From positions 1,152,968 through 1,216,967 of the forward strand of contig CBDAUN010000003.1 in the NCBI GenBank assembly GCA_965200645.1: DNA of 64,000 nucleotides. Direction: 5' to 3'. The translations under genes were made by a program, and so were the position numbers. Below, piece by piece: positions 1-64,000 of this stretch. The stretch is from Arenicellales bacterium. Lineage in GTDB: Bacteria > Pseudomonadota > Gammaproteobacteria > Arenicellales > JAJDZL01. The notes beneath the pieces were generated by a model. It was not told where the DNA came from. It made no database searches and saw nothing but the letters and a program-made list of their open reading frames with translations. Numbering within the stretch: position 1 is the stretch's first letter; each line of letters begins with the position of its first letter.

Positions 1-1
1 G

Positions 2-634
2 TGGAGTTTGAGCGAGGAAACTCTGCAAAAATATATTCAAATTTCTGGAATCAGCAATTGGTACCAGGCGATTGCTGAAAATCAATCGGTAATCATCATC
101 ACACCGCACATGACTGCTACGGATATGGCCGGTACCTTACTGTCCAGCCGCTCACCTATGTGCGCAATGATGAAAAACATGAAAAACCCCTTGCTCAATC
201 ACTATGTCGTTAAGGGTCGTTCCAGATTTGGCTTGAAGTTGTTTAACCGAGAGCAAGGAATCCGCAAACTCGTCAGGTGCCTGAATAAAAAAATTACTTG
301 TTTATATATCCCAGATCAGGACTTTGGAGAAAATGCTTCAATGTTTGTACCATTTTTTGGCACTCCTGCTGCAACACTGACTACACTCGGTCGAATTTCT
401 CGCATGACTAATGCGGTAGTTCTACCGCTATTTGCTCATCTGGATTCTGAAACCGGCGTCTATCACGTCACCATTAACAAGCCACTGGTGAATTTTCCCA
501 CAAATAATGCATATACCGATGCAAGAACAATGAATGCAGTTTTTGAGAATGTAATTCTCAAGGCTCCAGAACAATACATGTGGACTCTACGCTGGTTCAA
601 GACGCGCCCAAACAATGAGCCGGTACCGTACTGA
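2..634 (+). CDS. Lipid A late acyltransferase, LpxL/HtrB family (5' end lies outside the window)
   Basis: The frame is open from the window edge; the track ORF 8..634 begins at an internal TTG. It has an HX4D catalytic motif (PHMTATD), YIPDQDFG...FVPFFG, and the family-typical C-terminus EQYMWTLRWFKTRP. Confidence 0.8.
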   Translation, partial: WSLSEETLQKYIQISGISNWYQAIAENQSVIIITPHMTATDMAGTLLSSRSPMCAMMKNMKNPLLNHYVVKGRSRFGLKLFNREQGIRKLVRCLNKKITCLYIPDQDFGENASMFVPFFGTPAATLTTLGRISRMTNAVVLPLFAHLDSETGVYHVTINKPLVNFPTNNAYTDARTMNAVFENVILKAPEQYMWTLRWFKTRPNNEPVPY

Positions 635-1583
635 ACCTAACCTGGTTCAACTCGCTGGGGGAATTTTAGGCACATTAATCTGGCGTTTTGCCAGCACCCT
701 CCCGGCTCGCTTTAGGTGGACCCTTGGTCGAACGCTGGGATTTGTCATTTATCTGTTCGCTAAAAGCCGACGAAAGGTAGTGCGTCGCAACCTGGAACTT
801 TGCTTTCCCAACCAATCCCAACAGTATCGCGATAGTTTAGCGGTCGAGTGCTTTCGTCAAGCCGGTTGTGGGATCCTTAGTTGGGGCTTTGGACTGTTTG
901 CCAATCCCGAAAAAATTCACCAACAAGTTCAGTGGACTGGCAGAGAAACACTGGATGAACTTATTTCCAATAAAGTCTCTGTCATCGTGCTGTGTCCGCA
1001 TTTTGTGTCGGCCATGGTCGCTCTGCGTGCTTTGGTTGAATTCACGCCTGCAGTAGCCATGTATGACGCGCCTATGAATCCGGTATTCAATCTTGGATAC
1101 AAAATCGCTATGGAAGGGTACCAAAGTAAATTCAAATCACTAAATTGGCTATACCGGCATCAAGCTGCCAATCCTGTAACGATGCTTCATTTCCGGCATA
1201 ATCCACGACCCATACTAAAGGCGTTGGACCAGGCTATACCCTTTTTTTATCTTCCTGATCAAAATGCGAAGATTAAGGCACAACAAGTCTTTGCACCGTT
1301 TTTTGGCATTCAAGCAGCGACTTATGGCTCACTCTCGAAGTTAGCAAGATATCGGAACTCTCGTATCGTGATGTGCTGTCCGTTGCTGCTACCAAAACAA
1401 CGCGGTTTCGAGTTGCACATTGCTCTACTCCCGAGTGACTTCCTGACTGGAGATGTGGAACAAGATGCCGCCAAAATGAATGACGCCATTGAACAACTTG
1501 TCAAGGATGTGCCGGAGCAGTATTTTTGGCTTCACCGTCGGTTTAAAATTCGACCAGAAGGCGAACCAGACCTATATGATTGA
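615..1583 (+). CDS. Second LpxL/LpxM-family lipid A acyltransferase paralog
   Basis: 322 aa. It shares YLPDQN...FAPFFG and EQYFWLHRRFKIRP with the upstream paralog and overlaps it by 20 nt. The HX4(D/E) position reads HFVSAM, with no acidic residue. Confidence 0.75.
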   Translation: MSRYRTEPNLVQLAGGILGTLIWRFASTLPARFRWTLGRTLGFVIYLFAKSRRKVVRRNLELCFPNQSQQYRDSLAVECFRQAGCGILSWGFGLFANPEKIHQQVQWTGRETLDELISNKVSVIVLCPHFVSAMVALRALVEFTPAVAMYDAPMNPVFNLGYKIAMEGYQSKFKSLNWLYRHQAANPVTMLHFRHNPRPILKALDQAIPFFYLPDQNAKIKAQQVFAPFFGIQAATYGSLSKLARYRNSRIVMCCPLLLPKQRGFELHIALLPSDFLTGDVEQDAAKMNDAIEQLVKDVPEQYFWLHRRFKIRPEGEPDLYD

Positions 1584-1603
1584 TTATTTTAGGTTAATCA
1601 GTC
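1578..1603. terminator. Hairpin between the convergent stops of the lpx paralog and trkH
   Basis: gattgatta-N8-taatcagtc forms a 9-bp stem (one G-U pair) spanning both stop codons. It is AT-rich with no clean U-tract. Confidence 0.3.
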
Positions 1604-3049
1604 ACGCCAATAATTCGCTGTAAACAGTACAAATAGAGTTACAAACTCCAACCTGCCCAACAACATAGCAAAAGCCAACACCCACTTAGATGGTGCGTTC
1701 AGACCCGCATAATTTGCTGAAGCATCGCCTAATGCAGGACCGAGGTTGTTCAAACAGGCTGTAACAGTGGAGTATGCGGTGACCATGTCGTTGCCAAATG
1801 CCAACAGAGCTAAAGCCAAAAGCACAAAACTTAGGACATATAAAGCAAAAAACCCCCAGATTGCATTGACAACATTGTCGGGGACAACTGCATCATTCAT
1901 ACGGATCGGAAGAATGGCATTAGGGTGAACGAGCCTTACCGTTTCCCGATGTCCCTGCTTAAACAACAATACGACTCGCATCACTTTCAATCCACCGGCA
2001 GTTGACCCGGCGCAACCACCAACGATGCTAAGCAGCAGCAACATGGCGGGCAGAAATAATGGCCAAGCAGAAAACTCGGCCGTTACAAATCCGGAAGTAG
2101 TAGCCGCCGACACGACCTGAAACACTCCGTGCGAAACTGCTTCTTCAGCAGTTGCAAACGTTCCCAAAGCCAGTAGAGCGATGGGGACGAGCAAGGCACA
2201 AATCCCGATAATTGTCAGGTATGTTTTAATTTCGACATCCCGCAGGTAATAGGATAAAGTTTTTCCACGGTACGCCATGAAATGTATTGCAAAATTCATT
2301 CCCGCGATGATCATGAAAATGATCCCGACTAAATTGATCAGTCCACTATCAAAATATTGAAAGCTTGCATCGTGAGTGGAAAATCCACCAATCGCTATTG
2401 TTGAATAGGCATGGGTTATGGCATCAAATAAGCTCATGCCAGCGAAGTAGTAACTCAGTGCACAAAGTACCGTAAGACCAAGATAGATGTACCAAAGTTG
2501 CTTTGCGGTTTCCTTGATTCTAGGCGATAACTTTGCATACTTCATTGGTCCGGGCATCTCGGCTCGAAACAGTTGCATACCACCAATGCCTAGCATCGGC
2601 AGTACAGCTACCGCCAAAACAATAATTCCCATACCACCAAACCATTGCAGTTGCTGCCGATAGTATTTGATGGACATTGGAAGGTCGTCAATTCCAGCTA
2701 GCACGGTCGCTCCGGTCGTAGTCAACCCAGACATAGACTCGAAAAATGCATCAGTCAGAGCGATTCTAGGCTCCGGCGAGAGTAAAAAAGGTAACGACCC
2801 CAGTGTTGCAAAAGTTACCCAGAACCCCACAACAACCAAAAATCCTTCACGCAAACCTAACTGCTTTCTGTTGTGTCGTACTGGCACCCAGAAAACTAGA
2901 GCAACAGTGAGCGTTATTGCTATCGACAGCACGAAGTCTAAAAATTCACCGTCATTTGCAAAGTAGGAAATAGCACCGGGCGGCACCAAAGTAATACTAA
3001 ACAAAGCTGTCAAGATGCCAAGCATCTTGAATACTTGCTGGTAGTGCAT
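1598..3049 (-). CDS. trkH: Trk-type potassium uptake membrane subunit TrkH
   Basis: 483-aa polytopic membrane protein with repeated TrkH pore-loop segments (GLTTTGATV, GGMGIIVLAVAVLP, STIAIGGFST, TSGF). It sits directly downstream of trkA. Confidence 0.9.
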   Translation of the reverse strand: MHYQQVFKMLGILTALFSITLVPPGAISYFANDGEFLDFVLSIAITLTVALVFWVPVRHNRKQLGLREGFLVVVGFWVTFATLGSLPFLLSPEPRIALTDAFFESMSGLTTTGATVLAGIDDLPMSIKYYRQQLQWFGGMGIIVLAVAVLPMLGIGGMQLFRAEMPGPMKYAKLSPRIKETAKQLWYIYLGLTVLCALSYYFAGMSLFDAITHAYSTIAIGGFSTHDASFQYFDSGLINLVGIIFMIIAGMNFAIHFMAYRGKTLSYYLRDVEIKTYLTIIGICALLVPIALLALGTFATAEEAVSHGVFQVVSAATTSGFVTAEFSAWPLFLPAMLLLLSIVGGCAGSTAGGLKVMRVVLLFKQGHRETVRLVHPNAILPIRMNDAVVPDNVVNAIWGFFALYVLSFVLLALALLAFGNDMVTAYSTVTACLNNLGPALGDASANYAGLNAPSKWVLAFAMLLGRLEFVTLFVLFTANYWRD

Positions 3050-3094
3050 GATTTAATTTATAAAAAGATTTGTCGCACCGTTAGACAGATTCGA

Positions 3095-4507
3095 TCACGT
3101 ATAGCTCACGCTGACTGCAAATAGCTTTTCCACTTTAGCAAATTGTTTTCGATCCTTGTCTTTGAGAAACAGTACGAGATGGTCGTCGTGAAGAATTTCA
3201 ATTTTTCCATGTGCGATCAAAACTTCGTCACCGCGTAAAATTGCGCCTACAGTGGTACCGGGTGGTAAATCGATTTCGTCAATTGTCCGGCCAACTACCT
3301 TTGATGTATCTCTCGCAATAGCCTCAATTGCCTCTGCTGTACCACCTCTAAGCGAATGAATGGCTTCCATACGTCCTCGCGCCCGGACATGCTTCAACAG
3401 TTCTCCGATGGTCACCAAATTAGGTGAAACTACAACATCAATATTGTGCTCGGTCATATCAAGTAAATCCACATACGCCGTGTTGTTGATTAACGCTATC
3501 GTACGCTGTGCACCCATACTCTTTGCCATCAGACAGGTTAGAATGTTGGTTTCGTCCGAGGCTGTTACAGCACAAAATGCCTTAGCATGCTCTAGACTCT
3601 CTCTTTCCATCGTCGTCATGTCTGCAGCATCCCCTACATGAACGATACACTTTGAAGCCATCAGTTCTTCAGCAGCACGCTCTGCCCTTTCACTATTAAT
3701 TTCAATCAGATCCACGTGATATCCGCGATTGCACTCAACCAGGTCTTGTGCTAAGCGAACACCGATATTGCCCGCACCAACAAGCACAACTCTTCTAGCT
3801 TGTGACTCATAGACAGGACTTAACTCAGTGATAACATCATTGATATGTTCACGCGCAGCAATGAAGAACACCTCATCATTGTTATGAATGATTGTGTCCC
3901 CTCTCGGTATGATTGACTGATTTCCACGATAGATCGCAGCAACTCGCGTATCCACATTCGGCAAATGCTTCCGCAACTCTCGTATTTCGTGTCCGACTAG
4001 TGCACCGCCGTCATGTGCAATCATCGCCGCTAATTGAATCTTGCCGTCCGCGAACTCGATAAATTGAGTGGCCCACGGATAGTTGATCAATCGAATGATT
4101 TGATCTGTTACTAGTTTTTCCGGGCTAATGATCGTATCGATTGGAATTTTGTTCGGGCCGAAGTATTCCGGATGATTAAGATACTCACGGTTCCTGAGCC
4201 TCGCAATCATTGTGGGTTGGGCCGAATTTTCCAAGTCGTGTATGGTGTGCAGCAGTTGACAAACAGCCAAATTTGTATCATCGCGACTGGTCACTGCCAA
4301 TACCAGTTCTACGTCATTGATTTCGGCAGCTTTTAGCACCGCAGGATTAGATGCGTCACCTTTGAAGAAATTAATGTCAAACCTATCTTTGAGTCGCTCA
4401 ATTCGTTCGTTATCTAGTTCAACCAAAGTCACATCGTTGTCTTCCTGAGACAGTTCTCGGGCAACGTTGAGCCCCACCGTCCCCGCACCTATGATCGCCA
4501 CTCTCAT
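3095..4507 (-). CDS. trkA: Trk system NAD-binding subunit TrkA
   Basis: 470 aa with two Rossmann KTN repeats (MRVAIIGAGTVGLNVA and VVLVGAGNIGVRLA), each followed by a TrkA_C-like segment. It occupies the classical position after rsmB. Confidence 0.9.
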   Translation of the reverse strand: MRVAIIGAGTVGLNVARELSQEDNDVTLVELDNERIERLKDRFDINFFKGDASNPAVLKAAEINDVELVLAVTSRDDTNLAVCQLLHTIHDLENSAQPTMIARLRNREYLNHPEYFGPNKIPIDTIISPEKLVTDQIIRLINYPWATQFIEFADGKIQLAAMIAHDGGALVGHEIRELRKHLPNVDTRVAAIYRGNQSIIPRGDTIIHNNDEVFFIAAREHINDVITELSPVYESQARRVVLVGAGNIGVRLAQDLVECNRGYHVDLIEINSERAERAAEELMASKCIVHVGDAADMTTMERESLEHAKAFCAVTASDETNILTCLMAKSMGAQRTIALINNTAYVDLLDMTEHNIDVVVSPNLVTIGELLKHVRARGRMEAIHSLRGGTAEAIEAIARDTSKVVGRTIDEIDLPPGTTVGAILRGDEVLIAHGKIEILHDDHLVLFLKDKDRKQFAKVEKLFAVSVSYT

Positions 4508-5853
4508 TCGCTTACAACCTCACCGCCACCGGGTGAAATATCAATGTCGTACTTCTTCATTTTGCGGTACAAATTAGTTCTGTCCATACCAGTTCGTTCC
4601 TGCATTTCCTTGTAATTCGAACACTGTCTCAGATTGTGGATCAGATAATCCCGCTCAAATTGCTCGCGTGCTTCACGAATCTGCACATTAAACTGCTGCT
4701 TTTCAATGGCTGAAGTTTCCGGTGGGATAAACTGCGGTGCTCCGACATCAAGTAAGTAAAGTAACAAGTCGGATGCTGAAATTACATCTTCTGTAGAATT
4801 AACCAATACCTGACGAATAACACTCCTCAGTTCCATTACATTACCCATCCAGGTATGGTTTTTCAGACGATTTAATGCTGAAGTTGAAATGCGCTTATAT
4901 GGCAGTTGGTCAACCCGACTAAATTGATCGGTAAAGTACCCCACCAATTCAGGTATATCCTCCGGATGATCGCGCAGCGGCGGTACGACGATCACTAAAT
5001 CGCGAAGCCGATAAAACAAGTCACTTCGAAAATAAGCTCGGTTCACTGCTTCAACAATCCCCGGCGTAGTCGTCACAATCAATCTAGCCGTGATCTTAGC
5101 TTGAGATGACTGGCGCAAACGCTCTGCACGATTCAATAGACTTACCAGTTGTAGCTGAGCTTGACTGTTGAAGCCGTGGATATCGGGAATGAGCACTGTA
5201 CCTTGAGTTCCAAGTGCCGCCATGGTCGCAGCAATTTCATCAATGTCTATGTCGGTGTTGAGGTCAACGATGATAAATTTTTCGGGATCTTTGCCAGCTT
5301 CTTCGTGAATCGTTCTTGCGAAAAATTTTTTTCCGGATCCTGCTTCACCCTGAATCATGATTGTTCCGGTAAGCGTTGCCAAATTCTTCAACTGCTTCAT
5401 AACATTCTTAATCGCATCACTGGAACCAACAATTCTAGATCTAATCGGTTCCTTCACCTGCTGCTGCTCGAATACACTAGTTTGACTGCTTACAGCATTT
5501 CGAATGGCAACCAGCAACCTTCCTAGCGAAATCGGCTTTTCAAGATAATCATAAGCACCGTAGCGCGTTGCCTCAACCGCTGTCTCCACAGTTCCGTGAC
5601 CCGACATCATCACTACCGGCGTATCTAGTCCCGAATCCCGCCACTCTTTCAGCAGGCTTACTCCATCATCGCCTGGCATCCAGATATCCAGCAATATTGC
5701 GTCAAATTCTTGCAGTCGAACAGCGCTTCGCGCCGTATCCGCATCATGTGCTACGGCAACCTGATAGCCTTCGTCCAAAAGAATTTCATTGATCGTCGAA
5801 CGAATATCAGGCTCATCATCAACTATGAGAATGTTCGACTTGCTTGTCTGCAT
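4504..5853 (-). CDS. ntrX: NtrX-like response regulator (REC + degenerate AAA+ + Fis-type HTH)
   Basis: Receiver domain (ILIVDDEPDIR...DAILLDIWMPG), Walker A GEAGSGKK, RSDLFYRL, and a C-terminal HTH (MDRTNLYRKMKKYDI). No GAFTGA loop is present. The ATG at 5853 lies 2 nt after the ntrY stop and is preferred to the track's TTG at 5877. Confidence 0.8.
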   Translation of the reverse strand: MQTSKSNILIVDDEPDIRSTINEILLDEGYQVAVAHDADTARSAVRLQEFDAILLDIWMPGDDGVSLLKEWRDSGLDTPVVMMSGHGTVETAVEATRYGAYDYLEKPISLGRLLVAIRNAVSSQTSVFEQQQVKEPIRSRIVGSSDAIKNVMKQLKNLATLTGTIMIQGEAGSGKKFFARTIHEEAGKDPEKFIIVDLNTDIDIDEIAATMAALGTQGTVLIPDIHGFNSQAQLQLVSLLNRAERLRQSSQAKITARLIVTTTPGIVEAVNRAYFRSDLFYRLRDLVIVVPPLRDHPEDIPELVGYFTDQFSRVDQLPYKRISTSALNRLKNHTWMGNVMELRSVIRQVLVNSTEDVISASDLLLYLLDVGAPQFIPPETSAIEKQQFNVQIREAREQFERDYLIHNLRQCSNYKEMQERTGMDRTNLYRKMKKYDIDISPGGGEVVSE

Positions 5854-5855
5854 AT

Positions 5856-8081
5856 CTATGCTCCTGAGTGTTGCCAACTGGCATTTCCAATTGGCTTCAG
5901 TTCTACTGTCTGTTGCTTACTTGAGTTTGTGATAAATTCGATTACTACTTCTGCACCACCTGCGACAGGATTTCTTGCCACCACTGAACCGCCATGGCTA
6001 GTAATGATGCGATGTACAATTGCCAATCCTAGACCAGTTCCCTTGTCCTTAGTCGTCGCGTAGGGTTCGAATACCTTGTTCAACAGAGACGGTTTGAATC
6101 CATGTCCGTTGTCCCTGATTTTGACTGTAACAACATCATTTGATTCTCTGCGGGTACTGATTGTGATTTTCGCATCCGGCACGTCACGCAGCACAAATCC
6201 AGAATTGATGATGAGGTTGTTAAATACCTGCACCATTCGATTGGGATCGGCAGAAATTTCCCCGACATTGACACCCAAATCTAGTTCTATGAAATATTCC
6301 GATCTCTTTGAAAAGTGAAGTTCTGCTACATCCCTAATCAAGTCGTTTAAGTTAATTGGTTCCAGATTCAAATGAGAAATCTTTGCGTAGTCACGAAATT
6401 CTTCCACAATGTTCTGCATCGATTGCAACTGTCTAAATATGGCCGTGAACGACCGCTCAATCGACGGGCGCAGATCAACCGGAAGTTTATCCAAGGTTTT
6501 CAGGTGAATGTGCTCAACCGACAACTGAATTGGCGTAAGCGGATTACAAATCTCATGTGCGAATCGTTGTGATACTTCGCCCCAGGCAACCACTCTTTGT
6601 GCTCTAACCAATAGGCTGACATCTTCGATTACTACCACATAGCTTCCATACATCTCTTCAGTCACTGGCAATTTCGTCACGCTGCAAATCCACGACAACT
6701 GCCCTTCTTCGGTATTAATTTCTATCGTTCCTTCCCATTCTGTCTTGTCTTCACTTATGCCATTCTCCAGAAATTCACATAACGGAAAGAGTTGAGGTTC
6801 AACTTCTCTTAGATCGGACAAAAACTTCATTTTTATTTGGTCTTGCTGAATTCGCAAAATTTGCCCGGCAGCAAGATTTAAGTCGCTGATGCGGCTTTGT
6901 ACATCGATAAAAATGACGCCGGTTGACAGGTGGGTAAGGACGGTCTCAAGATAGGTGCGATGATCCTCAGCGCGTGCCTGACTTTCCCGAACTTCGGTGT
7001 TGGCGCTCCTGATTTTATTGGTCATATCATTAAACGACTTCACCAAAACACCGATGTCATCCGATGAATCCACCTCAAGTTGCTTGTCGTAGTCACCGCT
7101 GGCAACTGCCTGGGTGCCTTCCGACAATGACTTAATCGGTTTTACCAATCTTTGAGCAAACATGAATGCTATCCAGGTAGATAGCATAAGAAGAATGATC
7201 GCAACAAAAGAGAGAGCCAAAACCAAGTTCAACCTCAAAGAACCAAGTAAATACAAAAACCCCGAATAGTCCTCTTTTGCCGCCGCAATACTGTCGCCGA
7301 GTTCCTGATAGTGTCTCGGCAACGTCGTTAAACTTTGCAGGAAAAAGTGATGCACAGTGCCTTCAATTGGAAACTTCATCAATATTCGCCACTGCACGGC
7401 AGAATCTTCAGAATACGCCAACTGCCAGGCAGGTTGCTCGACCTTAACAATTTGTGCCAACGCTTCATCAATGTGAAACGCATCCAATGTTTTAAGTTGG
7501 ATATCACTGACACCGATCGCGCCTGTGACAGGATTATCATATTCTCGTAAATACACAATTTCAGTCAGATTTAGTGCATCTCGTGCACTTTTCAACAATG
7601 CACTGATCTCGTCGGATTGCTCGATGGTAGCCAGTTGATTACCGATTCCATCCAGAGTATCGACAACGGCATCTCGCCGTGCATCAATTGACACTTGACC
7701 TAGTTGGACTGCATCGGTTAACGCTTCGTTCATGCGCAAGTTGACTGTTGCGTCTACGCTTCTATTGAGAGCGAAATAAGCGAACAAGTAAAACACGCAA
7801 ATTGTAACCAGCATTAACAACACATAGGCCCGAACTAAGCGGACCGTTAGTCTCATTCCCGGTTCCTTATTCTGCAGTCGTCTATACAATCTCAACGAGT
7901 AGATGAACAGGACAACGGCAAGAACCAAGACGCCGCTTAAATTTAAGAAAAAAAGCAGAGGAAGGTGTGGTTCCAGTGCCTGATTTTGTAGAGTTGCCGC
8001 AACCAGACCGAACAATGAAGTGCCGAGCACCAACACCAACAATACTGTTCCAAGTGGATTTTTTATTCCTGTAATATTCAT
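5856..8081 (-). CDS. ntrY: NtrY-like sensor histidine kinase (TM, HAMP, PAS, HisKA, HATPase)
   Basis: 741 aa with N-terminal TM helices, a HAMP segment, and the H-box FAHEICNPLTPIQLSVEHI typical of NtrY. The N/G boxes are RDNGHGF and GTGLGLAIVHRI. It pairs with the downstream NtrX-like regulator. Confidence 0.8.
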   Translation of the reverse strand: MNITGIKNPLGTVLLVLVLGTSLFGLVAATLQNQALEPHLPLLFFLNLSGVLVLAVVLFIYSLRLYRRLQNKEPGMRLTVRLVRAYVLLMLVTICVFYLFAYFALNRSVDATVNLRMNEALTDAVQLGQVSIDARRDAVVDTLDGIGNQLATIEQSDEISALLKSARDALNLTEIVYLREYDNPVTGAIGVSDIQLKTLDAFHIDEALAQIVKVEQPAWQLAYSEDSAVQWRILMKFPIEGTVHHFFLQSLTTLPRHYQELGDSIAAAKEDYSGFLYLLGSLRLNLVLALSFVAIILLMLSTWIAFMFAQRLVKPIKSLSEGTQAVASGDYDKQLEVDSSDDIGVLVKSFNDMTNKIRSANTEVRESQARAEDHRTYLETVLTHLSTGVIFIDVQSRISDLNLAAGQILRIQQDQIKMKFLSDLREVEPQLFPLCEFLENGISEDKTEWEGTIEINTEEGQLSWICSVTKLPVTEEMYGSYVVVIEDVSLLVRAQRVVAWGEVSQRFAHEICNPLTPIQLSVEHIHLKTLDKLPVDLRPSIERSFTAIFRQLQSMQNIVEEFRDYAKISHLNLEPINLNDLIRDVAELHFSKRSEYFIELDLGVNVGEISADPNRMVQVFNNLIINSGFVLRDVPDAKITISTRRESNDVVTVKIRDNGHGFKPSLLNKVFEPYATTKDKGTGLGLAIVHRIITSHGGSVVARNPVAGGAEVVIEFITNSSKQQTVELKPIGNASWQHSGA

Positions 8082-8647
8082 TGAACGTCAAACCTATGCC
8101 AATCCGTTTGCAAATCCCAAGTACCTTGAAAAAAAGCCTTCATGCGCAGTGCTCCAGAAAAATCGGTGCGATCCAACTTCAGTCGAATAGTGCCACGTAA
8201 TTCTTCGCTTGACAACTGTGTTCCACCGGGAAGACTGACCTGATATATTTGCAGGCTTCCCATTTTTTCCAGTGCATCACTTAATCGCTTATGCACACTT
8301 GACTTGGGCGGGTTGCCTGATTGAACTAAATAGGAAATTGGAAATTGTCGATGACTAACCTGACAACCGAAACTTTGCTTTGCAATTCGCTTGTCCCACA
8401 GTGCATTACGCTTATGGTAGACCCTCACTTCTATCTTGAATTTAATGGGTATTCCGGCTTGCAGCGCTTCGATTACCTCCGGTGAAAGTTGAATGCCAAC
8501 TTCCGACTTAATAATCAACTCGTCGTCTCGCAGTTCTGATTCCACATGATCAATGGCAAGACCGAATGACATTACCGGCCACGTAAGCAATCCGGCCAGA
8601 CACAATCCTTTGACTAGATTCGCCTTTGCCGCAAATTCTTCCATCAT
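8078..8647 (-). CDS. DUF4390-like exported protein
   Basis: 189 aa with an N-terminal signal/TM segment. It sits between rsmB and ntrY with ATGA overlaps on both sides, which is where the DUF4390 family occurs in beta- and gammaproteobacteria. Family membership is recalled, not searched. Confidence 0.55.
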   Translation of the reverse strand: MMEEFAAKANLVKGLCLAGLLTWPVMSFGLAIDHVESELRDDELIIKSEVGIQLSPEVIEALQAGIPIKFKIEVRVYHKRNALWDKRIAKQSFGCQVSHRQFPISYLVQSGNPPKSSVHKRLSDALEKMGSLQIYQVSLPGGTQLSSEELRGTIRLKLDRTDFSGALRMKAFFQGTWDLQTDWHRFDVQ

Positions 8648-9978
8648 GAATTTCTCGACCGTTCACCTTCAGTTCGACTCAGACAAGCATAAAAAAATCC
8701 ATCACTATCGTGCTTGCCCTGCAGGCGCTGTACACCTAGGCTAAGTTGTTGTCCATACTGTGACGGCAGTTGATGAACCACACAGTCGTCAACACTATTT
8801 TGAAAGCGATCAATCACCTTTTGATTTTCGCGAGCATTGATTGTGCATGTGGCGTACACCAACATTCCGCCTGGTTTGACAGTCGGCCAAAGTTGTTTCA
8901 TCATTTGCTCCTGTCTGTTGACCATCTGATCAAGGTCCTTCAGTCGCCGATGGTGCTTAATTTCAGGATGTCTGCGTATCACACCTAGTCCGGAACAAGG
9001 TGCATCAACCAACACTCGATCAAATTGATTGCCATCCCACCAGGAATGCGGCTTGGTTGCATCACCACACACCACTGTCGCAGTTTGTCCGGCACGACTT
9101 AAGTTTTCGACAATCTTTTTACAGCGGTCCGAATCGATATCCAATGCAAGGACTTCGACTGTATTGGGCTGTTCTTCCAAAATTTGGAGTGTCTTTCCGC
9201 CGGGTGCTGCGCAGGCATCCAAAACGCGATGGCCCGCATTAACTTTAAGGATTGGTACCGCTAGTTGAGCGGCACTGTCCTGCACCGAGACAAAGCCTTG
9301 ATCAAACCCTGGCAAATCTCCAATGTCAGTTCTGTTCATCAGTCGAATACCTGAGGAAGAAACCGGATCAGCGACTGCATCAATTCCTTGTTTAGCTAGA
9401 AGACCTAGGTACTTCGAAACCGTGCATTTGTTGCGATTGACTCGCAGTACGGTTGTTGGTCGTGCGTTGTTTGCTTCCAGGATCGTACGCCAGTCATGCG
9501 GCCATTCATGGTGAATTAAATCAACCATCCACTCGGGATGTGAAAAGTGCGCAGCATTCGAACAAGCATGCGCCACAAATTTTTCTCGGTCCCTGGTAAA
9601 TTTCCGTAAAGTTGCATTTATGACATTTGCTGCCCAAGATTTTTTCAATCGTGAAGTCGCGGCAACGGTAGAGGATACACAGGCATATTCAGGAATGCGC
9701 ATGAACTCAAGTTGGTATAAACCCAGCAACAACAGGCATAGCAAATCTCTATCCTTGGTACGAAACGGCTTGTCCAACAACTGCATCGAATAATCTGTTA
9801 AGCGCCAATACCAACGAGTGACACCGTTTACCATCTCAGAAACCAGCGCTCGATCATGCCTTGAAATATTTGCTAAACCCTCATGCAATGCATAGTCCAT
9901 TCGACTACCACTGAATATGACTTTGGAAATCGCTCTTGCAGCGGTTGCTCTAGAACTGGCTGCCAAGTCAATACTCAT
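8644..9978 (-). CDS. rsmB: 16S rRNA (cytosine967-C5)-methyltransferase RsmB/Sun
   Basis: N-terminal NusB-like region, SAM motif DACAAPGGKT, catalytic DAPCSGLGVIRRHPE and YATCT. It follows fmt as in the canonical def-fmt-rsmB operon. Confidence 0.9.
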   Translation of the reverse strand: MSIDLAASSRATAARAISKVIFSGSRMDYALHEGLANISRHDRALVSEMVNGVTRWYWRLTDYSMQLLDKPFRTKDRDLLCLLLLGLYQLEFMRIPEYACVSSTVAATSRLKKSWAANVINATLRKFTRDREKFVAHACSNAAHFSHPEWMVDLIHHEWPHDWRTILEANNARPTTVLRVNRNKCTVSKYLGLLAKQGIDAVADPVSSSGIRLMNRTDIGDLPGFDQGFVSVQDSAAQLAVPILKVNAGHRVLDACAAPGGKTLQILEEQPNTVEVLALDIDSDRCKKIVENLSRAGQTATVVCGDATKPHSWWDGNQFDRVLVDAPCSGLGVIRRHPEIKHHRRLKDLDQMVNRQEQMMKQLWPTVKPGGMLVYATCTINARENQKVIDRFQNSVDDCVVHQLPSQYGQQLSLGVQRLQGKHDSDGFFYACLSRTEGERSRNS

Positions 9979-9987
9979 AGTAAAAAA

Positions 9988-10944
9988 TTATTGAACTGTC
10001 GGTCGCGCCGTTAAACGCATACCTGACGAAATTGGATTGCCTGCTAGAAAATTGGCTATGGGCATTCGCTTTTTGCCTGCCCGCTGAATTTCATTCACCT
10101 GTATGCAACCCGATTGAGTTGCGATAACGAGTTGTTTACGATTTGCTTCAACTACGACACCCGGCTCGGCTTCTGTGGTGACATTGCCTAGACTCATTGC
10201 ATCCCAAATCATTAGCTGCTTGTCTTCCAGCCAGGACCTGGCAATTGGCCAAGGGATTAATGCTCGAATTTTTCGTTGAATTTCGTCGGCGGATATATTC
10301 CAGTCGATCGCAGCCTCAGCCGCTTCAAGTCGCCTAGCGTAATTCATTTTCGATTCATCTTGGGGAACAGTTTTTGCAGTCCCACCAACAATCGTCGGCA
10401 GTTGTTTAATTAGCACTCTCGCCCCAAGCTCACTCAAACGATTCTCTAAAGTCTCCGTGGTGTCATCGAAATTAATTTTTTCCTCTGCCTGACAAAAAAC
10501 TGCACCAGCATCAAGCCTTTCACTAACTTGCATTAAGGAAATTCCGGTAACTGAATCTCCCGCCTCTATCGCTCTTGCAATAGGCGCTGCACCTCTCCAA
10601 CGGGGGAGCAATGATGCATGCACATTGACACTGCCCAACTCCGGTATGGCTAGTAACTGTTTTGGCAGAAGTAGCCCGTAAGCGACTACTACGATCAGTT
10701 GAACATTCAATGTTCGAATTTGCTCGACGGCCTGCGGACCCAATCTTTCGAACTGCAAGACATTCAGTCCTGCGGCCTGTGCATACTTTTTGACCGGTGA
10801 CTCGACAATCGTTCGTCCACGTCCCTGGCGCCTATCCGGCTGTGTCAGCACAGCCACTATATTCAGCTGACCACAATTCGCAAGTTCCTGCAGACAGGGG
10901 ACCGCAAACTGTGGCGTGCCTGCGAACAGTACATTTTTTTGCAT
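9988..10944 (-). CDS. fmt: Methionyl-tRNA formyltransferase
   Basis: VLFAGTPQFAVP N-terminus, HASLLPRWRGAAPI formyltransferase motif, and a C-terminal tRNA-binding domain. Confidence 0.95.
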   Translation of the reverse strand: MQKNVLFAGTPQFAVPCLQELANCGQLNIVAVLTQPDRRQGRGRTIVESPVKKYAQAAGLNVLQFERLGPQAVEQIRTLNVQLIVVVAYGLLLPKQLLAIPELGSVNVHASLLPRWRGAAPIARAIEAGDSVTGISLMQVSERLDAGAVFCQAEEKINFDDTTETLENRLSELGARVLIKQLPTIVGGTAKTVPQDESKMNYARRLEAAEAAIDWNISADEIQRKIRALIPWPIARSWLEDKQLMIWDAMSLGNVTTEAEPGVVVEANRKQLVIATQSGCIQVNEIQRAGKKRMPIANFLAGNPISSGMRLTARPTVQ

Positions 10945-10986
10945 GCTGTAAGATTGATCAGGGGCCTACTTCAGTCCCCAGTATGA

Positions 10987-11523
10987 TTAACTAGTTGCAG
11001 CGATAGCCCGAGGATGTTCTTTCTTACGAGTACGTGCCAGTTTCTCAAATTGCCGTCGAACACGCTGCTGCTTTAGTCGAGATAAATAGTCAGCGAACAA
11101 CTTGCCATTTAAGTGATCAATTTCATGCTGAACACAAGCTGCGAGTAAACCATCTGCCTCCATCTCAATTTCAACTCCATCTAGATTCAGAGTACGAATT
11201 CGAATCCATTCACTACGTTTCACCTCTGCGAAATATCCTGGAAAAGACAAGCATCCTTCCTCCATGATCTGTACCCCTTGACGATCGATGACTTCTGGGT
11301 TGATCAGCACTTGCAAGTCATTTTGCTCTGTGGATAGGTCAATCACGATAATGCTCTTGAGAATACCAACCTGAATTGAGGCCAAACCAATTCCAGGGGC
11401 TGCATACATGGTTTCTGCCATGTCATCGATGTATTTTCTTATCTGATCATCGACCACCGTGACCGGTTCAGCGATCTTACGGAGTCTTGCATCCGGATAA
11501 ATCAAAATGTTGAGTATTGACAC
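10987..11523 (-). CDS. def: Peptide deformylase
   Basis: The three deformylase motifs are present: GIGLASIQVG, EGCLSFPG and HEIDHLNG. The GTG at 11523 gives the usual N-terminus (VSILNILIYPDARLRK). The track's ATG at 11553 adds 10 atypical residues. Confidence 0.9.
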   Translation of the reverse strand: MSILNILIYPDARLRKIAEPVTVVDDQIRKYIDDMAETMYAAPGIGLASIQVGILKSIIVIDLSTEQNDLQVLINPEVIDRQGVQIMEEGCLSFPGYFAEVKRSEWIRIRTLNLDGVEIEMEADGLLAACVQHEIDHLNGKLFADYLSRLKQQRVRRQFEKLARTRKKEHPRAIAATS

Positions 11524-12004
11524 GTAAATCCCAAATCGTAGGTCGCAAAGCAATACCTTTACAGGTAGTTAAATTTCTAGTCAACCCGCAAAGTATTTTG
11601 AATTTTTGAAATCTAAGTCGAGTGTAATATTTTATGCGGAAATCCAGGATGTTGCAAATTTGCACACATCTGTCAATTACACCAAAGAGAATTTGTTTGG
11701 AGGGTAATAATTGACCAATTTCCACCAGATAACGCCTGGTGATTTGAAAATTTGAACTGCGCAACAACCTGTCAGAAGATCATTAGAAATACCCCTGATT
11801 TTTCTGTCATAGGTGTTCAGAATTATCAACCTTCAAGGGAATTCAACACTGTTTTGTCGAATCAGCCCCAAGTAAACACGATATTAAAAAATTTCGAATT
11901 AACCATCGTTGAACACGCATGATATTTTGTGAACCAACTTTAGCGAAAACTCAAACACAGTTGACTATCACAACTAAAATGCAGTCGAAATATTTGAAAT
12001 CATA

Positions 12005-12033
12005 TTGACAAAGCGCACCGCTAGTTCAATACT
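12005..12033 (+). promoter_or_regulatory. Candidate sigma70 promoter upstream of topA
   Basis: TTGACA (12005-12010), a 17-nt spacer, then AATACT (12028-12033), about 100 nt upstream of the topA ATG. This is a pattern match only. Confidence 0.3.
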
Positions 12034-12137
12034 ATGTTGCTCAGTAAACTTGTAGACTAAGTGTATGCATTAGAAATGTTTAATAGTTATTCAAGTTATT
12101 ACAGCATTTGAGTCTTTTACACCTTTATATTCAAGAA

Positions 12138-14672
12138 ATGCGAAATTTAGTCGTCGTCGAATCCCCCACGAAGTCGCGCACCGTTAAACGGTATTTGAAC
12201 GAGTTAAAGGACGAAACTTTTGAAATCCTTGCAACCGGCGGTCACATCTACGAGATCGCACCAGGGGAAGATCAAGTAAATGTCACTGACAACTTCAAAA
12301 TGAACTACAACATCATCTCCACCAAGAGAAAATTCGTCAACGCAATCGTGAAAGCCATGAAGGAATCGGAAGTGCTTTACCTTGCAACTGACCCCGACCG
12401 TGAAGGGGAGGCCATTTCCGCACATGTATACGAAATTCTGGAGAAGAAAAAAGCATTGAATGACAAACCCGTCTATCGCATCGTGTTCTATGAAATTACC
12501 AAGGACGCAATCATTGAAGCGATTCGGGAACCCGGCGAAATATCTTCCGATTTAGTTCAAGCACAAAAAGCTCGAGCTGCACTCGATTATTTGATGGGAT
12601 TCAATCTTTCACCAGTACTGTGGAGAAAACTAAGTTCCAAAAGCCGGTCGGCCGGTCGTGTGCAAAGCCCCGCTCTACGATTGATAGTTGAACGACAGCG
12701 TGAAATTCAGGCGTTTAAGGCAGAGGAATTTTGGACGATTGAGGCAGATTTGTTTGAAGGTTCAAAGTTCACGGCGAAACTGACTCACCACAGCGATTCC
12801 AAATTGGATAAAAAGTCCATTAAGAATCAAGAACAGGCAGAACAAATAGTTGGTGATATTGAAGATGCGTTGGAACGCGAAAATAGTTGTGCTCGTGAAC
12901 TGAAGGTAATCGATTTAAAGAAATCGCTTCGAAATCGGCGCTCGCCTCCGCCACTAACCACTTCGACACTAGTCCAAGAGGCATCTAGACGATTTCGAAT
13001 GAATGCTAAAAACGTCATGTCGGTCGCTCAGCAACTGTATGAAGGAGTTGTCGTCAATGGTCAACAAACTGGACTGATCACCTACATTCGAACCGACTCC
13101 GTCACTCTCTCAGAAAACGCACTTAAACAACTTCGAGGCTTTATCAGAGAAAACTATGGCTCTGACTACCTCCCTGATAAACCCAATCGTTACAAGACTA
13201 AGTCTCGCACTGCACAAGAGGCTCATGAGGCCATTCGTCCTACCAATGTAAATCTCACACCTGCAAAGGTTAAGTCAGCACTTGCTCTGCAACAACATCA
13301 ACTGTATGAGTTGATATGGCAACGAACTGTAGCGGGTCAAATGGTTAATGCAGTATACGAACAGGCTACTGTGGAACTAGGAGTCGCATTGCATCGTTTT
13401 CGAGCAGCCGGATCGATACTACGCAAACCCGGCTATCTTACAGTCTATCGACCAAGTCCTGATGCTCAGGACAAAGCAGGTAAAAATTTTGCCGATGACC
13501 GAGCTCTACCAGCGCTGCAAGTAGGTCAATTAGTCAAGGTTGTGCAAATCCGTTCAGAGCAGCATTTCACTCAACCGCCGGCGCGTTACAACCAAGCTAG
13601 TCTGGTGAAGAAACTAGAGGAGTTCGGGATTGGCAGGCCCTCAACCTATGCCTCCATCATTACTAAACTGATCGAACGAGAATATGTCTCGCTGGAGAAG
13701 CAAGTGTTCTATGCAACTCAGCACGGGTGCGTAGTGAATGACTTTTTGGTGCAAAATTTCAGTCGATATATCGACTACGACTTTACTGCTAAGCTCGAGG
13801 AAGATTTAGACAAAATTGCTCGAGGCGATGAAGAGCGAGTGGCCTTTCTCGATGGATTTTGGAATCCATTCAACGCTGTGGTGCAGGAAAGGTTGCAAAG
13901 GTCGGAAAGATTCGAGCGTAAAATTGGCAGCGACCCGCATTCAGGACGGGATGTATTGGTGAAGTTTGGAAAATCTGGCCCTTACATTCAAATTGGTCGC
14001 AGAGAGGATGAAGAGACACCAAAATTTCTTTCATTACCATTGAGTTCAGACCCTGGAACCGTAACCTTCGAACAGATCAAGGAATCTTTGAGTGCTGTAC
14101 CATTGCCAAGAACAATTGAAGATGCTCCAGATGGCTTCGAAATTATTGCTCGTTCCGGAAGATTTGGCCCCTATATTTCGGTCAAGACCGACGCAGGCGA
14201 AAGTTTCAATGTCACAATTACGGAAGGCTATGATCCGCATACATTGACTGCAGAGCAGGCGATGGCATTGATCCAGAGTCGTCATAAACAAGGAGCGCGC
14301 AATCTAATTCAGGAATTTGATGGCATTCAAGTCTTGAACGGTCGCTACGGACCCTATGTCACCAATGGAAAGATTAATGCTACCATTCCGAAGCGTTTGG
14401 ACCCCGAAATTTTGGATCTTGAGACATGCAAGGAATTGCTAGAAAACAAGGCGCAGTCCCGGCGCAACCAAGGGCGTAAAACCCTTCATGAATTCGGTGA
14501 CTTACAGGTTTTGGAAGGTCGCTACGGGCCTTATGTCACTAACGGCAAAATCAACGCTTCAATTCCCAAGGGAACCGACCTGAATTCGATAGATGCTGAA
14601 ACCTGTCAGAAACTTATCGCTGAAAAAGCATCGTCTGGGAAAAACCCAAGGCGGTCTCGTCGAAAAAATTAG
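12138..14672 (+). CDS. topA: DNA topoisomerase I (type IA), with a repeat-type C-terminus lacking zinc ribbons
   Basis: Toprim VVVESPTK and DPDREGE, catalytic Tyr in GLITYIRTDS, and four C-terminal G(R/K)xGPY(I/V) repeats. The ATG at 12138 (MRNLVVVESPTK) is preferred to the track's TTG at 12108. Confidence 0.95.
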   Translation: MRNLVVVESPTKSRTVKRYLNELKDETFEILATGGHIYEIAPGEDQVNVTDNFKMNYNIISTKRKFVNAIVKAMKESEVLYLATDPDREGEAISAHVYEILEKKKALNDKPVYRIVFYEITKDAIIEAIREPGEISSDLVQAQKARAALDYLMGFNLSPVLWRKLSSKSRSAGRVQSPALRLIVERQREIQAFKAEEFWTIEADLFEGSKFTAKLTHHSDSKLDKKSIKNQEQAEQIVGDIEDALERENSCARELKVIDLKKSLRNRRSPPPLTTSTLVQEASRRFRMNAKNVMSVAQQLYEGVVVNGQQTGLITYIRTDSVTLSENALKQLRGFIRENYGSDYLPDKPNRYKTKSRTAQEAHEAIRPTNVNLTPAKVKSALALQQHQLYELIWQRTVAGQMVNAVYEQATVELGVALHRFRAAGSILRKPGYLTVYRPSPDAQDKAGKNFADDRALPALQVGQLVKVVQIRSEQHFTQPPARYNQASLVKKLEEFGIGRPSTYASIITKLIEREYVSLEKQVFYATQHGCVVNDFLVQNFSRYIDYDFTAKLEEDLDKIARGDEERVAFLDGFWNPFNAVVQERLQRSERFERKIGSDPHSGRDVLVKFGKSGPYIQIGRREDEETPKFLSLPLSSDPGTVTFEQIKESLSAVPLPRTIEDAPDGFEIIARSGRFGPYISVKTDAGESFNVTITEGYDPHTLTAEQAMALIQSRHKQGARNLIQEFDGIQVLNGRYGPYVTNGKINATIPKRLDPEILDLETCKELLENKAQSRRNQGRKTLHEFGDLQVLEGRYGPYVTNGKINASIPKGTDLNSIDAETCQKLIAEKASSGKNPRRSRRKN

Positions 14673-14794
14673 TTGGGATTGCCTCTTACATTTAGCATAG
14701 TGATTGACTATTGCTTCATGACCGTTATTCCATCACCAATCGAGCCACAAATTCATAGAAATGGATGATGCAAGAACTTATTGAAGGCAACAGA

Positions 14795-15409
14795 TTAGGC
14801 TGAATTAAGTTTCTTGACCATGCGTCGAACCTTTTTTAAGGACGCGCGCTTCACTACCTTTCGGTCCACCGGACTCAAAGTCGTCATCAGTTTCTTGTTG
14901 GAAATTATGACCACATCTACTTCTATGTCGCGCTTCATGAACTTTGCCGTCGGTACAAAAGCATATTGGCCTTTAGGCAAGGCGATACGTTTATCGACCA
15001 ACTGGTAGTTTAAACCCAACTCATCCAGGGCCTCACATACAGCATCCTCGACTTCTGGAAAGACATGAATTTCAACAGGTCGCGATAAGGTGATGTTTCC
15101 CGATAATGCGGCGCCCACCAGCATTGGAGAAAAAGCCGATATTTGTTCCATAATCTGCAAAGCCGTCACTACGTACTCATGCTGCAACTTTTGGGTTCGC
15201 TCTTTACAAAACAACTGAAGCTGCAATTCAAGTTCTTGTTCAACTTCGGCGTTGGTAGGTAGATTTCGAGTGCTCTTCACGCCCAATCGCACACAGGCTT
15301 TTTCCTTGGCGCGCTGAAAATCACGAACACCTTCTTGCGCCATAATTCGAGCGGATTCATAAGTAATTTTCTGACGCGATTTTGCCGCGTCTGCACCTAA
15401 GACGGCCAT
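14795..15409 (-). CDS. Conserved hypothetical protein (possibly a degenerate nucleotidyltransferase fold)
   Basis: 204-aa ORF with no competing frame and a coding-like composition. I can only weakly relate it to small NTase-like hypothetical proteins and found no firm motif. Confidence 0.45.
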   Translation of the reverse strand: MAVLGADAAKSRQKITYESARIMAQEGVRDFQRAKEKACVRLGVKSTRNLPTNAEVEQELELQLQLFCKERTQKLQHEYVVTALQIMEQISAFSPMLVGAALSGNITLSRPVEIHVFPEVEDAVCEALDELGLNYQLVDKRIALPKGQYAFVPTAKFMKRDIEVDVVIISNKKLMTTLSPVDRKVVKRASLKKVRRMVKKLNSA

Positions 15410-15433
15410 GGCAGATCAAGTGTTTAGGAAAGA

Positions 15434-17875
15434 TCAGAAGAGTTCGTTTTCGGACTCGTCTGTAGAATCTGAATCTAAAAAAGGTGTTGAAGTTACGCCG
15501 CCGTAGCCGCCCGATTGAGTTGTCGGTTCTGTTCCGAATACGAAAACTTCCGTATATCCATCCGGATCTTCGTGCTCTACCAACTCTCCAGTTTCGGTAT
15601 GGACTCTGGCGTTAACGATGTTATCAGGAATAATCAGCTTGCTTTCATTGACTCCATCTAAAGCTTCCTTCATGAAATCAACCCAGATGGGTAATGCTGC
15701 CTTTGAGCCTGCCTCATGCCGTCCCATATCTTTTGGACTGTCAAAGCCGACCCAGGCAGTAGCGACGAGATGACCATTAAATCCTGAAAACCACGCATCC
15801 TCGAAGTTGTTTGTTGTGCCTGTTTTACCAGCCAGGTCGGTACGATTCAATGCCTTAGCACGTCTCGCTGTGCCCGTCTGCACTACTTCTCGCAACATGC
15901 TGTTCATAATGTAAGCGTTGGCGCTGGAAATCACGCGAGGTGCTATGTGGACTTGACCATTAGGACTGACCTCATCATCTTCGTAGAATTCCGCTTTATC
16001 TTCAAGCAGGCAGGTTTCGCATACCACGTACTGTCGCCCGCGCTCGATCACTCTGCCATCTCGATCTTTAATAAAGTCGATTATGTATGGCGCCACAGCA
16101 TAGCCATTATTTGCGAACACCGCATAGGCGGACACGACATTCAATGGTGTCACTTCTGCAGAACCCAGTGCCAAAGACAATCCTATCGGCATTGAATTCG
16201 GATCGAACCCGAAGCGAGAGAGATAATCTGTCGTGAATTCGGTTCCCATGCTGCGAACAAGTCGCACCGAGACTAAATTCAACGATAGGCTCAAAGCTTT
16301 ACGCAGACGGGTGGGACCGAAAAATTTACCGCTGTAATTTTCCGGTCTCCATAGAATTTTTTGTGCCTCGTCTTCCACAACTACGGGAGCACTACTCACC
16401 ATGCTGGCTGCCGAGTATCCACTCTCCAGTGCTGCCGAGTAAACAAACGGCTTAATGTTTGACCCAACCTGACGAAAAGCTTGAGTAGCACGGTTGAATT
16501 TTCCAAGATAGTAGTCAAATCCTCCCTGCACTGCCCTAATTGCACCATCGATAGGACTGATGGCTACCAGCGCACCTTCAATTTCCGGTAATTGCGATAG
16601 CGCCCAACTGTCGTCGTTGGGTTTGACATAAACAATATCCCCTGGGGTTAGAACGTCTGAGGGCTGTTCCGGTTGTTCACCTATACTTCTGGAGGTGATG
16701 TATTGTCTTGCCCACTTCATCGACTCCCATGGGATTGAAATTTTGCCCAAATCAATTCCATGTGCCGTCGCATTTTCTTCACTGACTTCAAGAACCAGTA
16801 CGGGTACCAGTTCTTTGCTCTTTGGAACATGTCTGATGGCGTTATTCCAGTCTTCTTCCGTGGCAAGAGTGTTTAAATCATACTGCCGTACGGCACCACG
16901 GTAACCGTGTCGCAAGTCATAGTCCATCAAGCCTTTTCGCAGACTATCTCTTGCCGCTATCTGTTGTTTTGAATGAATCGTAGAGTAAACTTGATAGCCA
17001 TCTTCATACGCGTTTTGACCGAATTTTTCAAGCATTTCCTGGCGAACTAACTCGGCTACAAATGGTGCATCTAGTTCGACTACTGCAATATGGTTCTCCG
17101 CGGTTATTTCAGAATTGATAGCTTCTTCATGCTCTGCTGTTGTGATTAGTCCGAGACCTGCCATGCGATCGAGAACATAGTCACGACGGTCACGTGCTGC
17201 AGCAGGATTTGTTAATGGGTTAACTCGCGAGGGCGACTTGGGTAAAGCAGCCAGCATCGCACACTGAGCAATGGTTAACTCAGATAGCGGTTTGCCATAG
17301 TAGGTTCGCGCCGCAGCTCCGAAACCGTATGATCGATGTCCAAGAAAAATTTTATTGATGTACAGTTCCAAGATTTCGTCCTTGGTCAACAATTGTTCAA
17401 GCTGAAATGCCAGTAGCGCCTCTTTTGCCTTTCTGATATAGGTGCGATCGCGAGTAAGAAAATAGTTTCTTGCAACCTGCATGGTAATCGTGCTAGCACC
17501 TTGTTCGATTGATCGTGCCTTGATATTGACCAACATTGCCCGAGCAATACCAATTAAATCAACCCCCGTATGAGCATAAAAACGATCATCTTCGGCCGCA
17601 AGCACTGCATTGATCAAGGCAGGAGGTGCATTTTCAATTCTTACTGGAACCCGTCGCTCATCTCCATACTCAGCGAGCAATAAGCCATCGGAGGAATAAA
17701 TTCTTAGAGGAACTTTCAGTTTTAAATCAGCTATCGACTCAATTTTGGGAAGTTCCGGGATAAGGGAAATGGCCCATACCGTCAATCCTGCCACACCAAT
17801 CACGCTGATGGTAACCAGCAGGAGAAAAAAGCGGGCAATCAGGCGAAGTGCCACGCGAGACTTAGAGGGTTTCAT
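15434..17875 (-). CDS. mrcA: Penicillin-binding protein 1A (bifunctional glycosyltransferase/transpeptidase)
   Basis: N-terminal TM anchor, GT51 motifs EDDRFYAHTGVD and RKAKEALLAFQLE, and transpeptidase motifs GSNIKP (SxxK) and KTGTTN. Confidence 0.95.
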   Translation of the reverse strand: MKPSKSRVALRLIARFFLLLVTISVIGVAGLTVWAISLIPELPKIESIADLKLKVPLRIYSSDGLLLAEYGDERRVPVRIENAPPALINAVLAAEDDRFYAHTGVDLIGIARAMLVNIKARSIEQGASTITMQVARNYFLTRDRTYIRKAKEALLAFQLEQLLTKDEILELYINKIFLGHRSYGFGAAARTYYGKPLSELTIAQCAMLAALPKSPSRVNPLTNPAAARDRRDYVLDRMAGLGLITTAEHEEAINSEITAENHIAVVELDAPFVAELVRQEMLEKFGQNAYEDGYQVYSTIHSKQQIAARDSLRKGLMDYDLRHGYRGAVRQYDLNTLATEEDWNNAIRHVPKSKELVPVLVLEVSEENATAHGIDLGKISIPWESMKWARQYITSRSIGEQPEQPSDVLTPGDIVYVKPNDDSWALSQLPEIEGALVAISPIDGAIRAVQGGFDYYLGKFNRATQAFRQVGSNIKPFVYSAALESGYSAASMVSSAPVVVEDEAQKILWRPENYSGKFFGPTRLRKALSLSLNLVSVRLVRSMGTEFTTDYLSRFGFDPNSMPIGLSLALGSAEVTPLNVVSAYAVFANNGYAVAPYIIDFIKDRDGRVIERGRQYVVCETCLLEDKAEFYEDDEVSPNGQVHIAPRVISSANAYIMNSMLREVVQTGTARRAKALNRTDLAGKTGTTNNFEDAWFSGFNGHLVATAWVGFDSPKDMGRHEAGSKAALPIWVDFMKEALDGVNESKLIIPDNIVNARVHTETGELVEHEDPDGYTEVFVFGTEPTTQSGGYGGVTSTPFLDSDSTDESENELF

Positions 17876-17998
17876 TACTTTCTAAACTCATGCCAACGCA
17901 ATATTATATTACTCCTTGCGTACAATCTATTAAGCAGATTCCTTGCTAGAATGAGGACTTAGCAAATTTATTAAAAGTTAAGTAATATCTGAATCAAT

Positions 17999-18538
17999 AT
18001 GCTTTCACCCAAAATTCGGTATCGAAGTTCAGATCCATCAATTTACCTGGTTGGGCCAATGGGTTCTGGAAAGTCAACTGTCGGACGATCGTTGGCACGG
18101 CGGCTTCGTGCTGATTTTATCGACCTCGATAGGGAAATCGAAGAACGAGCAGGGAAATCAATTTCTCAACTGTTTGAATGTGATGGCCAAAAGTATTTTC
18201 GAGACTATGAAGCATCAGTCCTTAAGGAACTTGCTTCCAAGTCAGGTCTGGTTGTTGCAACTGGAGGCGGCACCATATTGAGGCAAGCAAATAGACAGTG
18301 CATGCGCAACGGCGTCGTCGTTTACCTGCACGCTACTGTTGAACAACAATACGAGCGCATAAAAAACAGCACTCACCGACCGTTACTCAACAGTACAGAT
18401 CCTAAGGAAACTCTCTCAGTTTTATTTAAAGAGCGTGACCCGCTCTATCGTGCTGAATCGGACATTGTGATGTACACGGATAATCAGTCTACTCATGATG
18501 TCATTAATCGAATTGACCAAAAAATTATGAGTCTATGA
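17999..18538 (+). CDS. aroK: Shikimate kinase
   Basis: Walker A GPMGSGKSTVG, DLD, and GGG shikimate-binding motifs. A 4-nt overlap with aroB indicates translational coupling. Confidence 0.9.
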   Translation: MLSPKIRYRSSDPSIYLVGPMGSGKSTVGRSLARRLRADFIDLDREIEERAGKSISQLFECDGQKYFRDYEASVLKELASKSGLVVATGGGTILRQANRQCMRNGVVVYLHATVEQQYERIKNSTHRPLLNSTDPKETLSVLFKERDPLYRAESDIVMYTDNQSTHDVINRIDQKIMSL

Positions 18539-19623
18539 ACACAATTACTGTCGAATTAGGTGAGCGAAGCTACCCCATTCACATCGGTGAAAATTTGTTG
18601 GGGCATTCCCAACTGTACTCGCCACACATAAATGGTCCGAATGTTGTTGTAGTCACAAATGACATCATCGCCCCGCTTTACCTTTCCAAAGTTGAGGCAG
18701 CCCTACAGGACATTGCAAAAGTTCACACCTGTATCATTCCAGATGGCGAAGTTCACAAAACTCTAGATACTGTGAACGAAATTTTCGACAAGATGTTCAC
18801 CGTTCCCTGTGGCCGAGATACTACCCTCATTGCACTGGGTGGTGGCATTGTGGGTGACGTTGCCGGATTTGCTGCTGCCTGCTACCAGCGCGGTATTTCA
18901 TTTATACAAATTCCGACAACTTTGCTCGCACAGGTTGACTCATCGGTGGGGGGTAAAACTGGTGTCAATCATTCTCGCGGAAAAAACATGATTGGTGCTT
19001 TCTATCAGCCACAGTGCGTCATCGCTGACATCGATACCCTGCGAACTTTGCCGATCAGAGAAATTCGAGCTGGTGTCGCTGAGATCATTAAGTATGGGGC
19101 AATTCGAAATACTGCACTGTTCAATTGGCTTGAGAAAAACATTGAAGACTTAGTGGCACTCGATACTGAAACTATCTGTCATGCAGTTGAACAATCATGT
19201 AAGGATAAAGCCGCAATTGTAGCCGAGGATGAACGAGAATCCGGAGTTAGAGCGATTCTCAATTTTGGACATACCTTTGGCCATGCTATTGAAACAGCTG
19301 TGGACTATAAGGATTGGTTGCATGGCGAAGCTGTCGCGGTTGGGATGAGTATGGCTGCAGATTTTTCCCGTAGATTGGAGCTCTTATCGCTCGATGAAGT
19401 CGTTCGTATCGACAAGCTAATCCGTAAAGCCGGACTGCCTGCCTATCCGCCCCCCAACATCACACCGGAGATGTTTTTGGAACTAATGAAAGTGGACAAA
19501 AAAGTGCTCAAAGGCCAATTGAGACTTATTGCATTGAACGGTATAGGTAACGCAATCATTGTCAGCGAAAATCATATGGATGCATTGAACGGAACGCTGA
19601 AGGCGACCCTAATGGCTGCGTGA
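18535..19623 (+). CDS. aroB: 3-dehydroquinate synthase
   Basis: GGGIVGDVAGFAAA NAD-binding motif, DSSVGGKTGVN, and metal ligands in HTFGHAIE and HGEAVAVG. Confidence 0.95.
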   Translation: MNTITVELGERSYPIHIGENLLGHSQLYSPHINGPNVVVVTNDIIAPLYLSKVEAALQDIAKVHTCIIPDGEVHKTLDTVNEIFDKMFTVPCGRDTTLIALGGGIVGDVAGFAAACYQRGISFIQIPTTLLAQVDSSVGGKTGVNHSRGKNMIGAFYQPQCVIADIDTLRTLPIREIRAGVAEIIKYGAIRNTALFNWLEKNIEDLVALDTETICHAVEQSCKDKAAIVAEDERESGVRAILNFGHTFGHAIETAVDYKDWLHGEAVAVGMSMAADFSRRLELLSLDEVVRIDKLIRKAGLPAYPPPNITPEMFLELMKVDKKVLKGQLRLIALNGIGNAIIVSENHMDALNGTLKATLMAA

Positions 19624-20005
19624 CAAGGAGGGTTGGGCCATTTTCTTATATCCAATAATCTTCAAATACTACAAAAATTAGAACAGCTAGGGTTTTTACC
19701 CATTGTTTCACAATACTAGTTTGAAGTACATTTCGGTCCGACGGTTATTACCCGCGGTAAACCTACTCAACTACGAATAATTCTTTCGGGCATTGACTAA
19801 GACACACTCTATATCTTCTTGTAAGCATTTCAACAAAAAGGGTAATGTAAAAGTCCGAACAAATTGAGTTTTTTTCGCAGCCCTTGATCCAAACAATACA
19901 CCTCAGTCAACGAGGTTGTGGTAGCAATTTAGTTGAATTCTTGCTGAATTTGCTGAGTTGTCGAACAACAATGCGTGTATGCTTGAATTTTATTGCCAAC
20001 GATAT

Positions 20006-20035
20006 TTGAGAAATTTGCCAAAGTGTGGATATACT
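20006..20035 (+). promoter_or_regulatory. Candidate sigma70 promoter upstream of gltB
   Basis: TTGAGA (20006-20011), an 18-nt spacer, then TATACT (20030-20035), about 125 nt upstream of the gltB ATG. This is a pattern match only. Confidence 0.25.
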
Positions 20036-20158
20036 GATTATTTGGCATTTTCATATCAAAATGCTACGACTGGCTTGATCGCAGTTAATTCCCACAGCCA
20101 AGTGATCAGGTAAGTTTCACTGTCAACTAATGTTCCAACAACTATAAATTCAACGTAA

Positions 20159-23100
20159 ATGACGAAACCGAAAACAGATACTGGATTGTATCGACCGCAA
20201 TTTGAAAAAGACGGATGCGGTTTCGGCCTTATTGCACATATGGATGGCCAACCAACTCACTGGATGGTCAAAACAGCCGTGCAAGCGCTCGCGAATCTTA
20301 CTCACCGCGGTGCCATTGCCGCTGATGGAAAAACTGGCGACGGCTGCGGCATAATGCTGAAAAAGCCTGATTCATTTTTTCGAGCCATTGCCAAAGACTA
20401 CGGTTTCGAGCTACCCCGTAGATATGCAGTAGGCATGATTTTTCTGAATCAAAATTCAGATAAAGCCCAACGTAGTCGCACACTATTCGAAAGAGCACTG
20501 CATCAACAAGGTATGGAGGCCTTGTTTTGGCGCACCGTGCCAACAAATCCAAATGCTCTCGGCAAATCCGCGCTGGCTTCACAACCACAAATCGAGCAAA
20601 TTTTTGTGGTTCCCGAAGGCAACATGGTATCCAACGAATTTGAACGAAGACTTTACACTGCGCGTAGGGTTGCCGAAAAGAAAATTCAACCTCGTGATAA
20701 GCAATTTTACGTTTGCAGTCTTTCTTCTAGAGTCCTGGTTTACAAGGGTTTGTTTATGCCCAAAAACCTACCCGTCTTTTACTCGGAACTTCAAGACTCT
20801 AGCCTGAAGTCTTCTCTAGCGGTATTTCATCAACGATTTTCGACCAATACCGCTCCGACATGGACACTTGCCCAACCGTTTAGATTGCTTGCACACAATG
20901 GTGAAATTAACACAATCCAAGGTAACAGGAACTGGGCAATCGCCCGCAGTAGCCGATTCACGGATTCTCTCCATGATGATGTAGGAAAACTGTTGCCGTT
21001 GGTAGACTTTACATCTTCAGATTCGGCAAGTCTGGACAACATGCTAGAATTTTTCGTGCATGGCGGCATGAGTATTTTTCGTGCGATGCGTATGCTAGTC
21101 CCTCCAGCATGGCAGAACGTTGATACAATCGACCCGGATCTGCGTGCCTTTCACTCTTTTAATTCCACACACACGGAACCTTGGGATGGCCCGGCTGGCA
21201 TCGTGCTCACCGACGGTCGATATGCTGCGTGCGTGATGGACCGCAATGGCCTAAGACCTGCACGATATGTGATCACTTCTGATCGCTATATCACCCTGTC
21301 AACAGAAGTGGGTGTATATGACTACGAAGATGTAGATCTTGTAGCAAAGGGCCGACTGAAACCAGGACAGATGATTGCAGCCGATACTGTAACGGGTGAA
21401 CTTTTGTTACCTGAAGAGATCGATCGGCAGTTGATGAAACAACAACCCTATAAACGCTGGCTACGTGACAGGGAAGTAAGACTGTATACCGAACTTTTAA
21501 ACGATATCAATGTTAGTACTAAACTGAACCCGTTTGAACTGAAAGTCTACAAAAAACTGTTTCAGATTACCCATGAGGAGCAAGAACAAGTTATAAGGGT
21601 TCTTTCGGAAGCTGGACAGGAAGCAGTCGCTTCAATGGGTGATGACACTCCTTTGCCAGTCATGTCGACGAAAATTCGCTCGCCTTACGACTACTTTCGT
21701 CAACAGTTCGCTCAAGTGACCAACCCACCAATCGATCCTCTTCGCGAATCGATCGTAATGTCCCTTGAGACTACTCTTGGCAAAACAGCGGCACCTTTTG
21801 AAGAATCTGATGATCATGCAGAGTGCTTGGTAATCGGACCACCAGTGCTATCCGGAAAGCGATTCAAGGCGTTGCAGGATCCGGACAATTCTCGATTCAA
21901 GAGTCGCACCTTTGAGCTTCAGTATCAACCTGACGAGGGATTAAAGAATGCAATTATTCGAATTTGCGACGCAGTTGTTGAGGCAGTAAAGAATAACAAT
22001 ATTACCATCGTCGTGCTGTCAGATCGGAACATTACAGCCGACACACTTCCGATACATGCCCTGTTCGCCACAGGTGCAGTACACAATCGATTGATCAGGG
22101 AAGGTCTTCGATGCGATGCTAATCTAATCATCGAAACAGCTACTGCACGCGACTCGCATCATTTCGCCGTACTTATCGGACAAGGTGCAACTGCGGTATA
22201 CCCGTATCTTGCCTATGCTGTGTTATTGAATATGGCTGACGGCGGTACTTTTGGCAACGAATCCATCCCTTTACTTCGAAGTTACCGTCATGGGATCGAG
22301 AAAGGTCTGCTAAAGATAATGTCAAAAATGGGCATTGCCACGATTCCGAGTTACCGTGGAGCACAGTTGTTTGAGGCTGTTGGGTTACATAATGATGTGG
22401 TAGACCTTTGCTTTTCCGGTACAGTGTCGCGAATTCAAGGGACAAACTTTGAAGATATTGAAGCGGACCTCAAGGAGCTGGCAAAGGCAGCTTGGGACCC
22501 GCGACAATCTATTCAGCACGGTGGTCTGCTTAAGTTTTCTTCTGAAGGTGAATATCACGCCTATCATCCTGAGATTGTGCACTCTTTGCATGCTGCAGTT
22601 ACGACAGGAGATTCAGAAAAATATCGCGAATTCGCATCCGCTATCAATAACCGACAACCTATAGTTTTGCGAGACTTGCTCGAACTGAAATCAAAGAGAA
22701 AGCAAATTCCTCTTTCTGAAGTTGAACCTGTTGAAGCGATATTTTCTAGATTCGACAGCGCCGCCATGTCGCTTGGCGCCCTGTCGCCTGAAGCGCACGA
22801 AACTCTCGCTGAGGCAATGAATCAAATTGGTGGTCGATCCAACTCTGGTGAAGGTGGAGAAGATCCGGCCCGCTATGGTACGAGTCGAGAGTCAAAGATC
22901 AAGCAAGTGGCATCAGGCCGATTTGGAGTTACTCCGCATTACCTGGTCAATGCTGAAGTGCTACAGATCAAAATAGCACAAGGTGCTAAACCTGGCGAAG
23001 GAGGCCAACTTCCCGGGGATAAAGTCAGCGAAATGATCGCCTCACTCAGATATTCACGTCCAGGGGTTGCGCTAATTTCTCCGCCGCCACATCACGATAT

Positions 23101-24625
23101 TTATTCAATTGAAGACCTTGCGCAACTCATCTTTGACTTAAAGCAAGTTAACCCGGAAGCGCTGGTATCTGTGAAACTGGTTTCAGAAGCAGGCGTTGGC
23201 ACAATTGCAGCAGGCGTTGCCAAGGCATACGCTGATTTAATTACCATTGCAGGTTATGATGGAGGAACCGGAGCAAGTCCTGTGACCTCGGTAAAATACG
23301 CGGGCAGTCCCTGGGAACTTGGACTCGCTGAAACCCAGCAGACCCTGCGAATGAGCGACCTGCGTCACCGGGTCCGACTGCAGGTTGACGGTGGACTAAA
23401 AACTGGATTGGATGTTGTCAAAGCCGCACTGCTAGGCGCTGATTCCTTTGGTTTCGGAACTGCACCTATGCTTGCCATGGGTTGTAAGTATCTGCGTGTT
23501 TGTCATTTAAACAACTGTGCAACGGGTGTGGCCACGCAGAATTCAATTTTAAGAGACCGCTACTTTATAGGTAACGTGGAGCGAGTTGTTCGTTACTTTC
23601 ATTTCGTAGCCGAAGAAGTGAGAGAATTGCTCGCTTCCATTGGGTATCGCAGTCTCGATCAAATTATCGGACACCCGAAGCTACTCAAGGTAATAGAGGG
23701 GACTACAAATCGTCAACGTCAACTGGATTTGAGTCCATTGCTGTCAGTCGCCGGTGTTCAAACCAATGTCCCCCGAAAGTGTACCGTTGAAAGAAACGAA
23801 CCTTGGGACCAAGGTGAGTTGGCTGAACTGATGGTGAAAGATGCGTTCGGCAAATCTAAGGTGGATGAGAAACAGGAATACCACTACAAAATTTCAAACG
23901 TAAATCGATCCATTGGTGCGAGGCTTTCAGGCGAAATTGCAAAGAAATACGGCAGTCAAGGAGTTTCCCATGCGCCAATCACAATGCGATTTACCGGTAC
24001 CGCCGGACAGAGTTTTGGTGCCTGGAATGCACCTGGACTCAATCTTTACCTAGAAGGTGATGCAAATGATTATGTCGGCAAAGGTATGGCTGGCGGCAAG
24101 ATCGTATTACTGCCTTCTAAGCAAAGCAAACTCGACACCAGGGAAACTCCAATTGCAGGCAACACCTGTTTGTATGGCGCTACTGGCGGGAAGTTTTTCG
24201 CCGCAGGAATTGGCGGAGAGCGTTTCGCCGTGCGTAACTCAGGTGCCATTGCTGTGTTGGAAGGTTGCGGTGACCACGGCTGTGAGTACATGACTGGAGG
24301 GGCTGTACTTTCGCTTGGAAAGACGGGAGTCAACTTTGGTGCCGGAATGACTGGTGGAATAGCGTTCGTGTTAGATTTGGAGCGCAACTTTGTTGATTTC
24401 TACAATCACGAATTAATCGATATACATCGTTTAACCCATGAAGACATGGAACCTCATTTATATTACTTGCGTCAATTGATTTCTGAATATGTTTTGGAAA
24501 CTGGCAGCGATTGGGGAGCGCAAATAAATGCAGATTTTTATGAACTGGCGGGCCGGTTCTGGTTGGTTAAGCCCAAAGCTTCGGACATCAAGACATTGAT
24601 GGAAACACTACGTGAAGCAGCGTAG
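20159..24625 (+). CDS. gltB: Glutamate synthase (NADPH) large subunit
   Basis: 1488 aa. It has an Ntn-amidotransferase N-terminus with catalytic Cys (KDGCGFGLIAH), an FMN/synthase domain (GAKPGEGGQLPG, ISPPPHHDIYSIEDL) and a C-terminal GXGXG beta-helix domain. Confidence 0.97.
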   Translation: MTKPKTDTGLYRPQFEKDGCGFGLIAHMDGQPTHWMVKTAVQALANLTHRGAIAADGKTGDGCGIMLKKPDSFFRAIAKDYGFELPRRYAVGMIFLNQNSDKAQRSRTLFERALHQQGMEALFWRTVPTNPNALGKSALASQPQIEQIFVVPEGNMVSNEFERRLYTARRVAEKKIQPRDKQFYVCSLSSRVLVYKGLFMPKNLPVFYSELQDSSLKSSLAVFHQRFSTNTAPTWTLAQPFRLLAHNGEINTIQGNRNWAIARSSRFTDSLHDDVGKLLPLVDFTSSDSASLDNMLEFFVHGGMSIFRAMRMLVPPAWQNVDTIDPDLRAFHSFNSTHTEPWDGPAGIVLTDGRYAACVMDRNGLRPARYVITSDRYITLSTEVGVYDYEDVDLVAKGRLKPGQMIAADTVTGELLLPEEIDRQLMKQQPYKRWLRDREVRLYTELLNDINVSTKLNPFELKVYKKLFQITHEEQEQVIRVLSEAGQEAVASMGDDTPLPVMSTKIRSPYDYFRQQFAQVTNPPIDPLRESIVMSLETTLGKTAAPFEESDDHAECLVIGPPVLSGKRFKALQDPDNSRFKSRTFELQYQPDEGLKNAIIRICDAVVEAVKNNNITIVVLSDRNITADTLPIHALFATGAVHNRLIREGLRCDANLIIETATARDSHHFAVLIGQGATAVYPYLAYAVLLNMADGGTFGNESIPLLRSYRHGIEKGLLKIMSKMGIATIPSYRGAQLFEAVGLHNDVVDLCFSGTVSRIQGTNFEDIEADLKELAKAAWDPRQSIQHGGLLKFSSEGEYHAYHPEIVHSLHAAVTTGDSEKYREFASAINNRQPIVLRDLLELKSKRKQIPLSEVEPVEAIFSRFDSAAMSLGALSPEAHETLAEAMNQIGGRSNSGEGGEDPARYGTSRESKIKQVASGRFGVTPHYLVNAEVLQIKIAQGAKPGEGGQLPGDKVSEMIASLRYSRPGVALISPPPHHDIYSIEDLAQLIFDLKQVNPEALVSVKLVSEAGVGTIAAGVAKAYADLITIAGYDGGTGASPVTSVKYAGSPWELGLAETQQTLRMSDLRHRVRLQVDGGLKTGLDVVKAALLGADSFGFGTAPMLAMGCKYLRVCHLNNCATGVATQNSILRDRYFIGNVERVVRYFHFVAEEVRELLASIGYRSLDQIIGHPKLLKVIEGTTNRQRQLDLSPLLSVAGVQTNVPRKCTVERNEPWDQGELAELMVKDAFGKSKVDEKQEYHYKISNVNRSIGARLSGEIAKKYGSQGVSHAPITMRFTGTAGQSFGAWNAPGLNLYLEGDANDYVGKGMAGGKIVLLPSKQSKLDTRETPIAGNTCLYGATGGKFFAAGIGGERFAVRNSGAIAVLEGCGDHGCEYMTGGAVLSLGKTGVNFGAGMTGGIAFVLDLERNFVDFYNHELIDIHRLTHEDMEPHLYYLRQLISEYVLETGSDWGAQINADFYELAGRFWLVKPKASDIKTLMETLREAA

Positions 24626-26056
<1,431 letters not shown>

Positions 26057-26071
26057 TCGGAGCAATTTATT

Positions 26072-26794
26072 TTGACTTCAGAGTCAAATAAAATTCCAGT
26101 CAAGGAACATCTGATCGTCGCTCTGGATGTTCCATCGGATGATGAGGCACTCGACTTGGTCGACAAAATTGGCGATGAAGCCGTTTTTTACAAAGTTGGC
26201 TTAGAGTTATTTTGTAAAGGGTCAGGAATTGGATTGATGCATAAGCTCATTGACCGTGGCTGCAAAGTATTCGCCGATTTCAAACTCTATGACGTACCCA
26301 CTACCGTTCAGCGCGCCACCAGACAATTGAATGGAGTTGGAATTGATTTTCTGACAGTACATGGAGATGTGCCAATCATGCTGGCGGCAGTTGAAGCAGC
26401 AAAGGATTTCAAAGTTCTTGCTGTAACCATACTAACTAGCATGACTCAAGAGAGTATACGTGCGCTTGGGTTTAGTGGAGAACTTAAGGAACTTGTGTTG
26501 TTACGTGCTGCAGATGCGCATCAATGTGGCTGCGGTGGCGTTATTGCCTCCGGACAGGAGGCCACAGCGTTAAAAAGTGTACATGGTAATGAATTGCTTG
26601 TAATAACTCCGGGGGTGAGAAACGAAGGAAATCCGACCCACGATCAAAGAAGAACAGTCAGCATAAGGGAAGCATTTGCTTTTGGTGTGGACCATGTTGT
26701 GGTTGGTCGACCCATTCGAGATGCCACCGACCCGGCACAGGCTGCCAGAAACATACAGTCACAAATAAAGCAGGCACTAAATTTAGACCGATAG
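26072..26794 (+). CDS. pyrF: Orotidine 5'-phosphate decarboxylase
   Basis: LIVALDV, KVGLELF and DFKLYDVPTT (DxKxxD catalytic array), plus VVGRPI. It has a TTG start with GGAG 10 nt upstream. Confidence 0.9.
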   Translation: MTSESNKIPVKEHLIVALDVPSDDEALDLVDKIGDEAVFYKVGLELFCKGSGIGLMHKLIDRGCKVFADFKLYDVPTTVQRATRQLNGVGIDFLTVHGDVPIMLAAVEAAKDFKVLAVTILTSMTQESIRALGFSGELKELVLLRAADAHQCGCGGVIASGQEATALKSVHGNELLVITPGVRNEGNPTHDQRRTVSIREAFAFGVDHVVVGRPIRDATDPAQAARNIQSQIKQALNLDR

Positions 26795-26899
26795 AGTTAA
26801 TGTTGTCAATTAAGTCAAAGAGTTTCGCTTACAAATTCACTTGGGAACTGAACCTGTTGGAGTTACTTGACTTAACTAATAACTTTGTTTCTCATTGAT

Positions 26900-27244
26900 T
26901 TATGCTTCTTTTTTGGCATCAAGATAAATGATAATCCCTCCAACCAAAGCGATCCCCATGTTAAAAGCAATGAGTAAATTGCCACTCACAATGCTACTCA
27001 TACCTGAGATTAATGCGAAAGCAATAATGAGCATACCGACCGAAGAAATTCTGCGGTTATATGCTGCTGCACCAAGTCCTATTGTGACAAACGCACCTGC
27101 AAGTATGACCCATACTAGAAGGTCACCAATACCTCCTCTTTCAAATGGATGAATGCTCCCTTCCCACATCAAAACAGAAGGAAGTAATAGCCCTACATTG
27201 GCAATTCCGCCAGCAAATGCCATAACCGCACCAATGTTTTTCAT
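26900..27244 (-). CDS. Small integral membrane protein, function unknown
   Basis: 114 aa, almost entirely hydrophobic, with about 4 predicted TM helices. I do not recognise a family. Confidence 0.45.
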   Translation of the reverse strand: MKNIGAVMAFAGGIANVGLLLPSVLMWEGSIHPFERGGIGDLLVWVILAGAFVTIGLGAAAYNRRISSVGMLIIAFALISGMSSIVSGNLLIAFNMGIALVGGIIIYLDAKKEA

Positions 27245-27470
27245 AGCATAATTTCCAGTTAATTTATGTTCATTTTTTGGTTCTTGAATCTAATTATTGC
27301 GGTGAACAGCTTCAGTCCATATGAGTCTTCAACCCTTCAGAAATTATCGTTTCGCGGTGCCAATCAAACCTTCGACACCTGCGTCGGCATATTTTGTGAG
27401 AAAATTGAATTCGGCGACCCATTCTAACTTCTTAAGTGCAATTCGCAGAGCATTTTAACAAACTGAACAA

Positions 27471-28562
27471 ATGTCTGATATTGACTCACAAACACAAGAT
27501 CGATTTCTACGGGCTTTACGGCGCCTACCGGTCGACAGAACACCAGTATGGGTGATGCGTCAGGCCGGACGGTATCTACCCGAGTACCGAGCAACTCGCG
27601 AACTCGCTGGAGACTTTCTTACCCTATGCCGTACACCAGAACTCGCTTGTGAAGTCACTCTGCAACCTATTCGAAGATTCGCGCTTGATGCCGCAATCAT
27701 TTTTTCGGACATTCTGGTCATTCCTGATGCCATGGGACTTGGATTGCAGATGGTGGAGTCTATAGGGCCGGTTTTTGAAAATCCTATTCAAAACAAATCA
27801 CAAATCAGTCAGCTACAAATTCCAGATCCGGAAACCGACCTGCGGTATGTACTCGATGCGGTGAATATGACAAGTCAGGCACTAGGTGAAACGTTCCCGC
27901 TAATCGGATTTTCTGGAAGTCCTTGGACATTGGCTGTCTATATGATTGAAGGTCAATCTAAAACAGACTTTTCAAAAATCAAGAAATTTGCTCAAGAAGA
28001 AAACTCTGCTGCACACCAATTACTACAAATTCTTTCTCGTAGCGTAATGAGCTACCTAACTGCACAGGCAAATTCCGGAGCGAAGGCTCTTATGATTTTT
28101 GATACTTGGGGAGGGATTCTAAATTCAAACCAATATGCCGATTTATCCTTACGCTACATGACTGAAATCGTTGCACACCTGAAGTCCCAAAGTTCGGATA
28201 CACCGGTGATTTTGTTCACCAAAGGCGGCGGGAAGTGGCTGGAAAATATCGCTGACAGCGGTTGTGATGGCGTTGGGCTAGATTGGACAAATGATATAGG
28301 TGAGGCTCGACGCCGTATAGGAGACCGAGTCGCCTTACAAGGTAATCTCGACCCAGGATTCATGAGTACAACAGAGCAACAAGTTCGCGCAGAAGTTGGA
28401 AGGATATTGGACAACTTTGGCCATGGCAGTGGTCACATTTTTAATCTAGGACACGGCATACGACCCGATGCAAATCCCGATCTTGTGTCGGTTTTAGTTA
28501 AAGAAGTGCATTCCCAAAGCGAGCCGTATCATCGCAATACTAATCGAACTTCAGACCTCTAA
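27471..28562 (+). CDS. hemE: Uroporphyrinogen decarboxylase
   Basis: URO-D signature PVWVMRQAGRYLPEY and a second signature region GFSGSPWTLAVYMIEG. Confidence 0.95.
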   Translation: MSDIDSQTQDRFLRALRRLPVDRTPVWVMRQAGRYLPEYRATRELAGDFLTLCRTPELACEVTLQPIRRFALDAAIIFSDILVIPDAMGLGLQMVESIGPVFENPIQNKSQISQLQIPDPETDLRYVLDAVNMTSQALGETFPLIGFSGSPWTLAVYMIEGQSKTDFSKIKKFAQEENSAAHQLLQILSRSVMSYLTAQANSGAKALMIFDTWGGILNSNQYADLSLRYMTEIVAHLKSQSSDTPVILFTKGGGKWLENIADSGCDGVGLDWTNDIGEARRRIGDRVALQGNLDPGFMSTTEQQVRAEVGRILDNFGHGSGHIFNLGHGIRPDANPDLVSVLVKEVHSQSEPYHRNTNRTSDL

Positions 28563-28667
28563 AAATTACTCCACAATTCCTACCCTTCCAAACCGAAGTA
28601 TTGCAATCGGATAAAGCCAGTACCATATTAGTTTGTCCTGTTCAATGCTATACTGAATATAGAATTG

Positions 28668-28709
28668 ATCACAATTGTGCACTCGAATTTAATATTCACT
28701 TTTTGTGAT
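28668..28709. promoter_or_regulatory. Operator-like inverted repeats upstream of the TAXI-TRAP operon
   Basis: Perfect palindrome CACAATTGTG (28670-28679), flanked by ATCACAA (28668-28674) and its inverse TTGTGAT (28703-28709). The site lies 45-85 nt upstream of the binding-protein ATG. Confidence 0.3.
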
Positions 28710-28753
28710 TGAAAGGATTTATTGGAATCTATAAACTTTACAGGGGATAAAAC

Positions 28754-29716
28754 ATGAAGAAAATTCTACTCATATTTACCACTGCTGCTCTAGCCTTTGT
28801 TAGTGCACCTCAAGTATTGGCAGAACAAAAATTTATCAGCATCGGTACCGGCGGTGTAACAGGCGTTTACTACCCTACCGGCGGTGCCATCTGTAGACTG
28901 GTTAATAAAGACCGCAAGGAGCACGGCATCCGTTGTTCGGCAGAATCAACCGGCGGTTCAATCTATAACATCAATACCATTCGTGCAGGCGAACTTGAAT
29001 TTGGTGTTGCCCAATCTGACTGGCAGTTTCATGCATACAACGGCACATCCAAATTCGAAGAACAAGGTGCTTTTGAAGGACTTAGAGCCGTTTTCTCGGT
29101 TCATCCTGAACCTGTAACAATCATTGCTCGCGATGATTCCGGAATTGAGAACATCACTGACCTTAAAGGCAAACGGGTAAATATTGGAAATCCAGGATCT
29201 GGAACACGTGGAACTTGGGAAGTCATCGAAGAAGCTTTAGGCTGGGACCGAAGCGACTTGAAACTAGCTGCGGAAATGAAGTCTGCTGAAACCGGACAAG
29301 CCGTTTGTGACAATAAAATTGATTCATACTTCTGGTTGGTCGGTCATCCATCAGCACTCACTCAGGAGTCTCTTTCCACTTGTGATGCACACCTAGTGAA
29401 TGCAACTGGCGATGCGATCGACAAATTAGTAGCTGATAATTCCTACTACCGAACTGCGACCATTCCAGCCGGAATGTACAATAACGAAAGCGACATCACC
29501 ACGTTTGGTGTTGGTGCTACCTTCGTAACCAGTACAGATGTTCCTGCTGACGTTGTTTACATAGTGGTAAAGGCAGTGTTCGAGAACTTTGACCAGTTCA
29601 AAAAATTGCATCCTGCATTTGCTAACCTAAAGGCTGAAGAAATGATTTCTGATTCCTTGTCTGCACCTCTCCACGAAGGCGCAGCACGCTATTACAAGGA
29701 GCAAGGCTGGATGTAA
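28754..29716 (+). CDS. TRAP transporter solute receptor, TAXI family
   Basis: Signal peptide followed by the family-typical [26 protein letters not shown] and [12 protein letters not shown] fused TRAP permease follows. Confidence 0.85.
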
Positions 29717-29729
29717 ATTCAACTTATTT

Positions 29730-29760
29730 GAAGCGAGGCGGTGATTTGCAGCCTCGCTTC
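29730..29760 (+). terminator. Intra-operon hairpin (attenuator/terminator) after the TAXI binding-protein gene
   Basis: A perfect 10-bp GC-rich stem, gaagcgaggc-N11-gcctcgcttc, lies 14 nt after the stop. It is followed by the T-rich tcttcctgctactttt. Confidence 0.5.
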
Positions 29761-29801
29761 TCTTCCTGCTACTTTTATCAATCAAGTAGACCCTGCTAGC
29801 T

Positions 29802-32420
29802 GTGAATACCTCCAAGAAGAGTACTGTCAGTGCCGAAGAACTCGTCGCCCAAGTAGATACCGGTTCTCGCCATCCTCCCGGATGGCGAGGCAAGATGATT
29901 TTGACCGTTGCCTTTACATGGGCACTGTTTCAAATCTACATCTCATCCAACATCCCATTTTTTCTAACAGACGTCACCGGACTTCCGCTGATTGTTACCA
30001 GTGCTAATGCCCGCCTGATACATTTGTCATTTGCGTTCTTCCTTGCAACAATGACATTCCCCTTGTTTAAGTCTAGTTCGCAAAACAACATTCCGTGGTA
30101 TGACTGGATTCTGGCGATCCTGGGCGTTGCTGCTTGTCTTTACATCGTAGTTTTACGTAACGAAATCGCAGTTCGTGCGGGTCTACCAACAACAGGCGAC
30201 CTAATCGCTTCAACTATTGGAATGGTGGTTCTCGCAATCACAGTGTTTAGAACTTTAGGGCTTCCACTACTGATAGTAGCTAGTGTTTTCGTGACATATG
30301 TGTTCTTTGGCGATGCCCAATGGCTCCCCGACACTGTACAGTGGAAAGGAGCATCGTACGGCAAAGCGATGTGGCATTACTGGATGCAAAACGAAGGTGT
30401 ATTTGGTGTGGCACTTGGGGTATCGGCATCATTGATTTTCCTGTTTGTTCTATTCGGTTCTATTTTGGAAAAGGCCGGAGCCGGAAACTTCTTTATTAAG
30501 TTCGCGTTTTCTTTGCTTGGCCATTTACGTGGTGGCCCGGCAAAAGCTGCAGTGTTGGCATCAGCAATGAGCGGACTGTATTCGGGATCTTCAATCGCCA
30601 ATACAGTGACTACCGGAACATTCACAATTCCGCTCATGAAACGCACCGGATTGCCCGCAGAAAAGGCGGGAGCCGTTGAAGTTGCCTCCTCCACCAACGG
30701 CCAACTGACGCCTCCGGTAATGGGCGCGGCAGCGTTCTTGATAGCTGAATTTACTGGCATCAGTTATACCGAAATCATTAAGCACGCACTCGTTCCAGCG
30801 TTGGTTTCTTATATCGCACTGGTCTACATTGTTCACTTGGAAGCAATGAAACTTGACCTCAGAGGGTTACCGAAACCTCCTTCGACTCTAACGCTGATGA
30901 CGAAAATCATCGGGTTTCTCGGTGGTTTTATCGGCATCGCACTACTAGGACTTGCCGTTTACTTCGGTATGGGGTGGATAAAGGTAGCGTTTCCCAATTC
31001 CGCATTTTTGATTGTCGTAGTGTTGTGCTTGATTGCATATTTGTTCCTAGTTTGGCTAGCCTCAAGACTGGATGACCTACAGTTGGATGAACCAGATGCG
31101 CCAATTACCGAGTTACCCCCACCAGGTGCAACTACCATCAAGGGACTGTATTACGTTCTGCCCATCGTCATTCTAATTTGGTGCATCGTGATTGAAAGAC
31201 TGTCGCCAGCTTATTCCGCATTTTGGTCGATGATTGCAATGACAGTCGTCACCTTTACCCAGCACTCAATAAAAAGTTTGTTTCGAAAGTCGGGCAACTT
31301 GACTGAAGGGTTCAAACGCGGGGTCAGCGAATGGAAGGAAGGCATGATTGCAGGATCTTCCAACATGGTAGCGATAGCGGTTGCTACAGGAGCCGCCGGA
31401 ATCATCGTCGGTACCATTTCACTAACTGGCGCACATCAGATTGTAGGGGAATTCGTCGAGTTTCTGTCTGGCGGAAGTTTGATCGTTATGTTGTTGCTTG
31501 TTGCAGTCATGAGTTTGATTCTCGGTATGGGGCTGCCCACCACGGCAAATTACATTGTGGTGTCCTCACTTATGGCGCCCGTGATTCTGCTGCTTGGAGC
31601 TCAGCATGGCTTGATTGTGCCTGTTATCGCGGTTCATTTGTTTGTGTTTTATTTTGGTATTTTGGCGGACGATACCCCTCCCGTTGGACTGGCAGCCTTT
31701 GCTGCTGCCGCAATTTCCAAAGGTGACCCAATTAAGACTGGTATACAGGGCTTCGCTTACGACATCCGTACGGCACTTTTGCCATTCTTGTTCATTTTCA
31801 ACACTGATTTACTGTTAATTGATGTATCACCAGTGCAGGCAATCTTTGTATTCATTGTTGCTGTGATTGCGATGATGCTGTTTGCATCTGCAACCCAAGG
31901 ATGGCTACTCACCAGAAACAAGCTGTGGGAATCCGCCTTACTTCTACTGGTAGCGTTTACTCTATTTCGGCCAGGGTATTGGCTCGATAATATTCATCCA
32001 CCGCATGTTGAAATTCAGTCGGACAAAATTTACGAAGTGGTTGATGACGTTCCCCCGAATGGAATGCTAACCGTTGTAGTAAGCGGTCCGGACTATGATA
32101 CCGGCGAAATTACACACACAACTTTACTCGTCCCGCTAGGTGATGTATCCGAAGCGTCTGAGCGACTGAGTAACGCTGGATTAGTAGTAGTGAAGGAAGA
32201 TGGACTAGTTCGGATAGAAGAGCCATTTCCTGGTACCACACTATTTCAAAAAATCGGAGATATGTTTGACTACTACAGTGATGCACCGGTGCACTTGAAT
32301 CACATTAAGGAACCGGCAGATCGAATTGCAAAGGAAATTTTCTATTTTCCAGCAGTGGTAATTCTTGGATTTGTCCTGTTTAATCAGCACCGCAGAAGAA
32401 AAAAGGAACTAGCTGTCTAA
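29802..32420 (+). CDS. TRAP transporter fused 4TM/12TM permease (TAXI-associated) with a C-terminal extra domain
   Basis: 872-aa polytopic protein in the DctQ-like plus DctM-like fusion typical of TAXI systems. A soluble ~130-aa segment sits before the last TM, which I recall as DUF3394-like. GTG start. Confidence 0.85.
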   Translation: MNTSKKSTVSAEELVAQVDTGSRHPPGWRGKMILTVAFTWALFQIYISSNIPFFLTDVTGLPLIVTSANARLIHLSFAFFLATMTFPLFKSSSQNNIPWYDWILAILGVAACLYIVVLRNEIAVRAGLPTTGDLIASTIGMVVLAITVFRTLGLPLLIVASVFVTYVFFGDAQWLPDTVQWKGASYGKAMWHYWMQNEGVFGVALGVSASLIFLFVLFGSILEKAGAGNFFIKFAFSLLGHLRGGPAKAAVLASAMSGLYSGSSIANTVTTGTFTIPLMKRTGLPAEKAGAVEVASSTNGQLTPPVMGAAAFLIAEFTGISYTEIIKHALVPALVSYIALVYIVHLEAMKLDLRGLPKPPSTLTLMTKIIGFLGGFIGIALLGLAVYFGMGWIKVAFPNSAFLIVVVLCLIAYLFLVWLASRLDDLQLDEPDAPITELPPPGATTIKGLYYVLPIVILIWCIVIERLSPAYSAFWSMIAMTVVTFTQHSIKSLFRKSGNLTEGFKRGVSEWKEGMIAGSSNMVAIAVATGAAGIIVGTISLTGAHQIVGEFVEFLSGGSLIVMLLLVAVMSLILGMGLPTTANYIVVSSLMAPVILLLGAQHGLIVPVIAVHLFVFYFGILADDTPPVGLAAFAAAAISKGDPIKTGIQGFAYDIRTALLPFLFIFNTDLLLIDVSPVQAIFVFIVAVIAMMLFASATQGWLLTRNKLWESALLLLVAFTLFRPGYWLDNIHPPHVEIQSDKIYEVVDDVPPNGMLTVVVSGPDYDTGEITHTTLLVPLGDVSEASERLSNAGLVVVKEDGLVRIEEPFPGTTLFQKIGDMFDYYSDAPVHLNHIKEPADRIAKEIFYFPAVVILGFVLFNQHRRRKKELAV

Positions 32421-32472
32421 ACCTCCTCTTTGGCTTTAACTCCAACCCCACTATAAGCACGCAAGGATTGCG

Positions 32473-33522
32473 GTGAGTTTGAATAACTATCTTTCGCGTT
32501 TGGGCAGACTCAGAGACTTTCCCCGCGTCATCATGTTTCGCGAACCAACGTCTATAGAGCAGCTTTCGCGTTTAGGAGATCACTATGAACATCCACTACT
32601 CTATGTAAAACGCGATGACTGCAATGGGATAGCATTTGGTGGCAATAAAGTTCGACAATTGGAATATTACCTTGGGAATGCTGTCGAAAACGGCTCCGAT
32701 ACAGTTCTAATCACAGGTGCAGTTCAGTCCAATTTTGCTCGATTGACTGCCGCATTTGCAGCAAAGTTGAATCTAGAATGCCACATTCAGCTTGAATCAC
32801 GTGTGCCAAGTCCTAGCGAGACTTACACCGTTTCCGGAAATGTACTGCTGGAAAAAATACTTGGAGCAAAACTGCATTATTACGATCATGGCGAAGATGA
32901 ATTCGGAGCCGATCAAGCAATTCGAGCGATTGCAAAAAAGCTGGAAAACGCTGGACGCAAACCCTACATAATTCCTCTTGCACCTGGCCACGCCCCATAC
33001 GGAGCTTTAGGTTACGTATACGCTGCCGCAGAATTGCTTCACCAAATTGATGAACAAGAACTTCCAATTAGTGAAGTCATCATACCTTCTGGAAGTGGAA
33101 ATTCGCATGCAGGAATAATATTTGGATTGCGTGCCTTAGGTTCTAACATTCAAGTCACTGGAGCATGTGTCAGGCGTAAAAGTTCACTGCAGTTTGAGCG
33201 CATTCATTCTCGTTGCTTGGAAGTTGCCAAACTGTTGGAAATGGATTCGCCAGTTTCAGCACAGGACATTGTGCTGTCAGACGAACATTTAGCTCCTGGA
33301 TATGGACAAGCATCCAATGCCGTTTGGAAAGCTATCAGCGTTGCCGCTAGAACCGATGCGCTTTTGGTAGACCCCACCTACACTGGCAAAGCCATGGCGA
33401 CATTTCTTGACCGAATTGATCAAGTGTCTAAGAGATCTGGATTGATGTTTATCCATACTGGCGGAACTCCGGGTTTGTTTGCATACGCAGATGAACTGAC
33501 AGCATACTTGGACCAAATCTAA
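32473..33522 (+). CDS. PLP-dependent enzyme of the ACC deaminase/D-cysteine desulfhydrase family
   Basis: KRDDCNGIAFGGNKVRQLEYYLG contains the PLP-lysine motif of this family. It also has the glycine-rich PSGSGNSHAG and a C-terminal HTGGTPG. Confidence 0.75.
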   Translation: MSLNNYLSRLGRLRDFPRVIMFREPTSIEQLSRLGDHYEHPLLYVKRDDCNGIAFGGNKVRQLEYYLGNAVENGSDTVLITGAVQSNFARLTAAFAAKLNLECHIQLESRVPSPSETYTVSGNVLLEKILGAKLHYYDHGEDEFGADQAIRAIAKKLENAGRKPYIIPLAPGHAPYGALGYVYAAAELLHQIDEQELPISEVIIPSGSGNSHAGIIFGLRALGSNIQVTGACVRRKSSLQFERIHSRCLEVAKLLEMDSPVSAQDIVLSDEHLAPGYGQASNAVWKAISVAARTDALLVDPTYTGKAMATFLDRIDQVSKRSGLMFIHTGGTPGLFAYADELTAYLDQI

Positions 33523-33532
33523 ATTTGCAGAA

Positions 33533-34039
33533 CTAGCGTCGAAAGATTATTCGAATTCCGATTAGTTCCAGCACCAAAATGGCACCACCGATGGAAATGG
33601 CGGAGTCTGCGACATTAAATGTATAAAAATGCCAGTTGGCATAATGAAAATCAATAAAGTCAACAACATGACCGTGAACGACACGGTCAATCAAATTACC
33701 TACCGCACCACCAAAAATCAAACAAATGGCAAGTGATGTTTGATTATGTCCCGGCCGCATAGACCAAAACATCCAAGCTAGAACAACCAGAATTACCACG
33801 GAAGCAAACATAAACACCAAGTTGGGTTGCAAGTTGGGTTCGTTCAGAAATCCAAAAGCGGCACCTTTGTTGAATACGAGTGCAATGTTTAGATACTCCG
33901 TCACTTTCACCACGCTGAATGGAGCAACCGCATTCAACACAATAATTTTAGTGCCCTGGTCTAGCAGAACCAGGGATGCAGCTATAACGAGGTAGTTACG
34001 TGTAAGCGAATGCTTGGGGGGCTCATTTTCCGACATCAA
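33533..34039 (-). CDS. lspA: Lipoprotein signal peptidase (signal peptidase II)
   Basis: Four TM segments, with NKGAAFGF and FNVADSAISIG carrying the catalytic Asp residues. It lies downstream of ileS as in the canonical operon. Confidence 0.9.
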   Translation of the reverse strand: MMSENEPPKHSLTRNYLVIAASLVLLDQGTKIIVLNAVAPFSVVKVTEYLNIALVFNKGAAFGFLNEPNLQPNLVFMFASVVILVVLAWMFWSMRPGHNQTSLAICLIFGGAVGNLIDRVVHGHVVDFIDFHYANWHFYTFNVADSAISIGGAILVLELIGIRIIFRR

Positions 34040-34088
34040 TACCGTCCCTAATTCGTAGATGATATTGAGTTAGTCGTTTAATGTAATC

Positions 34089-36905
34089 TTACGCGAACAG
34101 TCGATTTTCACCGCTGCCAGCAACATTCTCCACACACCTTGAACAGATTTTAGGGTAGTTTGGATTTGTATCCACGTCAGGAGTCTGATGCCAACATCGA
34201 GCACACTTTTCATTTGTCGACTTTTCGACTTGGAGCGAAACATCCGCCAATTCAGTTTTGACTGCACTATCAGAACAAGTCGTTAGTTGCTTGATTGCGC
34301 AACTAGATGTAATCGTTAAGAACTTGAGTTCATCACCAAGACTGTCCAAATCCTTAAAATAACACTCATCTGCATAGATTGTGACATTTGCATCCAAAGA
34401 GGAACCAATATCACCTTTATCACGCAACGATTCCAACTCACGAATAACCGTGTTTCGAACCTTGATAATCCGATTCCAAAACTCGTGGTCGACTGCAATT
34501 CCTTCCGGCCAACCGTCGTACCACGTAGAGATTAATGCAGATTCACTGCTCTCACCTGGCACATGCTTCCACAATTCTTCTGCCGTGAAGCTCAGAATTG
34601 GCACAATCCAGCGTACAAAGGCTTTCAGAATGTGATACAGCGCAGTTTGCGCTGACTTTCGTCCACGACTATTGCGTGGCATGGTATACAAACGGTCCTT
34701 GATAATATCCAGATAAAAGCCGCCCAATTCAACAATACAAAATTGATGAACTTTCTGGCAAATCAAATGAAATTTATATTCTTCATAGGAACGAATAATT
34801 TCATCGTTTAGAGATTTGGTAACTGAAACCACCCATTGGTCTAAAGCCAATAGATCATCCCACTCCAAGCATTCAGACGGATCAAACCCATCTAAATTTC
34901 CAACCATAAAGCGGGCAGTATTTCGAATTCGCCTGTAGGAGTCTGCAGTTCGCTTAAGAATTTCATCCGAAATTCCCATTTCAGCATCGTATTCAGTCGA
35001 ACATACCCACAAACGCAGTACATCCGCACCCAAAGTGTCAATCACCTTTTGCGGTTCAATTACATTACCGAGCGACTTGGACATTTTCTTCCCTTCACCG
35101 TCGACAGTGAATCCGTGCGTTAGCACAGAGTTGTAGGGAGCCTGTCCGGTTATTGCAACACTAACAAGTAGACTTGATTGAAACCAGCCTCTGTGCTGGT
35201 CTGATCCTTCAAGATACATCCCAGCCGGATTTGTTAGCTCACCCCGATTATTGAGCACACTGAAATGTGTCGCACCAGAGTCAAACCAAACATCCAATAC
35301 ATCGTCTACCTTTTGATAGGCTTCAGAGTTTTCTTGTATCAAGTCCGAGACACTCAAATCAAACCACGCGTCTATCCCGCCCTTTTCGACATGCTGAGCA
35401 ACGACTTCCATAATATCCAGTGTATCCGGATGCAGTTCACCAGTCTCCTTATGGGTAAGCAGCGTAATCGGCGTTCCCCAGACTCTTTGTCGTGATAAAC
35501 ACCAATCGGGACGATTTAACACCATGCCGCTGATACGTGCCTCTCCCCAAGTTGGTACCCATTGCACATTCTTGATCGCTTCCAGTGCCTGGTCTCGGAG
35601 TTTAGTCCGGTCCATACTGATAAACCACTGAGGAGTCGCTCGATAAAGAATGGGTGATTTATGCCGCCAACAGTGAGCATAACTGTGTTTGATGGATTCG
35701 GTACAAAGCAAAACTTCACGGTCTTGCAGTAACGAAATTATGATGTCAACGGCCTTATCAACAAATATGCCACCGACATCTGGAGTGTCGGGCAGAAATA
35801 CACCGTTGGGTCCGACTGGATTTACAATTTCAAGATCGTTTTCCTTACCCAACGCAAAGTCTTCGTGACCATGTCCAGGAGCAATGTGAACCAACCCAGT
35901 ACCGGATTCCAGTGTGACATGATTACTGACAATAACCGGCACTTCCAGGTCGGCACCAAACATTGGATGATTTACTTTCAGTCCTTGAAGCTGTTTACCT
36001 GAAACTGTGCCGACTACTTTGAAGGTGTCAATTGCAAACCGTTCTACACAGGATTCCACTAATTCACTTGCCAGTACTACGTACTCACTACCGTTCTTTG
36101 ATTCCCATTGCACCAGCGAGTAATCGATAAGTTCATTGACTGCTACAGCACGATTTGCTGGTAGTGTCCACGGAGTTGTAGTCCAAATTGCTAAACTAAT
36201 GGGATATTCATCAGTAGATGACGCACCAAAGGCTGAAAATACAGACTCTCGGTCAGTTGCCCTGAGTCTCACATCTACAGTCTTCGACACCTTGTCCATG
36301 TACTCGATTTCGGCTTCAGCGAGTGCTGAACCACAATCCGCACACCAGTAAACTGTCATCAAATCATTCTTCAGATGTCCTTTACTAATGATTTTTGCAA
36401 GAGCCCGTACCGTGTTAGCTTCGGTCATATAGTTCATTGTGAGATACGGATTGAACCAGTCGCCGATCACACCCATTCGTCTGAATCCAATACGCTGTCT
36501 TTCGATTTGTTCCGTAGCAAATGCTCTACAGGCCTGACGAAATGCCTTCGGGTCATCACGGTAGGTCGAACGACCAAACTTTTTTTCTACTTCGTGCTCG
36601 ATGGGCAATCCATGACAGTCCCATCCCGGTACATATGGAGAATCATAACCATTCAATGTCTTGGATTTAACTATGACATCCTTAAGAATCTTGTTTACTG
36701 CATGTCCAATGTGTAGTGCACCGTTAGCATATGGCGGGCCGTCATGAAGCACGAACTTTTTGCGTCCTTCACCTGCTTTACGTAACTTGCTGTTAATGTC
36801 TATCTGATCCCAAAAATCAAGTATCCCTGGTTCCCGCTGAGCCAGATTCGCACGCATGGGAAATTCTGTTCTTGGAAGATTGATTGTGTCTTTATAGTTA
36901 GTCAT
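34089..36905 (-). CDS. ileS: Isoleucyl-tRNA synthetase
   Basis: 938 aa with the HIGH motif ([15 protein letters not shown]), the KMSKS motif ([10 protein letters not shown]), a CP1 editing domain and a C-terminal zinc cluster (CARCWH...CSRC). Confidence 0.97.
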
Positions 36906-37930
36906 CTTTTGACGAAAGAATTGAATTTTTATTTATAGAATCTATTTTCCTGAACACTGGTGATTTTGTGGGATCAGAAAAGAAGTTTGAAAGCGCCGGA
37001 AATAATCAGTACGACTACAACGTAAGTTGCTATTTTACTTAAATTTCTAGAAAGTTTTTTGACGCAGTAGAAGGCTTTCGAGAAACACTTCGGACTGATA
37101 CGACAGGTTCAACTCCTTCTCCAAGAAACCAAAAAATCGGCTGTTAGTGGGCAAACATTAGCATTGGCTGGGTTTGTCATATTCGCTGTACCCTCTTAGT
37201 GTTTGATCCTACTTAAGCAGTCGCAGGGAGTGATAAGAGTTCTTTATGTATGGATCACACAGAGTGTGAGTAATAGCCACAATAAATTGCTGGATTTGAT
37301 TGAGAGAGAGACAAATCCGAGTACTTTTGGGCAGTGACCAACAACTCGGCACCGCTAAATAATGCCACCAAGTGTGGATACCTTTAAATTGTTTTGCTCT
37401 TAACCAACAGTGGCAACACCGAAGTCAGAGTTTCAGGCGAGGGAACTCCGTTTCACTTGAGAGCATAATACAGTACGACTCTCAAATCAGAGACCCATAT
37501 CATAGTCGCCATCGAAGTCTCATTTTCTTACTCCGCTAGTCCCGGCGCCACTAATTTAAGTGATCAATCGACATTACACTATGTACCCGCAACGCATTAC
37601 CATTTGTAACAAAGAATAAGGACACCTTTTCAGGTAGGCGGCGACCCGAGCAAAGGAAATTTAAAGGACTAATATCACTTCAACTATTTGTCCAGGGAGA
37701 ATTGTAAAACTTTGAAGAGGTTGTTTGGGTGTTAGTAACCACGGGAGTATGTGTACCTGAACCGAAATTGTTTTTCCTGGCAAAATCGACAAGTGAGAGA
37801 TGCCCGAAAACCGTATCAGAAAAGGTGAAAACCGCTCTACAGCAGAGTGTTGGCCCTTTCTTCTTGTGCTTATTACAAAAATCTTGGTCTGATTGCGACC
37901 TTGCCTCGGAAGTTGTGATAAGCAGCACCT

Positions 37931-38944
37931 TTAGGAACTGGATTCGTCCGACTCCTGTCGCAACGCAGTAATCTCATCTTGAGAAAGATCGCTATACTCT
38001 GCAATAGTAGAAGTACTAAGTCCCCCATGAATCATTTTCATTACAATTTCCTGCTTGCTCTTCAGCACTTCCTTCTTAAGTTCCTTCTTAAGTTCCTTCT
38101 TAAGTTCCCTTTTAAGTTCACGATCAAAATGTTGTTGGGCCAATGACGCTCCCATTTTTTCCACCTCACTCATTGTCATGTCGGGTTGCTTGTTTAATCG
38201 ATCTAATTCACGAGTATACAATCTCGCCACTGTATTGTGAATCAGCTCACTGACCGCTTGCTGCAGCGCCTCCGGCCAGTTGACCTTGGCTCGGTCAAGC
38301 AGATAACCTCGTTTCCGGTAATCTTCAGCACTGCTGGACTGTACCATGTGGGCAATACATGCCATCACATTGGTGCTGATATCCCCTTCAAACGCCCACT
38401 TGTGCATATCAAGCAACCAAAAGCGCTGCTGTGGCTGAAGCGTCTCAAGCAATCCGTCGCACGAGACCTGTAACTTGCGAAAGTCGGTCCAGGCATAGTC
38501 CTTTTCAATGAACTTGCCACTGTAAATGACGATCGGCAACACTAACGGCAACTCTAGCTTGCCTTGATCTAACTGCGCTTTATGCTGACTGACCCATTTA
38601 CGATACATCTCATTGACACAATCGTACATCCGGATGCACAACAGTCTCGGTAAAGTGGTTTGAAACTCCACCAACACAAACATCAGTATCTTACGTCCCC
38701 CAAGCATCCCTTCACCGCTCCATACGGCATCCACTTGACGGCGCTCCAGACCTTCGGTAATGAACTCATCTCGGTGCTGTCGCAGTGAAGCTGCATCAAA
38801 CTGTGCGTAATCAGCACCTAAACACCCTTCAATTAAATCCTTTACCGCCCGCATATTTTCAAAGACCATTTTGTATGAGGCATCGTGTAAGTCCGTTTTT
38901 TTCTTTTTCTTGTGGTGTTGCTTCACCGGTGATTCTTTCGCCAT
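37931..38944 (-). CDS. Rpn-family (YhgA-like, PD-(D/E)XK) recombination-promoting nuclease/putative transposase
   Basis: The N-terminal HDASYKMVF resembles the HDxxFK start of Rpn proteins. It also has a D...(V)EFQ nuclease core (VDAVWSG...VLVEFQTT), LPLVLPIVIYSG, and a C-terminal HTH-like GLSTSTIAEYSDLSQDEITAL. Confidence 0.75.
   Translation of the reverse strand: MAKESPVKQHHKKKKKTDLHDASYKMVFENMRAVKDLIEGCLGADYAQFDAASLRQHRDEFITEGLERRQVDAVWSGEGMLGGRKILMFVLVEFQTTLPRLLCIRMYDCVNEMYRKWVSQHKAQLDQGKLELPLVLPIVIYSGKFIEKDYAWTDFRKLQVSCDGLLETLQPQQRFWLLDMHKWAFEGDISTNVMACIAHMVQSSSAEDYRKRGYLLDRAKVNWPEALQQAVSELIHNTVARLYTRELDRLNKQPDMTMSEVEKMGASLAQQHFDRELKRELKKELKKELKKEVLKSKQEIVMKMIHGGLSTSTIAEYSDLSQDEITALRQESDESSS
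38069..38116. repeat. 12-bp tandem repeat x4 inside the rpn-like gene, encoding (KELK)n
   Basis: ttccttcttaag occurs three times perfectly (38069-38104), followed by ttcccttttaag (38105-38116). On the coding strand this gives ELKRELKKELKKELKKE. Confidence 0.9.
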
Positions 38945-39451
38945 AGGGCAGTCTCCTTAAACAATGGTCGTGGTGCTGGATTGCCGATAAACGGAAATAC
39001 AACAAATTGTCGTAGTAGTGATAGGAACTGGCTTGGAATTTCAATCTTCAATGATTGAAATCCTCGCCATTCTCGAGTATGCAACGTAACTGAGCAAACC
39101 GTTGTTTGCCAGTGCCGGACTGACTAAAAAGTCATAAGCGTTGCGATAGCAAAAGCATATCACAACAAAGTCTCGACATAATGACTTTCAACCTCATAGG
39201 TCGAAGATGGCACACCTGGTTAACTATCTAAGCCACAATCTGGACTTTAAAGAATTTTATGAATTAAATCTGGCAAAACCTGCGCAATAAACAAGATGAG
39301 TGTAATTACCACATCATTCAGCGGGTTTACTTTGAGTATCGAACTGAATTTCAGTCTGAACGGAAGTGTGAAACAACAAACAGTACAACTGCAGCAAGTT
39401 CACTACGTGATTGGTTGGGCAGGTCTTGAATATCAACCCCAAATTTCCCGG

Positions 39452-40402
39452 CTAAGAAGCAATTTTCGAATCAAGACCTCCAAAGTAATCTCGACATTGG
39501 ACAATATCCTGACGAATTTGATCATTCATCGTCTCTATAGTCGAAAACTTAACTTCTTCCCGAAGTTTCTTCAAAAACTTAACTTGAATGCGCTTGCCGT
39601 ATAAGTTGTGATTGAAGTCCAAAATGTGTGCTTCTAGGATTAGACGATTACCTCCTACGGTCGGACGCCAGCCTAAACTTGCTGCGGCAGGTAAACATCG
39701 CCCCGACTCTATTCCGCCGACTTCCGCAACAAACACGCCAGTCATAGGCGGGTTCTGACTTTGTGGAATAATGTTGGCAGTGGCGAATCCCCAGTTCGAA
39801 GCGTTGCCATTGCCTCTGACAACTCGCCCCGACATCGAATACTCTCTCCCAAGATATCTGGCAGCTAAGGCAAGCTGTCCAGACTTGAGCAGTTCTCGAA
39901 TTGTCGTACTGCTGACCCGCTCAGAACCAATCATAAATGAGTTGGTCTTTTCGACGCTGACGCCCAACTTTGTACACCGAGTGTGTAACATTTCAAAATT
40001 TCCACGGCGATTTCGGCCAAAACGAAAATCATCCCCAACTACAATGTGTCGGGCACCTAGTTTCTCAATCAGTAGATTGGAAATAAATTCTTCCGGTTCA
40101 GTGTTCGCCAGATTATGATCAAAGCGTAAGCAACAGAATCGATCAACCCCTAAGTCTGCCATTGCTTCAAACTTTTCACGCACCGTCATCAAACGAGGAG
40201 GGGCACGGTCCGGCACGAAGAACTCCATCGGATGCGGCTCAAAACTAATAATGGCAACGGCCAACTTCAACCGCGCCCCAGTTTTCGCCAGCGAACGAAT
40301 GACCTGCTGGTGACCCAAATGAATTCCATCATAGTTTCCAACTGAAACTACACAACCGTGATGCTGCGGTCGAATATTGTGAACTCCGCGTATGAATTCC
40401 AT
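39452..40402 (-). CDS. ribF: Bifunctional riboflavin kinase/FMN adenylyltransferase
   Basis: FMNAT motifs VSVGNYDGIHLGHQ and SFEPHP, plus a riboflavin kinase C-terminal domain (GFATANI, PMTGVFV, LEAHILDF). Confidence 0.93.
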   Translation of the reverse strand: MEFIRGVHNIRPQHHGCVVSVGNYDGIHLGHQQVIRSLAKTGARLKLAVAIISFEPHPMEFFVPDRAPPRLMTVREKFEAMADLGVDRFCCLRFDHNLANTEPEEFISNLLIEKLGARHIVVGDDFRFGRNRRGNFEMLHTRCTKLGVSVEKTNSFMIGSERVSSTTIRELLKSGQLALAARYLGREYSMSGRVVRGNGNASNWGFATANIIPQSQNPPMTGVFVAEVGGIESGRCLPAAASLGWRPTVGGNRLILEAHILDFNHNLYGKRIQVKFLKKLREEVKFSTIETMNDQIRQDIVQCRDYFGGLDSKIAS

Positions 40403-40478
40403 AAAGAACTACATGAAGAATTAAATTTGATAGGCAGGCCGGTTGTGAACTGTCCGAATGGACTGTGTTCAATCTAAA

Positions 40479-40892
40479 CTACGCCCAGTCCGGTCGAATT
40501 TGCTCGATCACCTCTTCGACCGGCTCGCGCGTTGCAAATCCGCCGGTATATTCATGAAAATGAGATACCTTCAACTCTGGATACTTCCAACACAGATATC
40601 CGTCTCCGGTATCGAAATCCAAAAGCCATAGCCCCTTCACTGTCACCCCAAATCGCTCCATTTTCGACACCCACTTCCTGACGATCTCTTCGTACTGTGC
40701 CTCTACTTTCTTGAGTCGTGGATCATTGGGCAACAGGTTCGCTAGTTCACGTCGAACCAAATCCAATTGTTTATAGGATTCCGAAGTGATTGCTTTGATC
40801 GCAGGAAGTACAGAATTTGCTTCGCAGAGAGTGAAATATCGAGTCTCGCCTGGGGAGACTAGGTGGACTAATTTCTCAACTGTGTCACTCAT
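40479..40892 (-). CDS. DUF2203-like small conserved protein
   Basis: YFTLCEANSVLP..., LLDFDTGDGYLCWKYPELKVSHFHEYTGGFATREP resembles DUF2203 from memory. The ATG at 40892 overlaps the murJ stop as ATGA and is preferred to the track's start at 40937. Confidence 0.55.
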   Translation of the reverse strand: MSDTVEKLVHLVSPGETRYFTLCEANSVLPAIKAITSESYKQLDLVRRELANLLPNDPRLKKVEAQYEEIVRKWVSKMERFGVTVKGLWLLDFDTGDGYLCWKYPELKVSHFHEYTGGFATREPVEEVIEQIRPDWA

Positions 40893-42472
40893 CTGGGCAT
40901 TCGCTTGTGGACACGAACTCCGAGTACAAATAGGCAAACGAAATAAATGACTGCACCTAAAACAACCAAAAGTGTAAGATTAAAAATCCGCTCCCAAATA
41001 CTGTATTCCAACCATATTGAAGGTTGTGATTTAAACCACCATAATGCCAATCCCATTATAGTAGAAGCACCTCCAACCTTAATTAAAAACATAGTCCAAC
41101 CCGGCAGAGGGATGTAGACATTTTGCCTCATCAACAGTACCATCAATATCCCTGCATTTATGAATGCCGCAATAGATGTTGCTAATGCCAATCCAACATG
41201 CTCTAGAAATTGCACGAGCACGATAGCGAGAATTGCATTGGCAACCATGGCGACCACTCCTGCGTTGACCGGTGTTTTTGTGTTGTTGCGGGCAAAAAAG
41301 CCCGGAGACAGCACTCGAACGGCCATTAACCCTGTCAATCCGATTGCATAAGCTAATAACGCGTTTGAAGACATTACAACATCCGTAGCAGTAAATTCAC
41401 CGTAGAAGAACAGCGTCGTCATCATGGGTTCGGCCAACACAATCAAACCGGCAGTGGACGGGAACGCAATGATTAAGCACCAGCGCATCCCCCAATTGAG
41501 CAAAGAAGAGAACTCCTCCTTGTTGTGTTCAGCGTGCACTTTGGACAGTCGCGGTAAAATGACTGTACCGATTGCCACTCCAAACACACCAAGTGGAAAC
41601 TCCATCAACCTATCGGAATAGTACAGCCATGACACACTACCTGTCACTAAAAATGAAGCAATAAAAGTATTGATGACTAGATTTAGCTGAGCAACCGAAC
41701 TACCAAAGATCGCAGGAAGCATAAGTCGCTTGACCTCACGCACACCTTCGCGGGATTCGGGGTCATTTTTCAGCCGAATTCGCGGTACGGGCATCACCTT
41801 TTTTTGAAGCATGAAGGGTAACTGAAAGACTAGCTGAATCACTCCGGCGGCAAATACCCCAATCGATATAGCAATGGCGGCATTTTCTACGAAACCTGTC
41901 AGCCAAAGTGCGGCTCCAATCAAAGTAAGATTGAGCAATACTGGACTAAAGGCAGGCGAAGCAAAGTGTCCGTAGGTGTTAAGTACGGCAGCACTCATCG
42001 CTACCATACAAACAAAAAACATGTAAGGAAACGTCAACCTCAAACATTCAACCGTTAGATTGAATTTTTCTGGTTCCGCCCTAAACCCAGGTGCCAATGC
42101 AGAAATCAATAGTGGCGCTGTAGCGACACCGATGATTACAAGAAGTACCAATATAAATCCGAGCCGACCGGTAACTAAATTCACGAACCGGCGAACATCT
42201 TCCGGCGGTCTAGATAGTTTTTGTTGGGTATAAACCGGTACGAAGGCGGCTGAAAATGCACCTTCACCGAAAATTCTGCGAAAGAAGTTTGGAATTCGAA
42301 AAGCAACAAAAAATGCGTCAGCAAGAAATGTGCTCCCTACCAAATTGGCGAGTATGATGTCGCGAGCCAAGCCACTGGCACGAGACAACGTTGTCATCGA
42401 TCCAAAAACAGCCGTCGATTTCAGCAATCCCTTTGATCCAGATTGGATCTTGCTTTCTGAGTTTTCACTCAT
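40889..42472 (-). CDS. murJ: Lipid II flippase MurJ (MviN)
   Basis: 527 aa, 14-TM MOP-superfamily profile with an N-terminal LLKSTAVFGSMTTLSRASGLARD. It is divergent from rpsT as in most gammaproteobacteria. Confidence 0.9.
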   Translation of the reverse strand: MSENSESKIQSGSKGLLKSTAVFGSMTTLSRASGLARDIILANLVGSTFLADAFFVAFRIPNFFRRIFGEGAFSAAFVPVYTQQKLSRPPEDVRRFVNLVTGRLGFILVLLVIIGVATAPLLISALAPGFRAEPEKFNLTVECLRLTFPYMFFVCMVAMSAAVLNTYGHFASPAFSPVLLNLTLIGAALWLTGFVENAAIAISIGVFAAGVIQLVFQLPFMLQKKVMPVPRIRLKNDPESREGVREVKRLMLPAIFGSSVAQLNLVINTFIASFLVTGSVSWLYYSDRLMEFPLGVFGVAIGTVILPRLSKVHAEHNKEEFSSLLNWGMRWCLIIAFPSTAGLIVLAEPMMTTLFFYGEFTATDVVMSSNALLAYAIGLTGLMAVRVLSPGFFARNNTKTPVNAGVVAMVANAILAIVLVQFLEHVGLALATSIAAFINAGILMVLLMRQNVYIPLPGWTMFLIKVGGASTIMGLALWWFKSQPSIWLEYSIWERIFNLTLLVVLGAVIYFVCLFVLGVRVHKRMPR

Positions 42473-42578
42473 TGTGCAAGTGCTGAAATGGAGGTAACAA
42501 GTGTGCTAGCGACACAAAATCTGTAGCATCTTTGAGGCTAATGTGAGGTCAGAATTTAAATATCTGAAACCAATGTTG

Positions 42579-42606
42579 TTGACTTTTCCGTAAAATAAAG
42601 TATTTT
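42579..42606 (+). promoter_or_regulatory. Candidate sigma70 promoter of rpsT
   Basis: TTGACT (42579-42584), a 16-nt spacer, then TATTTT (42601-42606), about 40 nt upstream of the TTG start. AGGA lies 11 nt before the start. Confidence 0.35.
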
Positions 42607-42645
42607 ACCTTTTTCATTAATTCACTAAACAGGATGTACTAGACA

Positions 42646-42918
42646 TTGGCTAATTCACCGCAAGCTCGCAAGCGAGCGCGACAAAATTCAAAACACAGAA
42701 GCCGCAACATGAGTGAACGTGCGGCGGTGCGTACCTACATCAAAAAGTTTTATAAGGCAATTGAGTCAAATGACTTACCGTCTTCCCAACAAGCCTACCG
42801 GGTCGCTTGTTCAAAAATTGACCGCAGTGCGCAAAAGGGTTTGCAACATCGAAACAAAGCAGCTCGACTTAAGAGTCGAATGAATGCTCGTTTGAAAATT
42901 CTAGCGACAGCCGCCTAG
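42646..42918 (+). CDS. rpsT: 30S ribosomal protein S20
   Basis: ANSPQARKRARQNSKHRSRNMS... is a basic 90-aa S20 sequence. It uses a TTG start, as is common for rpsT. Confidence 0.9.
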   Translation: MANSPQARKRARQNSKHRSRNMSERAAVRTYIKKFYKAIESNDLPSSQQAYRVACSKIDRSAQKGLQHRNKAARLKSRMNARLKILATAA

Positions 42919-42971
42919 ACCTACAAGTTTCAAATACGCTCCGGCTAATTCGCCAGACCCTACGCTCCAGG

Positions 42972-44303
42972 TTAGTTACCGTAAATCACCGAGGGTAGCC
43001 ACAACACGATTTGTGGGAACGCCATAATTACGGCTAAGCCAACAACTTGCAGGACCATAAACTGCATCATGCCGTAATAAATGTCCTTAAGGTCCCATTC
43101 AGGGACCACTCCCTTGAGAAAATAGGCAGACAAAGCCACAGGAGGTGACAGCCAGGCAGTTTGCAGGTTGACTGCTACCAATATTGCAAACCACAGTAAG
43201 CTGAATTCAAGTTGATTGACGAGGGGAATAAGAATCGGAACGATGATTAGTACGATGGGAACCCACTCCAGTGGCCAACCAAGCAGGAATATAACCGCCA
43301 TAATGATGATAAGGATCACATAGCGATTGACTTCCAAGTCGAGCAGAAACTCAGTCAGCATGGTTGGAGTTCCCAAACGGGAGAACACTGCACCGAAGAA
43401 GTTTGAAGCAGCGACCAGCAACATGATCAAGGCTGTAATTTCCAGCGTCTTAATCAAGGCATTAAAGAACTTACTCCAAGTTAACTTTCGGTAAGCCAGC
43501 GTCAATAATAATGCGCCGAACGCACCACAAGCTGCCCCTTCGGTTGGTGTAGCGAGCCCGAACATAATGCTTCCGAGTGCTGAAAACACCAATAGTGCTG
43601 GAGGAACAAGACCAAGGAAAAATTCTCTGAAAACTACCCCAATGTCCTTCGCCCGTTCGCTTTCCGGTAGAGTCGGACCCAATTTTGGGTTTATCCAGCA
43701 TCGAATAAGGGAGTAGGACGTATACATTAATGCCAGCATTAACCCTGGAATCACTGCACCGGCAAACAGGTCCGTGACAGGAATCTCCATCACCGGCCCC
43801 ATGACAACCAGCATAATGCTTGGTGGAATGAGTATTCCCAAGGTGCCTCCTGCTGTAATCGTTCCTGCAGCAAGGCGCACGTCATAATGCGACCGATTCA
43901 TAGTCTTTGCGGCCATAATTCCCAAAATGGTCACCGAAGCACCAACAATTCCAGTTGCGGCGGCGAATATCGTAGAGACGAACAGTACCGCGATATAAAG
44001 AGCCCCACGTACGCGAGACAACATCAACTGGACAGCTGTAAACAACCGCTCCATCAATCCGGCGGCCTCCATCATAATGCCCATAAATATGAACAGTGGT
44101 ACAGCTGCAAGGGTTTGTTCCATCATTACGGAAAAGAACTGGAAGGTCATCAAGTAGAAGACAACCTCACCAAAGCCGATATAACCAAAAACGAAACCAA
44201 GAAAAATCAAAGTAAACGAAATCGGAAAACCGACAAATATCGCGAACAACATGGCCGCGATTAGCAAGAATCCTAGAATCTCTGGAGCCACTAAGTTGGC
44301 CAC
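42972..44303 (-). CDS. TRAP transporter large permease (DctM family)
   Basis: 443-aa 12-TM protein with DctM-like segments (GFPISFTL, GTLGILIPPS). It overlaps the upstream DctQ gene by 13 nt. Confidence 0.9.
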   Translation of the reverse strand: MANLVAPEILGFLLIAAMLFAIFVGFPISFTLIFLGFVFGYIGFGEVVFYLMTFQFFSVMMEQTLAAVPLFIFMGIMMEAAGLMERLFTAVQLMLSRVRGALYIAVLFVSTIFAAATGIVGASVTILGIMAAKTMNRSHYDVRLAAGTITAGGTLGILIPPSIMLVVMGPVMEIPVTDLFAGAVIPGLMLALMYTSYSLIRCWINPKLGPTLPESERAKDIGVVFREFFLGLVPPALLVFSALGSIMFGLATPTEGAACGAFGALLLTLAYRKLTWSKFFNALIKTLEITALIMLLVAASNFFGAVFSRLGTPTMLTEFLLDLEVNRYVILIIIMAVIFLLGWPLEWVPIVLIIVPILIPLVNQLEFSLLWFAILVAVNLQTAWLSPPVALSAYFLKGVVPEWDLKDIYYGMMQFMVLQVVGLAVIMAFPQIVLWLPSVIYGN

Positions 44304-44902
44304 CTTCCGCGTGTAGCAGCGTAGATGCTCTTGAGCAACTCAGATACGCCTTGGACAATTAGAAAAAACACTCCAACAGGCAATGCCGATTTAATGGGGG
44401 CTACATAGGGCATCCAAGCCGTATCCATTCCTCTTTCTAACCGTACCCAGGAGACGCCTGCGAAGTCCATAGATGTCCAAAGGAAAACAAGCATACCCGG
44501 AAAGTACAGCAAAATGTAAAGCAGAGCATCGACGGTTCCCTGAACCTTAACAGAAAAATTGCGGTACAGAAAATCTGCCCTGATATGAACCCCTTTGGAT
44601 AGTGCGTATCCAGCACCGAGCATAAACAAGGCACCATAGAGCATTCTGCTGATGTCATACACCCACATCGTCGGTGCAACGAATACGTAACGTGCTACGA
44701 CCTCGTAGACCATCGCAACAAATATAGGCACTGTCAGAAGACAAACGACTCGTCCGACCCACAGACTGAACGTATCGATCCACTTAATCGTGAAGGCCAT
44801 CCACGGTGGCATATCCTCGGGTAATTCACCTGGAGATCCCGAACGCCGTTCGGCGATCATCTCATCGGTGATATCAGAAATTTCCGGGCGATGTTCGGCC
44901 AT
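44291..44902 (-). CDS. TRAP transporter small permease (DctQ family)
   Basis: 203 aa with 4 TM segments, located between the DctP and DctM genes. Confidence 0.8.
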   Translation of the reverse strand: MAEHRPEISDITDEMIAERRSGSPGELPEDMPPWMAFTIKWIDTFSLWVGRVVCLLTVPIFVAMVYEVVARYVFVAPTMWVYDISRMLYGALFMLGAGYALSKGVHIRADFLYRNFSVKVQGTVDALLYILLYFPGMLVFLWTSMDFAGVSWVRLERGMDTAWMPYVAPIKSALPVGVFFLIVQGVSELLKSIYAATRGRWPT

Positions 44903-44976
44903 GGAAACCTATTTGAATCCGCTGAGAATTATTAAACTCTCGATCTGAGAAAAAGGAAGTTGAAAGATGCAATTGC

Positions 44977-45005
44977 AATGCGAGCCACCATCCTTGACTC
45001 GCATT
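44977..45005 (-). terminator. Hairpin after the DctP-family gene (intra-operon)
   Basis: aatgcgag-N13-ctcgcatt forms an 8-bp stem 24 nt downstream of the dctP stop and before dctQ. It has no strong U-tract. Confidence 0.35.
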
Positions 45006-45028
45006 ACATTAATTGAGTTAGTTCTCGT

Positions 45029-46126
45029 TTATTTTTGCTTAGCGTATGCCTGACCAAGATTGGCGTTAGTGGTTTGAGCACCTGCCCAGAATGGAACTGC
45101 GATATCAGCAAATTCCTTCATTGAGTTCCAAACTTCGTTAAAGAAGGGACTTTCAGCCTTGTATTTGTCCATGCTATTGTGAACAGCATTCATATACTCA
45201 GTGAAGTAGTCGGCAGGCGTATCTCGAAGAATGACCCCATGATTATCTGTAAGATCCTTCAGTGCCTTACCGTTTTCATAAATTCGATAAGCCAAGGACT
45301 GGATAAGCGACGCATCCGCAGAAACTTCCATCACATTTTGTGCGTGAGGGGAAAGGCTGTTCCAAACATCCTTATTAATGTATAGGTCAGCGTTAACAAC
45401 GACTTGATGCAGACCTTGCAGATAGTAGTTCTTCAAGACTTTTTGAAATCCAAATACAGAATCAGGTTTCGGACAACACCATTCGGCAGCATCAATCGTG
45501 CCTTTTTCCAATGCTGGGAGAATGTCTCCACCACCCATCGCTACGGCAGCAATACCAATATCCTTGTAGGTTTGACCTGGAATGCCCGGAGGTGTTCTGA
45601 AGCGATATTTACGGAAGTCTTCCATGCTGTTGATCGGTTCTTTGAACCAACCCAGTGCTTCAGGGCCAACTGGTTGTAGCATCAAACCTTTGACGTTCAT
45701 TCCCATTTCATCCCATAAACGGTCGTAAAGTTCTTTACCTCCGCCTTCCATGTACCAGGAAATCCAAGCAATGTTGTCGATTCCTAAACCAGCACCAGCG
45801 GTTGGCGAACCAAATAGGGTTGCAGCTGGGTGATAGCCTGACCAATAGTGAGTCCATGCGAATCCACCGTCGATAAGACCTTTATCAACTGCTTCCAGAG
45901 TTTCCTTCACGCCAACCACTGCACCAGCTGGTAGAACTTCAAGAGTTACCTCACCATTAGTGAGAGCTGTCACATTGTCGCCGTACCGCTTCAACATAAC
46001 GGTTTCATCGGCAGTTACTGGGATTACAGATTGAACCTTAATATTTGTCGCTGCTTGTACAAAACTCGGGATAGCGAGGACTAGCACGAAACCAATCGCT
46101 CCAGCGACACGTTTGAATTGAGACAT
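45029..46126 (-). CDS. TRAP transporter substrate-binding protein (DctP family, COG4663-like)
   Basis: Signal peptide MSQFKRVAGAIGFVLVLAIPSFVQA. The ATG at 46126 is preceded by GAGGAGG, so I prefer it to the track's TTG at 46162. The gene is followed by dctQ and dctM. Confidence 0.85.
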   Translation of the reverse strand: MSQFKRVAGAIGFVLVLAIPSFVQAATNIKVQSVIPVTADETVMLKRYGDNVTALTNGEVTLEVLPAGAVVGVKETLEAVDKGLIDGGFAWTHYWSGYHPAATLFGSPTAGAGLGIDNIAWISWYMEGGGKELYDRLWDEMGMNVKGLMLQPVGPEALGWFKEPINSMEDFRKYRFRTPPGIPGQTYKDIGIAAVAMGGGDILPALEKGTIDAAEWCCPKPDSVFGFQKVLKNYYLQGLHQVVVNADLYINKDVWNSLSPHAQNVMEVSADASLIQSLAYRIYENGKALKDLTDNHGVILRDTPADYFTEYMNAVHNSMDKYKAESPFFNEVWNSMKEFADIAVPFWAGAQTTNANLGQAYAKQK

Positions 46127-46390
46127 TAAAACCTCCTCAATAGATGACAATTTTTCAGGCAACAGATGATTAAGAAGTGAAAATAAAATATCACTACTCA
46201 GGTGTTGTTCTCAAAATTGCCGCTAACTATAAAATTATTATTGACCTAAAAGGAATTAAAAATATAGCACACTCATTGCATTCGTTTGAATCAATCTGAA
46301 TAGAGTCAACGGCGTAATACTTGAAATTTTGCGGGTTGCTTGACTGGACTTTGGCCTAATTCCAACCATAAAAGTTGAAATTTATGCGCT

Positions 46391-48874
<2,484 letters not shown>

Positions 48875-48900
48875 TTCAATATCCTTGAATTTATAGCTAG

Positions 48901-49266
48901 CTAAGTTTCATCTTCGTCGGATTCATCCGAGACTGCCCTGTCCGTTTGCAGTTCGATGCCTCCAAATTTAGTAATCTGAAGTTCAGTGTAATCCTGCCGA
49001 TGTCCTTGCGTGCGTCGGTAGTTCTTGCGACGCTTCATCTTGATAATCCGTATCTTCTTGCCTCGACCATGCTCAACGACTTTTGCAATTACTTCAAAAT
49101 CGTCCAAACGTGGTGCGCCAATCATGGGTTTATCCTGACCGGCTACCAAAAGAATATTAGCCAAGGGTATCTCCGAGCCTACATCCACATCAAGCCGTTC
49201 GACGCGGATTGTTTCGCCAAGCGCGACACGATGCTGCTTTCCACCGGATTCAATGATTGCGTACAT
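48901..49266 (-). CDS. rplU: 50S ribosomal protein L21 (with an acidic C-terminal tail)
   Basis: [14 protein letters not shown]... is a canonical L21 sequence. An extra ~18-residue tail reads [13 protein letters not shown]. Confidence 0.93.
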
Positions 49267-49327
49267 GATTAATCTTTAACGTTAACAGAAAAGGTTGTTG
49301 AATAAATCGGAAAAGATGAAGCCGTAA

Positions 49328-49356
49328 AATATACTTGCAAACGTTCAATTCGTCAA
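49328..49356 (-). promoter_or_regulatory. Candidate sigma70 promoter of rplU-rpmA
   Basis: On the minus strand: TTGACG (49356-49351), a 17-nt spacer, then TATATT (49333-49328), about 60 nt upstream of the rplU ATG. Confidence 0.45.
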
Positions 49357-49393
49357 AGAATTTCTGCACTTTCAAAAAGTTCTACCGTCATAG

Positions 49394-50140
49394 ATGACTG
49401 TCAATATTGTTACGATTAAATGGGGAACGTTGTACGGTCCCGAGTATGTTAATCATCTTCGATTTAGCGTTGAACGAAACTTGTCCATTCCATTTCGATT
49501 TTTGTGTTTTACAGATGATGACACTGGTCTGAATGATGGCATCGAAGTTTTTCCGCTTCCTTCAATCAAAATTCCAAATGTGCCTACTCGTTCATCCAAC
49601 TGGCGAAAGCTAGGCTTGTACCAAGCCGGAATCGGTAACATGGAAGGCGCTTGTCTATATATGGATTTGGATATTGTTGTCGTCGATTCCATAGATTGCT
49701 TTTTTGACTATGAACCCAATCAATTTTGTGCAGTTAGCGAGTGGATTCAAACCCATCGCAAAATCATTGCCAAGCGACCCGAAGAATTCAACACTTCTGT
49801 ATTTAGGTTTCAGGCAAATACCACACAGAAAATCGTCGATCGCTTTCAGCGTGAAGGCGAGTTCATATTGCAACATTTTCGAAGGGAACAACAATTTGTA
49901 ACAGACACAATCAAGCAGGACATTAAAGCCTGGCCGCGAGACTGGGTGGTGAGTTTCAAATACCACTGCCTGCCTGCCTTTCCGCTAAACTTGTTACAAA
50001 CACCGATACTACCTTCAACCGCGAAGATTGTCGCGTTTCATGGCAACCCTAATCCGGATCAGGCTGCAGTCGGATTTAGTGATGGCCCATGGCATCGCAA
50101 ATGTCCTGCAACACCTTGGATACAAGAACACTGGCGCTGA
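49394..50140 (+). CDS. Putative GT-A-fold glycosyltransferase-like protein, paralog 1
   Basis: 248 aa with VNIVTIKWGTLYGPEYVNHL...FRFLCFTDD and a DxD-like LYMDLDIVVVDSID. The fold assignment comes from motif pattern only. Confidence 0.5.
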   Translation: MTVNIVTIKWGTLYGPEYVNHLRFSVERNLSIPFRFLCFTDDDTGLNDGIEVFPLPSIKIPNVPTRSSNWRKLGLYQAGIGNMEGACLYMDLDIVVVDSIDCFFDYEPNQFCAVSEWIQTHRKIIAKRPEEFNTSVFRFQANTTQKIVDRFQREGEFILQHFRREQQFVTDTIKQDIKAWPRDWVVSFKYHCLPAFPLNLLQTPILPSTAKIVAFHGNPNPDQAAVGFSDGPWHRKCPATPWIQEHWR

Positions 50141-50149
50141 GTTTACCTG

Positions 50150-50911
50150 ATGAGTGTCAATGTAGTATGTATGAAATGGGGCGCCCTGTACGGAGCCCAC
50201 TATGTCAACAGGCTGTATCACGGCGTGCGACGTAATATGCAAAGACCATTCAGATTTGTCTGCTTTACCGATGATACAAATGGCATTATAGATGATGTGG
50301 AGTGTCACCCACTTCCATCAGTTGAGTTTTCTGACGCCGAAGAGGATCGAAGATGGCTTAAGCTCGGTGTGCTTCGAAAAGATATCGCCGACTTAAAAGG
50401 TGCTACTCTGTTTCTTGATTTGGACGTCGTGGTGATTGATTCGATAGACGACTTTTTTGATTACGAACCTGGTACATTTTGTATTAGTCATGACTGGTGG
50501 ATGCCGTATAAGCACCTTATCTCAGAGGTGATGAAAAGACCAAAAGTGGGCAACACTTCAGTATTTCGATTTGAAGCCGGCTCTATGAACTTTATTGTAG
50601 AAAAGTTCGAAGAACACTCTACTGAGGTGTTGCAGCAATTTGCACTTGAACAGGCCTATATTACTCATGAAGTGGGTAATCGAATTCGCTGGTGGCCTCA
50701 ACAATGGGTTAGTAGTTTTCGAAGACATTGCCGACCGGTATTTCCGATGAATTTACTGGTATCTCCTTCGATTCGAGCAGGAACTCGAATCGTAGCGTTT
50801 CACGGACTACCAAAACTGGACCAGGCCGCAAAAGGTTACATGACCCGCTATCCGCATAAGATTTGTCGTCCAAGCCCTTGGATTTCAGAGCACTGGCGAA
50901 CCGACGATTAG
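50150..50911 (+). CDS. Putative GT-A-fold glycosyltransferase-like protein, paralog 2
   Basis: 253 aa, colinear with paralog 1 (VNVVCMKWGALYGAHYVNRL...FRFVCFTDD, LFLDLDVVVIDSID, NTSVFRF, IVAFHG, PWI.EHWR). It starts 9 nt after paralog 1. Confidence 0.5.
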   Translation: MSVNVVCMKWGALYGAHYVNRLYHGVRRNMQRPFRFVCFTDDTNGIIDDVECHPLPSVEFSDAEEDRRWLKLGVLRKDIADLKGATLFLDLDVVVIDSIDDFFDYEPGTFCISHDWWMPYKHLISEVMKRPKVGNTSVFRFEAGSMNFIVEKFEEHSTEVLQQFALEQAYITHEVGNRIRWWPQQWVSSFRRHCRPVFPMNLLVSPSIRAGTRIVAFHGLPKLDQAAKGYMTRYPHKICRPSPWISEHWRTDD

Positions 50912-50939
50912 TTCAGCGGAGAAGTTGAATATAAAGCTT

Positions 50940-51593
50940 CTAATCTTTTGCGGAATTAGGTCTGCTGTAAACCACACGTACTTCACGCAGAAACTGAGAT
51001 TTGCCGCCGTGACTGGGATGCCTAACCTGAATATGCTGTCGGTTACCACAAAGTTTACTCACTGCTAACCCAGCATCATTGCCCAAAGATAGCAGCATTT
51101 TCGGGTTCAACATATCTAACAACTCCACTAACACTTCTTCACCAACCTGCCGTTCGTGAGAATTGAATTTTCGGTTCGATAGCGAGTTGTCCCAATTGTG
51201 TGGATGCAGAGGAAATACGTTCCATAAGAACACACAGTTATCTATGTCTGATAGTGCCTGCCAGACAAATGTTGCCGTCTGTTCTTTAGTCTGTTGTCCT
51301 TTGGTTGGACTAACTGTTGCAACGTCCCATCGGTCTCCATGACGACGCAAATTGACATCATCAGTCAATGCCAATCCACTTCGCCTTCCACCCCGGTATC
51401 CCAGTTCCCGACCAACCCACAGCGCGTCTATTTGCGAATTGACCGCTCGGTTCAGTATTTTGCGCAGGACCCTTCGACGTAATAGCGGTGCTCGAGCAAA
51501 GTCATGCACCGAACACAAGTCTGCGTATGGATTGAAAACGTTTTCGAACTTTAAGTTGGAAAGTTCCTCAACAAACTGCTTTGGGGTCATCAA
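50940..51593 (-). CDS. Uracil-DNA glycosylase-superfamily-like protein with a divergent motif A
   Basis: 217 aa. WVGRELGYRGGRRSGLALTDD aligns by eye with UDG motif A (G-x-x-P-G...TG-x-PF-T), and VRHPSHGG matches the HPS motif B. The family call rests on motif pattern only. Confidence 0.5.
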   Translation of the reverse strand: MMTPKQFVEELSNLKFENVFNPYADLCSVHDFARAPLLRRRVLRKILNRAVNSQIDALWVGRELGYRGGRRSGLALTDDVNLRRHGDRWDVATVSPTKGQQTKEQTATFVWQALSDIDNCVFLWNVFPLHPHNWDNSLSNRKFNSHERQVGEEVLVELLDMLNPKMLLSLGNDAGLAVSKLCGNRQHIQVRHPSHGGKSQFLREVRVVYSRPNSAKD

Positions 51594-51645
51594 TGAGAAA
51601 GATTAGATGATTTTGGTTTGATGAATTTCACTGATCACCAGTCTA

Positions 51646-52296
51646 TCAACATCCATTATTCACACAATCAACCAAACCCCAAACTTCACTAACCTCACAG
51701 TCCGTACCAGCCCGCCTCAACCACTCAGTACAATGCCAGCCCCAAGTGACCGCGACAGTCCTGCATCCTGCCAATTTACCCTGCTCGATGTCGCTTACCG
51801 TGTCACCAATCATCCATGTATTTGCCAAAACGCCATTATCTTCATCGACAATGGCTTTGATGCGTTCAGCCTTGGGGTGCTTAATGTCACCTCCGGCGAT
51901 ATGGTGAACGCAGTCACTTAAATCATTATGTTCCAGCAAAGCTTGGATAATTGGACCTGGAGTTGCTGACACTATCCCAACTCTTGACTCTTTACTCAAG
52001 TGACTAATTACTTCATCCATCTTTGGAAATATTGGAGTCTGACCAACGCGAAGGTGCAATTCCCGATCAAGAATTTCAATGAACTCTCTGGTATATTCAG
52101 GATTGACATTCGCCCTATCTACCAGATTTGCAATCGACATATTGTGCAGTGTCTGTAAGTCTCTTGCGGCAAATGACACTGGCTGGTCAAGTTCTCGCCC
52201 GGCTAGATTGATAATGTCAACGAAAATGTCTAAGGTATCAACAATTACGCCATCGTAATCAAACAAAACTATCTTGGGACTGGCTGTCTCGACCAT
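51646..52296 (-). CDS. HAD-superfamily hydrolase (phosphatase, PGP-like subfamily IA)
   Basis: Motif I VLFDYDGVIVDT, motif II GIVSATPG, and motifs III/IV K...IGDTVSDIEQG. Confidence 0.8.
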   Translation of the reverse strand: MVETASPKIVLFDYDGVIVDTLDIFVDIINLAGRELDQPVSFAARDLQTLHNMSIANLVDRANVNPEYTREFIEILDRELHLRVGQTPIFPKMDEVISHLSKESRVGIVSATPGPIIQALLEHNDLSDCVHHIAGGDIKHPKAERIKAIVDEDNGVLANTWMIGDTVSDIEQGKLAGCRTVAVTWGWHCTEWLRRAGTDCEVSEVWGLVDCVNNGC

Positions 52297-53618
52297 AACT
52301 TCCTAGCCCCATCTCTTTGGTACACTGGCGAACCCATGCTCCAGGTCTCACGAACATTATTGACGCTACCCATAATTGCATACACAAAGAGACGTTCCTG
52401 TATATCTTTCGCCCGGTCGAGACGTCGACGCATGAGGTTTGACCCGCCGTCATCCATTACTACGAAATCAGCTTCCTTGCCTACATCAAAACTACCCACA
52501 TGTTGATCAATTTTCAGTGTCTTTGCTCCTGCTAGTGTAGCAAGATAAAACAACTGAATACCGTCCAAATGCTCACCGTTGAGCTTTGCCACTGCGTACA
52601 TTTCCCGCATTGTCTGTAGCATGGAAAAACTAGTTCCACCGCCAATATCAGTTCCCATACTCATAGGTACACCATGCTGTGCCAAGTAGCTTGGTCTAGC
52701 CAAACCGCTACCGATAAAGGTATTTGAAGTCGGACATAAGACCGCTGTCGCACCCGCATCAGCCAATCTTTTACACTCGGATTCACTGAGATGAATGCAG
52801 TGGGCAAAGGATGAACGTTCTGTCACCATTCCGTATGACTCGTAGATACCCACATAGTCTGACGCTTCCGGATAAATTTGCAACACCCAGGAAATTTCTG
52901 CTTTTGTCTCCGATAAATGCGTGTGAAACAATATGTCCGGGTATTTTTCAAGGAGTTTTCTACATGCAATCATCTGATTGCGAGTTGACGAACCTGCGAA
53001 CCTTAGAATGAAGGCGTAGGACTGTCGCCCCGTACCGTGCCACTCTTGAATGAGCCCCTCTGTTTCCTTAACTCCTAAAGTAGTTCCATCTAGCAACCCT
53101 TCCGGTGCGTTTTGGTCCATGAGCACCTTACCAGTCACCATACGAAGGTTTCGAGCGTGAGACTGTTGAAATAGTATCTGAGCAGAAACTTTATGAACGG
53201 TCGGAAATGCTAAGGCACTGGTCGTTCCATTTGTGACAAGTTCATTCAAGAACTCGTCAGCCACCTCAGAACAATAGTCTGTTTTTGCAAACAACTGCTC
53301 TTCGGGATACGTGTGGGTATGCAACCACTCCAACAACCCAGGAGCAGGAGAGGCGAGCAGACGAGTTTGTGCATAGTGAATGTGTGAATCTATGAATCCT
53401 GGGCAAATTAGACAATTGGGATACTCAAGTAGAGGGTACTCACGAAAATCAGATTTTGAAAATTCTTCAAATGTCAGAACTCTAAGAACACGACCGTTTC
53501 GCAATATCATCACTCCATCTTCCAAGTTTCGCCATTCAAACGAAGCATTGGAGTGCTTATCTGTTGCGAAGAATATTTCTCCTCTTATGGCAAAGTCAGT
53601 GAAATGTCCCATTCGCAA
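52269..53618 (-). CDS. guaD: Guanine deaminase (amidohydrolase superfamily)
   Basis: PGFIDSHIHYAQT metal-binding HxH, HLSE, and a C-terminal GSFDVGKEADFVV. It sits in a purine-salvage context (xdh, nucleoside ABC transporter). Confidence 0.8.
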   Translation of the reverse strand: MRMGHFTDFAIRGEIFFATDKHSNASFEWRNLEDGVMILRNGRVLRVLTFEEFSKSDFREYPLLEYPNCLICPGFIDSHIHYAQTRLLASPAPGLLEWLHTHTYPEEQLFAKTDYCSEVADEFLNELVTNGTTSALAFPTVHKVSAQILFQQSHARNLRMVTGKVLMDQNAPEGLLDGTTLGVKETEGLIQEWHGTGRQSYAFILRFAGSSTRNQMIACRKLLEKYPDILFHTHLSETKAEISWVLQIYPEASDYVGIYESYGMVTERSSFAHCIHLSESECKRLADAGATAVLCPTSNTFIGSGLARPSYLAQHGVPMSMGTDIGGGTSFSMLQTMREMYAVAKLNGEHLDGIQLFYLATLAGAKTLKIDQHVGSFDVGKEADFVVMDDGGSNLMRRRLDRAKDIQERLFVYAIMGSVNNVRETWSMGSPVYQRDGARKLWSRQPVPR

Positions 53619-53652
53619 TTAATACAGAATTTCGAATTATTTGTACGTAATT

Positions 53653-53680
53653 TGGGGGCATCTGTAAAATGACGCCCCCA
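53653..53680 (-). terminator. Hairpin between the BMP binding-protein gene and guaD
   Basis: tgggggc-N14-gccccca forms a 7-bp G/C stem 29 nt after the binding-protein stop. Confidence 0.4.
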
Positions 53681-53708
53681 TAAAAACAACGGTCGAGAAT
53701 TGGTTTAG

Positions 53709-54785
53709 TTAGTTCGGGACTGATCCTTCAACACCTTGGACGTAATAGTTCATTGCGTGCATATCACCCTCTGACATGACCTGACCGTCTTCCACAATCA
53801 CAGTACCGTCCTGAGCAAAAATTGGTCCGGTAAATGGATGAAACGCACCCGTTCTGATCGACTCTTCTACCGCTTTTGCATCAGCAATTACCTCTGCTGG
53901 TACTGTCTTGGCATTGTACTCAGACATTATCAGCATGCCGGTACTGAGACCATCCCAGACATCCTGCGAAGCCCAAGTCCCATCCATGACAGCCTGCACT
54001 CTTGTTTTATAGTATGCACCCCAGTTGTTTATGGCTGCATTTAGATGAGCATTAGGAGCAAAAGCAAGCATGTTTGATGCCTGGCCAAATCCAAAAGCGC
54101 CTCTATCCTCTGCAACTTGCAACGGGGCTGGGGAATCCGTATGCTGCGCCAGGACATCGGCACCCTGATCGATCAGTGCCTTGGCGGCATCACTTTCCTT
54201 ACCCGGATCGAACCAAGTGCTTACCCATACAACTCTGACTCTAGCGTCTGGATTTACGCTGTTTAACCCCACTGCAAATGCATTAATTCCTCGCACGACT
54301 TCTGGAATAGGAAAAGAGGCAATATAGCCGATGATGTTGGATTTAGTCATAGCGCCAGCGATACGACCATGGATATAGCGACCTTCGTACCAACGAATGT
54401 TATAGGTACTGACGTTGTCTGCCCGTTTGTAACCAGTAGAATGTTCAAACTTAACGTCGGGGAACAACTTAGCTACTTTGTTAGTTGGATCCATATAACC
54501 GAAAGAGGTCGTAAAGATGAGACCGTGTCCGTCAGCAGCCAGTTGACGAATAACACGTTCGGCGTCTTGACCTTCGGGGACCGATTCAACAAAGGTAGTT
54601 TCGATTTTATCGCCAAATTCTTGTTCAATCTGTAGTCGACCTTGGTTATGCTGATAAGTCCAGCCATGATCACCAACGGGACCAACATACACAAAACCGA
54701 CCTTTAGCGGCTCTCCTGCCGATGCTGTCAGCCAAATTGCACTCAACATCAATATTGAAATGAACTTGCGAACCATAGTGCGCAT
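53709..54785 (-). CDS. BMP-family (PnrA/Med-like) ABC transporter substrate-binding protein, probably for nucleosides/purines
   Basis: Signal peptide, then KVGFVYVGPVGDHGWTYQHNQG and FTTSFGYMD, typical of the BMP family. The ATG at 54785 is preceded by GGAGGTG and is preferred to the track's TTG at 54797. Confidence 0.85.
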   Translation of the reverse strand: MRTMVRKFISILMLSAIWLTASAGEPLKVGFVYVGPVGDHGWTYQHNQGRLQIEQEFGDKIETTFVESVPEGQDAERVIRQLAADGHGLIFTTSFGYMDPTNKVAKLFPDVKFEHSTGYKRADNVSTYNIRWYEGRYIHGRIAGAMTKSNIIGYIASFPIPEVVRGINAFAVGLNSVNPDARVRVVWVSTWFDPGKESDAAKALIDQGADVLAQHTDSPAPLQVAEDRGAFGFGQASNMLAFAPNAHLNAAINNWGAYYKTRVQAVMDGTWASQDVWDGLSTGMLIMSEYNAKTVPAEVIADAKAVEESIRTGAFHPFTGPIFAQDGTVIVEDGQVMSEGDMHAMNYYVQGVEGSVPN

Positions 54786-55246
54786 AATCACCTCCAAAAG
54801 GATATTATTTTAATTTTAGTGCTGCCAAAAGAGGCTTGTCAGTGCGTGATACTGCCTATTTTTGACTAGCGATGTGTCTTTTTCTCAAGTGAGATGGACA
54901 CCTAAGTTGATAAGTATAAACCTTTACTCCACTCATTAGACGTGGAAGTTTTTATCACGTATCAAGGGGGTAGGTTATTACTATGGACCACACTTTTATA
55001 CAGGCGACGTGAAGCTGCGATAGCTAACCTGTCTGATCAAGAAACTCAAACTATTGAAGTCATAAAATCAGCAAGGACACTAGGCGAACACAGACTAGAT
55101 ATTCTCTTTGGATAAGCTTGAAAAACGGTCGGGTCGGTGTAAATAGGCTGTAATCTCCAACTACACTTCATTGGAAAATTACAGGTAACAATAAGCGTAC
55201 TGCTTGAATCCATGTACTAAATTTAAAGGACTCGCTGAAAATTTTT

Positions 55247-56983
55247 TCAATCCAACTCCCACATTGGAATCTGCTGATTGAACTTAAGGTGAGTTTGCTG
55301 GAGCAACACTGAATCAAATACATCCTCTAAACCCGGTGTTGAGTCCGATAGGATCCTCAAACTTGCAGTAGCTTCATTGAAGAACCGATTGGGAAGTCCG
55401 CTGGAGGAGTCCATATATGCCACGTCCCACCAATCGAGTATTCGCTCGCGGGCTTGGTGCAAAATTTCTCGACTTGGCAGCTTATCGCGCTTCTGATATT
55501 GATTTATGCTACGCTTTGACGGCATTAAATTCCACATGTCTTCGCAAGGCCATGCCGAAAACGGAAAGCAGTGATCAATATCCACATTCTTTGTATTTAT
55601 TCGTTTTCCGCTCCAAATGCAGTGATTGAATACATTATTTTCAATAAGTTGTTTCGCTCTTTGTCTCGGATACACAGTGCTACGTGTAGGATCGCTCCAT
55701 ACTAAAGCCTCTTCCATGGCTTCGAAATTCAGTTGTCTATCCCCCTGACTCTTTGCGAACCTTCTCATTAGACTCTTCCACTCCGATATGATCGCAGGCT
55801 CTATCCATGCGCCATAATTTTGTGCGGCCTGCCATACTCCCAAAGGAATCGTCACACTGCCAAAACTTCGCAGATAGTCGGTACTTATCACTCCGTTAAA
55901 TGCACTTCGGTTGCGCAACGATTGAGCAACAAAAACTTGATTCTTAGTTCCGGGATAAGTCGTAAAATGCATTGGGAAGTTAACCAGTGAATTACAGATC
56001 TCCTTGAGTGCGCGATGAAGATTTTTTAGATTGTCGTCTGAAAATACTGCACCAACTCTTATGTCTAGTGTGCTAACGCTATCAAGACGATGATAGGCTT
56101 CTCGCGCGAATCCAACCCCATCTGTTCCCTGTGTATTGGTTGAAAGCTGAGGTAGATTTTCATCCAGTAAAGGCCGATAGAGTCGCAACCAATATAAAGC
56201 GAATAAACCTAATGGAAGAACGACGTGTTTATCGTGGACCTGAGCTAGGCCTCCTGCGGACTGCGAAATACGAATTAAAGTTCTTAGCAGACCAAGTTTA
56301 TAGGTAGCTGTTTTCCTGTCGTTTAGGATGATGCCCCGCAGCAATGGCAAAGCGCCTGTGCCATCGCCCGGAGTTCGAAATACTAATCTTGTCCAATAAA
56401 CGCCTGGGCGACCGAGTTTGTCTGCTTCCTTTGAACACTCGACCTCGAATAGTCCAAAGTCGCGTGCATATGCGCGAACTTGTTCATCGGGAATATCCCA
56501 AAAGCCTTGAACTGGTTCGAAAGGTCCGTGTCGTAAAGTAATACAAAGCAACCCGTTAGGATTTAGCATGGATACCAAGCGCCTGAAAGCCGCTGACCTT
56601 TCAGATTGAGTGACGTGCATCCACACAGCACTGAGCAAAATGACATCGTAACTGAGGCCGGCTTTCCTCACTTTATTCAACTTTGGCAGACTGTCATCAA
56701 TCCAGTCAATATTGGAAGCATGATGATTTTTACGGGCTATTTCCCGTAGTTTAGAGCATGGCTCGACGGCGGTTACGCTATGTCCAAGCCTCGCTAAACC
56801 GGCGGCATCTCTTCCGGTTCCCGCGCCCACATCCAACACCGCACAGGCCTTTTTCGGTAAGTGCTTGATTAACTCAGCATGAACTTCCTCAAACGAAAAT
56901 CTTTCGTATTTCTTCGCAGTTTTCGAAGCGTTTTGCTCGTACCACTGACTCGCAATGATTGGGCGAATAGATTTTTCAACCAT
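55247..56983 (-). CDS. Fusion protein: class I SAM-dependent methyltransferase + uncharacterised central region + HNH (His-Me finger) nuclease
   Basis: 578 aa. MTase motif I VLDVGAGTGRDA, post-I AVE, DVILLSAVWMHV. The C-terminal VDIDHCFPFSAWPCEDMWNLMPSKRSINQYQKRDKLP is an HNH/HNN motif. I cannot assign the ~270-aa middle region. Confidence 0.7.
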   Translation of the reverse strand: MVEKSIRPIIASQWYEQNASKTAKKYERFSFEEVHAELIKHLPKKACAVLDVGAGTGRDAAGLARLGHSVTAVEPCSKLREIARKNHHASNIDWIDDSLPKLNKVRKAGLSYDVILLSAVWMHVTQSERSAAFRRLVSMLNPNGLLCITLRHGPFEPVQGFWDIPDEQVRAYARDFGLFEVECSKEADKLGRPGVYWTRLVFRTPGDGTGALPLLRGIILNDRKTATYKLGLLRTLIRISQSAGGLAQVHDKHVVLPLGLFALYWLRLYRPLLDENLPQLSTNTQGTDGVGFAREAYHRLDSVSTLDIRVGAVFSDDNLKNLHRALKEICNSLVNFPMHFTTYPGTKNQVFVAQSLRNRSAFNGVISTDYLRSFGSVTIPLGVWQAAQNYGAWIEPAIISEWKSLMRRFAKSQGDRQLNFEAMEEALVWSDPTRSTVYPRQRAKQLIENNVFNHCIWSGKRINTKNVDIDHCFPFSAWPCEDMWNLMPSKRSINQYQKRDKLPSREILHQARERILDWWDVAYMDSSSGLPNRFFNEATASLRILSDSTPGLEDVFDSVLLQQTHLKFNQQIPMWELD

Positions 56984-57384
56984 ACCGATTTAAGTTGAAC
57001 GACTTACATTTAACGTCTTGAGGACTGCTTAAGTTGCTCTAAAGACTAACTTGAAACTTATGTTTTAACTAAAACATAGAATCCATCAATCTACTGACAT
57101 ATTTCCCTGAGAACTTTGTAATGAATTCAATTTTACAACCACAAATCGATGTTCAACAATCGACATATCTAGTTCAAAAAGAATTTCGCTAATGCTTATA
57201 AAGCCTCGACTTTATCAAATTTGTGTCCATCGGTAAATCGTAAATGATGAACCAAAACTACCTTTTCTTGACTCGAACTTGATTCTTGGAAATCGCCCAA
57301 ACCAATGGCCTTTTCGATCTTCTGTAAATGACTTAAAATTTTTTTACCTTGAATATTTAACATTTTAAATTAATATAGCCTACT

Positions 57385-58578
57385 GTGTACATACGACACC
57401 TAGCCTCAGAAATTTTCCAACAAATCGACTTTTATCCGGTTGTGGCCATCCTAGGGCCTCACCAGATAGGTAAGACTGCGCTTGCACTAGAGGTTTCCAA
57501 GAATCATTCGCCCGTCTACATTGACCTGCAGGATTTAGATGACTTTCTTAAACTGAACAGGTCCACTTATTTTTTAGAACATTTAGCGGAAAAGACAGTC
57601 ATTCTTGATGGCGTGGAACGTTATCCGGATTTATTTACAAAACTCCGTGATGTAATTTATTCCAGAAGGCGAGAAGGACGTGGGAGTGGGCGTTTTTTCA
57701 TTTTAGGTTCAAGGTCAATTGAATTTATTAAACAAAACCCCGATAGTCTTACTGAATTAATCCATTATTGTGAGCTGTCGGGTCTGAGTCCATTTGAAAT
57801 CAAACAACCGCAAGGCCAGTCACTACAAGACTTGTGGTTACGCGGCGGATTTCCCGCAAGTTACGCTGCAGCAGATGACAAAGAAAGTTATAGATTGCGC
57901 CAACAAATCATTCGCACCTATATTGACCACGACATTCCTCAACTTGGTCCTCGCATGCCGCCTGATATGCTTTTGCGTTTTTGGACCATGCTGGCACACA
58001 CCCAAGGTGGCTTGCTCAATGCCTCAAAGCTTGCAGAGTCACTAGATGTAAGGAGCGTGACCATCAGTAGATACCTACAATTTATGATTGGTCTTTTCTT
58101 GATTCGTAGACTTGATTCTTACACAGGGGTTAATGTAAACAAACGGCTCGTTAAATCACCAAAAATCTACATTCGAGACAGCGGTATTGTTCATGCATTA
58201 CTGCAAATCACCGATTATCCATCACTATTGAGCCATCCAATTTCTGGTAAGAGTTGGGAAGGATTTGTCGTTGAAAATATCCTTAACGCTCTACCTTCGG
58301 GAGTCAAGCCATACTTCTACCGAACTGCTGTCGGTGCGGAAATTGATCTTCTGTTGGAATTTGGACCGGATGAATTCTGGGCAATCGATATCAAATCCGG
58401 TCGAACTGCTGCACTAAAAAAAGGGTTTCATTTGGCTTGTGCCGACTTGAATGTAAAAACCAAATTTGTAGTCTACACCGGTGAAAGTTTACTCCAGCTT
58501 GACGACGACACTACCGTGTTGCCACTTTCGCAGTTGTTGGGAATCTTGAATGAAAAATTCAAGGAATTTTCTTATTGA
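57385..58578 (+). CDS. AAA+ ATPase of the AAA_14/DUF4143 type
   Basis: 397 aa with Walker A ILGPHQIGKTALA near the N-terminus and Walker B-like VILDGVERYPD. The C-terminal third has the layout of DUF4143 proteins. GTG is the only in-frame start after an upstream TAA. Confidence 0.7.
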   Translation: MYIRHLASEIFQQIDFYPVVAILGPHQIGKTALALEVSKNHSPVYIDLQDLDDFLKLNRSTYFLEHLAEKTVILDGVERYPDLFTKLRDVIYSRRREGRGSGRFFILGSRSIEFIKQNPDSLTELIHYCELSGLSPFEIKQPQGQSLQDLWLRGGFPASYAAADDKESYRLRQQIIRTYIDHDIPQLGPRMPPDMLLRFWTMLAHTQGGLLNASKLAESLDVRSVTISRYLQFMIGLFLIRRLDSYTGVNVNKRLVKSPKIYIRDSGIVHALLQITDYPSLLSHPISGKSWEGFVVENILNALPSGVKPYFYRTAVGAEIDLLLEFGPDEFWAIDIKSGRTAALKKGFHLACADLNVKTKFVVYTGESLLQLDDDTTVLPLSQLLGILNEKFKEFSY

Positions 58579-58689
58579 GTTGCAAGTTAGTAATTTAAAC
58601 AATTACAAAGCCTTACTGGACGAAATCAATACACCAAATTGATGAATCTTAGTTCGGTTGAAATAGCCCTCTTGGTCTGCTGTTGTCTG

Positions 58690-59619
58690 CTACTTGTTCG
58701 GATGAAATATCTGACCAATACAAGCCGGTGCGTTTAGTTTTACTCTTGTTGAATCCCGAGAAATCAGTACCAGCACCAATATAGTGATCAGATACGGCAT
58801 CATGGACAGTACCTGGGCGGATACCTGCACCCCAATTCCTTGAAGGTGCAGTTGCAGTATAGTCACCGCACCAAACAGGTATGCACCAATTAAGACCCTA
58901 CCCGGTTTCCAAGACGCAAATACAACTAAAGCCAAGGCAATCCACCCTCTTCCGGCAGTCATATTCTCAATCCAAAATGGCGTATATGAAAGAGAAAGAA
59001 ATCCGCCGCCAAGTCCGCTCATTGCTCCGCCAAAGGAGATCGCCAAAAATCTAACTTTAAGAACCGAGTAACCTATGGAATGGGCTGAATCGTGTGACTC
59101 TCCGACTGCTCGAAGAATTAATCCGGATCTAGTGCGATATAAAAACCAATGTACTGCCACAACCATAAACAGCGATAAGTAAATCAAAATGTCATGAGAA
59201 AACAGTAATGGACCAATTAACGGTAATTCAGAGAGAATTGGTATATTCAACGAAGGTAACTTCTCAATCGGTTCACCCACAAATGGAAGTCCGATTAATG
59301 CACTCAACCCTATACCAAACAGAGTCAATGACAAGCCTGATGCCACCTGATTCGCTAAAAACACTAAAGTTAGCAACGAAAATAAGCAAGATATCATTAC
59401 GCCAGCAAGTGCCGCTACAAAAATGCTAAGCACCCAATTGCCAGTCGTCAACATGGTTGCAAATCCACAGACTGCTCCAACAAGCATCATGCCTTCGACG
59501 CCAAGATTCAGCACACCCGACTTTTCAGTCACTAATTCGCCTGTCGCTGCAAATAGCAATGGTGTTGCTGCACTGACAACTGTTAATAGAATTAATTCAG
59601 CCGTTCCGATAACTTCCAT
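58690..59619 (-). CDS. ABC transporter permease (BMP/nucleoside type, second permease)
   Basis: 309-aa polytopic protein of the branched-chain/ribose-type permease family. It has a 1-nt overlap with the preceding permease gene. Confidence 0.85.
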   Translation of the reverse strand: MEVIGTAELILLTVVSAATPLLFAATGELVTEKSGVLNLGVEGMMLVGAVCGFATMLTTGNWVLSIFVAALAGVMISCLFSLLTLVFLANQVASGLSLTLFGIGLSALIGLPFVGEPIEKLPSLNIPILSELPLIGPLLFSHDILIYLSLFMVVAVHWFLYRTRSGLILRAVGESHDSAHSIGYSVLKVRFLAISFGGAMSGLGGGFLSLSYTPFWIENMTAGRGWIALALVVFASWKPGRVLIGAYLFGAVTILQLHLQGIGVQVSAQVLSMMPYLITILVLVLISRDSTRVKLNAPACIGQIFHPNK

Positions 59620-60701
59620 TATGAAACTTCACCCGTTGCAGTTTGTGGCTTACGCCACTGTATCTTGTAGTTGATTAATACATCGGTAGCCAAAAGGAAA
59701 AACAAAAGCATTCCCTGAAATACACCCGCGATACCGCGTGGCAAACCAAGTCTTATCTGAACAAAATCTGCACCAAGGTAGGTTAGTGCTAGTATCAGAC
59801 TTGCCACCAACACTCCGATTGGATGAAGCCGTCCCAAAAACGCCACAATGATGGCAGTAAATCCATAACCTGGGGACACAACAGGCTGCAACTGTCCCAA
59901 AAGTCCGGATACTTCAACTATGCCGGCGAGTCCAGCAAGAGCACCTGTGCCCAACATTGTGATCCAAACAATATGCGAGTATTTGATCCCGCTGTACTTC
60001 GCTGCTCCCGTTGCCAGACCTGCAACCCGAACCTGAAATCCAATTAGTAACTTCGACAGTACAATCCAACCTGCAACCGCAGCAAACAAGGCTATAAATA
60101 CACCAGCATGAAGGCGTGTACCTCGCCATAAATTGGGCAGTTCTGCGACGGCAGGAAAGTCAACACTTTCGGGAAAATTAAATCCTCCCGGATCCTTCCA
60201 AGGGCCGTGAACCAGATTGCTCAAGAGCAAAATGGCTACATAAACCAACATCAGACTGGTTAAGATTTCGTTGGTATTGAACCTTGCCTTCAAAAATGCT
60301 GGAATCGCCGCCCATGCCATCCCGCCAAGCATTCCCATCATAAGAATTCCGGGTAGCATGAGAAAATTTTCGGAGGTGGGATTGTAGATGACCAAACTCC
60401 CGCCCACAATAGCTCCCACCACTAATTGCCCTTCCGCTCCAATATTCCAGACATTAGCTCTAAATCCGATCGATAACCCAACCGCTATCGTAGCGAGCGG
60501 AACTGCCTTAATGATCAATTCACCAATTCCATAGCTATCTGCCAAAGGACTAACAAAAAAAGCGAGCAACGACTGGATTGGCGGATGACCTAGAACATAG
60601 AACAGTATCCCTCCGGTAATGATGCTTAACGTCAATGCTAACAAAGGCGTTAGCCATATCATGAGTTTCGAATGGGTTGCTCTTGGGACTAATCTAATCA
60701 T
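59619..60701 (-). CDS. ABC transporter permease (BMP/nucleoside type, first permease)
   Basis: 360-aa polytopic protein that starts 16 nt after the ATPase gene. Confidence 0.85.
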   Translation of the reverse strand: MIRLVPRATHSKLMIWLTPLLALTLSIITGGILFYVLGHPPIQSLLAFFVSPLADSYGIGELIIKAVPLATIAVGLSIGFRANVWNIGAEGQLVVGAIVGGSLVIYNPTSENFLMLPGILMMGMLGGMAWAAIPAFLKARFNTNEILTSLMLVYVAILLLSNLVHGPWKDPGGFNFPESVDFPAVAELPNLWRGTRLHAGVFIALFAAVAGWIVLSKLLIGFQVRVAGLATGAAKYSGIKYSHIVWITMLGTGALAGLAGIVEVSGLLGQLQPVVSPGYGFTAIIVAFLGRLHPIGVLVASLILALTYLGADFVQIRLGLPRGIAGVFQGMLLFFLLATDVLINYKIQWRKPQTATGEVS

Positions 60702-60717
60702 TTCGACCTGCTGGGAA

Positions 60718-62238
60718 CTACGAAAACTGTGTCCCGCCCATCAAAAGCCCAATTTTTTCCGCACTCAAATCCTGAACGGCATATGGTTGAGATAATGTCC
60801 CTGCAAACATCACAGAAATTCTTCCGCACAGCTCCAACAGTTCGTCCAGGTCCTGAGAAATCACCAGCACTGCTGCACCATTTGCTGCCAAATCCATCAG
60901 GGATTGATGAATCGCCTGCTGCGACCCGGCATCAACACCCCAAGTTGGCTGGCATGCGAGCATTACTTTGGGATACTGCGTAATTTCCCGACCCACTAAA
61001 TACTTTTGTAGATTGCCACCCGACAAGCTGCCTGCATCAGCCTGAACCCCTGCATGTTTGACATCAAACTCAACACAAATATCTTCGGCATATTTTCTGG
61101 CATTGGCATAATTCAACCACTGTCCCTTAACCAGTTGGTAGCGGTCATGTCCACTTAGAAACGAGTTTTCAACTAGTGACATCCGTGCTACTGCACCGTG
61201 ACCAAGTCTCTCCTCTGGCACGCTCGCCACACCCATTTTTCGGCGCGCTCGAACCCCCAGCCTTCCACAGCCTTGCCCATTAATTTGTATCGTACTGTTG
61301 GTCTCGCAAGTGTCCTCACCAGAAAGCATACACATCAATTCATTCTGCCCATTACCCGCTACACCCGCGATTCCGAAAATTTCGCCCGCATGAACTTCAA
61401 AATTAATGTCCTTAAGTGAAATACCACGCTCATTGGTCGCTGCATACGATAATCCGCTTACAGCCATCACTCGGTCACCTAACTCCTGTTGACTACCTGT
61501 CGCAACTTTGAGTTCGCGGCCGATCATTATTTCTGCCAGACTTCTCGCATCCTCTTCGCTGGGTTTGCATTCGGCGACTACCTTGCCTTGACGTAATACT
61601 GTTGCTCGGTCACACAATGCCTGAATTTCTTCCAACTTGTGACTGATATACAAAATTGCGCAACGTTCCTTGGCAAGTTTTCGTAGTACTTCAAACAATC
61701 GGTCTGCTTCCTGAGGAGTCAATACGGACGTGGGTTCATCCATAATTAGAAGCTTTGGTGATTGGAGCAAACAACGCACAATTTCAACTCGTTGACGCTC
61801 TCCAACCGAAAGCTCGAACACATTGCGACTCGGGTCAAGTTCCAACTGATAAGACTCAGACACACTGATAATTTTTTCATCTAGTTCCGATCTGGTAAGT
61901 CCCGTAGAAGTGGCGAGTTCAATGTTTTCACGCACCGTCATCGCTTCAAAAAGTGAAAAATGCTGAAAGACCATCCCGATCCCCATCTGTCTAGCGATAG
62001 CGGGACTCGCGACCGAAACAGGCTCACCCTTCCACTGCACAGTACCAGAGTCAGCGCAGTGATAACCGTAAATGATCTTAACCAGAGTGCTCTTTCCGGC
62101 ACCGTTTTCGCCCAATAAAGCATGAATTTCGCCTTCAGCTATCGATAGGTCTATGGAATCATTCGCCACTACTCCGGGGAACGCCTTCGAGACTCCGTTT
62201 AGTTGGAGCAATAGATTCGGAGTTGTATTTTCAGGCAT
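60718..62238 (-). CDS. ABC transporter ATP-binding protein with duplicated ATPase domains (sugar/nucleoside importer type)
   Basis: First domain: Walker A GENGAGKST, signature LSVGERQRVEI, Walker B LLIMDEPT. The second domain has LSGGNLQK. Confidence 0.9.
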   Translation of the reverse strand: MPENTTPNLLLQLNGVSKAFPGVVANDSIDLSIAEGEIHALLGENGAGKSTLVKIIYGYHCADSGTVQWKGEPVSVASPAIARQMGIGMVFQHFSLFEAMTVRENIELATSTGLTRSELDEKIISVSESYQLELDPSRNVFELSVGERQRVEIVRCLLQSPKLLIMDEPTSVLTPQEADRLFEVLRKLAKERCAILYISHKLEEIQALCDRATVLRQGKVVAECKPSEEDARSLAEIMIGRELKVATGSQQELGDRVMAVSGLSYAATNERGISLKDINFEVHAGEIFGIAGVAGNGQNELMCMLSGEDTCETNSTIQINGQGCGRLGVRARRKMGVASVPEERLGHGAVARMSLVENSFLSGHDRYQLVKGQWLNYANARKYAEDICVEFDVKHAGVQADAGSLSGGNLQKYLVGREITQYPKVMLACQPTWGVDAGSQQAIHQSLMDLAANGAAVLVISQDLDELLELCGRISVMFAGTLSQPYAVQDLSAEKIGLLMGGTQFS

Positions 62239-63280
62239 GCCTTACTTCTGCATCTTGAACCAATGAATTATTGATCTTAAGGCGAGCTTCTAGTATCTGA
62301 GCTGAGGTGGATAGTGCAATGACTGAAGGATGCTTGCCACGAATACTTGACAAGCCAACTGGGCAATGTAATCGCTTCAGTACGAAAGCATCGATTCCCT
62401 TGTTCATTAAACGCAGTTCAAAGCGTCTACGTTTTGTTTCTGAGCCAATTAATCCCAGCCAACCGAATTCACGATTTGCAAGAATTTGATGGACAATTTC
62501 AAAGTCCACTGCATGGCTATGAGTCATCACAACGCAAAATGTGTTTGAATCAATATCACTTACTGCGTCAACCGGATTTTGTAAAGTTCGAATTGTGGCA
62601 TTATCAGGCACGCTATCCGGAAATATTTCTTTTCGACTGTCAATCCACTGAACTTGAAAGGGTAAGTTACCTAGCACGTTTACAAGTGCTTTTCCAACAT
62701 GACCGGCTCCGAAGAGGATCAAATTTGTGGGTTTTTCGTCCAGCCGGGTAACCAACCATTCTTCGCCATTGTGTTGTTCAAGAATTGATGCCGGTTCGCT
62801 TGTTTGCTTCAGTTTTTCCATCGCTCTTGCCACTGCAATTGGCATCTGACTTTCTTCCTGCTTTGTGTTGAATAGACTACTGCTTGCTTGTGAATCAACA
62901 CAAATCGGTGTAGCAAACAAATAATAGAGGCATCCTCTATCGCTACTAGTGAGGTTTAGAAACTGCTTACTGGATATTTCGTCATAACGCTCAAAATGCA
63001 AGCGCACCGCACCACCGCAGCATTGGCTTAGAACATCCCCCAAACCAATAAATTTATCCAGTCGATTGGCAGCATCAGGGTTTGAAAGCATGGTGCGGGC
63101 ATCTTCAATGGCGACATACTCCAGATGTCCACCACCGATACTGTCACAGGATTCTTTTGCAGAAACCACGATTCTTGCACCGACTTCGCGTGGTGATGAT
63201 CCGATTACTTCAACCACAGTCACAATGACGAACGGTTGTTTCGATTTCGCCAAATTAATGCTAGCCTCGAACCAGTTCAT
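62231..63280 (-). CDS. xdhC: Xanthine dehydrogenase accessory (molybdenum cofactor insertion) protein XdhC
   Basis: XdhC/CoxI N-terminal VTVVEVIGSSPREVGARIVV and a Rossmann-like LILFGAGHVGKALV. It overlaps the xdhB stop (ATGA). Confidence 0.8.
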   Translation of the reverse strand: MNWFEASINLAKSKQPFVIVTVVEVIGSSPREVGARIVVSAKESCDSIGGGHLEYVAIEDARTMLSNPDAANRLDKFIGLGDVLSQCCGGAVRLHFERYDEISSKQFLNLTSSDRGCLYYLFATPICVDSQASSSLFNTKQEESQMPIAVARAMEKLKQTSEPASILEQHNGEEWLVTRLDEKPTNLILFGAGHVGKALVNVLGNLPFQVQWIDSRKEIFPDSVPDNATIRTLQNPVDAVSDIDSNTFCVVMTHSHAVDFEIVHQILANREFGWLGLIGSETKRRRFELRLMNKGIDAFVLKRLHCPVGLSSIRGKHPSVIALSTSAQILEARLKINNSLVQDAEVRHA

Positions 63281-64000
63281 CTCACTGCACTCATCTGTTC
63301 AACACTTGCCAGCACCCGCTCTGGTGTTGCTGGTGCATTCAAGTTTGGCCAAGCCCGATAACCTGAAACACTGGATACCGCATCGCAAATGGCACCAAAG
63401 ACGGAAATTGCCAGCATCAGCGGCGGTTCACCAACTGCTTTGGACCGGTAAATGGTAGATTCGGGATTACGTCCTCGATCCCACAGTTGCACTTCCCACT
63501 GCTTCGGCACATCGCCTGATGTAGGAATCTTGTAAGTCGAAGGAGCATGCGTAGCCAGTTTGCCCTGGTCATCCCACCAAAGCTCCTCACTGGTTAGCCA
63601 ACCCATACCCTGGACGAATCCACCTTCAACCTGACCAATATCAACTGCTGAATTTAACGAACTGCCTGCATCGTGCAGTATGTCTACTTGGAGTACTCTT
63701 GTTTCTCCTGTGAGACAGTCAATCACAACCTCACTGACAGCTGCTCCACAACCGAAATAGTAAAATGGCCGTCCAGTCATTGAACCGCGATCCCAGCTGA
63801 TTTTGGGAGTGCCGTAAAACCCCGTAGCCGTTAACTGAACACGCTGACGATGTGCGAATGCAACGAGTTCGGCAAAACTAATCGAATGTCTTCCTACTAT
63901 CACCTGGCCATTTACAAACATCACTTCATTGGCTCTAACTGAGTAAAGCTGGGTTGCCACCGCAATCAGGCGATTTTTAATTTTTCTAGCTGCATCCTTT
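63277..64000 (-). CDS. xdhB: Xanthine dehydrogenase molybdopterin-binding subunit, C-terminal part (5' end outside the window)
   Basis: The frame stays open to the window edge. YYFGCGAAVSEVVIDCLTGE, DAGSSLNSAVDIGQVEGGFVQGMGW and SKAVGEPPLML match aldehyde-oxidase/xanthine-dehydrogenase Mo-subunit C-termini. Confidence 0.85.
   Translation of the reverse strand, partial: KDAARKIKNRLIAVATQLYSVRANEVMFVNGQVIVGRHSISFAELVAFAHRQRVQLTATGFYGTPKISWDRGSMTGRPFYYFGCGAAVSEVVIDCLTGETRVLQVDILHDAGSSLNSAVDIGQVEGGFVQGMGWLTSEELWWDDQGKLATHAPSTYKIPTSGDVPKQWEVQLWDRGRNPESTIYRSKAVGEPPLMLAISVFGAICDAVSSVSGYRAWPNLNAPATPERVLASVEQMSAVR

Follow-up and report, generated by a model that had tools for sequence, protein, structure and literature searches.

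In an uncultured marine gammaproteobacterium of the Arenicellales, the otherwise conserved gene block murJ-(DUF2203)-ribF-ileS-lspA is interrupted by a lineage-specific accessory insertion carrying an Rpn-family nuclease gene. The DNA analyzed, called the window below, is a 64,000-nt stretch of contig CBDAUN010000003.1 (assembly GCA_965200645.1, positions 1,152,968-1,216,967). Taking the evidence as a whole, we consider it likely that an insertion of ~2.4 kb with an rpnLS cassette at its core accounts for the arrangement, that the cassette was spread by recombination, and that ileS is served by a local promoter.

An accessory insertion between ribF and ileS

The insertion lies between two genes of the same strand:

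34089-36905, minus strand: ileS, isoleucyl-tRNA synthetase (PF00133, E 1.7e-140), the 3' neighbor of the insert
39452-40402, minus strand: ribF, bifunctional riboflavin kinase/FAD synthetase (PF06574, FAD_syn, E 3.8e-53; PF01687, Flavokinase, E 3.1e-34), the 5' neighbor of the insert

The gap between them (36906-39451) measures 2546 bp and contains a single 337-amino acid open reading frame (ORF; 37931-38944, minus strand), with 507 bp on one side and 1025 bp on the other that hold no credible ORF. The original prediction had placed the ribF stop at 39452 and the ileS start at 36905, with one same-strand Rpn-family gene between two non-coding flanks of these lengths; its coordinates proved exact, and the ORF calls and a match to PF04754 agree with its gene content. 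Coding sequence makes up 91% of the window, and no other intergenic gap in it is as long as the 1025-bp stretch. The gene order in the window is murJ-(DUF2203)-ribF-ileS-lspA, and all neighbors of rpn (murJ, DUF2203, ribF, ileS, lspA) are core genes; no defense island surrounds it, and PADLOC returned 0 matches. An integrative island or prophage remnant was considered and rejected, as the window contains no tRNA gene, no further ORF or Pfam match that could indicate an integrase or recombinase was present in the gap, and no phage or viral-contig match was found.

We compared the junction with that of related bacteria. In the five closest Arenicellales genomes (L001-L005, RibF 60-72% identical), ribF and ileS are 121-183 bp apart, and in six other gammaproteobacteria (L006, L007, L009-L012) the distance is ~10-160 bp. 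No rpn homolog was found at the ribF-ileS locus of any of these 11 genomes. The short, rpn-free gaps of the relatives bear out the view of an accessory locus lodged in a core operon, but not the accompanying premise of a tiny gap, since Arenicellales relatives that lack the insert already have 121-183 bp between the two genes, enough room for a dedicated ileS promoter. A comparison of junctions had also been proposed as a way to define the ends of the insert. It established that the insert is absent from the relatives but did not yield the ends, the nearest RibF being only 72% identical: no RibF of 72-100% identity to that of the window was found among GTDB genomes, JGI metagenomes and 5.8 billion proteins. 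The insert is thus confined to one species, as far as sampling goes, and its ends are defined only as far as a comparison of paralogs allows. In a related genome, the adjoining DUF2203-ribF junction holds another, different accessory gene.

The Rpn nuclease and its likely in-frame partner

The following features were assigned within the rpn gene:

37931-38944, minus strand: rpnL, encoding a 337-amino acid Rpn/YhgA-like nuclease (probable PD-(D/E)XK fold) and putative toxin, with a PF04754 match, five conserved residues and a Shine-Dalgarno (SD) sequence
37931-38155, minus strand: rpnS, encoding a predicted 74-amino acid in-frame C-terminal protein (M264-S337) and putative antitoxin, with an internal SD and ATG
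38161-38167, minus strand: internal SD GAGGTGG, separated by 5 nt from the downstream ATG (38155)
38213-38241, minus strand: sigma-70-like site TTCACA-17-TATACT, candidate rpnS promoter, 58 nt upstream of the ATG at 38155
38063-38122, minus strand: 12-bp (four-amino acid) tandem repeats RELK RELK KELK KELK KEVL (direct-repeat family D1), from RpnS residue 12

Judged by its sequence, the gene in the gap is a divergent but intact member of the Rpn/YhgA-like nuclease family (PF04754, COG5464). The PF04754 model (Transposase_31/YhgA-like) matched residues 20-204 at 46.3 bits, above its gathering score of 21 (E 4.8e-12), and ~1000 homologs were recovered at E <= 0.001. Residues D21, D72, E93, Q95 and R105 are invariant in an alignment of 22 sequences (alignment A2) and correspond to D11, D63, E82, Q84 and R94 of RpnA; mutagenesis has established that RecA-independent recombination depends on all five (Kingston et al. 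2017, PMC5350276). The RpnA substitutions D11A, D63A, E82A and Q84K abolished all three phenotypes assayed, including toxicity and SOS induction; Q84A and R94A variants stayed toxic (PMC5350276). RpnL is ~22-27% identical to other family members, and in a set of 1.8 billion representative proteins its next-best match reaches 32% identity (E 8e-19). The protein missed the NCBIfam cut-offs (TIGR01784, 21.5 versus 52.1 bits; RpnA equivalog NF007361, 35.4 versus 583), and on these scores orthology to E. coli RpnA-E was rejected.

The SD pairing at the rpnL start codon (-9.2 kcal/mol) is the strongest of the 48 ORF starts in the window. An AF2 model of RpnL (pLDDT 77.5) shows a mixed alpha/beta core. 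Its top Foldseek matches in the PDB are the restriction endonucleases Nt.BspD6I, MspJI, FokI, PaqCI and HamA, all of them non-significant (best E 9e-3, TM-scores <=0.25); likewise, no solved structure gave a significant sequence match to RpnL or RpnS. A viral origin was rejected: searches of IMG/VR found neither a relative of the protein nor an exact match to the leader of the cassette described below. By analogy, RpnL would be a toxic DNA endonuclease. That the gene encodes an Rpn-family nuclease of a kind reported to be toxic and antiphage had been proposed before, in agreement with the PF04754 match, the conserved residues and published work (PMC10400941); toxicity, antitoxin function and a defense role are assigned here by homology to proteins that are at most ~25-30% identical.

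The 3' part of rpnL likely encodes RpnS as a separate, in-frame antitoxin product. The internal SD pairs at -9.8 kcal/mol; of the 33 in-frame start codons no other has one as strong, and the value ranks in the top 0.9% when 6298 coding windows are compared. In addition, 17 of 19 distant homologs have a Met in the same alignment block as M264. The site TTCACA-17-TATACT matches the consensus at 10 of 12 positions, which makes it the best in 36700-39600, and is unchanged in a second copy of the gene (L013, see below); promoter-like sites in that region do not exceed chance (5 versus 4.4 expected from shuffled sequence).

The window has five repeat units. Eight are present in a contig that covers the same locus in another sample (L018) and eight at the second locus (L013), and short-read contigs L019, L021 and L023 break at the repeats. 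In published systems the repeats begin 8-20 residues after the RpnS Met and vary in number between strains (PMC10400941); those of the window, starting 12 residues after M264, fall within this range. At the C terminus of the AF2 model, one long helix spans residues 258-306 and two shorter ones follow at 311-318 and 322-336, with pLDDT 74-91 over residues 281-337; RpnS weakly matched the C-terminal part of TIGR01784 (E 0.005). The antitoxin function of RpnS, and any antiphage role, would follow from analogy with characterized systems. The gene-within-gene antitoxin, the variation in repeat number and the multi-copy cassette go beyond what the original prediction had noted.

Origin of the insertion and expression of ileS

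Comparison with the second locus divides the gap into a cassette and two flanks:

37917-39207, minus strand: rpn cassette, a 1.29-kb block 95% identical to positions 5167-6493 of the second locus, L013 (blastn, alignment A1)
38945-39207, minus strand: leader of the cassette, 263 bp, presumably comprising the rpn promoter and 5' UTR, ending in the SD AAGGAG and predicted to be highly structured
39208-39451, no strand assigned: 244 bp of non-coding DNA from the ribF stop to the cassette edge (GC 0.40), maybe part of the ancestral spacer
36906-37916, no strand assigned: 1011 bp of non-coding DNA from the cassette to ileS, presumably with the ileS promoter; may be decayed cargo of the original insertion

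A search for further rpn copies, suggested with the original prediction, thus yielded a second one, in a different and unrelated gene context. This copy appears to belong to the same genome as the window, on the basis of sequence composition and a shared sample rather than a closed assembly: the tetranucleotide signature of the L013 flanks correlates with that of the window at r = 0.955, and the value within the window is 0.958. The rpn copy number is at least two. Protein searches revealed further Rpn alleles, P0002 and P0003, whose loci were not located; the longest contig with P0003 has the length (1,794,440 bp) of the longest one with the exact RibF, and the two are probably the same contig.

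The 5' edge of the cassette is sharp within ~10 bp, and similarity at the 3' edge fades within ~25 bp past the stop codon. On the 5' side, contigs assembled from short reads end 32-40 bp into the cassette (window 39167/39175); on the 3' side, they begin at 37926, close to the edge. The two copies diverge by 0.6% over the 5' 1.1 kb and by ~11% in the tail. Codons 1-274 differ by six synonymous changes and one non-synonymous change, and the last 46 codons by five and six, respectively, so that synonymous divergence is ~5x higher in the tail. In the leader, 261 of 263 positions are identical. The region 38930-39215 folds with a minimum free energy of -84.8 kcal/mol (z = -4.06; 0 of 200 shuffled sequences were as stable), and in sliding windows z at the leader falls to -4.8.

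Of the 2.55 kb, no more than 1.29 kb can be shown to belong to the rpn unit. The 244-bp flank is not common to the L013 copy and has no similarity to the relatives' spacers. The 1011-bp spacer contains 12-23 stop codons in each frame, and its GC content (0.415) lies between that of coding DNA (0.455) and other intergenic DNA (0.363). Pfam searches in six frames of 36906-37930 (E <= 1), Rfam (E <= 1) and tRNA searches of the flanks, and blastn of the flanks, which covered the window itself, the loci of the relatives, and plasmid and phage sequences, all gave no match. No decayed second rpn or separate downstream rpnS gene was detected by tblastn with Rpn, sliding-window folding of the spacer gave nothing notable (z no lower than -2.1), and the 188 bp next to ileS, when aligned to the spacers of the relatives, had no recognizable conservation. 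Most likely, the flanking 1255 bp (244 + 1011) consist of remains of the ancestral spacer together with decayed co-inserted DNA, the intermediate GC being the sole basis for a decayed-cargo origin.

These data can be read differently, with the whole 2.5 kb as one old, horizontally acquired fragment in which a second gene next to rpn decayed into the 1011-bp spacer, and with the identity to L013 a product of later gene conversion between paralogs; the cassette edges would then mark the ends of a conversion tract and not of an insertion. The uneven divergence of the copies would fit such a history, as would the intermediate GC of the spacer, its standing as the biggest non-coding gap of a densely coding window, and an arrangement that is fixed with almost no polymorphism across samples. 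However, neither a protein-family remnant in six frames, nor homologous DNA in relatives' loci, plasmids or phages, nor a comparator by which to date the event was found. We regard this history as possible, though we lean away from it; it overlaps the explanation that we prefer, an insertion with the cassette at its core, and differs from it only in the order of events.

The ileS start has no SD (anti-SD pairing +1.2 kcal/mol). It had been noted before that neither a promoter nor an SD is evident near ileS. The scans reported here agree, but the missing SD cannot be counted as an effect of the insertion: it is also absent before ileS in all five relatives and before ribF and murJ in the window, where the median anti-SD pairing of 48 ORF starts is -0.7 kcal/mol. 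Starts that lack an SD are usual in this genome, and hence the one at ileS does not result from the insertion. Within 480 bp upstream of ileS there is no promoter-like site with at least 9 of 12 consensus matches, the nearest being TTGCCA-17-AACAAT at 37416-37388, and such consensus scans are weak evidence in an organism whose promoters are uncharacterized. A -10-like TATAAAT can be read from the sequence at 36937-36931, 26 nt upstream of the ileS ATG. A TAAAAT(A) box located 85-135 nt upstream of ileS in L003-L005 (window 37037-37032) was discarded as too short to serve as evidence.

With rpn and ileS on the same strand, no canonical intrinsic terminator between them (two weak terminator-like sites are not above chance) and no site near ileS that passes the promoter scan, the insert could have rewired ileS, such that ileS-lspA would be transcribed mainly by read-through from the rpn or rpnS promoters and an essential synthetase coupled to a defense locus. 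The original prediction had put forward a reading of this kind, in which ileS may depend on read-through from ribF and rpn or on a promoter inside the insert. GC skew of the plus strand is +0.08 to +0.13 at 36900-37350 and 37650-37950, which corresponds to C-over-G stretches on the transcript. Long untranslated C-rich RNA is a classic substrate for Rho-dependent termination. The 1 kb of untranslated RNA ahead of ileS would be a good Rho substrate, making a local ileS promoter more likely. The spacing upstream of ileS in the relatives suggests that the gene has its own promoter in this order, and the -10-like TATAAAT and the genome-wide rather than ileS-specific lack of SD sequences further speak against rewiring. 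We therefore regard a mainly read-through supply as unlikely; transcription from a local promoter in the ileS-proximal DNA, possibly with read-through added, is the most likely route.

How the cassette moved is a separate matter. As a ~1.3-kb single-gene unit present at several sites per genome, with short-read breaks at its edges, it resembles insertion sequences and ISNCY-type ('Transposase_31') annotations. Unlike them, it lacks both terminal inverted repeats and target-site duplications, for which 39207/37917 and the ends of the gap were inspected, and its 3' boundary is graded; an identity as insertion sequence or transposon was rejected on these grounds. Pairs of 12-14-nt repeats were also rejected as transposon ends, being at chance level and away from the boundaries. 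It is very improbable, in our view, that the cassette is an autonomous mobile element which inserted into a pre-existing long ribF-ileS spacer, moved by Rpn in the role of transposase or homing enzyme and with the leader as its recognition end. The same unit in two unrelated contexts with a sharp 5' edge, the near-identical (99%) and unusually structured leader, and the Pfam description of the family as putative transposases would suit such an element. Yet the lack of repeats and duplications does not, the graded 3' edge and the raised synonymous divergence of the tail fit a gene-conversion tract or mosaic better than cut-and-paste, and only two copies are compared. Moreover, Zhong et al. (2023, PMC10400941) found that the ends vary across the family and saw nothing to indicate autonomous transposition.

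A related idea is a long shot: that the 1.29-kb unit is a discrete, self-propagating cassette whose spread through the genome, and even to a junction in a core operon, is promoted by its own nuclease, with the leader hairpins as recombination or recognition site, or else that the leader or the 1-kb spacer encodes a new regulatory RNA acting on the RpnL:RpnS ratio or on ileS. If true, a self-propagating cassette would provide the first defined ends and mechanism for the movement of rpn genes. The putative PD-(D/E)XK fold of RpnL is a further difference from insertion sequences; no autonomous transposase with this fold is known.

The arrangement itself is not an assembly artifact. The exact RibF protein of the window was found on ~20 contigs from other samples, with the same arrangement. 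An ENA contig from another sample (L018) covers window 41677-37396, from ribF through rpn into the spacer, at 99.1% identity, and a Logan contig from a different sample (L024) covers window 37926-33879, from the spacer into ileS, at 99.9% identity, with two SNPs and no indels in the spacer; these independent contigs, at least 99.1% identical, cover both halves. Since L018 and L024 come from different samples and contigs L019-L021 and L023, from further samples, start in ribF and continue past the edge of the cassette, it is almost certain that the gap is neither a chimera of the assembly nor a biologically meaningless, strain-specific rearrangement, even though short-read assemblies break at this repeated cassette and such sites are prone to mis-joins.

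Proposed mechanism and comparison with known systems

We propose that, in the lineage of this species, a ribF-ileS spacer of 120-180 bp took up ~2.4 kb of DNA, either foreign or duplicated, and that the insertion is now fixed in every sampled population. Its core would be the 1.29-kb cassette, in which the structured 263-bp leader precedes one gene that likely makes two proteins. Full-length RpnL would be a PD-(D/E)XK DNA endonuclease, toxic by analogy with characterized Rpn proteins. RpnS, the C-terminal helical domain alone (74 amino acids), would be translated from the ATG at 38155, probably via the internal promoter. If E. coli RpnA/B/C/P2 are a guide, its repeat-bearing long helix would be the part that binds RpnL. 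RpnS may thus keep the nuclease silent until a trigger, e.g., phage infection, frees RpnL, and changes in repeat number (5 versus 8 units at the same locus) may retune or diversify the RpnL-RpnS interface. The cassette, at two or more loci, would have been copied or homogenized by recombination (duplication or gene conversion) and not by transposition, and transcription of ileS would begin at a promoter in the non-coding DNA closest to the gene, possibly supplemented by read-through.

The locus offers a natural case of a putative toxic nuclease/antitoxin gene that settled and became fixed between two essential, normally adjacent genes, and indicates that 2.4 kb of additional DNA can be accommodated at the ribF-ileS junction. 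The hallmarks of RpnL/RpnS (internal start, repeat variation, multiple copies) would extend to a very divergent lineage, in agreement with the published claim that the gene-within-gene arrangement is widespread (PMC10400941). The comparison of two copies adds a small data point on the spread of rpn genes: a sharp 5' edge, a conserved structured leader and a mosaic 3' end. Current understanding of the Rpn family is unchanged; this is a known kind of defense gene in an unusual place.

In E. coli, ribF, ileS and lspA are reportedly organized as an operon. The window has the same gene order on one strand, downstream of murJ. It differs in that a DUF2203 gene lies between murJ and ribF, the insert-free spacer in Arenicellales is 121-183 bp, and the spacer of the window, at 2546 bp, holds an accessory gene.

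Compared with E. coli RpnA (YhgA), RpnL keeps all five residues defined by mutagenesis and has a similar length and domain order. In contrast, the PDDE motif, in which D165A makes RpnA hyperactive, reads LLDM in RpnL, the N terminus has an extra lysine-rich extension, and the score of 35 bits against an equivalog cut-off of 583 sets RpnL apart as no ortholog.

The closest parallel is with the RpnL/RpnS systems (E. coli RpnA-E, plasmid RpnP2 and C. difficile Rpn; Zhong et al. 2023, PMC10400941). The sequence of the gene described here is divergent, below the NCBIfam cut-offs, and its toxin-antitoxin system is a predicted one. It is a lone gene at a core operon junction and not part of a defense island or plasmid, neighboring defense genes being a tendency of the family and no requirement, and its conserved, strongly structured 263-bp leader is not described for the family. 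Both share the PF04754 N terminus with the D...D...ExQ...R residues and a variable C-terminal helical tail of one long and two short helices (a three-helix bundle), here predicted from the model. As published, a start codon inside the gene and in frame is preceded by an SD for itself and, farther upstream, by a promoter-like site (here a candidate), several copies occur per genome with ragged ends and no inverted repeats or target-site duplications, and four-residue repeats, each with one hydrophobic and three charged residues, vary in number between strains.

An accessory gene in a conserved core block

ORF calling and Pfam searches recovered exactly the coordinates originally predicted for ribF, ileS, the gap between them and the ORF inside it:

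39452-40402, minus strand: ribF, with FAD_syn and Flavokinase domains
37931-38944, minus strand: rpn ORF, 337 aa, Pfam PF04754 (Transposase_31/YhgA-like), 46.3 bits (gathering score 21)
34089-36905, minus strand: ileS

The PF04754 match also bears out the assignment of the ORF to the Rpn nuclease family. The gap is 2546 bp long and contains this single ORF, on the same strand as ribF and ileS, flanked by 507 and 1025 bp with stop codons throughout all reading frames. No other intergenic gap of the window is as long as the 1025-bp stretch, and the remainder of the window is 91% coding. An antisense ORF of 102 aa (39296-39604, plus strand), which straddles the gap and the 3′ end of ribF and appears as a gene in several ENA/Logan records, had no Pfam match and is probably spurious.

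RibF places the organism in the Arenicellales (Gammaproteobacteria), and RibF proteins of the closest genomes are 60-72% identical. All five closest Arenicellales genomes keep the order murJ-DUF2203-ribF-ileS-lspA with a ribF-ileS spacer of 121-183 bp; the spacer is ~10-160 bp in six more distant gammaproteobacteria, and no rpn homologue was found at any of these 5 + 6 loci. The comparison with relatives, from which the original prediction expected a definition of the insert ends, thus established a short, rpn-free junction but left the ends coarse. No RibF of 72-100% identity was found in a 5.8-billion-protein collection or in a JGI metagenome scan; hence the insert is species-specific as far as sampling goes, and there is no "empty site" with which to refine its ends.

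Exact RibF was present on about 20 contigs of other samples. Contig L018 (ENA) runs through ribF and rpn and 520 bp into the spacer beyond; contig L024 (Logan), from a different sample, covers the whole spacer into ileS and differs from the window by two SNPs and no indels. The ribF-rpn-spacer-ileS arrangement is real and fixed. We conclude that this is a genuine lineage-specific insertion of an accessory gene at a conserved core gene junction; the five relatives with a short spacer and no rpn uphold the accessory locus proposed for this block. The location is unusual, and the phenomenon lies within known biology.

The non-coding DNA next to ribF (244 bp) and next to ileS (1011 bp), together half of the inserted DNA, gave no Rfam, tRNA, plasmid, phage or viral match. 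It did not match the spacers of the relatives either; those are too diverged even when compared with one another. A six-frame Pfam scan of the 1025-bp downstream flank was likewise negative. Since the GC content of the spacer (0.415) falls between that of coding (0.455) and other intergenic DNA (0.363), it is compatible with decayed coding DNA.

Two further observations concern the same block. A DUF2203 gene (40479-40937, minus strand) lies between murJ and ribF, as in all five Arenicellales loci, is missing from the more distant loci L006-L012, and is a lineage-specific member of the murJ-ribF-ileS-lspA block; taken as the longest ORF, it shares 49 nt with murJ, and a 137-aa version is annotated elsewhere. 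The Arenicellales MAG OZ243980.1 (L002, 8109-9728) has a 539-aa SLFN_AlbA_2 + HATPase_c_4 gene between DUF2203 and ribF, a different accessory gene; more than one junction of the block can thus accommodate an insertion.

The cassette and its second copy

Searching for further rpn copies located one in a different gene context. There is only one close homologue, P0001 (93%). Its gene is flanked by a thiolase gene and a sarcosine-oxidase cluster on contig L013, from the ENA sample that also yielded L018. The parts of L013 outside the rpn block share their tetranucleotide signature with the window (r = 0.955, compared with 0.958 between window parts), and the contig therefore very likely comes from the same genome; rpn has at least two copies. 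The genomic positions of two more alleles, P0002 and P0003, were searched for and not found. P0003 and exact RibF probably lie on one contig, because the longest contig of each is 1,794,440 bp.

DNA common to the window and L013 spans 37917-39207: a 263-bp leader, the gene and ~14 bp past the stop codon. Its 5′ edge is sharp to ~10 bp and its 3′ edge fades; neither terminal inverted repeats nor target-site duplications were found at the cassette. Short-read contigs break off within the cassette, 32-40 bp from its 5′ edge, or begin at its 3′ edge, a pattern that a repeat would produce. The copies differ at 2 of 263 leader positions, by six synonymous and one non-synonymous change in codons 1-274, and by five and six, respectively, in the last 46 codons. 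The uneven divergence points to purifying selection acting on the nuclease domain and, in addition, either to a gene-conversion tract or to a tail that is mosaic and evolves fast.

The leader (38945-39207, minus strand) is predicted to fold into a series of hairpins (z = -4.06; none of 200 shuffles as stable), including the near-palindrome GGATTTCAATCATTGAAGATTGAAATTCC. It had no Rfam match, and its known copies are all near-identical. On L013, an IS-type DDE_Tnp_1 transposase gene (664-2043), 3.4 kb upstream of the cassette and outside the shared block, may have served as a vehicle or as a partner in recombination.

Expression of ileS

A Shine-Dalgarno (SD) site ahead of ileS is indeed absent, as originally predicted, but this is uninformative: ribF and murJ of the window lack one too, as does ileS in all five relatives. 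Over 48 starts in the window (longest-ORF starts, some possibly misplaced), median anti-SD pairing was -0.7 kcal/mol, with only two at or below -7. The genome uses SD sites little.

The suspected lack of a convincing ileS promoter held up, with no consensus site of at least 9/12 matches within 480 bp of the gene. Nor was a convincing intrinsic terminator found between rpn and ileS, so read-through into ileS is possible. Long untranslated RNA with C-rich stretches is normally terminated by Rho, and a read-through transcript would have such stretches in the 1 kb of untranslated RNA ahead of ileS. Because of this Rho-prone RNA, and because relatives retain 121-183 bp upstream of ileS, a local ileS promoter appears more likely than read-through. 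A candidate -10-like TATAAAT lies at 36937-36931.

The spacers of two relatives (L004 and L005) have in common CCATTTCAGA(C/A)TAAAATA shortly past ribF, and TAAAAT(A) also occurs 85-135 nt upstream of ileS in L003, a third relative, and the window (37037-37032). This very short motif is possibly a conserved ileS -10 box.

The Rpn nuclease and a putative gene within the gene

HMMER, run exhaustively against 1.8 billion representatives, returned ~1000 homologues of the window protein, the best beyond its own cluster being 32% identical (E 8e-19). The protein scores below the cut-offs of NCBIfam models, the gene has no PADLOC match, and the protein is a divergent Rpn. In its AlphaFold2 model (pLDDT 77.5), three helices come after an alpha/beta core, a long one (258-306) and then two short ones; the top Foldseek matches in the PDB were restriction-type endonucleases, at non-significant scores. 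D21, D72, E93, Q95 and R105, invariant in a 22-sequence alignment, correspond to D11, D63, E82, Q84 and R94 of E. coli RpnA. Each of the latter is needed for RecA-independent recombination; D11A, D63A, E82A and Q84K abolish recombination, toxicity and SOS induction, and Q84A and R94A are still toxic (PMC5350276).

According to Zhong et al. 2023 (PMC10400941), genes of this family have two products: a toxic full-length nuclease, RpnL, and a small antitoxin, RpnS, which consists of the C-terminal domain and is made from an in-frame start inside the gene. The first helix of RpnS contains four-residue repeats that start 8-20 residues past the Met and vary in number among strains, and RpnL is neutralised only by RpnS of matching repeat number (PMC10400941). 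Those of these hallmarks that can be read from sequence are present in the window gene. The putative internal start is:

38155, minus strand: in-frame ATG (M264), preceded by GAGGTGG

Pairing with the anti-SD (-9.8 kcal/mol) is stronger at this ATG than at any other of the 33 in-frame starts and, among 6298 coding windows, falls in the top 0.9%. This ATG and the annotated rpn start (-9.2 kcal/mol) are the strongest starts in the window; both being SD outliers, they hint at foreign origin or special translation signals. Of 19 distant homologues, 17 have a Met in the alignment block of M264, with Glu-rich codons ahead of it, and the region's best promoter-like site (TTCACA-17-TATACT, 10/12 matches) lies 58 nt upstream of the ATG. 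The predicted RpnS is 74 aa long and begins MGASLAQQHFD, followed from residue 12 by the repeats RELK RELK KELK KELK KEVL. There are five units in the window, eight in L018 at the same locus, and eight of different sequence at the second locus on L013.

Features of the cassette also agree with rpn loci as published, which are described as non-autonomous, their ends being ragged and their tails variable (PMC10400941). We conclude that the gene, which carries the sequence signatures of the described RpnL/RpnS toxin-antitoxin/antiphage family, is one of its divergent members.

Follow-up and report, generated by a model that had tools for sequence, protein, structure and literature searches.

In the stretch of Arenicellales DNA analysed here (the window; 64,000 nucleotides), a purine-salvage operon is split between its last permease gene and the gene for the substrate-binding protein, and the gap holds two independent, stand-alone accessory genes that are not inherited together. 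We favor, with moderate confidence, a history in which this junction became a permissive slot and the two single-gene loci were acquired independently. The placement of two accessory genes between permease and binding-protein genes is a real but fairly ordinary rearrangement.

Organization of the interrupted operon

ORF calls on the window reproduced all reading frames, overlaps and spacers of the original prediction, including the two unrelated genes between permease 2 and the binding-protein gene, one on each strand. The features of the locus are as follows.

51646–52296, minus strand: HAD-family phosphatase (Pfam HAD_2, 4e-21)
52269–53618, minus strand: guanine deaminase, guaD (NCBIfam TIGR02967 guan_deamin, 2.3e-140; 468 bits, cut-off 375)
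53709–54785, minus strand: BMP-family substrate-binding protein (Pfam Bmp, 6.9e-55), opening the detached downstream half
54786–55246: spacer of 461 bp ahead of the binding-protein gene (449 bp if counted from TTG), GC 0.383
55247–56983, minus strand: methyltransferase-HNH fusion, 578 aa (Pfam Methyltransf_25/11 at aa 49–148, HNH_4 at aa 455–503)
56984–57384: divergent AT-rich spacer between the two inserted genes, 401 bp, GC 0.317
57196–57363, minus strand: 55-aa ORF within the 401-bp spacer, probably spurious (called by some gene callers only; no Pfam match)
57385–58578, plus strand: AAA_14 + DUF4143 (PD-(D/E)xK) ATPase-nuclease of PDC-S01 type, 397 aa (Pfam DUF4143 1.4e-39, AAA_14 7e-14, both above cut-off)
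58579–58689: spacer between the convergent ends of the permease 2 and ATPase genes, 111 bp, GC 0.369
58690–59619, minus strand: permease 2 (BPD_transp_2; Pfam 3e-33), last gene of the upstream half and synteny anchor
59619–60701, minus strand: permease 1 (BPD_transp_2; Pfam 5e-37), 1-nt overlap with permease 2
60718–62238, minus strand: ABC transporter ATPase with two ABC_tran domains (Pfam ABC_tran, 1.5e-46), 16-nt gap to permease 1
62231–63280, minus strand: xdhC (XdhC_CoxI accessory protein), 8-nt overlap with the ABC ATPase gene
63277–63960, minus strand: C-terminal part of xdhB (ORF), first visible gene of the upstream half, 4-nt overlap with xdhC

The genes from xdhB to permease 2 are joined by three overlaps (4, 8 and 1 nt) and a single 16-nt gap. 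In same-species contigs, the full xdhB is a 771-aa Ald_Xan_dh/MoCoBD gene, and the binding protein has 358 aa in every contig. The ATPase, both permeases and the BMP binding protein of an importer are all present according to Pfam, with the binding-protein gene 3.9 kb off. The locus was compared with a contiguous xdh-linked BMP-family purine/nucleoside ABC importer operon; it is split by 3.9 kb, whereas 123 of 129 listed relatives are contiguous.

The permease/binding-protein junction in relatives

A synteny survey covered 160 listed loci with a permease 2 homologue; in 129 of them a binding-protein gene follows on the same strand. The gap between permease and binding-protein genes is at most 400 bp in 123 of these 129 listed loci (median 71 bp) and larger in only six, and the ABC–permease 1–permease 2 junctions are tight in all 80 genome loci tabulated. 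The comparison with orthologous loci that had been proposed as a check revealed permease and binding-protein genes adjacent elsewhere, and the 3.9-kb gap in the window is derived; adjacency is evidently the widespread and ancestral state, as judged from the sequences compared. The same two genes conserved at this position in relatives, an observation that would have spoken against an insertion, were not seen: both are absent from the junction in the other 128 listed loci with a downstream binding-protein gene, as in every listed locus outside the species.

This absence also argues against a role of the inserted genes in the salvage of purines or in the control of that pathway, such as purine or nucleoside methylation. 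Such a role would fit their position inside a purine operon, the location of the methyltransferase-HNH gene on the operon strand, where no terminator is predicted ahead of the binding-protein gene, and one homologue (L192) lying 0.9 kb from an Ald_Xan_dh-type gene; however, the other homologues examined are found in unrelated contexts and purine catabolism offers no use for an HNH nuclease domain, and we consider this explanation extremely improbable and close to refuted.

Within the operon, only the permease/binding-protein junction is uncoupled, and it is broken across the lineage. Another Arenicellales locus (L001; permease identity 74%) has the SBP–guaD–HAD order found here and a 3.7-kb gap occupied, on the opposite strand, by genes for MgtE, MgtE_N/CBS and MscS. 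In L196, another near relative, the SBP and HAD genes occur with no permease within 9 kb; a search of 5.8 billion proteins gave no binding protein closer than that of L196 (72% identical), which argues against closer loci beyond those listed. The cargo of the slot differs between the window, L001, L079, L116 and L132, and neither the window genome nor L001 contains remnants of the inserted genes of the other. The databases hold no relatives of 75% to 99% identity that would resolve the order and number of events.

Age and fixation of the insert

The insert is old and fixed in the sampled population, not recent. The suggested comparison of composition gave a host-like result, with codon usage and GC3 of the inserted genes within the host range. 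Among the ten same-species contigs listed, seven contain both genes and three end inside the ATPase gene; permease and binding-protein genes are adjacent in none of the ten, and every contig that reaches beyond the permease runs into the insert. A search of the window confirmed that mobility genes and a target-site duplication are lacking, as had been reported: no transposase or integrase was found among ORFs of at least 25 aa, no tRNA in the window, and the repeats at the insert boundaries are short, imperfect and no better than chance matches. Host-like composition, the lack of integrase, repeats and tRNA, and the lack of any same-species contig without the insert together argue against recent arrival. 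A mobile element (IS, transposon or integrative island) was also considered as a candidate and rejected, with no transposase or integrase, terminal inverted repeats, target-site duplication or tRNA attachment site. The idea of an accessory insertion into an older operon thus stands with respect to the derived position and the patchy distribution of the two families, which occur in variable regions with many mobile-element and defence genes, but not with respect to a recent arrival in a tightly coupled operon, given the ameliorated composition and the broken junction in L001 and L196.

The methyltransferase-HNH gene and its family

The methyltransferase-HNH protein belongs to a family of about 575 aa, with 1950 homologues found and hundreds of 50%-identity clusters. 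Its N-terminus is a class I SAM methyltransferase domain (aa ~10–205; motif I VLDVGAGTGRDA), followed by a middle module (aa ~205–450) that is conserved in the family and has no detectable relatives, and by the HNH_4 domain (25.5 bits, cut-off 22), in which D470, H471, N485 and N494 are invariant in a 36-sequence alignment. In the AF2 model (pLDDT 83), the structural neighbors of the N-terminal domain are cg3271, CmoM, TehB and UbiG, whereas neither PDB nor viral structures gave a match for the C-terminal half. The copy in the window deviates, conservatively, at two of 88 family-invariant positions; population variants in the gene comprise four synonymous and no non-synonymous changes, and its composition z-scores are within ±1. 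It is intact and appears selectively maintained.

Profile matches of the methyltransferase domain were restricted to small-molecule-type models (Methyltransf_25/11/23, TehB, UbiG), and the 36-sequence family consensus contains no (D/N/S)PP(Y/F) or PCQ DNA-methyltransferase motif. Of the features of a Type IIG-like restriction-modification fusion, the nuclease is present and the DNA-methyltransferase motif or family (N6_Mtase, N6_N4_Mtase, DNA_methylase) is not; a restriction-modification-like reading is not established, because the methyltransferase is of the small-molecule/tRNA type rather than a DNA methyltransferase.

Homologues span Alpha- and Gammaproteobacteria, Cyanobacteria and Acidobacteriota, and occur on plasmids too. 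Their neighbors at other loci include a DDE transposase; a NERD helicase; three FitA/PIN pairs; McrBC-like genes with VapBC and IS21; HxsBC with an IS; HNH endonucleases with IS21; a dGTPase with NERD; and Fic. Judged from gene neighborhoods only, a defence role is plausible. Several homologues (L173, L192) lie amid plain housekeeping genes. Homologues are present in at least five genomes from the same broad clade, so a non-defence function may have been inherited vertically to some extent; the homologues in these related genomes sit at non-syntenic positions.

The AAA_14 + DUF4143 ATPase gene

A PADLOC search, also suggested with the original prediction, matched the ATPase to the candidate PDC-S01 (PDLC04790, 2.3e-71) and to six further PDC-S01 models. 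PDC-S01 is an unvalidated single-gene candidate from 'guilt by embedding', an ATPase fused to PD-(D/E)xK that ranks among the most common accessory genes (PMC12988326); DUF4143 is classed as PD-(D/E)xK (PMC3424549). The protein retains Walker A (GPHQIGKTA) and the nuclease motif, its AEIDLLLE...WAIDIKSG aligning with EID...(E/D)xK of homologues, but the P-loop ATPase motifs are not intact. Walker B reads ILDGVE (E76G), where all 14 homologues compared have DE, the conserved AGR at aa 123–125 is replaced by TEL, and Q78 is changed to E; E76, Q78 and the AGR residues are kept even in the 27%-identical paralogue of L174. Moreover, the ATPase is changed at 46 of 185 positions invariant in 13 homologues, each of which deviates at 1–13. 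By its sequence, the protein is degenerate, and it is probably unable to hydrolyse ATP, because the Walker B glutamate and the conserved arginine motif are lost. Population variants (eight synonymous, four non-synonymous) argue against simple decay, and the ORF retains signs of purifying selection. The earlier labels of nuclease, ATPase and methyltransferase consequently need qualification: the HNH and PD-(D/E)xK domains are kept, but the ATPase lacks core catalytic residues and the methyltransferase is not of the DNA type.

The ATPase gene has the lowest GC among the 46 genes of the window (z −2.1), and its closest homologues (~60%) are found in Myxococcota, Spirochaeta and Rhodobacterales, which points to horizontal spread. 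This distribution bears on the alternative that both are ordinary chromosomal genes inherited vertically in the clade (the first perhaps a repair enzyme or one that modifies RNA or tRNA, the second a relic ATPase), placed here by rearrangement with no defence or mobile biology. Host-like values of GC, GC3 and codon usage, the fixed state of the insert in the population sampled, the lack of mobility genes, the likeness of the methyltransferase domain to tRNA and small-molecule methyltransferases, the homologues in related genomes, some amid housekeeping genes, and the ordinary transporter genes that fill the junction in relatives are all in line with it. On the other hand, besides the remote ATPase homologues, the non-syntenic positions of the methyltransferase-HNH homologues in related genomes, the scatter of the family over four bacterial groups and plasmids, and its repeated IS, toxin-antitoxin, McrBC, NERD and dGTPase neighbors oppose this alternative, which we regard as unlikely.

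Relationship between the two inserted genes

A DUF4143 ATPase occurs near the methyltransferase-HNH gene in only one (L174) of 11 other loci; the methyltransferase-HNH gene is solo in the other ten. In L174, the methyltransferase-HNH protein is 59% identical to that of the window and the ATPase 27%, the pair is convergent, in contrast to the divergent pair here, and a DDE transposase lies alongside. A two-gene co-inherited system was rejected on co-occurrence, orientation and congruence of divergence alike, and the 'cassette' of the original prediction is not upheld, as the pair does not travel together.

A single two-gene defence cassette, in which the methyltransferase-HNH and AAA+/DUF4143 proteins cooperate and which entered an intact operon in one insertion, would account for the adjacency of the genes around a common divergent 401-bp control region, for the similar pair beside a transposase in L174, and for nuclease domains in both proteins. 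Its rarity elsewhere, the reversed orientation and unequal divergence of the L174 pair, the contrast between an intact methyltransferase-HNH protein and an ATPase without catalytic residues, and the lack of detectable element boundaries make it improbable; in addition, chance co-location in variable regions is expected of a single gene as common as PDC-S01 (PMC12988326).

Spacers and expression of the downstream half

The three spacers are AT-rich (GC 0.38, 0.32 and 0.37, vs 0.455 for the whole window). Neither a terminator-like site nor an unusually stable fold was found in the 111-bp spacer. The 401-bp spacer is the most variant-dense in the population (10 variants per 401 bp) and exhibits no conservation with the upstream regions of 11 homologous loci. 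No Rfam family matched the 461-bp spacer. At its end, the binding-protein gene starts with ATG at 54785, with GGAGG five nucleotides upstream; the alternative TTG at 54797, called by the ORF tool, overlaps this ribosome-binding site. The best hit of a promoter scan in the region was a sigma-70-like site, CTGACA-18-TAAAAT (minus strand, 54842→54813; 10 of 12 matches), with a site count in the region not above chance relative to shuffles. The binding-protein–guaD–HAD unit probably has its own promoter directly upstream, and expression of the transporter probably continues, split over two units.

Discussion

We propose that the xdh–ABC–permease and binding-protein–guaD–HAD genes once formed a single purine-salvage operon, with the binding-protein gene directly after the last permease gene, and that this junction came apart long ago in the lineage of an uncultured marine gammaproteobacterium. 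It would then act as a permissive slot whose content varies between relatives, here holding two independently acquired and presumably independently transcribed single-gene loci. The methyltransferase-HNH protein may be a stand-alone nucleic-acid-targeting conflict or defence protein, in which the SAM-binding domain would act as a gate on the HNH nuclease or place a mark on a self substrate; this mechanism is weakly grounded, with no DNA-methyltransferase-type domain and a middle module without fold relatives. The second locus would encode a PDC-S01-type AAA+/PD-(D/E)xK protein, probably without ATP hydrolysis. With a ribosome-binding site, and probably a promoter, of its own, the binding-protein–guaD–HAD unit would keep the importer usable.

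A bolder reading, possible but doubtful, is that the ~575-aa family constitutes a new single-protein immune or conflict system in which a small-molecule-type SAM domain controls the HNH nuclease, through a mark placed on a non-canonical self substrate or through a response to SAM levels, which phages manipulate; the window would then carry a functional example that selection keeps in a metabolic operon. Being large, conserved, uncharacterised and, as a system, outside the defence-system models searched (PADLOC), the family would be a sensible choice for experimental screening.

The locus itself changes little, being a further example of a permissive junction that holds accessory genes. In BMP-type ABC operons, the permease/binding-protein junction, occupied in ~5% of the 129 listed loci, is the single point at which an otherwise tight arrangement tolerates interruption; its repeated breakage in the lineage, with new cargo each time, is useful for operon and insertion-hotspot prediction. 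The constrained yet degenerate PDC-S01 copy calls for caution in automated defence-system counts, since a strong HMM match may hide a catalytically dead protein.

Among known systems, PDC-S01 (COG1373) resembles the ATPase in its AAA_14 and DUF4143 domains, Walker A, nuclease D...DxK and stand-alone location in a variable region, but differs from it in the Walker B, AGR and other invariant positions changed here. Type IIG/IIC enzymes (e.g. MmeI-like) combine a SAM-dependent methyltransferase and a nuclease in a single chain and are encoded by solo genes in accessory regions. The methyltransferase-HNH protein is likewise one chain from a solo gene in such regions; however, it has a TehB/UbiG/CmoM-type domain, an HNH_4 nuclease and no recognisable target-recognition domain. 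The winged-helix/PUA-HNH Type IV modification-dependent endonucleases (PMC11037411, PMC6765204) carry HNH with an N-terminal accessory module and occur solo in defence islands. The methyltransferase-HNH family shares these features, whereas the middle module here has no solved-structure match, PUA/EVE/SRA is absent, and a methyltransferase domain is added. The mad2 protein of MADS (PADLOC PDLC04134) matches methyltransferase aa 23–205 with its C-terminal part (7.8e-21), better than any generic Pfam methyltransferase model, but the match is confined to the methyltransferase domain (profile positions 268–446 of 492). A MADS system, with a multi-gene mad locus and a full-length mad2, was rejected, as the two inserted proteins matched no further mad model and Pfam places the neighboring genes in the purine operon. 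Accessory and defence genes are known to insert at variable slots between conserved core genes. Although the slot described here lies inside a former operon rather than at a tRNA/integrase hotspot, and the cargo of relatives consists of transporter rather than defence genes, the window, L001, L079, L116 and L132 share with such slots conserved flanks around different cargo.

Gene organization of the split purine locus

ORF mapping and domain searches gave the following gene order, in which two genes unrelated to the operon (54786-58689) lie between the last permease gene (permease 2) and the gene for the Bmp-family binding protein (SBP).

Gene map of the split operon (window positions, strand, product and basis)
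63277-63960, minus: xdhB C-terminus (ORF map)
62231-63280, minus: xdhC (ORF map)
60718-62238, minus: two-domain ABC ATPase (ORF map, Pfam)
59619-60701, minus: permease 1, BPD_transp_2 (ORF map, Pfam)
58690-59619, minus: permease 2, BPD_transp_2 (ORF map, Pfam)
57385-58578, plus (opposite strand): AAA_14 + DUF4143 ATPase, 397 aa (Pfam)
55247-56983, minus (operon strand): methyltransferase-HNH fusion (MT-HNH), 578 aa (class I SAM methyltransferase, aa 49-148; HNH_4, aa 455-503)
53709-54785, minus: Bmp-family binding protein, SBP (ORF map, Pfam)
52269-53618, minus: guanine deaminase, guaD (NCBIfam guan_deamin, 468 bits vs cut-off 375)
51646-52296, minus: HAD phosphatase (Pfam)

The junctions from xdhB through permease 2 consist of 4-nt, 8-nt and 1-nt overlaps and one 16-nt gap, and the spacers around the MT-HNH and inserted ATPase genes measure 461, 401 and 111 bp, with GC contents of 0.38, 0.32 and 0.37, respectively, compared with 0.455 for the window. 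The ORFs, overlaps, spacers and strands of the original prediction matched the ORF map base for base, and its SBP start, the ATG at 54785, was borne out by a GGAGG five nt upstream and by the gene callers in seven independent assemblies, which picked the same start.

Between the HAD gene and rplU-rpmA-obg-proB there are three further genes (49394-50140, plus; 50150-50911, plus; 50940-51593, minus). Two of them had no Pfam or NCBIfam match, and the third showed a weak match to the uracil-DNA-glycosylase superfamily, below the cut-off (E 0.0014); the genes at 49394-51593 may represent another small accessory patch beside the purine locus.

The permease/SBP junction in other genomes

To compare the junction across genomes, operon proteins were mapped onto at least 160 loci with a permease 2 homologue (54-74% identity) from species-representative genomes and JGI metagenomes. 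Among the matches listed, the SBP gene was located downstream on the same strand in 129 of 160 loci, and the gap between permease 2 and SBP was 400 bp or less in 123 of these 129 (median 71 bp). In the 80 genome loci with tabulated maps, the ABC ATPase and permease 1 genes were tightly joined, as were the two permease genes. This locus alignment, proposed with the original prediction, thus indicated that permease/SBP adjacency is ancestral and the 3.9-kb gap here a derived state. Neither the MT-HNH nor the inserted ATPase gene was found in any of the loci compared, among the matches listed, which runs against the alternative that relatives all carry the same two genes at this position.

The best genome match among the matches listed, an Arenicellales MAG (L001, OZ244840.1; permease 74%, SBP 65% identity), shares the derived SBP-guaD-HAD order with the window and carries a 3.7-kb gap (10931-14670) at the identical junction, occupied by opposite-strand genes that encode MgtE, an MgtE_N/CBS protein and an MscS-like channel. 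The only sequence common to this gap and the window insert was the 70-bp 3' end of permease 2 included in both extracts. When the window spacers were searched for remnants of MgtE/MscS and L001 for remnants of the window genes, the matches were at chance level only. Five other, more distant loci among the matches listed are also interrupted between permease and SBP, one of them (L079) by an ion channel and membrane proteins. In this clade the break is old, and the junction is a permissive slot and a lineage-wide weak point that carries different cargo in relatives.

In a search of 5.8 billion protein sequences, the next SBP homologue had 72-75% identity and no closer, intermediate relative appeared, which argues against nearer loci having been missed in the locus collection. 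In the closest homologue on a long contig (L196; contig ctg717470l, ERZ21830300, 1-10077; SBP 72%), the 9 kb upstream of SBP and HAD contain neither ABC nor permease genes; in this clade, the SBP module is mobile with respect to the other transporter genes. The same contig lacks guaD between SBP and HAD.

Age and fixation of the insert

Contigs encoding the exact permease, ATPase or MT-HNH protein all belonged to one population, with 99.3-99.96% nucleotide identity. Among the ten same-species contigs shown by the permease look-up, seven carry both inserted genes and three end inside the ATPase gene; none of the ten is without the insert, and hence no presence/absence polymorphism was seen within the species. 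The three truncated contigs (L189, L190 and L191) are short and come from other samples, and one of them represents the most divergent strain (99.3% identity); their ends fall at ~57700-57996. We attribute these ends to assembly fragmentation, although strain-level structural variation within the insert may also account for them. A further contig at 2x coverage (L187/L090, ERZ25070917), with 2 mismatches and 2 indels relative to the window, has MT-HNH called as 536 aa and a split xdhA/xdhB; these calls most probably stem from long-read indel errors at low coverage and not from true pseudogenes.

Compositional foreignness of the insert was rejected. Comparison of GC and codon usage with the flanks, suggested as a check on foreign origin, revealed a host-like insert: relative to the other 45 window genes, MT-HNH had z-scores of -0.17 for GC, 0.0 for GC3 and -0.8 for codon usage, and the sole outlier was the overall GC of the ATPase gene, the lowest in the window (z -2.1), with ordinary GC3 and codon usage. 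ORF and repeat scans agreed with the original observation of no integrase, transposase or convincing target-site duplication at the locus: boundary repeats were short, imperfect and at chance level, and no tRNA attachment site was present in the 64 kb. The insertion event is not recent, and the arrangement is old and fixed. Of the proposed insertion into an older operon, what stood is that the genes are foreign to the operon and of an accessory or defence-candidate type; the picture of a tight operon freshly hit did not, as the break is old, fixed and lineage-wide.

Expression signals and spacers

The upstream genes (xdh, ABC ATPase and permeases) end at 58690; no intrinsic terminator was predicted in the 111-bp convergent spacer. 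The SBP-guaD-HAD unit has a strong ribosome-binding site and a candidate sigma-70-like promoter directly upstream. Of the sigma-70-like matches in this region, the best, CTGACA-18-TAAAAT (54842 to 54813), is located 28 nt upstream of the SBP ATG; since such matches were no more numerous than in shuffled sequence, this site is only a hint. Because MT-HNH is on the same strand and no terminator was predicted after it, read-through into the SBP gene is possible.

At a GC of 0.317, the 401-bp divergent spacer is the most AT-rich, and its density of variants (10 over its length) was also the highest. It shared nothing with the upstream regions of MT-HNH homologues: a comparison of the 5' regions of 12 MT-HNH genes showed no similarity indicative of a common element. 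No Rfam match to RNA elements or riboswitches was obtained in the spacers at E<=1, and the spacer folds were not clearly unusual (z-scores -0.3 to -2.5). Roughly half of the same-species assemblies have a 55-aa ORF called in the divergent spacer (57196-57363, minus); this ORF is probably spurious, since it has no family match and sits in the most AT-rich, most polymorphic stretch.

The DUF4143 ATPase

The PADLOC check suggested for the insert identified the ATPase as a match to candidate defence family PDC-S01, with seven models matched and a best value of 2.3e-71. PDC-S01 is a single-gene candidate found via 'guilt by embedding', in which an ATPase is fused to a PD-(D/E)xK domain, and is described as ranking fourth in abundance among prokaryotic defence types, with experimental validation pending (PMC12988326); DUF4143 is classed as PD-(D/E)xK (PMC3424549). 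Homologues at ~60% identity occur in Myxococcota, Rhodobacterales, Hyphomicrobiales and Spirochaeta, a taxon scatter typical of horizontal spread. A sequence search against solved structures gave no match.

Thirteen of these ~60% homologues share a mean of 79% identity among themselves but only 59% with the window copy, which deviates at 46 of the 185 positions invariant among the thirteen, compared with 1-13 for each of the thirteen. Among the altered residues are the Walker B glutamate (ILDEVQ to ILDGVE, aa 72-79 region) and the AGR motif (AGR to TEL, aa 121-126 region), both of which are still conserved in a paralogue of only 27% identity; the window ATPase retains Walker A GKT and the nuclease EID...DIK motif. 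The Walker B DE-to-DG and AGR-to-TEL substitutions lead us to infer a loss of canonical ATP hydrolysis. The reading frame itself is intact, and its population variants (8 synonymous, 4 non-synonymous) are similar to those of its neighbors (ABC ATPase 10:5, xdhC 11:4; all small counts), indicating that the gene is not a free-running pseudogene. Judging from sequence, the window ATPase may be a non-hydrolysing, repurposed copy, and a strong HMM match on such an aberrant PDC-S01 copy is a caution for automated defence counts.

Neighborhoods of MT-HNH and its pairing with the ATPase

MT-HNH is a solo gene in the eleven other loci examined, with a DUF4143 ATPase neighbor only in L174.

Neighbors of MT-HNH homologues in other loci
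L174: AAA_14/DUF4143 ATPase and DDE transposase, inserted between pssA and leuA
L175: NERD/PhoH-like helicase
L179: three FitA/PIN toxin-antitoxin pairs
Roseomonas plasmid (H1): McrC, DUF3578 McrB-like gene, VapBC, IS21
Roseomonas plasmid (H2): HxsBC, IS1182/IS5
Azospirillum plasmid (H4): two HNH endonucleases, IS21, HxsD
Sphingobium conjugative plasmid (H6): IS256
Pseudoalteromonas plasmid (H9): dGTPase, NERD protein
L194: Fic
L173, L192: plain housekeeping genes

By association, these neighborhoods give MT-HNH the profile of an accessory, conflict-related gene. Five long contigs (363493, 3244837, 1492617, 3458003 and 3544205 bp) carry both an SBP homologue (66-72% identity) and an MT-HNH homologue (51-55%), at different, non-syntenic places where examined (L179, L194); the MT-HNH family is thus common in the clade and not positionally stable.

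The original prediction of a cassette was not supported. In L174 (8001-13547), MT-HNH is accompanied by a canonical DUF4143 ATPase (DE and AGR intact) and a DDE_Tnp_1 transposase; this pair is convergent and the window pair divergent, and between the two loci the ATPases are 27% and the MT-HNH proteins 59% identical. The L174 locus belongs to a 4.2-Mb genome of the same sample series and shows the same genes lodged between housekeeping genes. Given the single co-occurrence, the differing orientation, the unequal divergence and, in the window, an intact MT-HNH beside a partner whose ATPase catalytic residues are lost, we conclude that MT-HNH and the ATPase are two stand-alone genes in the same slot and not a co-evolving pair.

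The MT-HNH family and its relation to known systems

MT-HNH belongs to a coherent family: a search with the protein retrieved 1950 proteins at E<=1e-5, and most of the best 120 of 1950 covered the full length (84-100% of the query). When only the C-terminal 374 aa were used, the search matched 1233 cluster representatives at 50% identity; the majority had 560-595 aa and aligned from about residue 200 onward, and some were stand-alone proteins of 370-450 aa. The methyltransferase and HNH halves are also encoded separately on plasmids. A 200-aa stand-alone methyltransferase-domain homologue (35% identity, E 2e-28) was observed in phage phi458 (L195 2917-3519, OP434518.1), where it adjoins the integrase in an accessory region of this temperate coliphage and lacks the nuclease half.

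In a 36-sequence alignment, methyltransferase motif I (VLDVGAGTGRDA) was conserved, HNH residues D470, H471, N485 and N494 were invariant, and the middle module began with the strongly conserved segment LPLLR.IILND.K..TYKLGLLR. The window protein is changed at 2 of 88 family-invariant positions, both conservatively, and its population variants were 4 synonymous and 0 non-synonymous, a count partly biased because several contigs were chosen for exact protein identity. An AlphaFold model from the alignment was confident, with pLDDT 83 and pTM 0.80. The separately modeled C-terminal half (pLDDT 81) had no Foldseek match in PDB or BFVD, and a sequence search against solved structures with the fusion protein returned generic methyltransferases only.

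Our literature search found nothing on the MT-HNH fusion family, which is large, conserved, uncharacterised and not recognised as a system by the searched defence-model library; we consider it the most promising lead from this locus. The modeled N-terminal domain resembles small-molecule and tRNA methyltransferases (cg3271, CmoM, TehB and UbiG) and not DNA methyltransferases, and no DNA-methyltransferase Pfam or NCBIfam model matched the protein. Its sole defence-library match is to the methyltransferase part of mad2, a component of the MADS system (7.8e-21), and this match represents domain resemblance to mad2 as distinct from membership in MADS.

What the first reader, a model, noticed from the sequence alone, without database searches (positions are those of the whole stretch)
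55247..56983. Single-chain SAM-methyltransferase / unknown module / HNH nuclease: a candidate undescribed modification-linked nuclease
Seen in sequence:
- Residues ~45-150 carry class I MTase motifs (VLDVGAGTGRDA, AVE, DVILLSAVWMHV).
- I find no (D/N/S)PP(Y/F/W) motif and no m5C-type PCQ/ENV motifs, so the fold resembles small-molecule or RNA methyltransferases rather than classical DNA MTases.
- Residues ~480-520 form a His-Me finger (DIDHCF...WNLMPSKRSINQYQKRDKLP).
- I cannot assign the ~270 residues in between. One helix (RKTATYKLGLLRTLIRIS) reminds me of the recognition helices of winged-helix modules in modification-dependent restriction enzymes, but that is a weak impression.

Inference: this domain order does not match the type I-IV R-M layouts or the named defence systems I know. 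It could be a self-contained enzyme that writes or senses a modification and cleaves DNA.
Basis: partly seen in the sequence, partly recalled or inferred. Interest (0 to 1): 0.75.

Follow-up and report, generated by a model that had tools for sequence, protein, structure and literature searches.

The report
Methyltransferase-HNH nuclease with phosphorothioate-system ancestry
This gene encodes a real, widespread but unnamed single-chain protein that joins a SAM-binding methyltransferase module to a DNA-cutting HNH nuclease. The methyltransferase module's closest relatives are accessory genes of bacterial DNA-sulfur (phosphorothioate) modification systems. That makes it a testable candidate for a new kind of modification-linked defence nuclease.

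Summary
The 578-aa ORF (55247-56983, minus strand) is real and conserved along its whole length. It has at least 1950 protein clusters, found in at least 563 species across many phyla.
- an N-terminal class I SAM methyltransferase (MTase) of small-molecule (TehB-like) type with no DNA-MTase motifs;
- about 250 residues with no detectable relative in Pfam or the PDB;
- a Cas9-type HNH nuclease with invariant catalytic residues.

The DUF4143 ATPase is not a partner (5 of 83 loci). No neighbouring gene is conserved.

New findings:
- The central+HNH part is an autonomous module, also found as about 385-aa stand-alone proteins on plasmids.
- The MTase module belongs to a specific subfamily. Its stand-alone members, paired with a small 3-helix membrane protein, sit inside DNA phosphorothioation (PT) loci (SspABCD or DndCD) in 31 of 34 long metagenomic contigs.
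- The fused gene has no PT genes nearby. It repeatedly neighbours modification-dependent (type IV) restriction enzymes, including PT-binding SBD-HNH enzymes.

Best reading: a stand-alone, modification-linked defence nuclease whose MTase module discriminates its target, possibly by acting on PT sulfur in DNA. The chemistry is inferred, not shown.

The parts
55247..56983 (-). Whole gene: MTase + central region + HNH nuclease + C-terminal helices, 578 aa plus stop codon
   Evidence: ORF list. Full-length homologs. Alignment A1 has invariant columns throughout. AlphaFold2 model has mean pLDDT 81.9 and pTM 0.76.
56369..56956 (-). Class I SAM-binding methyltransferase module, residues ~10-205, TehB/UbiG/NodS-like. 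It belongs to the subfamily found in phosphorothioation loci.
   Evidence: Pfam Methyltransf_25/11/23/12 and TehB. Foldseek PDB hits 3h2b, TehB 2xva, UbiG and NodS, E about 1e-8 to 1e-7. It is 34-47% identical to stand-alone MTases in Ssp and Dnd loci and shares the motifs W.DD.LP.L, SAVWMH, LR.GP and D.LGR..V.W.
56804..56839 (-). MTase motif I, SAM-binding loop VLDVGAGTGRDA (residues 49-60)
   Evidence: L50, G53, G55, G57, R58 and D59 are invariant in 36 sequences. E74-P75 (end of strand 2) and D97 are also invariant.
55628..56368 (-). Central region, residues 206-452: alpha/beta, no assignable family. It carries the conserved motifs ALPLLR..ILND.K..TYKL.LLR, PLGL.AL.W.RLY.PLL..LPQ and WIEPA...EW.
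   Evidence: No Pfam, NCBIfam or PADLOC hit. No PDB sequence hit. Best Foldseek E is 0.4 against PDB and 1.4 against BFVD. Homologous to the N-terminal part of the ~385-aa stand-alone family, hhalign probability 99.4% over 325 columns.
55475..55627 (-). HNH (His-Me finger) nuclease core of the Cas9/HNH_4 type, residues 453-503
   Evidence: Pfam HNH_4 E 1.3e-5, above the gathering score. D470, H471, N485, N494, K498 and P503 are invariant. Weak matches to Cas9 HNH and to PDB 9lgi. Model confidence is low here (pLDDT 52-59).
55571..55576 (-). Catalytic Asp-His pair, D470-H471 (equivalent to Cas9 D839-H840 by pattern)
   Evidence: Invariant in alignment A1 and in the stand-alone family (D283-H284 of A8). 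The Cas9 equivalence is from my own knowledge of the motif.
55250..55474 (-). C-terminal helical region, residues 504-578. It is part of the central+HNH module.
   Evidence: Helices 505-524, 530-541 and 552-569 in the model. W518, W519, F534, Q562, Q570 and W575 are invariant. The region aligns with the stand-alone family.
57385..58578 (+). Neighbouring AAA_14 + DUF4143 ATPase (PADLOC candidate PDC-S01), divergently transcribed. It shares the inserted block but is not a conserved partner.
   Evidence: Pfam and PADLOC hits. Present within 10 kb in only 5 of 83 family loci.
54798..58689 (.). 3.9-kb block holding the two genes, apparently inserted into a purine-utilisation / ABC-transporter gene cluster
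   Evidence: It is flanked by the Bmp/PnrA binding protein (53709-54797) on one side and by ABC permeases, ABC ATPase, XdhC and xanthine dehydrogenase on the other. GC content falls to 0.39-0.42 at 57-59 kb against about 0.45 elsewhere. No terminal repeats were found.

Best explanation
The gene encodes a horizontally mobile, self-contained, modification-linked defence nuclease made of two ancestrally separate units.

Unit 1 is residues ~10-205, a TehB-like SAM-binding methyltransferase module. Its lineage otherwise serves, together with a small three-helix membrane protein, as an accessory of DNA phosphorothioation systems (SspABCD and DndC/D).

Unit 2 is residues ~206-578, an autonomous DNA-nuclease module: a novel ~250-residue region, a Cas9-type HNH core and a helical tail.

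Proposed working: Unit 1 binds SAM and supplies target discrimination. Most plausibly it recognises, and perhaps S-methylates, the nucleophilic sulfur of phosphorothioate (PT)-modified DNA. The central region holds the DNA and the HNH domain cuts it. Because no PT-writing genes accompany the fused gene, it would behave like a type IV (modification-dependent) restriction enzyme aimed at foreign modified DNA.

Shown: the architecture, its conservation, the intact SAM-binding and HNH catalytic residues, the lack of any conserved partner gene, the modular ancestry, the PT-locus association of the MTase lineage, and the recurrent type IV neighbours.

Inferred: a defence role, DNA as the MTase module's ligand, PT as the feature recognised, and any methyl transfer.
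For: 1. The family is real and constrained.
- At least 1950 clusters and at least 563 species.
- SAM-binding residues and HNH residues D470, H471, N485 and N494 are invariant.
- pTM 0.76 suggests a compact multi-domain fold.

2. It is a stand-alone gene.
- In 83 loci the only recurring gene cluster is the gene itself. The next cluster occurs in 12 loci.
- Neighbour orientation and spacing vary.

3. It sits in mobile or variable settings.
- It lies on plasmids and near IS elements, integrases and toxin-antitoxin genes.
- In the window it lies in a low-GC 3.9-kb block that splits a purine/ABC-transporter cluster.

4. Its neighbours are enriched for modification-dependent restriction enzymes.
- The top families among 149 flanking ORFs are ResIII (6), DUF3427, which marks SauUSI-like enzymes (4), HNH_2 (4), Schlafen-like helicase (3) and AbiEi (3).
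- HNH_2 enzymes, of SBD-HNH or other reader-HNH types, occur in 7 of 83 loci.
- McrBC lies nearby on a Roseomonas plasmid.

5. Unit 2 is autonomous.
- About 385-aa stand-alone proteins form at least 1024 clusters.
- They match Unit 2 with hhalign probability 99.4%.
- The superfamily has about 1289 representatives at 50% clustering.
- On Nostocales and Planktothrix plasmids the stand-alone gene is divergent from an SBD-HNH gene whose N-terminus matches solved SBD structure 8H0L (E 2e-19).

6. Unit 1's lineage is PT-linked.
- Stand-alone MTases 35-42% identical to the window domain sit beside SspABCD on Sphingomonas, Sphingopyxis and Agrobacterium plasmids.
- In Rhizobium one sits beside DGQHR/TusA/DndD/DndC.
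- In 80 metagenomic loci found through the membrane partner, 31 of 34 contigs of 10 kb or more carry PT genes: 24 loci Ssp-type and 22 Dnd-type.
- Every fused sequence's nearest non-fused relative is one of these TM-partnered MTases.
- The fused clade nests among them in a neighbour-joining tree.

7. The same MTase module is paired with a membrane protein in one setting and a nuclease in another. Defence systems commonly show this sensor-plus-swappable-effector pattern (inference).

8. The nearest characterised MTases by sequence or fold methylate soft nucleophiles: TehB (Te/Se), TPMT (Pfam PF05724, hit by many family members), bacillithiol S-MTase 9ri2 and halide/thiol MTase 3lcc.

9. Rare variants add a C-terminal LexA-like S24 autoprotease domain (P0362, P0389). 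That suggests conditional, damage-linked activation of a toxic nuclease.
Against: - There is no experiment of any kind.
- No PT genes lie within 10 kb of the fused gene in 83 loci, and none in the 64-kb window. The PT link is by ancestry of one domain, not by context of this gene.
- Some members of the MTase subfamily have no PT context: the Azospirillum/Burkholderia solo clade, a transposon copy, and the E. coli prophage phi458 cassette.
- Tree support is only moderate: 65% for fused-clade monophyly and 46% for the sister relationship.
- About 88% of immediate neighbours are ordinary metabolic genes. Control ORFs 8-10 kb away show a similar ~10% mobile/defence content. The enrichment therefore marks variable regions rather than tight defence islands.
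- The central region has no recognisable DNA-binding fold, and the SBD comparison was negative.
- The HNH core is modelled with low confidence.
- The MTase fold is typical of small-molecule enzymes, so its substrate could be a metabolite.
Confidence: 0.5

Rival explanations
1. It is a self-contained restriction-modification enzyme. The MTase domain methylates host DNA bases to mark self, and the HNH domain cuts unmarked foreign DNA, like type IIG/IIC enzymes but with an HNH nuclease.
For: An MTase and a nuclease share one chain, both with intact motifs. The gene stands alone in variable regions.
Against: No (D/N/S)PP(Y/F/W) or PCQ motif occurs in any of 36 members. The MTase module is only ~200 residues, has no target-recognition domain, and matches small-molecule MTases by sequence and fold. 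Its close relatives function as ~200-aa stand-alone proteins paired with a membrane protein, which is not how a DNA base methylase is arranged.
Confidence: 0.1
2. It is a SAM-level sensor. The MTase-like domain only binds SAM and holds the nuclease off. When a phage depletes SAM (for example with a SAM lyase), the HNH domain is released and kills the cell or degrades the phage DNA.
For: SAM-binding residues are invariant, while no catalytic residue can be identified from sequence. The same module is combined with alternative effectors, a membrane protein or a nuclease. Variants with an S24 domain point to conditional activation.
Against: This reading does not explain why the stand-alone MTase+TM cassette is tied to PT-writing loci in 31 of 34 long contigs. 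Conserved residues outside the SAM pocket (W94, W121, H123, R134, R151, R192, W197) suggest a second ligand. There is no direct evidence.
Confidence: 0.13
3. It is a selfish, homing-type HNH element. The gene spreads by cutting and inserting into genomes, and the MTase is cargo or a self-protection device.
For: The distribution is sporadic across phyla while sequence conservation is high. In the window it lies in a block that splits an operon-like cluster. HNH nucleases are common homing enzymes (general knowledge).
Against: There is no intron, intein or repeat boundary. Flanking genes differ in nearly every locus, with no shared target gene. The MTase module is as conserved as the nuclease. 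The DUF4143 gene shares the inserted block.
Confidence: 0.1
4. It is a housekeeping or metabolic enzyme, for example an RNA-modifying or small-molecule methyltransferase with an RNA/DNA-processing HNH domain, unrelated to defence.
For: The MTase fold is of the small-molecule or tRNA type (CmoM, UbiG, TehB). Most neighbours are metabolic genes. Some solo MTase relatives sit in ordinary contexts.
Against: It is present in only about 0.3% of species genomes (at least 563 of 185,579), so the distribution is patchy. It has no conserved operon. It occurs on plasmids. Type IV restriction enzymes recur beside it. Its relatives are PT-linked.
Confidence: 0.07
5. It forms a two-gene system with the adjacent DUF4143 ATPase (PADLOC candidate PDC-S01), as the first reader suggested testing.
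For: The two are adjacent in the window and in L001, and another ATPase lies 4 kb away in L002. Five of 83 loci is above the rate expected for a random gene.
Against: Seventy-eight of 83 loci lack it. Orientation differs between loci (divergent versus convergent). The window and L001 ATPases are only 27% identical although the MTase-HNH proteins are 59% identical.
Confidence: 0.05

Closest known systems
Type IV modification-dependent HNH restriction enzymes with a reader domain (SBD-HNH/ScoMcrA, SRA-HNH TagI, EVE-HNH VcaM4I)
   Same: They are single-chain, stand-alone proteins. A modification-related N-terminal module is followed by a C-terminal HNH nuclease. No cognate modification gene lies next door. 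They sit in variable regions, and in several loci they are immediate neighbours of this family.
   Different: The N-terminal module here is a SAM-binding methyltransferase fold, not an SRA, EVE or winged-helix reader. The HNH is of the Cas9-like HNH_4 type, not HNH_2. A ~250-residue unassigned region lies between them. SBD homology was tested and not found.
Restriction partners of phosphorothioation systems (SspE, SspFGH, DndFGH, PbeABCD, DndI)
   Same: The stand-alone relatives of the MTase module (MTase + 3-TM protein) occupy the position next to SspABCD or DndCD where these partners normally sit.
   Different: No sequence relationship to any of them was detected (PADLOC scan). The fused protein itself is not next to PT-writing genes. 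No described PT partner contains a class I MTase domain, to my knowledge and in my literature searches.
TehB / TPMT-type class I methyltransferases
   Same: They share the fold and the SAM-binding motifs. They are the best sub-threshold NCBIfam and Pfam matches for both the fused and the PT-linked MTases.
   Different: All scores are far below the curated cut-offs (for example TehB 31.7 bits against 218). Subfamily-specific motifs (W.DD.LP.L, SAVWMH, D.LGR..V.W) are absent from the generic families. No nuclease fusion is known for TehB or TPMT.
Type IIG/IIC fused restriction-modification enzymes (e.g. MmeI, BpuSI)
   Same: A methyltransferase and a nuclease are carried in one polypeptide.
   Different: Those enzymes use an N6-adenine DNA MTase with a DPPY motif and a target-recognition domain, plus a PD-(D/E)XK nuclease. 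None of these features is present here.
MADS (methylation-associated defence system) Mad2
   Same: The PADLOC mad2 profile matches residues 23-205 with E 7.8e-21.
   Different: The match covers only the generic Rossmann MTase domain. The MADS profiles were built from HHpred/PDB alignments, and Mad2 is described as an N6 DNA methylase in an 8-gene operon. None of the other seven genes is present.

Membership tests
Class I SAM-dependent methyltransferase fold | Glycine-rich motif I (GxGxG) and an acidic residue at the end of strand 2 | tested here: met
   G53, G55, G57 and E74 are invariant. Pfam Methyltransf_25/11/23/12 score above their gathering scores.
Class I SAM-dependent methyltransferase fold | Rossmann-like seven-strand fold | tested here: met
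   The model has pLDDT 87-96 over residues 11-200. Foldseek matches 3h2b, 2xva, 4kdr and 3ofj with probability 1.00 and target TM-scores of 0.7-0.79.
Class I SAM-dependent methyltransferase fold | Actual methyl transfer to a substrate | not testable with these tools
   This needs biochemistry.
DNA N6-adenine / N4-cytosine methyltransferases (restriction-modification) | Catalytic (D/N/S)PP(Y/F/W) motif | tested here: not met
   Present in 0 of 36 family members.
DNA C5-cytosine methyltransferases | PCQ and ENV motifs | tested here: not met
   PCQ occurs in 0 of 36. ENV occurs in 3 of 36 by chance and not in the window protein.
HNH_4 (Cas9-type His-Me finger nuclease) | Profile match above the curated threshold | tested here: met
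   PF13395 scores 25.5 bits against a 22-bit cut-off over residues 455-503. All 28 stand-alone relatives also match.
HNH_4 (Cas9-type His-Me finger nuclease) | Catalytic D-H pair and two downstream Asn residues conserved | tested here: met
   D470, H471, N485 and N494 are invariant. The equivalent residues are invariant in A8.
HNH_4 (Cas9-type His-Me finger nuclease) | Beta-beta-alpha-metal fold | tested here: inconclusive
   The model has pLDDT of only 52-59 over residues 471-500, and no structural match was obtained.
Type IV modification-dependent restriction enzymes (reader + HNH) | A recognised modification-reader domain (SRA, EVE/PUA, SBD/winged helix) | tested here: not met
   No Pfam hit falls in residues 206-452. 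hhalign against SBD gives probability 0.1%. Foldseek against 5zmo gives E = 4.
Type IV modification-dependent restriction enzymes (reader + HNH) | Stand-alone gene with no cognate modification gene adjacent | tested here: met
   No conserved neighbour was found in 83 loci.
Type IV modification-dependent restriction enzymes (reader + HNH) | Cleavage depends on modified DNA | not testable with these tools
   This needs nuclease assays on modified and unmodified DNA.
PT-locus MTase subfamily (unnamed; TM partner + MTase cassette) | Subfamily sequence signature and closest-relative relationship | tested here: met
   34-47% identity and shared motifs. phmmer E values are 1e-31 to 1e-50. The nearest non-fused neighbours are all TM-partnered MTases.
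PT-locus MTase subfamily (unnamed; TM partner + MTase cassette) | Adjacent or fused three-helix membrane partner | tested here: not met
   No TM-partner homolog occurs in the window or in the 83 fused-family loci. Here the partner's place is taken by the central+HNH module.
PT-locus MTase subfamily (unnamed; TM partner + MTase cassette) | SspABCD or DndC/D genes within ~10 kb | tested here: not met
   No DUF4007, DGQHR or FtsK-like hits were found in the 83 fused-family loci, and only one weak DndD-like hit. The window has none, including PAPS-reductase and DndC queries. For the cassette itself the figure is 31 of 34 long contigs.
MADS defence system (Mad2) | Eight-gene mad operon with an N6 DNA methylase | tested here: not met
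   Only the generic MTase-domain part of the mad2 profile matches. No other mad genes are nearby. The nature of the profiles is described.
PDC-S01 / DUF4143 ATPase two-gene system | Conserved adjacency of the two genes | tested here: not met
   A DUF4143 ATPase lies within 10 kb in 5 of 83 loci and is adjacent in 2, with different orientation and 27% identity.

The most novel reading that the evidence does not exclude
The MTase module is a DNA phosphorothioate S-methyltransferase, or a SAM-dependent reader of PT sulfur. This would be a chemistry not described for any enzyme.

In Ssp and Dnd loci it would work with a membrane partner. In this fused protein it would direct an HNH nuclease to PT-modified DNA. 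That would make the family a new class of PT-dependent restriction enzyme, and would imply a second-layer modification (S-methyl-PT) or an erasure pathway for the only known natural DNA-backbone modification.
Probability: 0.22. Interest if true: 0.9.

Novelty: new variant of a known kind. Interest (0 to 1): 0.72.

Why it matters
If the reading is right, it matters in three ways.

1. It defines a large, unannotated family of single-chain nucleases whose discriminating module is a methyltransferase fold rather than a classical reader domain. Databases currently label the family only as 'class I SAM-dependent methyltransferase'. It has at least 1950 clusters, and the central+HNH superfamily has about 1300 representatives.

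2. It exposes an undescribed accessory of DNA phosphorothioation systems, the membrane-protein + MTase cassette found in both Ssp and Dnd loci. About 84% of sspBCD loci have no known restriction partner (PMC8092258), so this addresses an open question in that field.

3. It gives a concrete, cheap biochemical test: does SAM-dependent methyl transfer occur onto PT-DNA? A positive result could reveal a new DNA-backbone chemistry and a new tool for mapping or cutting PT sites.

Even if the PT idea fails, the novel ~250-residue domain and the swap between a membrane effector and a nuclease effector are worth structural and genetic study.

Tried and rejected
1. DUF4143 ATPase as a partner. Rejected: 5 of 83 loci, inconsistent orientation, 27% identity between the two adjacent cases.

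2. The PADLOC mad2 hit as a sign of MADS membership. Rejected: it is a generic MTase-domain match, and the profiles were built from HHpred/PDB alignments.

3. Central region as a sulfur-binding or winged-helix domain. This was prompted by Foldseek rank 16 (5zmo, E = 4) and by the resemblance of the TYKLGLLR motif to the PnKPiLLL motif of SBD. Rejected at this sensitivity: hhalign probability is 0.1% with either profile.

4. Phage phi458 Orf2 as a split central domain. Rejected (hhalign probability 0.4%). It is instead the membrane partner.

5. Terminal repeats or transposon ends around the 3.9-kb block. None is convincing. Promoter and terminator scans are at background level.

6. Phage-encoded full-length copies. 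None occurs in 50,697 phage records, which hold only MTase-domain hits. No viral structural match was found.

7. Any consistent weak Pfam hit in the central region across 28 stand-alone members. None was found.

9. Literature searches found no description of an MTase-HNH defence protein, a PT-associated TehB-like MTase, or PT S-methylation.
Full report
OBSERVATION. The window holds a 578-aa ORF at 55247-56983 on the minus strand. Pfam places class I methyltransferase (MTase) models on residues 43-150 (Methyltransf_25, E 9e-14; also Methyltransf_11, _23, _12 and TehB). It places HNH_4 on residues 455-503 (25.5 bits against a 22-bit cut-off). NCBIfam gives only sub-threshold small-molecule MTase hits (CpaM, UbiG, TehB) and a faint Cas9-HNH hit. 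No (D/N/S)PP(Y/F/W) or PCQ motif occurs in the protein or in 35 homologs.

THE FAMILY. A search of 5.8 billion proteins returned at least 1950 homologous clusters. The best 120 are 516-646 aa and 44-64% identical over 84-100% of the query. Where a source gives a name, it is nearly always only 'class I SAM-dependent methyltransferase' or a variant of that. They span Gammaproteobacteria, Alphaproteobacteria, Betaproteobacteria, Acidobacteriota, Myxococcota, Nitrospirota, Cyanobacteria/Melainabacteria, Chloroflexota, Bacteroidota and others. The closest named relatives of the window protein are Arenicellales MAGs at 55-57% identity. Alignment of 36 members shows invariant residues in every region:
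- SAM-binding motif I: G53, G55, G57, R58, D59.
- E74-P75 and D97.
- A putative substrate face: W94, W121, H123, R134, R151.
- The central motifs TYKL.LL, PLGL..L.W.R...P and WIEPA...EW.
- The HNH residues D470, H471, N485, N494.
AlphaFold2 gives mean pLDDT 81.9 and pTM 0.76 for the whole chain, which suggests that the domains pack together. The HNH core itself is modelled poorly (pLDDT 52-59).

GENOMIC CONTEXT OF THE FUSED GENE. I clustered all ORFs from 82 homologous loci (10-kb flanks where available) plus the window.
- The only cluster that recurs is the gene itself. The next most frequent cluster occurs in 12 loci.
- Neighbour orientation and spacing vary, so the gene is monocistronic.
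- The DUF4143 ATPase occurs within 10 kb in 5 of 83 loci. It is adjacent only in the window (divergent) and in L001 (convergent), and those two ATPases are 27% identical while the MTase-HNH proteins are 59% identical. It is not a partner.
- Among 149 immediately flanking ORFs the most frequent Pfam families are ResIII (6), Helicase_C (5), DUF3427 (4; PADLOC type IV enzyme profiles match with E down to 1e-252), HNH_2 (4), Schlafen-like helicase (3) and AbiEi (3). The rest are diverse metabolic genes.
- A control set of 83 ORFs 8-10 kb away is also about 10% mobile or defence genes (integrase, EcoRV, N6 MTase, HipA, AAA_21). The gene therefore sits in variable regions rather than in tight defence islands.
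- HNH_2 enzymes occur in 7 of 83 loci. Two of them (L030, L039) have a sulfur-binding-domain N-terminus, and others have different reader-like N-termini.
- Full-length copies occur on nine plasmids. On a Roseomonas plasmid the gene lies about 2 kb from a McrBC-type system and near VapBC.
- No full-length copy occurs in 50,697 phage genomes.
- In the window, the gene and the ATPase form a 3.9-kb lower-GC block. It separates the Bmp/PnrA binding protein from the permeases and ATPase of its ABC transporter, within a xanthine dehydrogenase / amidohydrolase cluster. No terminal repeats were found.

THE C-TERMINAL TWO-THIRDS IS AN AUTONOMOUS MODULE. tblastn against plasmids revealed proteins that match only residues ~200-557. 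The Tolypothrix example (387 aa) seeds a family of at least 1024 clusters of about 385 aa, mostly cyanobacterial. It aligns with the central, HNH and C-terminal regions of our family with hhalign probability 99.4% over 325 columns. An exhaustive profile search finds about 1289 representatives at 50% clustering. They include the stand-alone form, the MTase-fused form, and rare MTase-fused forms with an extra C-terminal LexA-like Peptidase_S24 domain (P0362, P0389). Pfam sees nothing but HNH_4 in 28 of 28 stand-alone members. On Nostocales and Planktothrix plasmids the stand-alone gene is divergently paired with an HNH_2 protein whose N-terminus matches the solved PT sulfur-binding domain SBD-Hga (8H0L, E 2e-19). 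In Deinococcus it overlaps a different HNH_2 gene between integrases. Elsewhere it sits near PLD and UvrD-type helicase genes, UmuDC or integrases. I tested whether the central region is itself an SBD or winged helix, and it is not detectably so (hhalign probability 0.1%).

THE MTase MODULE COMES FROM A PHOSPHOROTHIOATION-LINKED LINEAGE. The same plasmid search found ~200-aa stand-alone MTases 34-47% identical to residues 10-205. They share subfamily-specific motifs.
- On Sphingomonas, Sphingopyxis and Agrobacterium plasmids such an MTase, preceded by a 130-150-aa protein with three hydrophobic helices, is transcribed divergently from a complete SspABCD-type set: PAPS reductase, ~1100-aa ATPase, DUF4007 and cysteine desulfurase.
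- In Rhizobium the membrane segment and the MTase are fused (339 aa). They lie in an operon with a DGQHR protein (TIGR04172, above cut-off), next to TusA, an FtsK-like protein, DndD, a small protein, DndC and an HNH gene.
- Using the membrane partner as bait, I fetched 80 metagenomic loci. An MTase of this subfamily follows or is fused to the partner in 55 of them, and most of the rest are cut by contig ends. PT-writing genes are present in 55. Among contigs of 10 kb or more, 31 of 34 carry PT genes. Ssp-type accounts for 24 loci and Dnd-type for 22.
- The window's own MTase domain is the best-scoring query for many of these PT-locus MTases (E 1e-38 to 1e-50).
- A neighbour-joining tree places all fused proteins in one clade inside this radiation. 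Bootstrap support is 65% for monophyly and 46% for the sister group. Every fused sequence's nearest non-fused relative is a TM-partnered MTase, never a member of the 'solo' Azospirillum/Burkholderia clade.
- No curated model names either the MTase or the membrane partner, and TehB is the best sub-threshold hit.
- The cassette also occurs without PT genes next to the integrase of E. coli prophage phi458, which is found in 29 of 5426 E. coli genomes.
- By contrast, the fused gene has no PT genes within 10 kb in any of 83 loci, and the window has none.
- Literature searches found no description of this cassette or of PT S-methylation. The Ssp literature notes that 83.9% of sspBCD loci lack a known restriction partner (PMC8092258).

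INTERPRETATION. Shown:
- A conserved three-part chain with intact SAM-binding and HNH catalytic residues.
- No partner gene.
- Mobile or variable settings with recurrent type IV restriction neighbours.
- Two ancestrally independent units.
- PT-locus ancestry of the MTase unit.

Inferred: one MTase module is combined either with a membrane protein or with a nuclease. This is the sensor-plus-swappable-effector pattern common in defence systems, so the MTase module is most likely the discriminating part and the HNH domain the effector. Three lines of evidence converge on PT-modified DNA as the most economical candidate ligand:
- The fusion to a DNA nuclease argues that the module works on or near DNA.
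- The PT-locus linkage argues that the relevant feature is the backbone sulfur.
- The nearest characterised MTases methylate soft nucleophiles (S, Se, Te, halides).
The absence of PT-writing genes near the fused gene then fits a type IV-like enzyme aimed at foreign PT-DNA. That would also explain its company (SBD-HNH, SauUSI-like, McrBC). The S24-bearing variants suggest that the nuclease is dangerous enough to need conditional activation. I put about 0.5 on 'modification-linked defence nuclease with the MTase module as discriminator' and about 0.2-0.25 on the specific PT-sulfur chemistry.

CAVEATS.
- ORFs in the homologous loci were called with a simple longest-ORF heuristic.
- Neighbour censuses list only the top families.
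- The tree uses neighbour-joining distances and has moderate support.
- The PT association was measured on loci selected through the membrane partner, so it characterises the cassette, not every member of the MTase subfamily.
- The central domain's novelty is relative only to Pfam and the PDB/BFVD libraries.

VERDICT. The proposed ATPase partnership and the winged-helix impression are not supported. The family is an unnamed new variant among modification-linked HNH nucleases. It also has an unexpected, testable connection to DNA phosphorothioation.

Noticed in passing
Loci L096:3534-4606, L098:5552-6582, L101:5582-6579, L095:3563-4582, and L106-L185: An undescribed two-gene (or fused) cassette sits next to SspABCD or DndC/D phosphorothioation genes. 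It consists of a ~130-150-aa three-helix membrane protein (motif FRSLN..WQ.PLI.MTLTGGLW) plus a ~200-aa TehB-like MTase. PT genes are present in 31 of 34 metagenomic contigs of 10 kb or more. The cassette is a candidate missing partner for 'orphan' Ssp/Dnd systems.
   Followed up: yes
L085:2336-3519 (Escherichia phage phi458 Orf2-Orf3): The same membrane-protein + MTase cassette lies next to the integrase of a lambdoid prophage, with no PT genes beside it. It is present at 99% identity or more in 29 of 5426 complete E. coli genomes.
   Followed up: partly
L084:5031-6194, L088:6001-7164, L102:5001-6152 and relatives (P0121-P0240): A large family (at least 1024 clusters) of ~385-aa stand-alone 'central+HNH' proteins occurs mostly on cyanobacterial plasmids. 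Each is divergently paired with an SBD-HNH (8H0L-like) enzyme. The surrounding module also holds a small GmrSD_N/ParB-like protein, an AcrVA2-like protein and ParA.
   Followed up: partly
P0362 (727 aa), P0389 (747 aa): Rare MTase-central-HNH variants carry an additional C-terminal Peptidase_S24 (LexA/UmuD-like autoprotease) domain. This hints at activation linked to DNA damage.
   Followed up: no
window 57385-58578 (+): An AAA_14 + DUF4143 ATPase matches the PADLOC candidate system PDC-S01 (E 2e-71). It lies in the same inserted block, and its function is unknown.
   Followed up: partly
window 57196-57363 (-): A 55-aa ORF lies in the 401-bp gap between the two divergent genes, on the same strand as the MTase-HNH gene. 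It has no Pfam hit and may be spurious.
   Followed up: no
window 53709-63960: A purine-utilisation cluster is split by the 3.9-kb two-gene block at 54798-58689. The cluster comprises a xanthine dehydrogenase Mo-cofactor subunit, XdhC, an ABC ATPase, two permeases, a Bmp/PnrA binding protein, an amidohydrolase and a HAD hydrolase. GC content drops to 0.39-0.42 at 57-59 kb.
   Followed up: partly
window 49394-50140 and 50150-50911 (+): Two tandem paralogous ORFs (248 and 253 aa, clearly similar to each other) have no Pfam match. A 217-aa ORF at 50940-51593 (-) also has no match.
   Followed up: no
L187:5595-6509 (also in L137, L161, L173): A 304-aa 'HNH endonuclease' next to DndC in the Rhizobium-type Dnd locus recurs in metagenomic copies of that locus. 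It has no NCBIfam hit.
   Followed up: no
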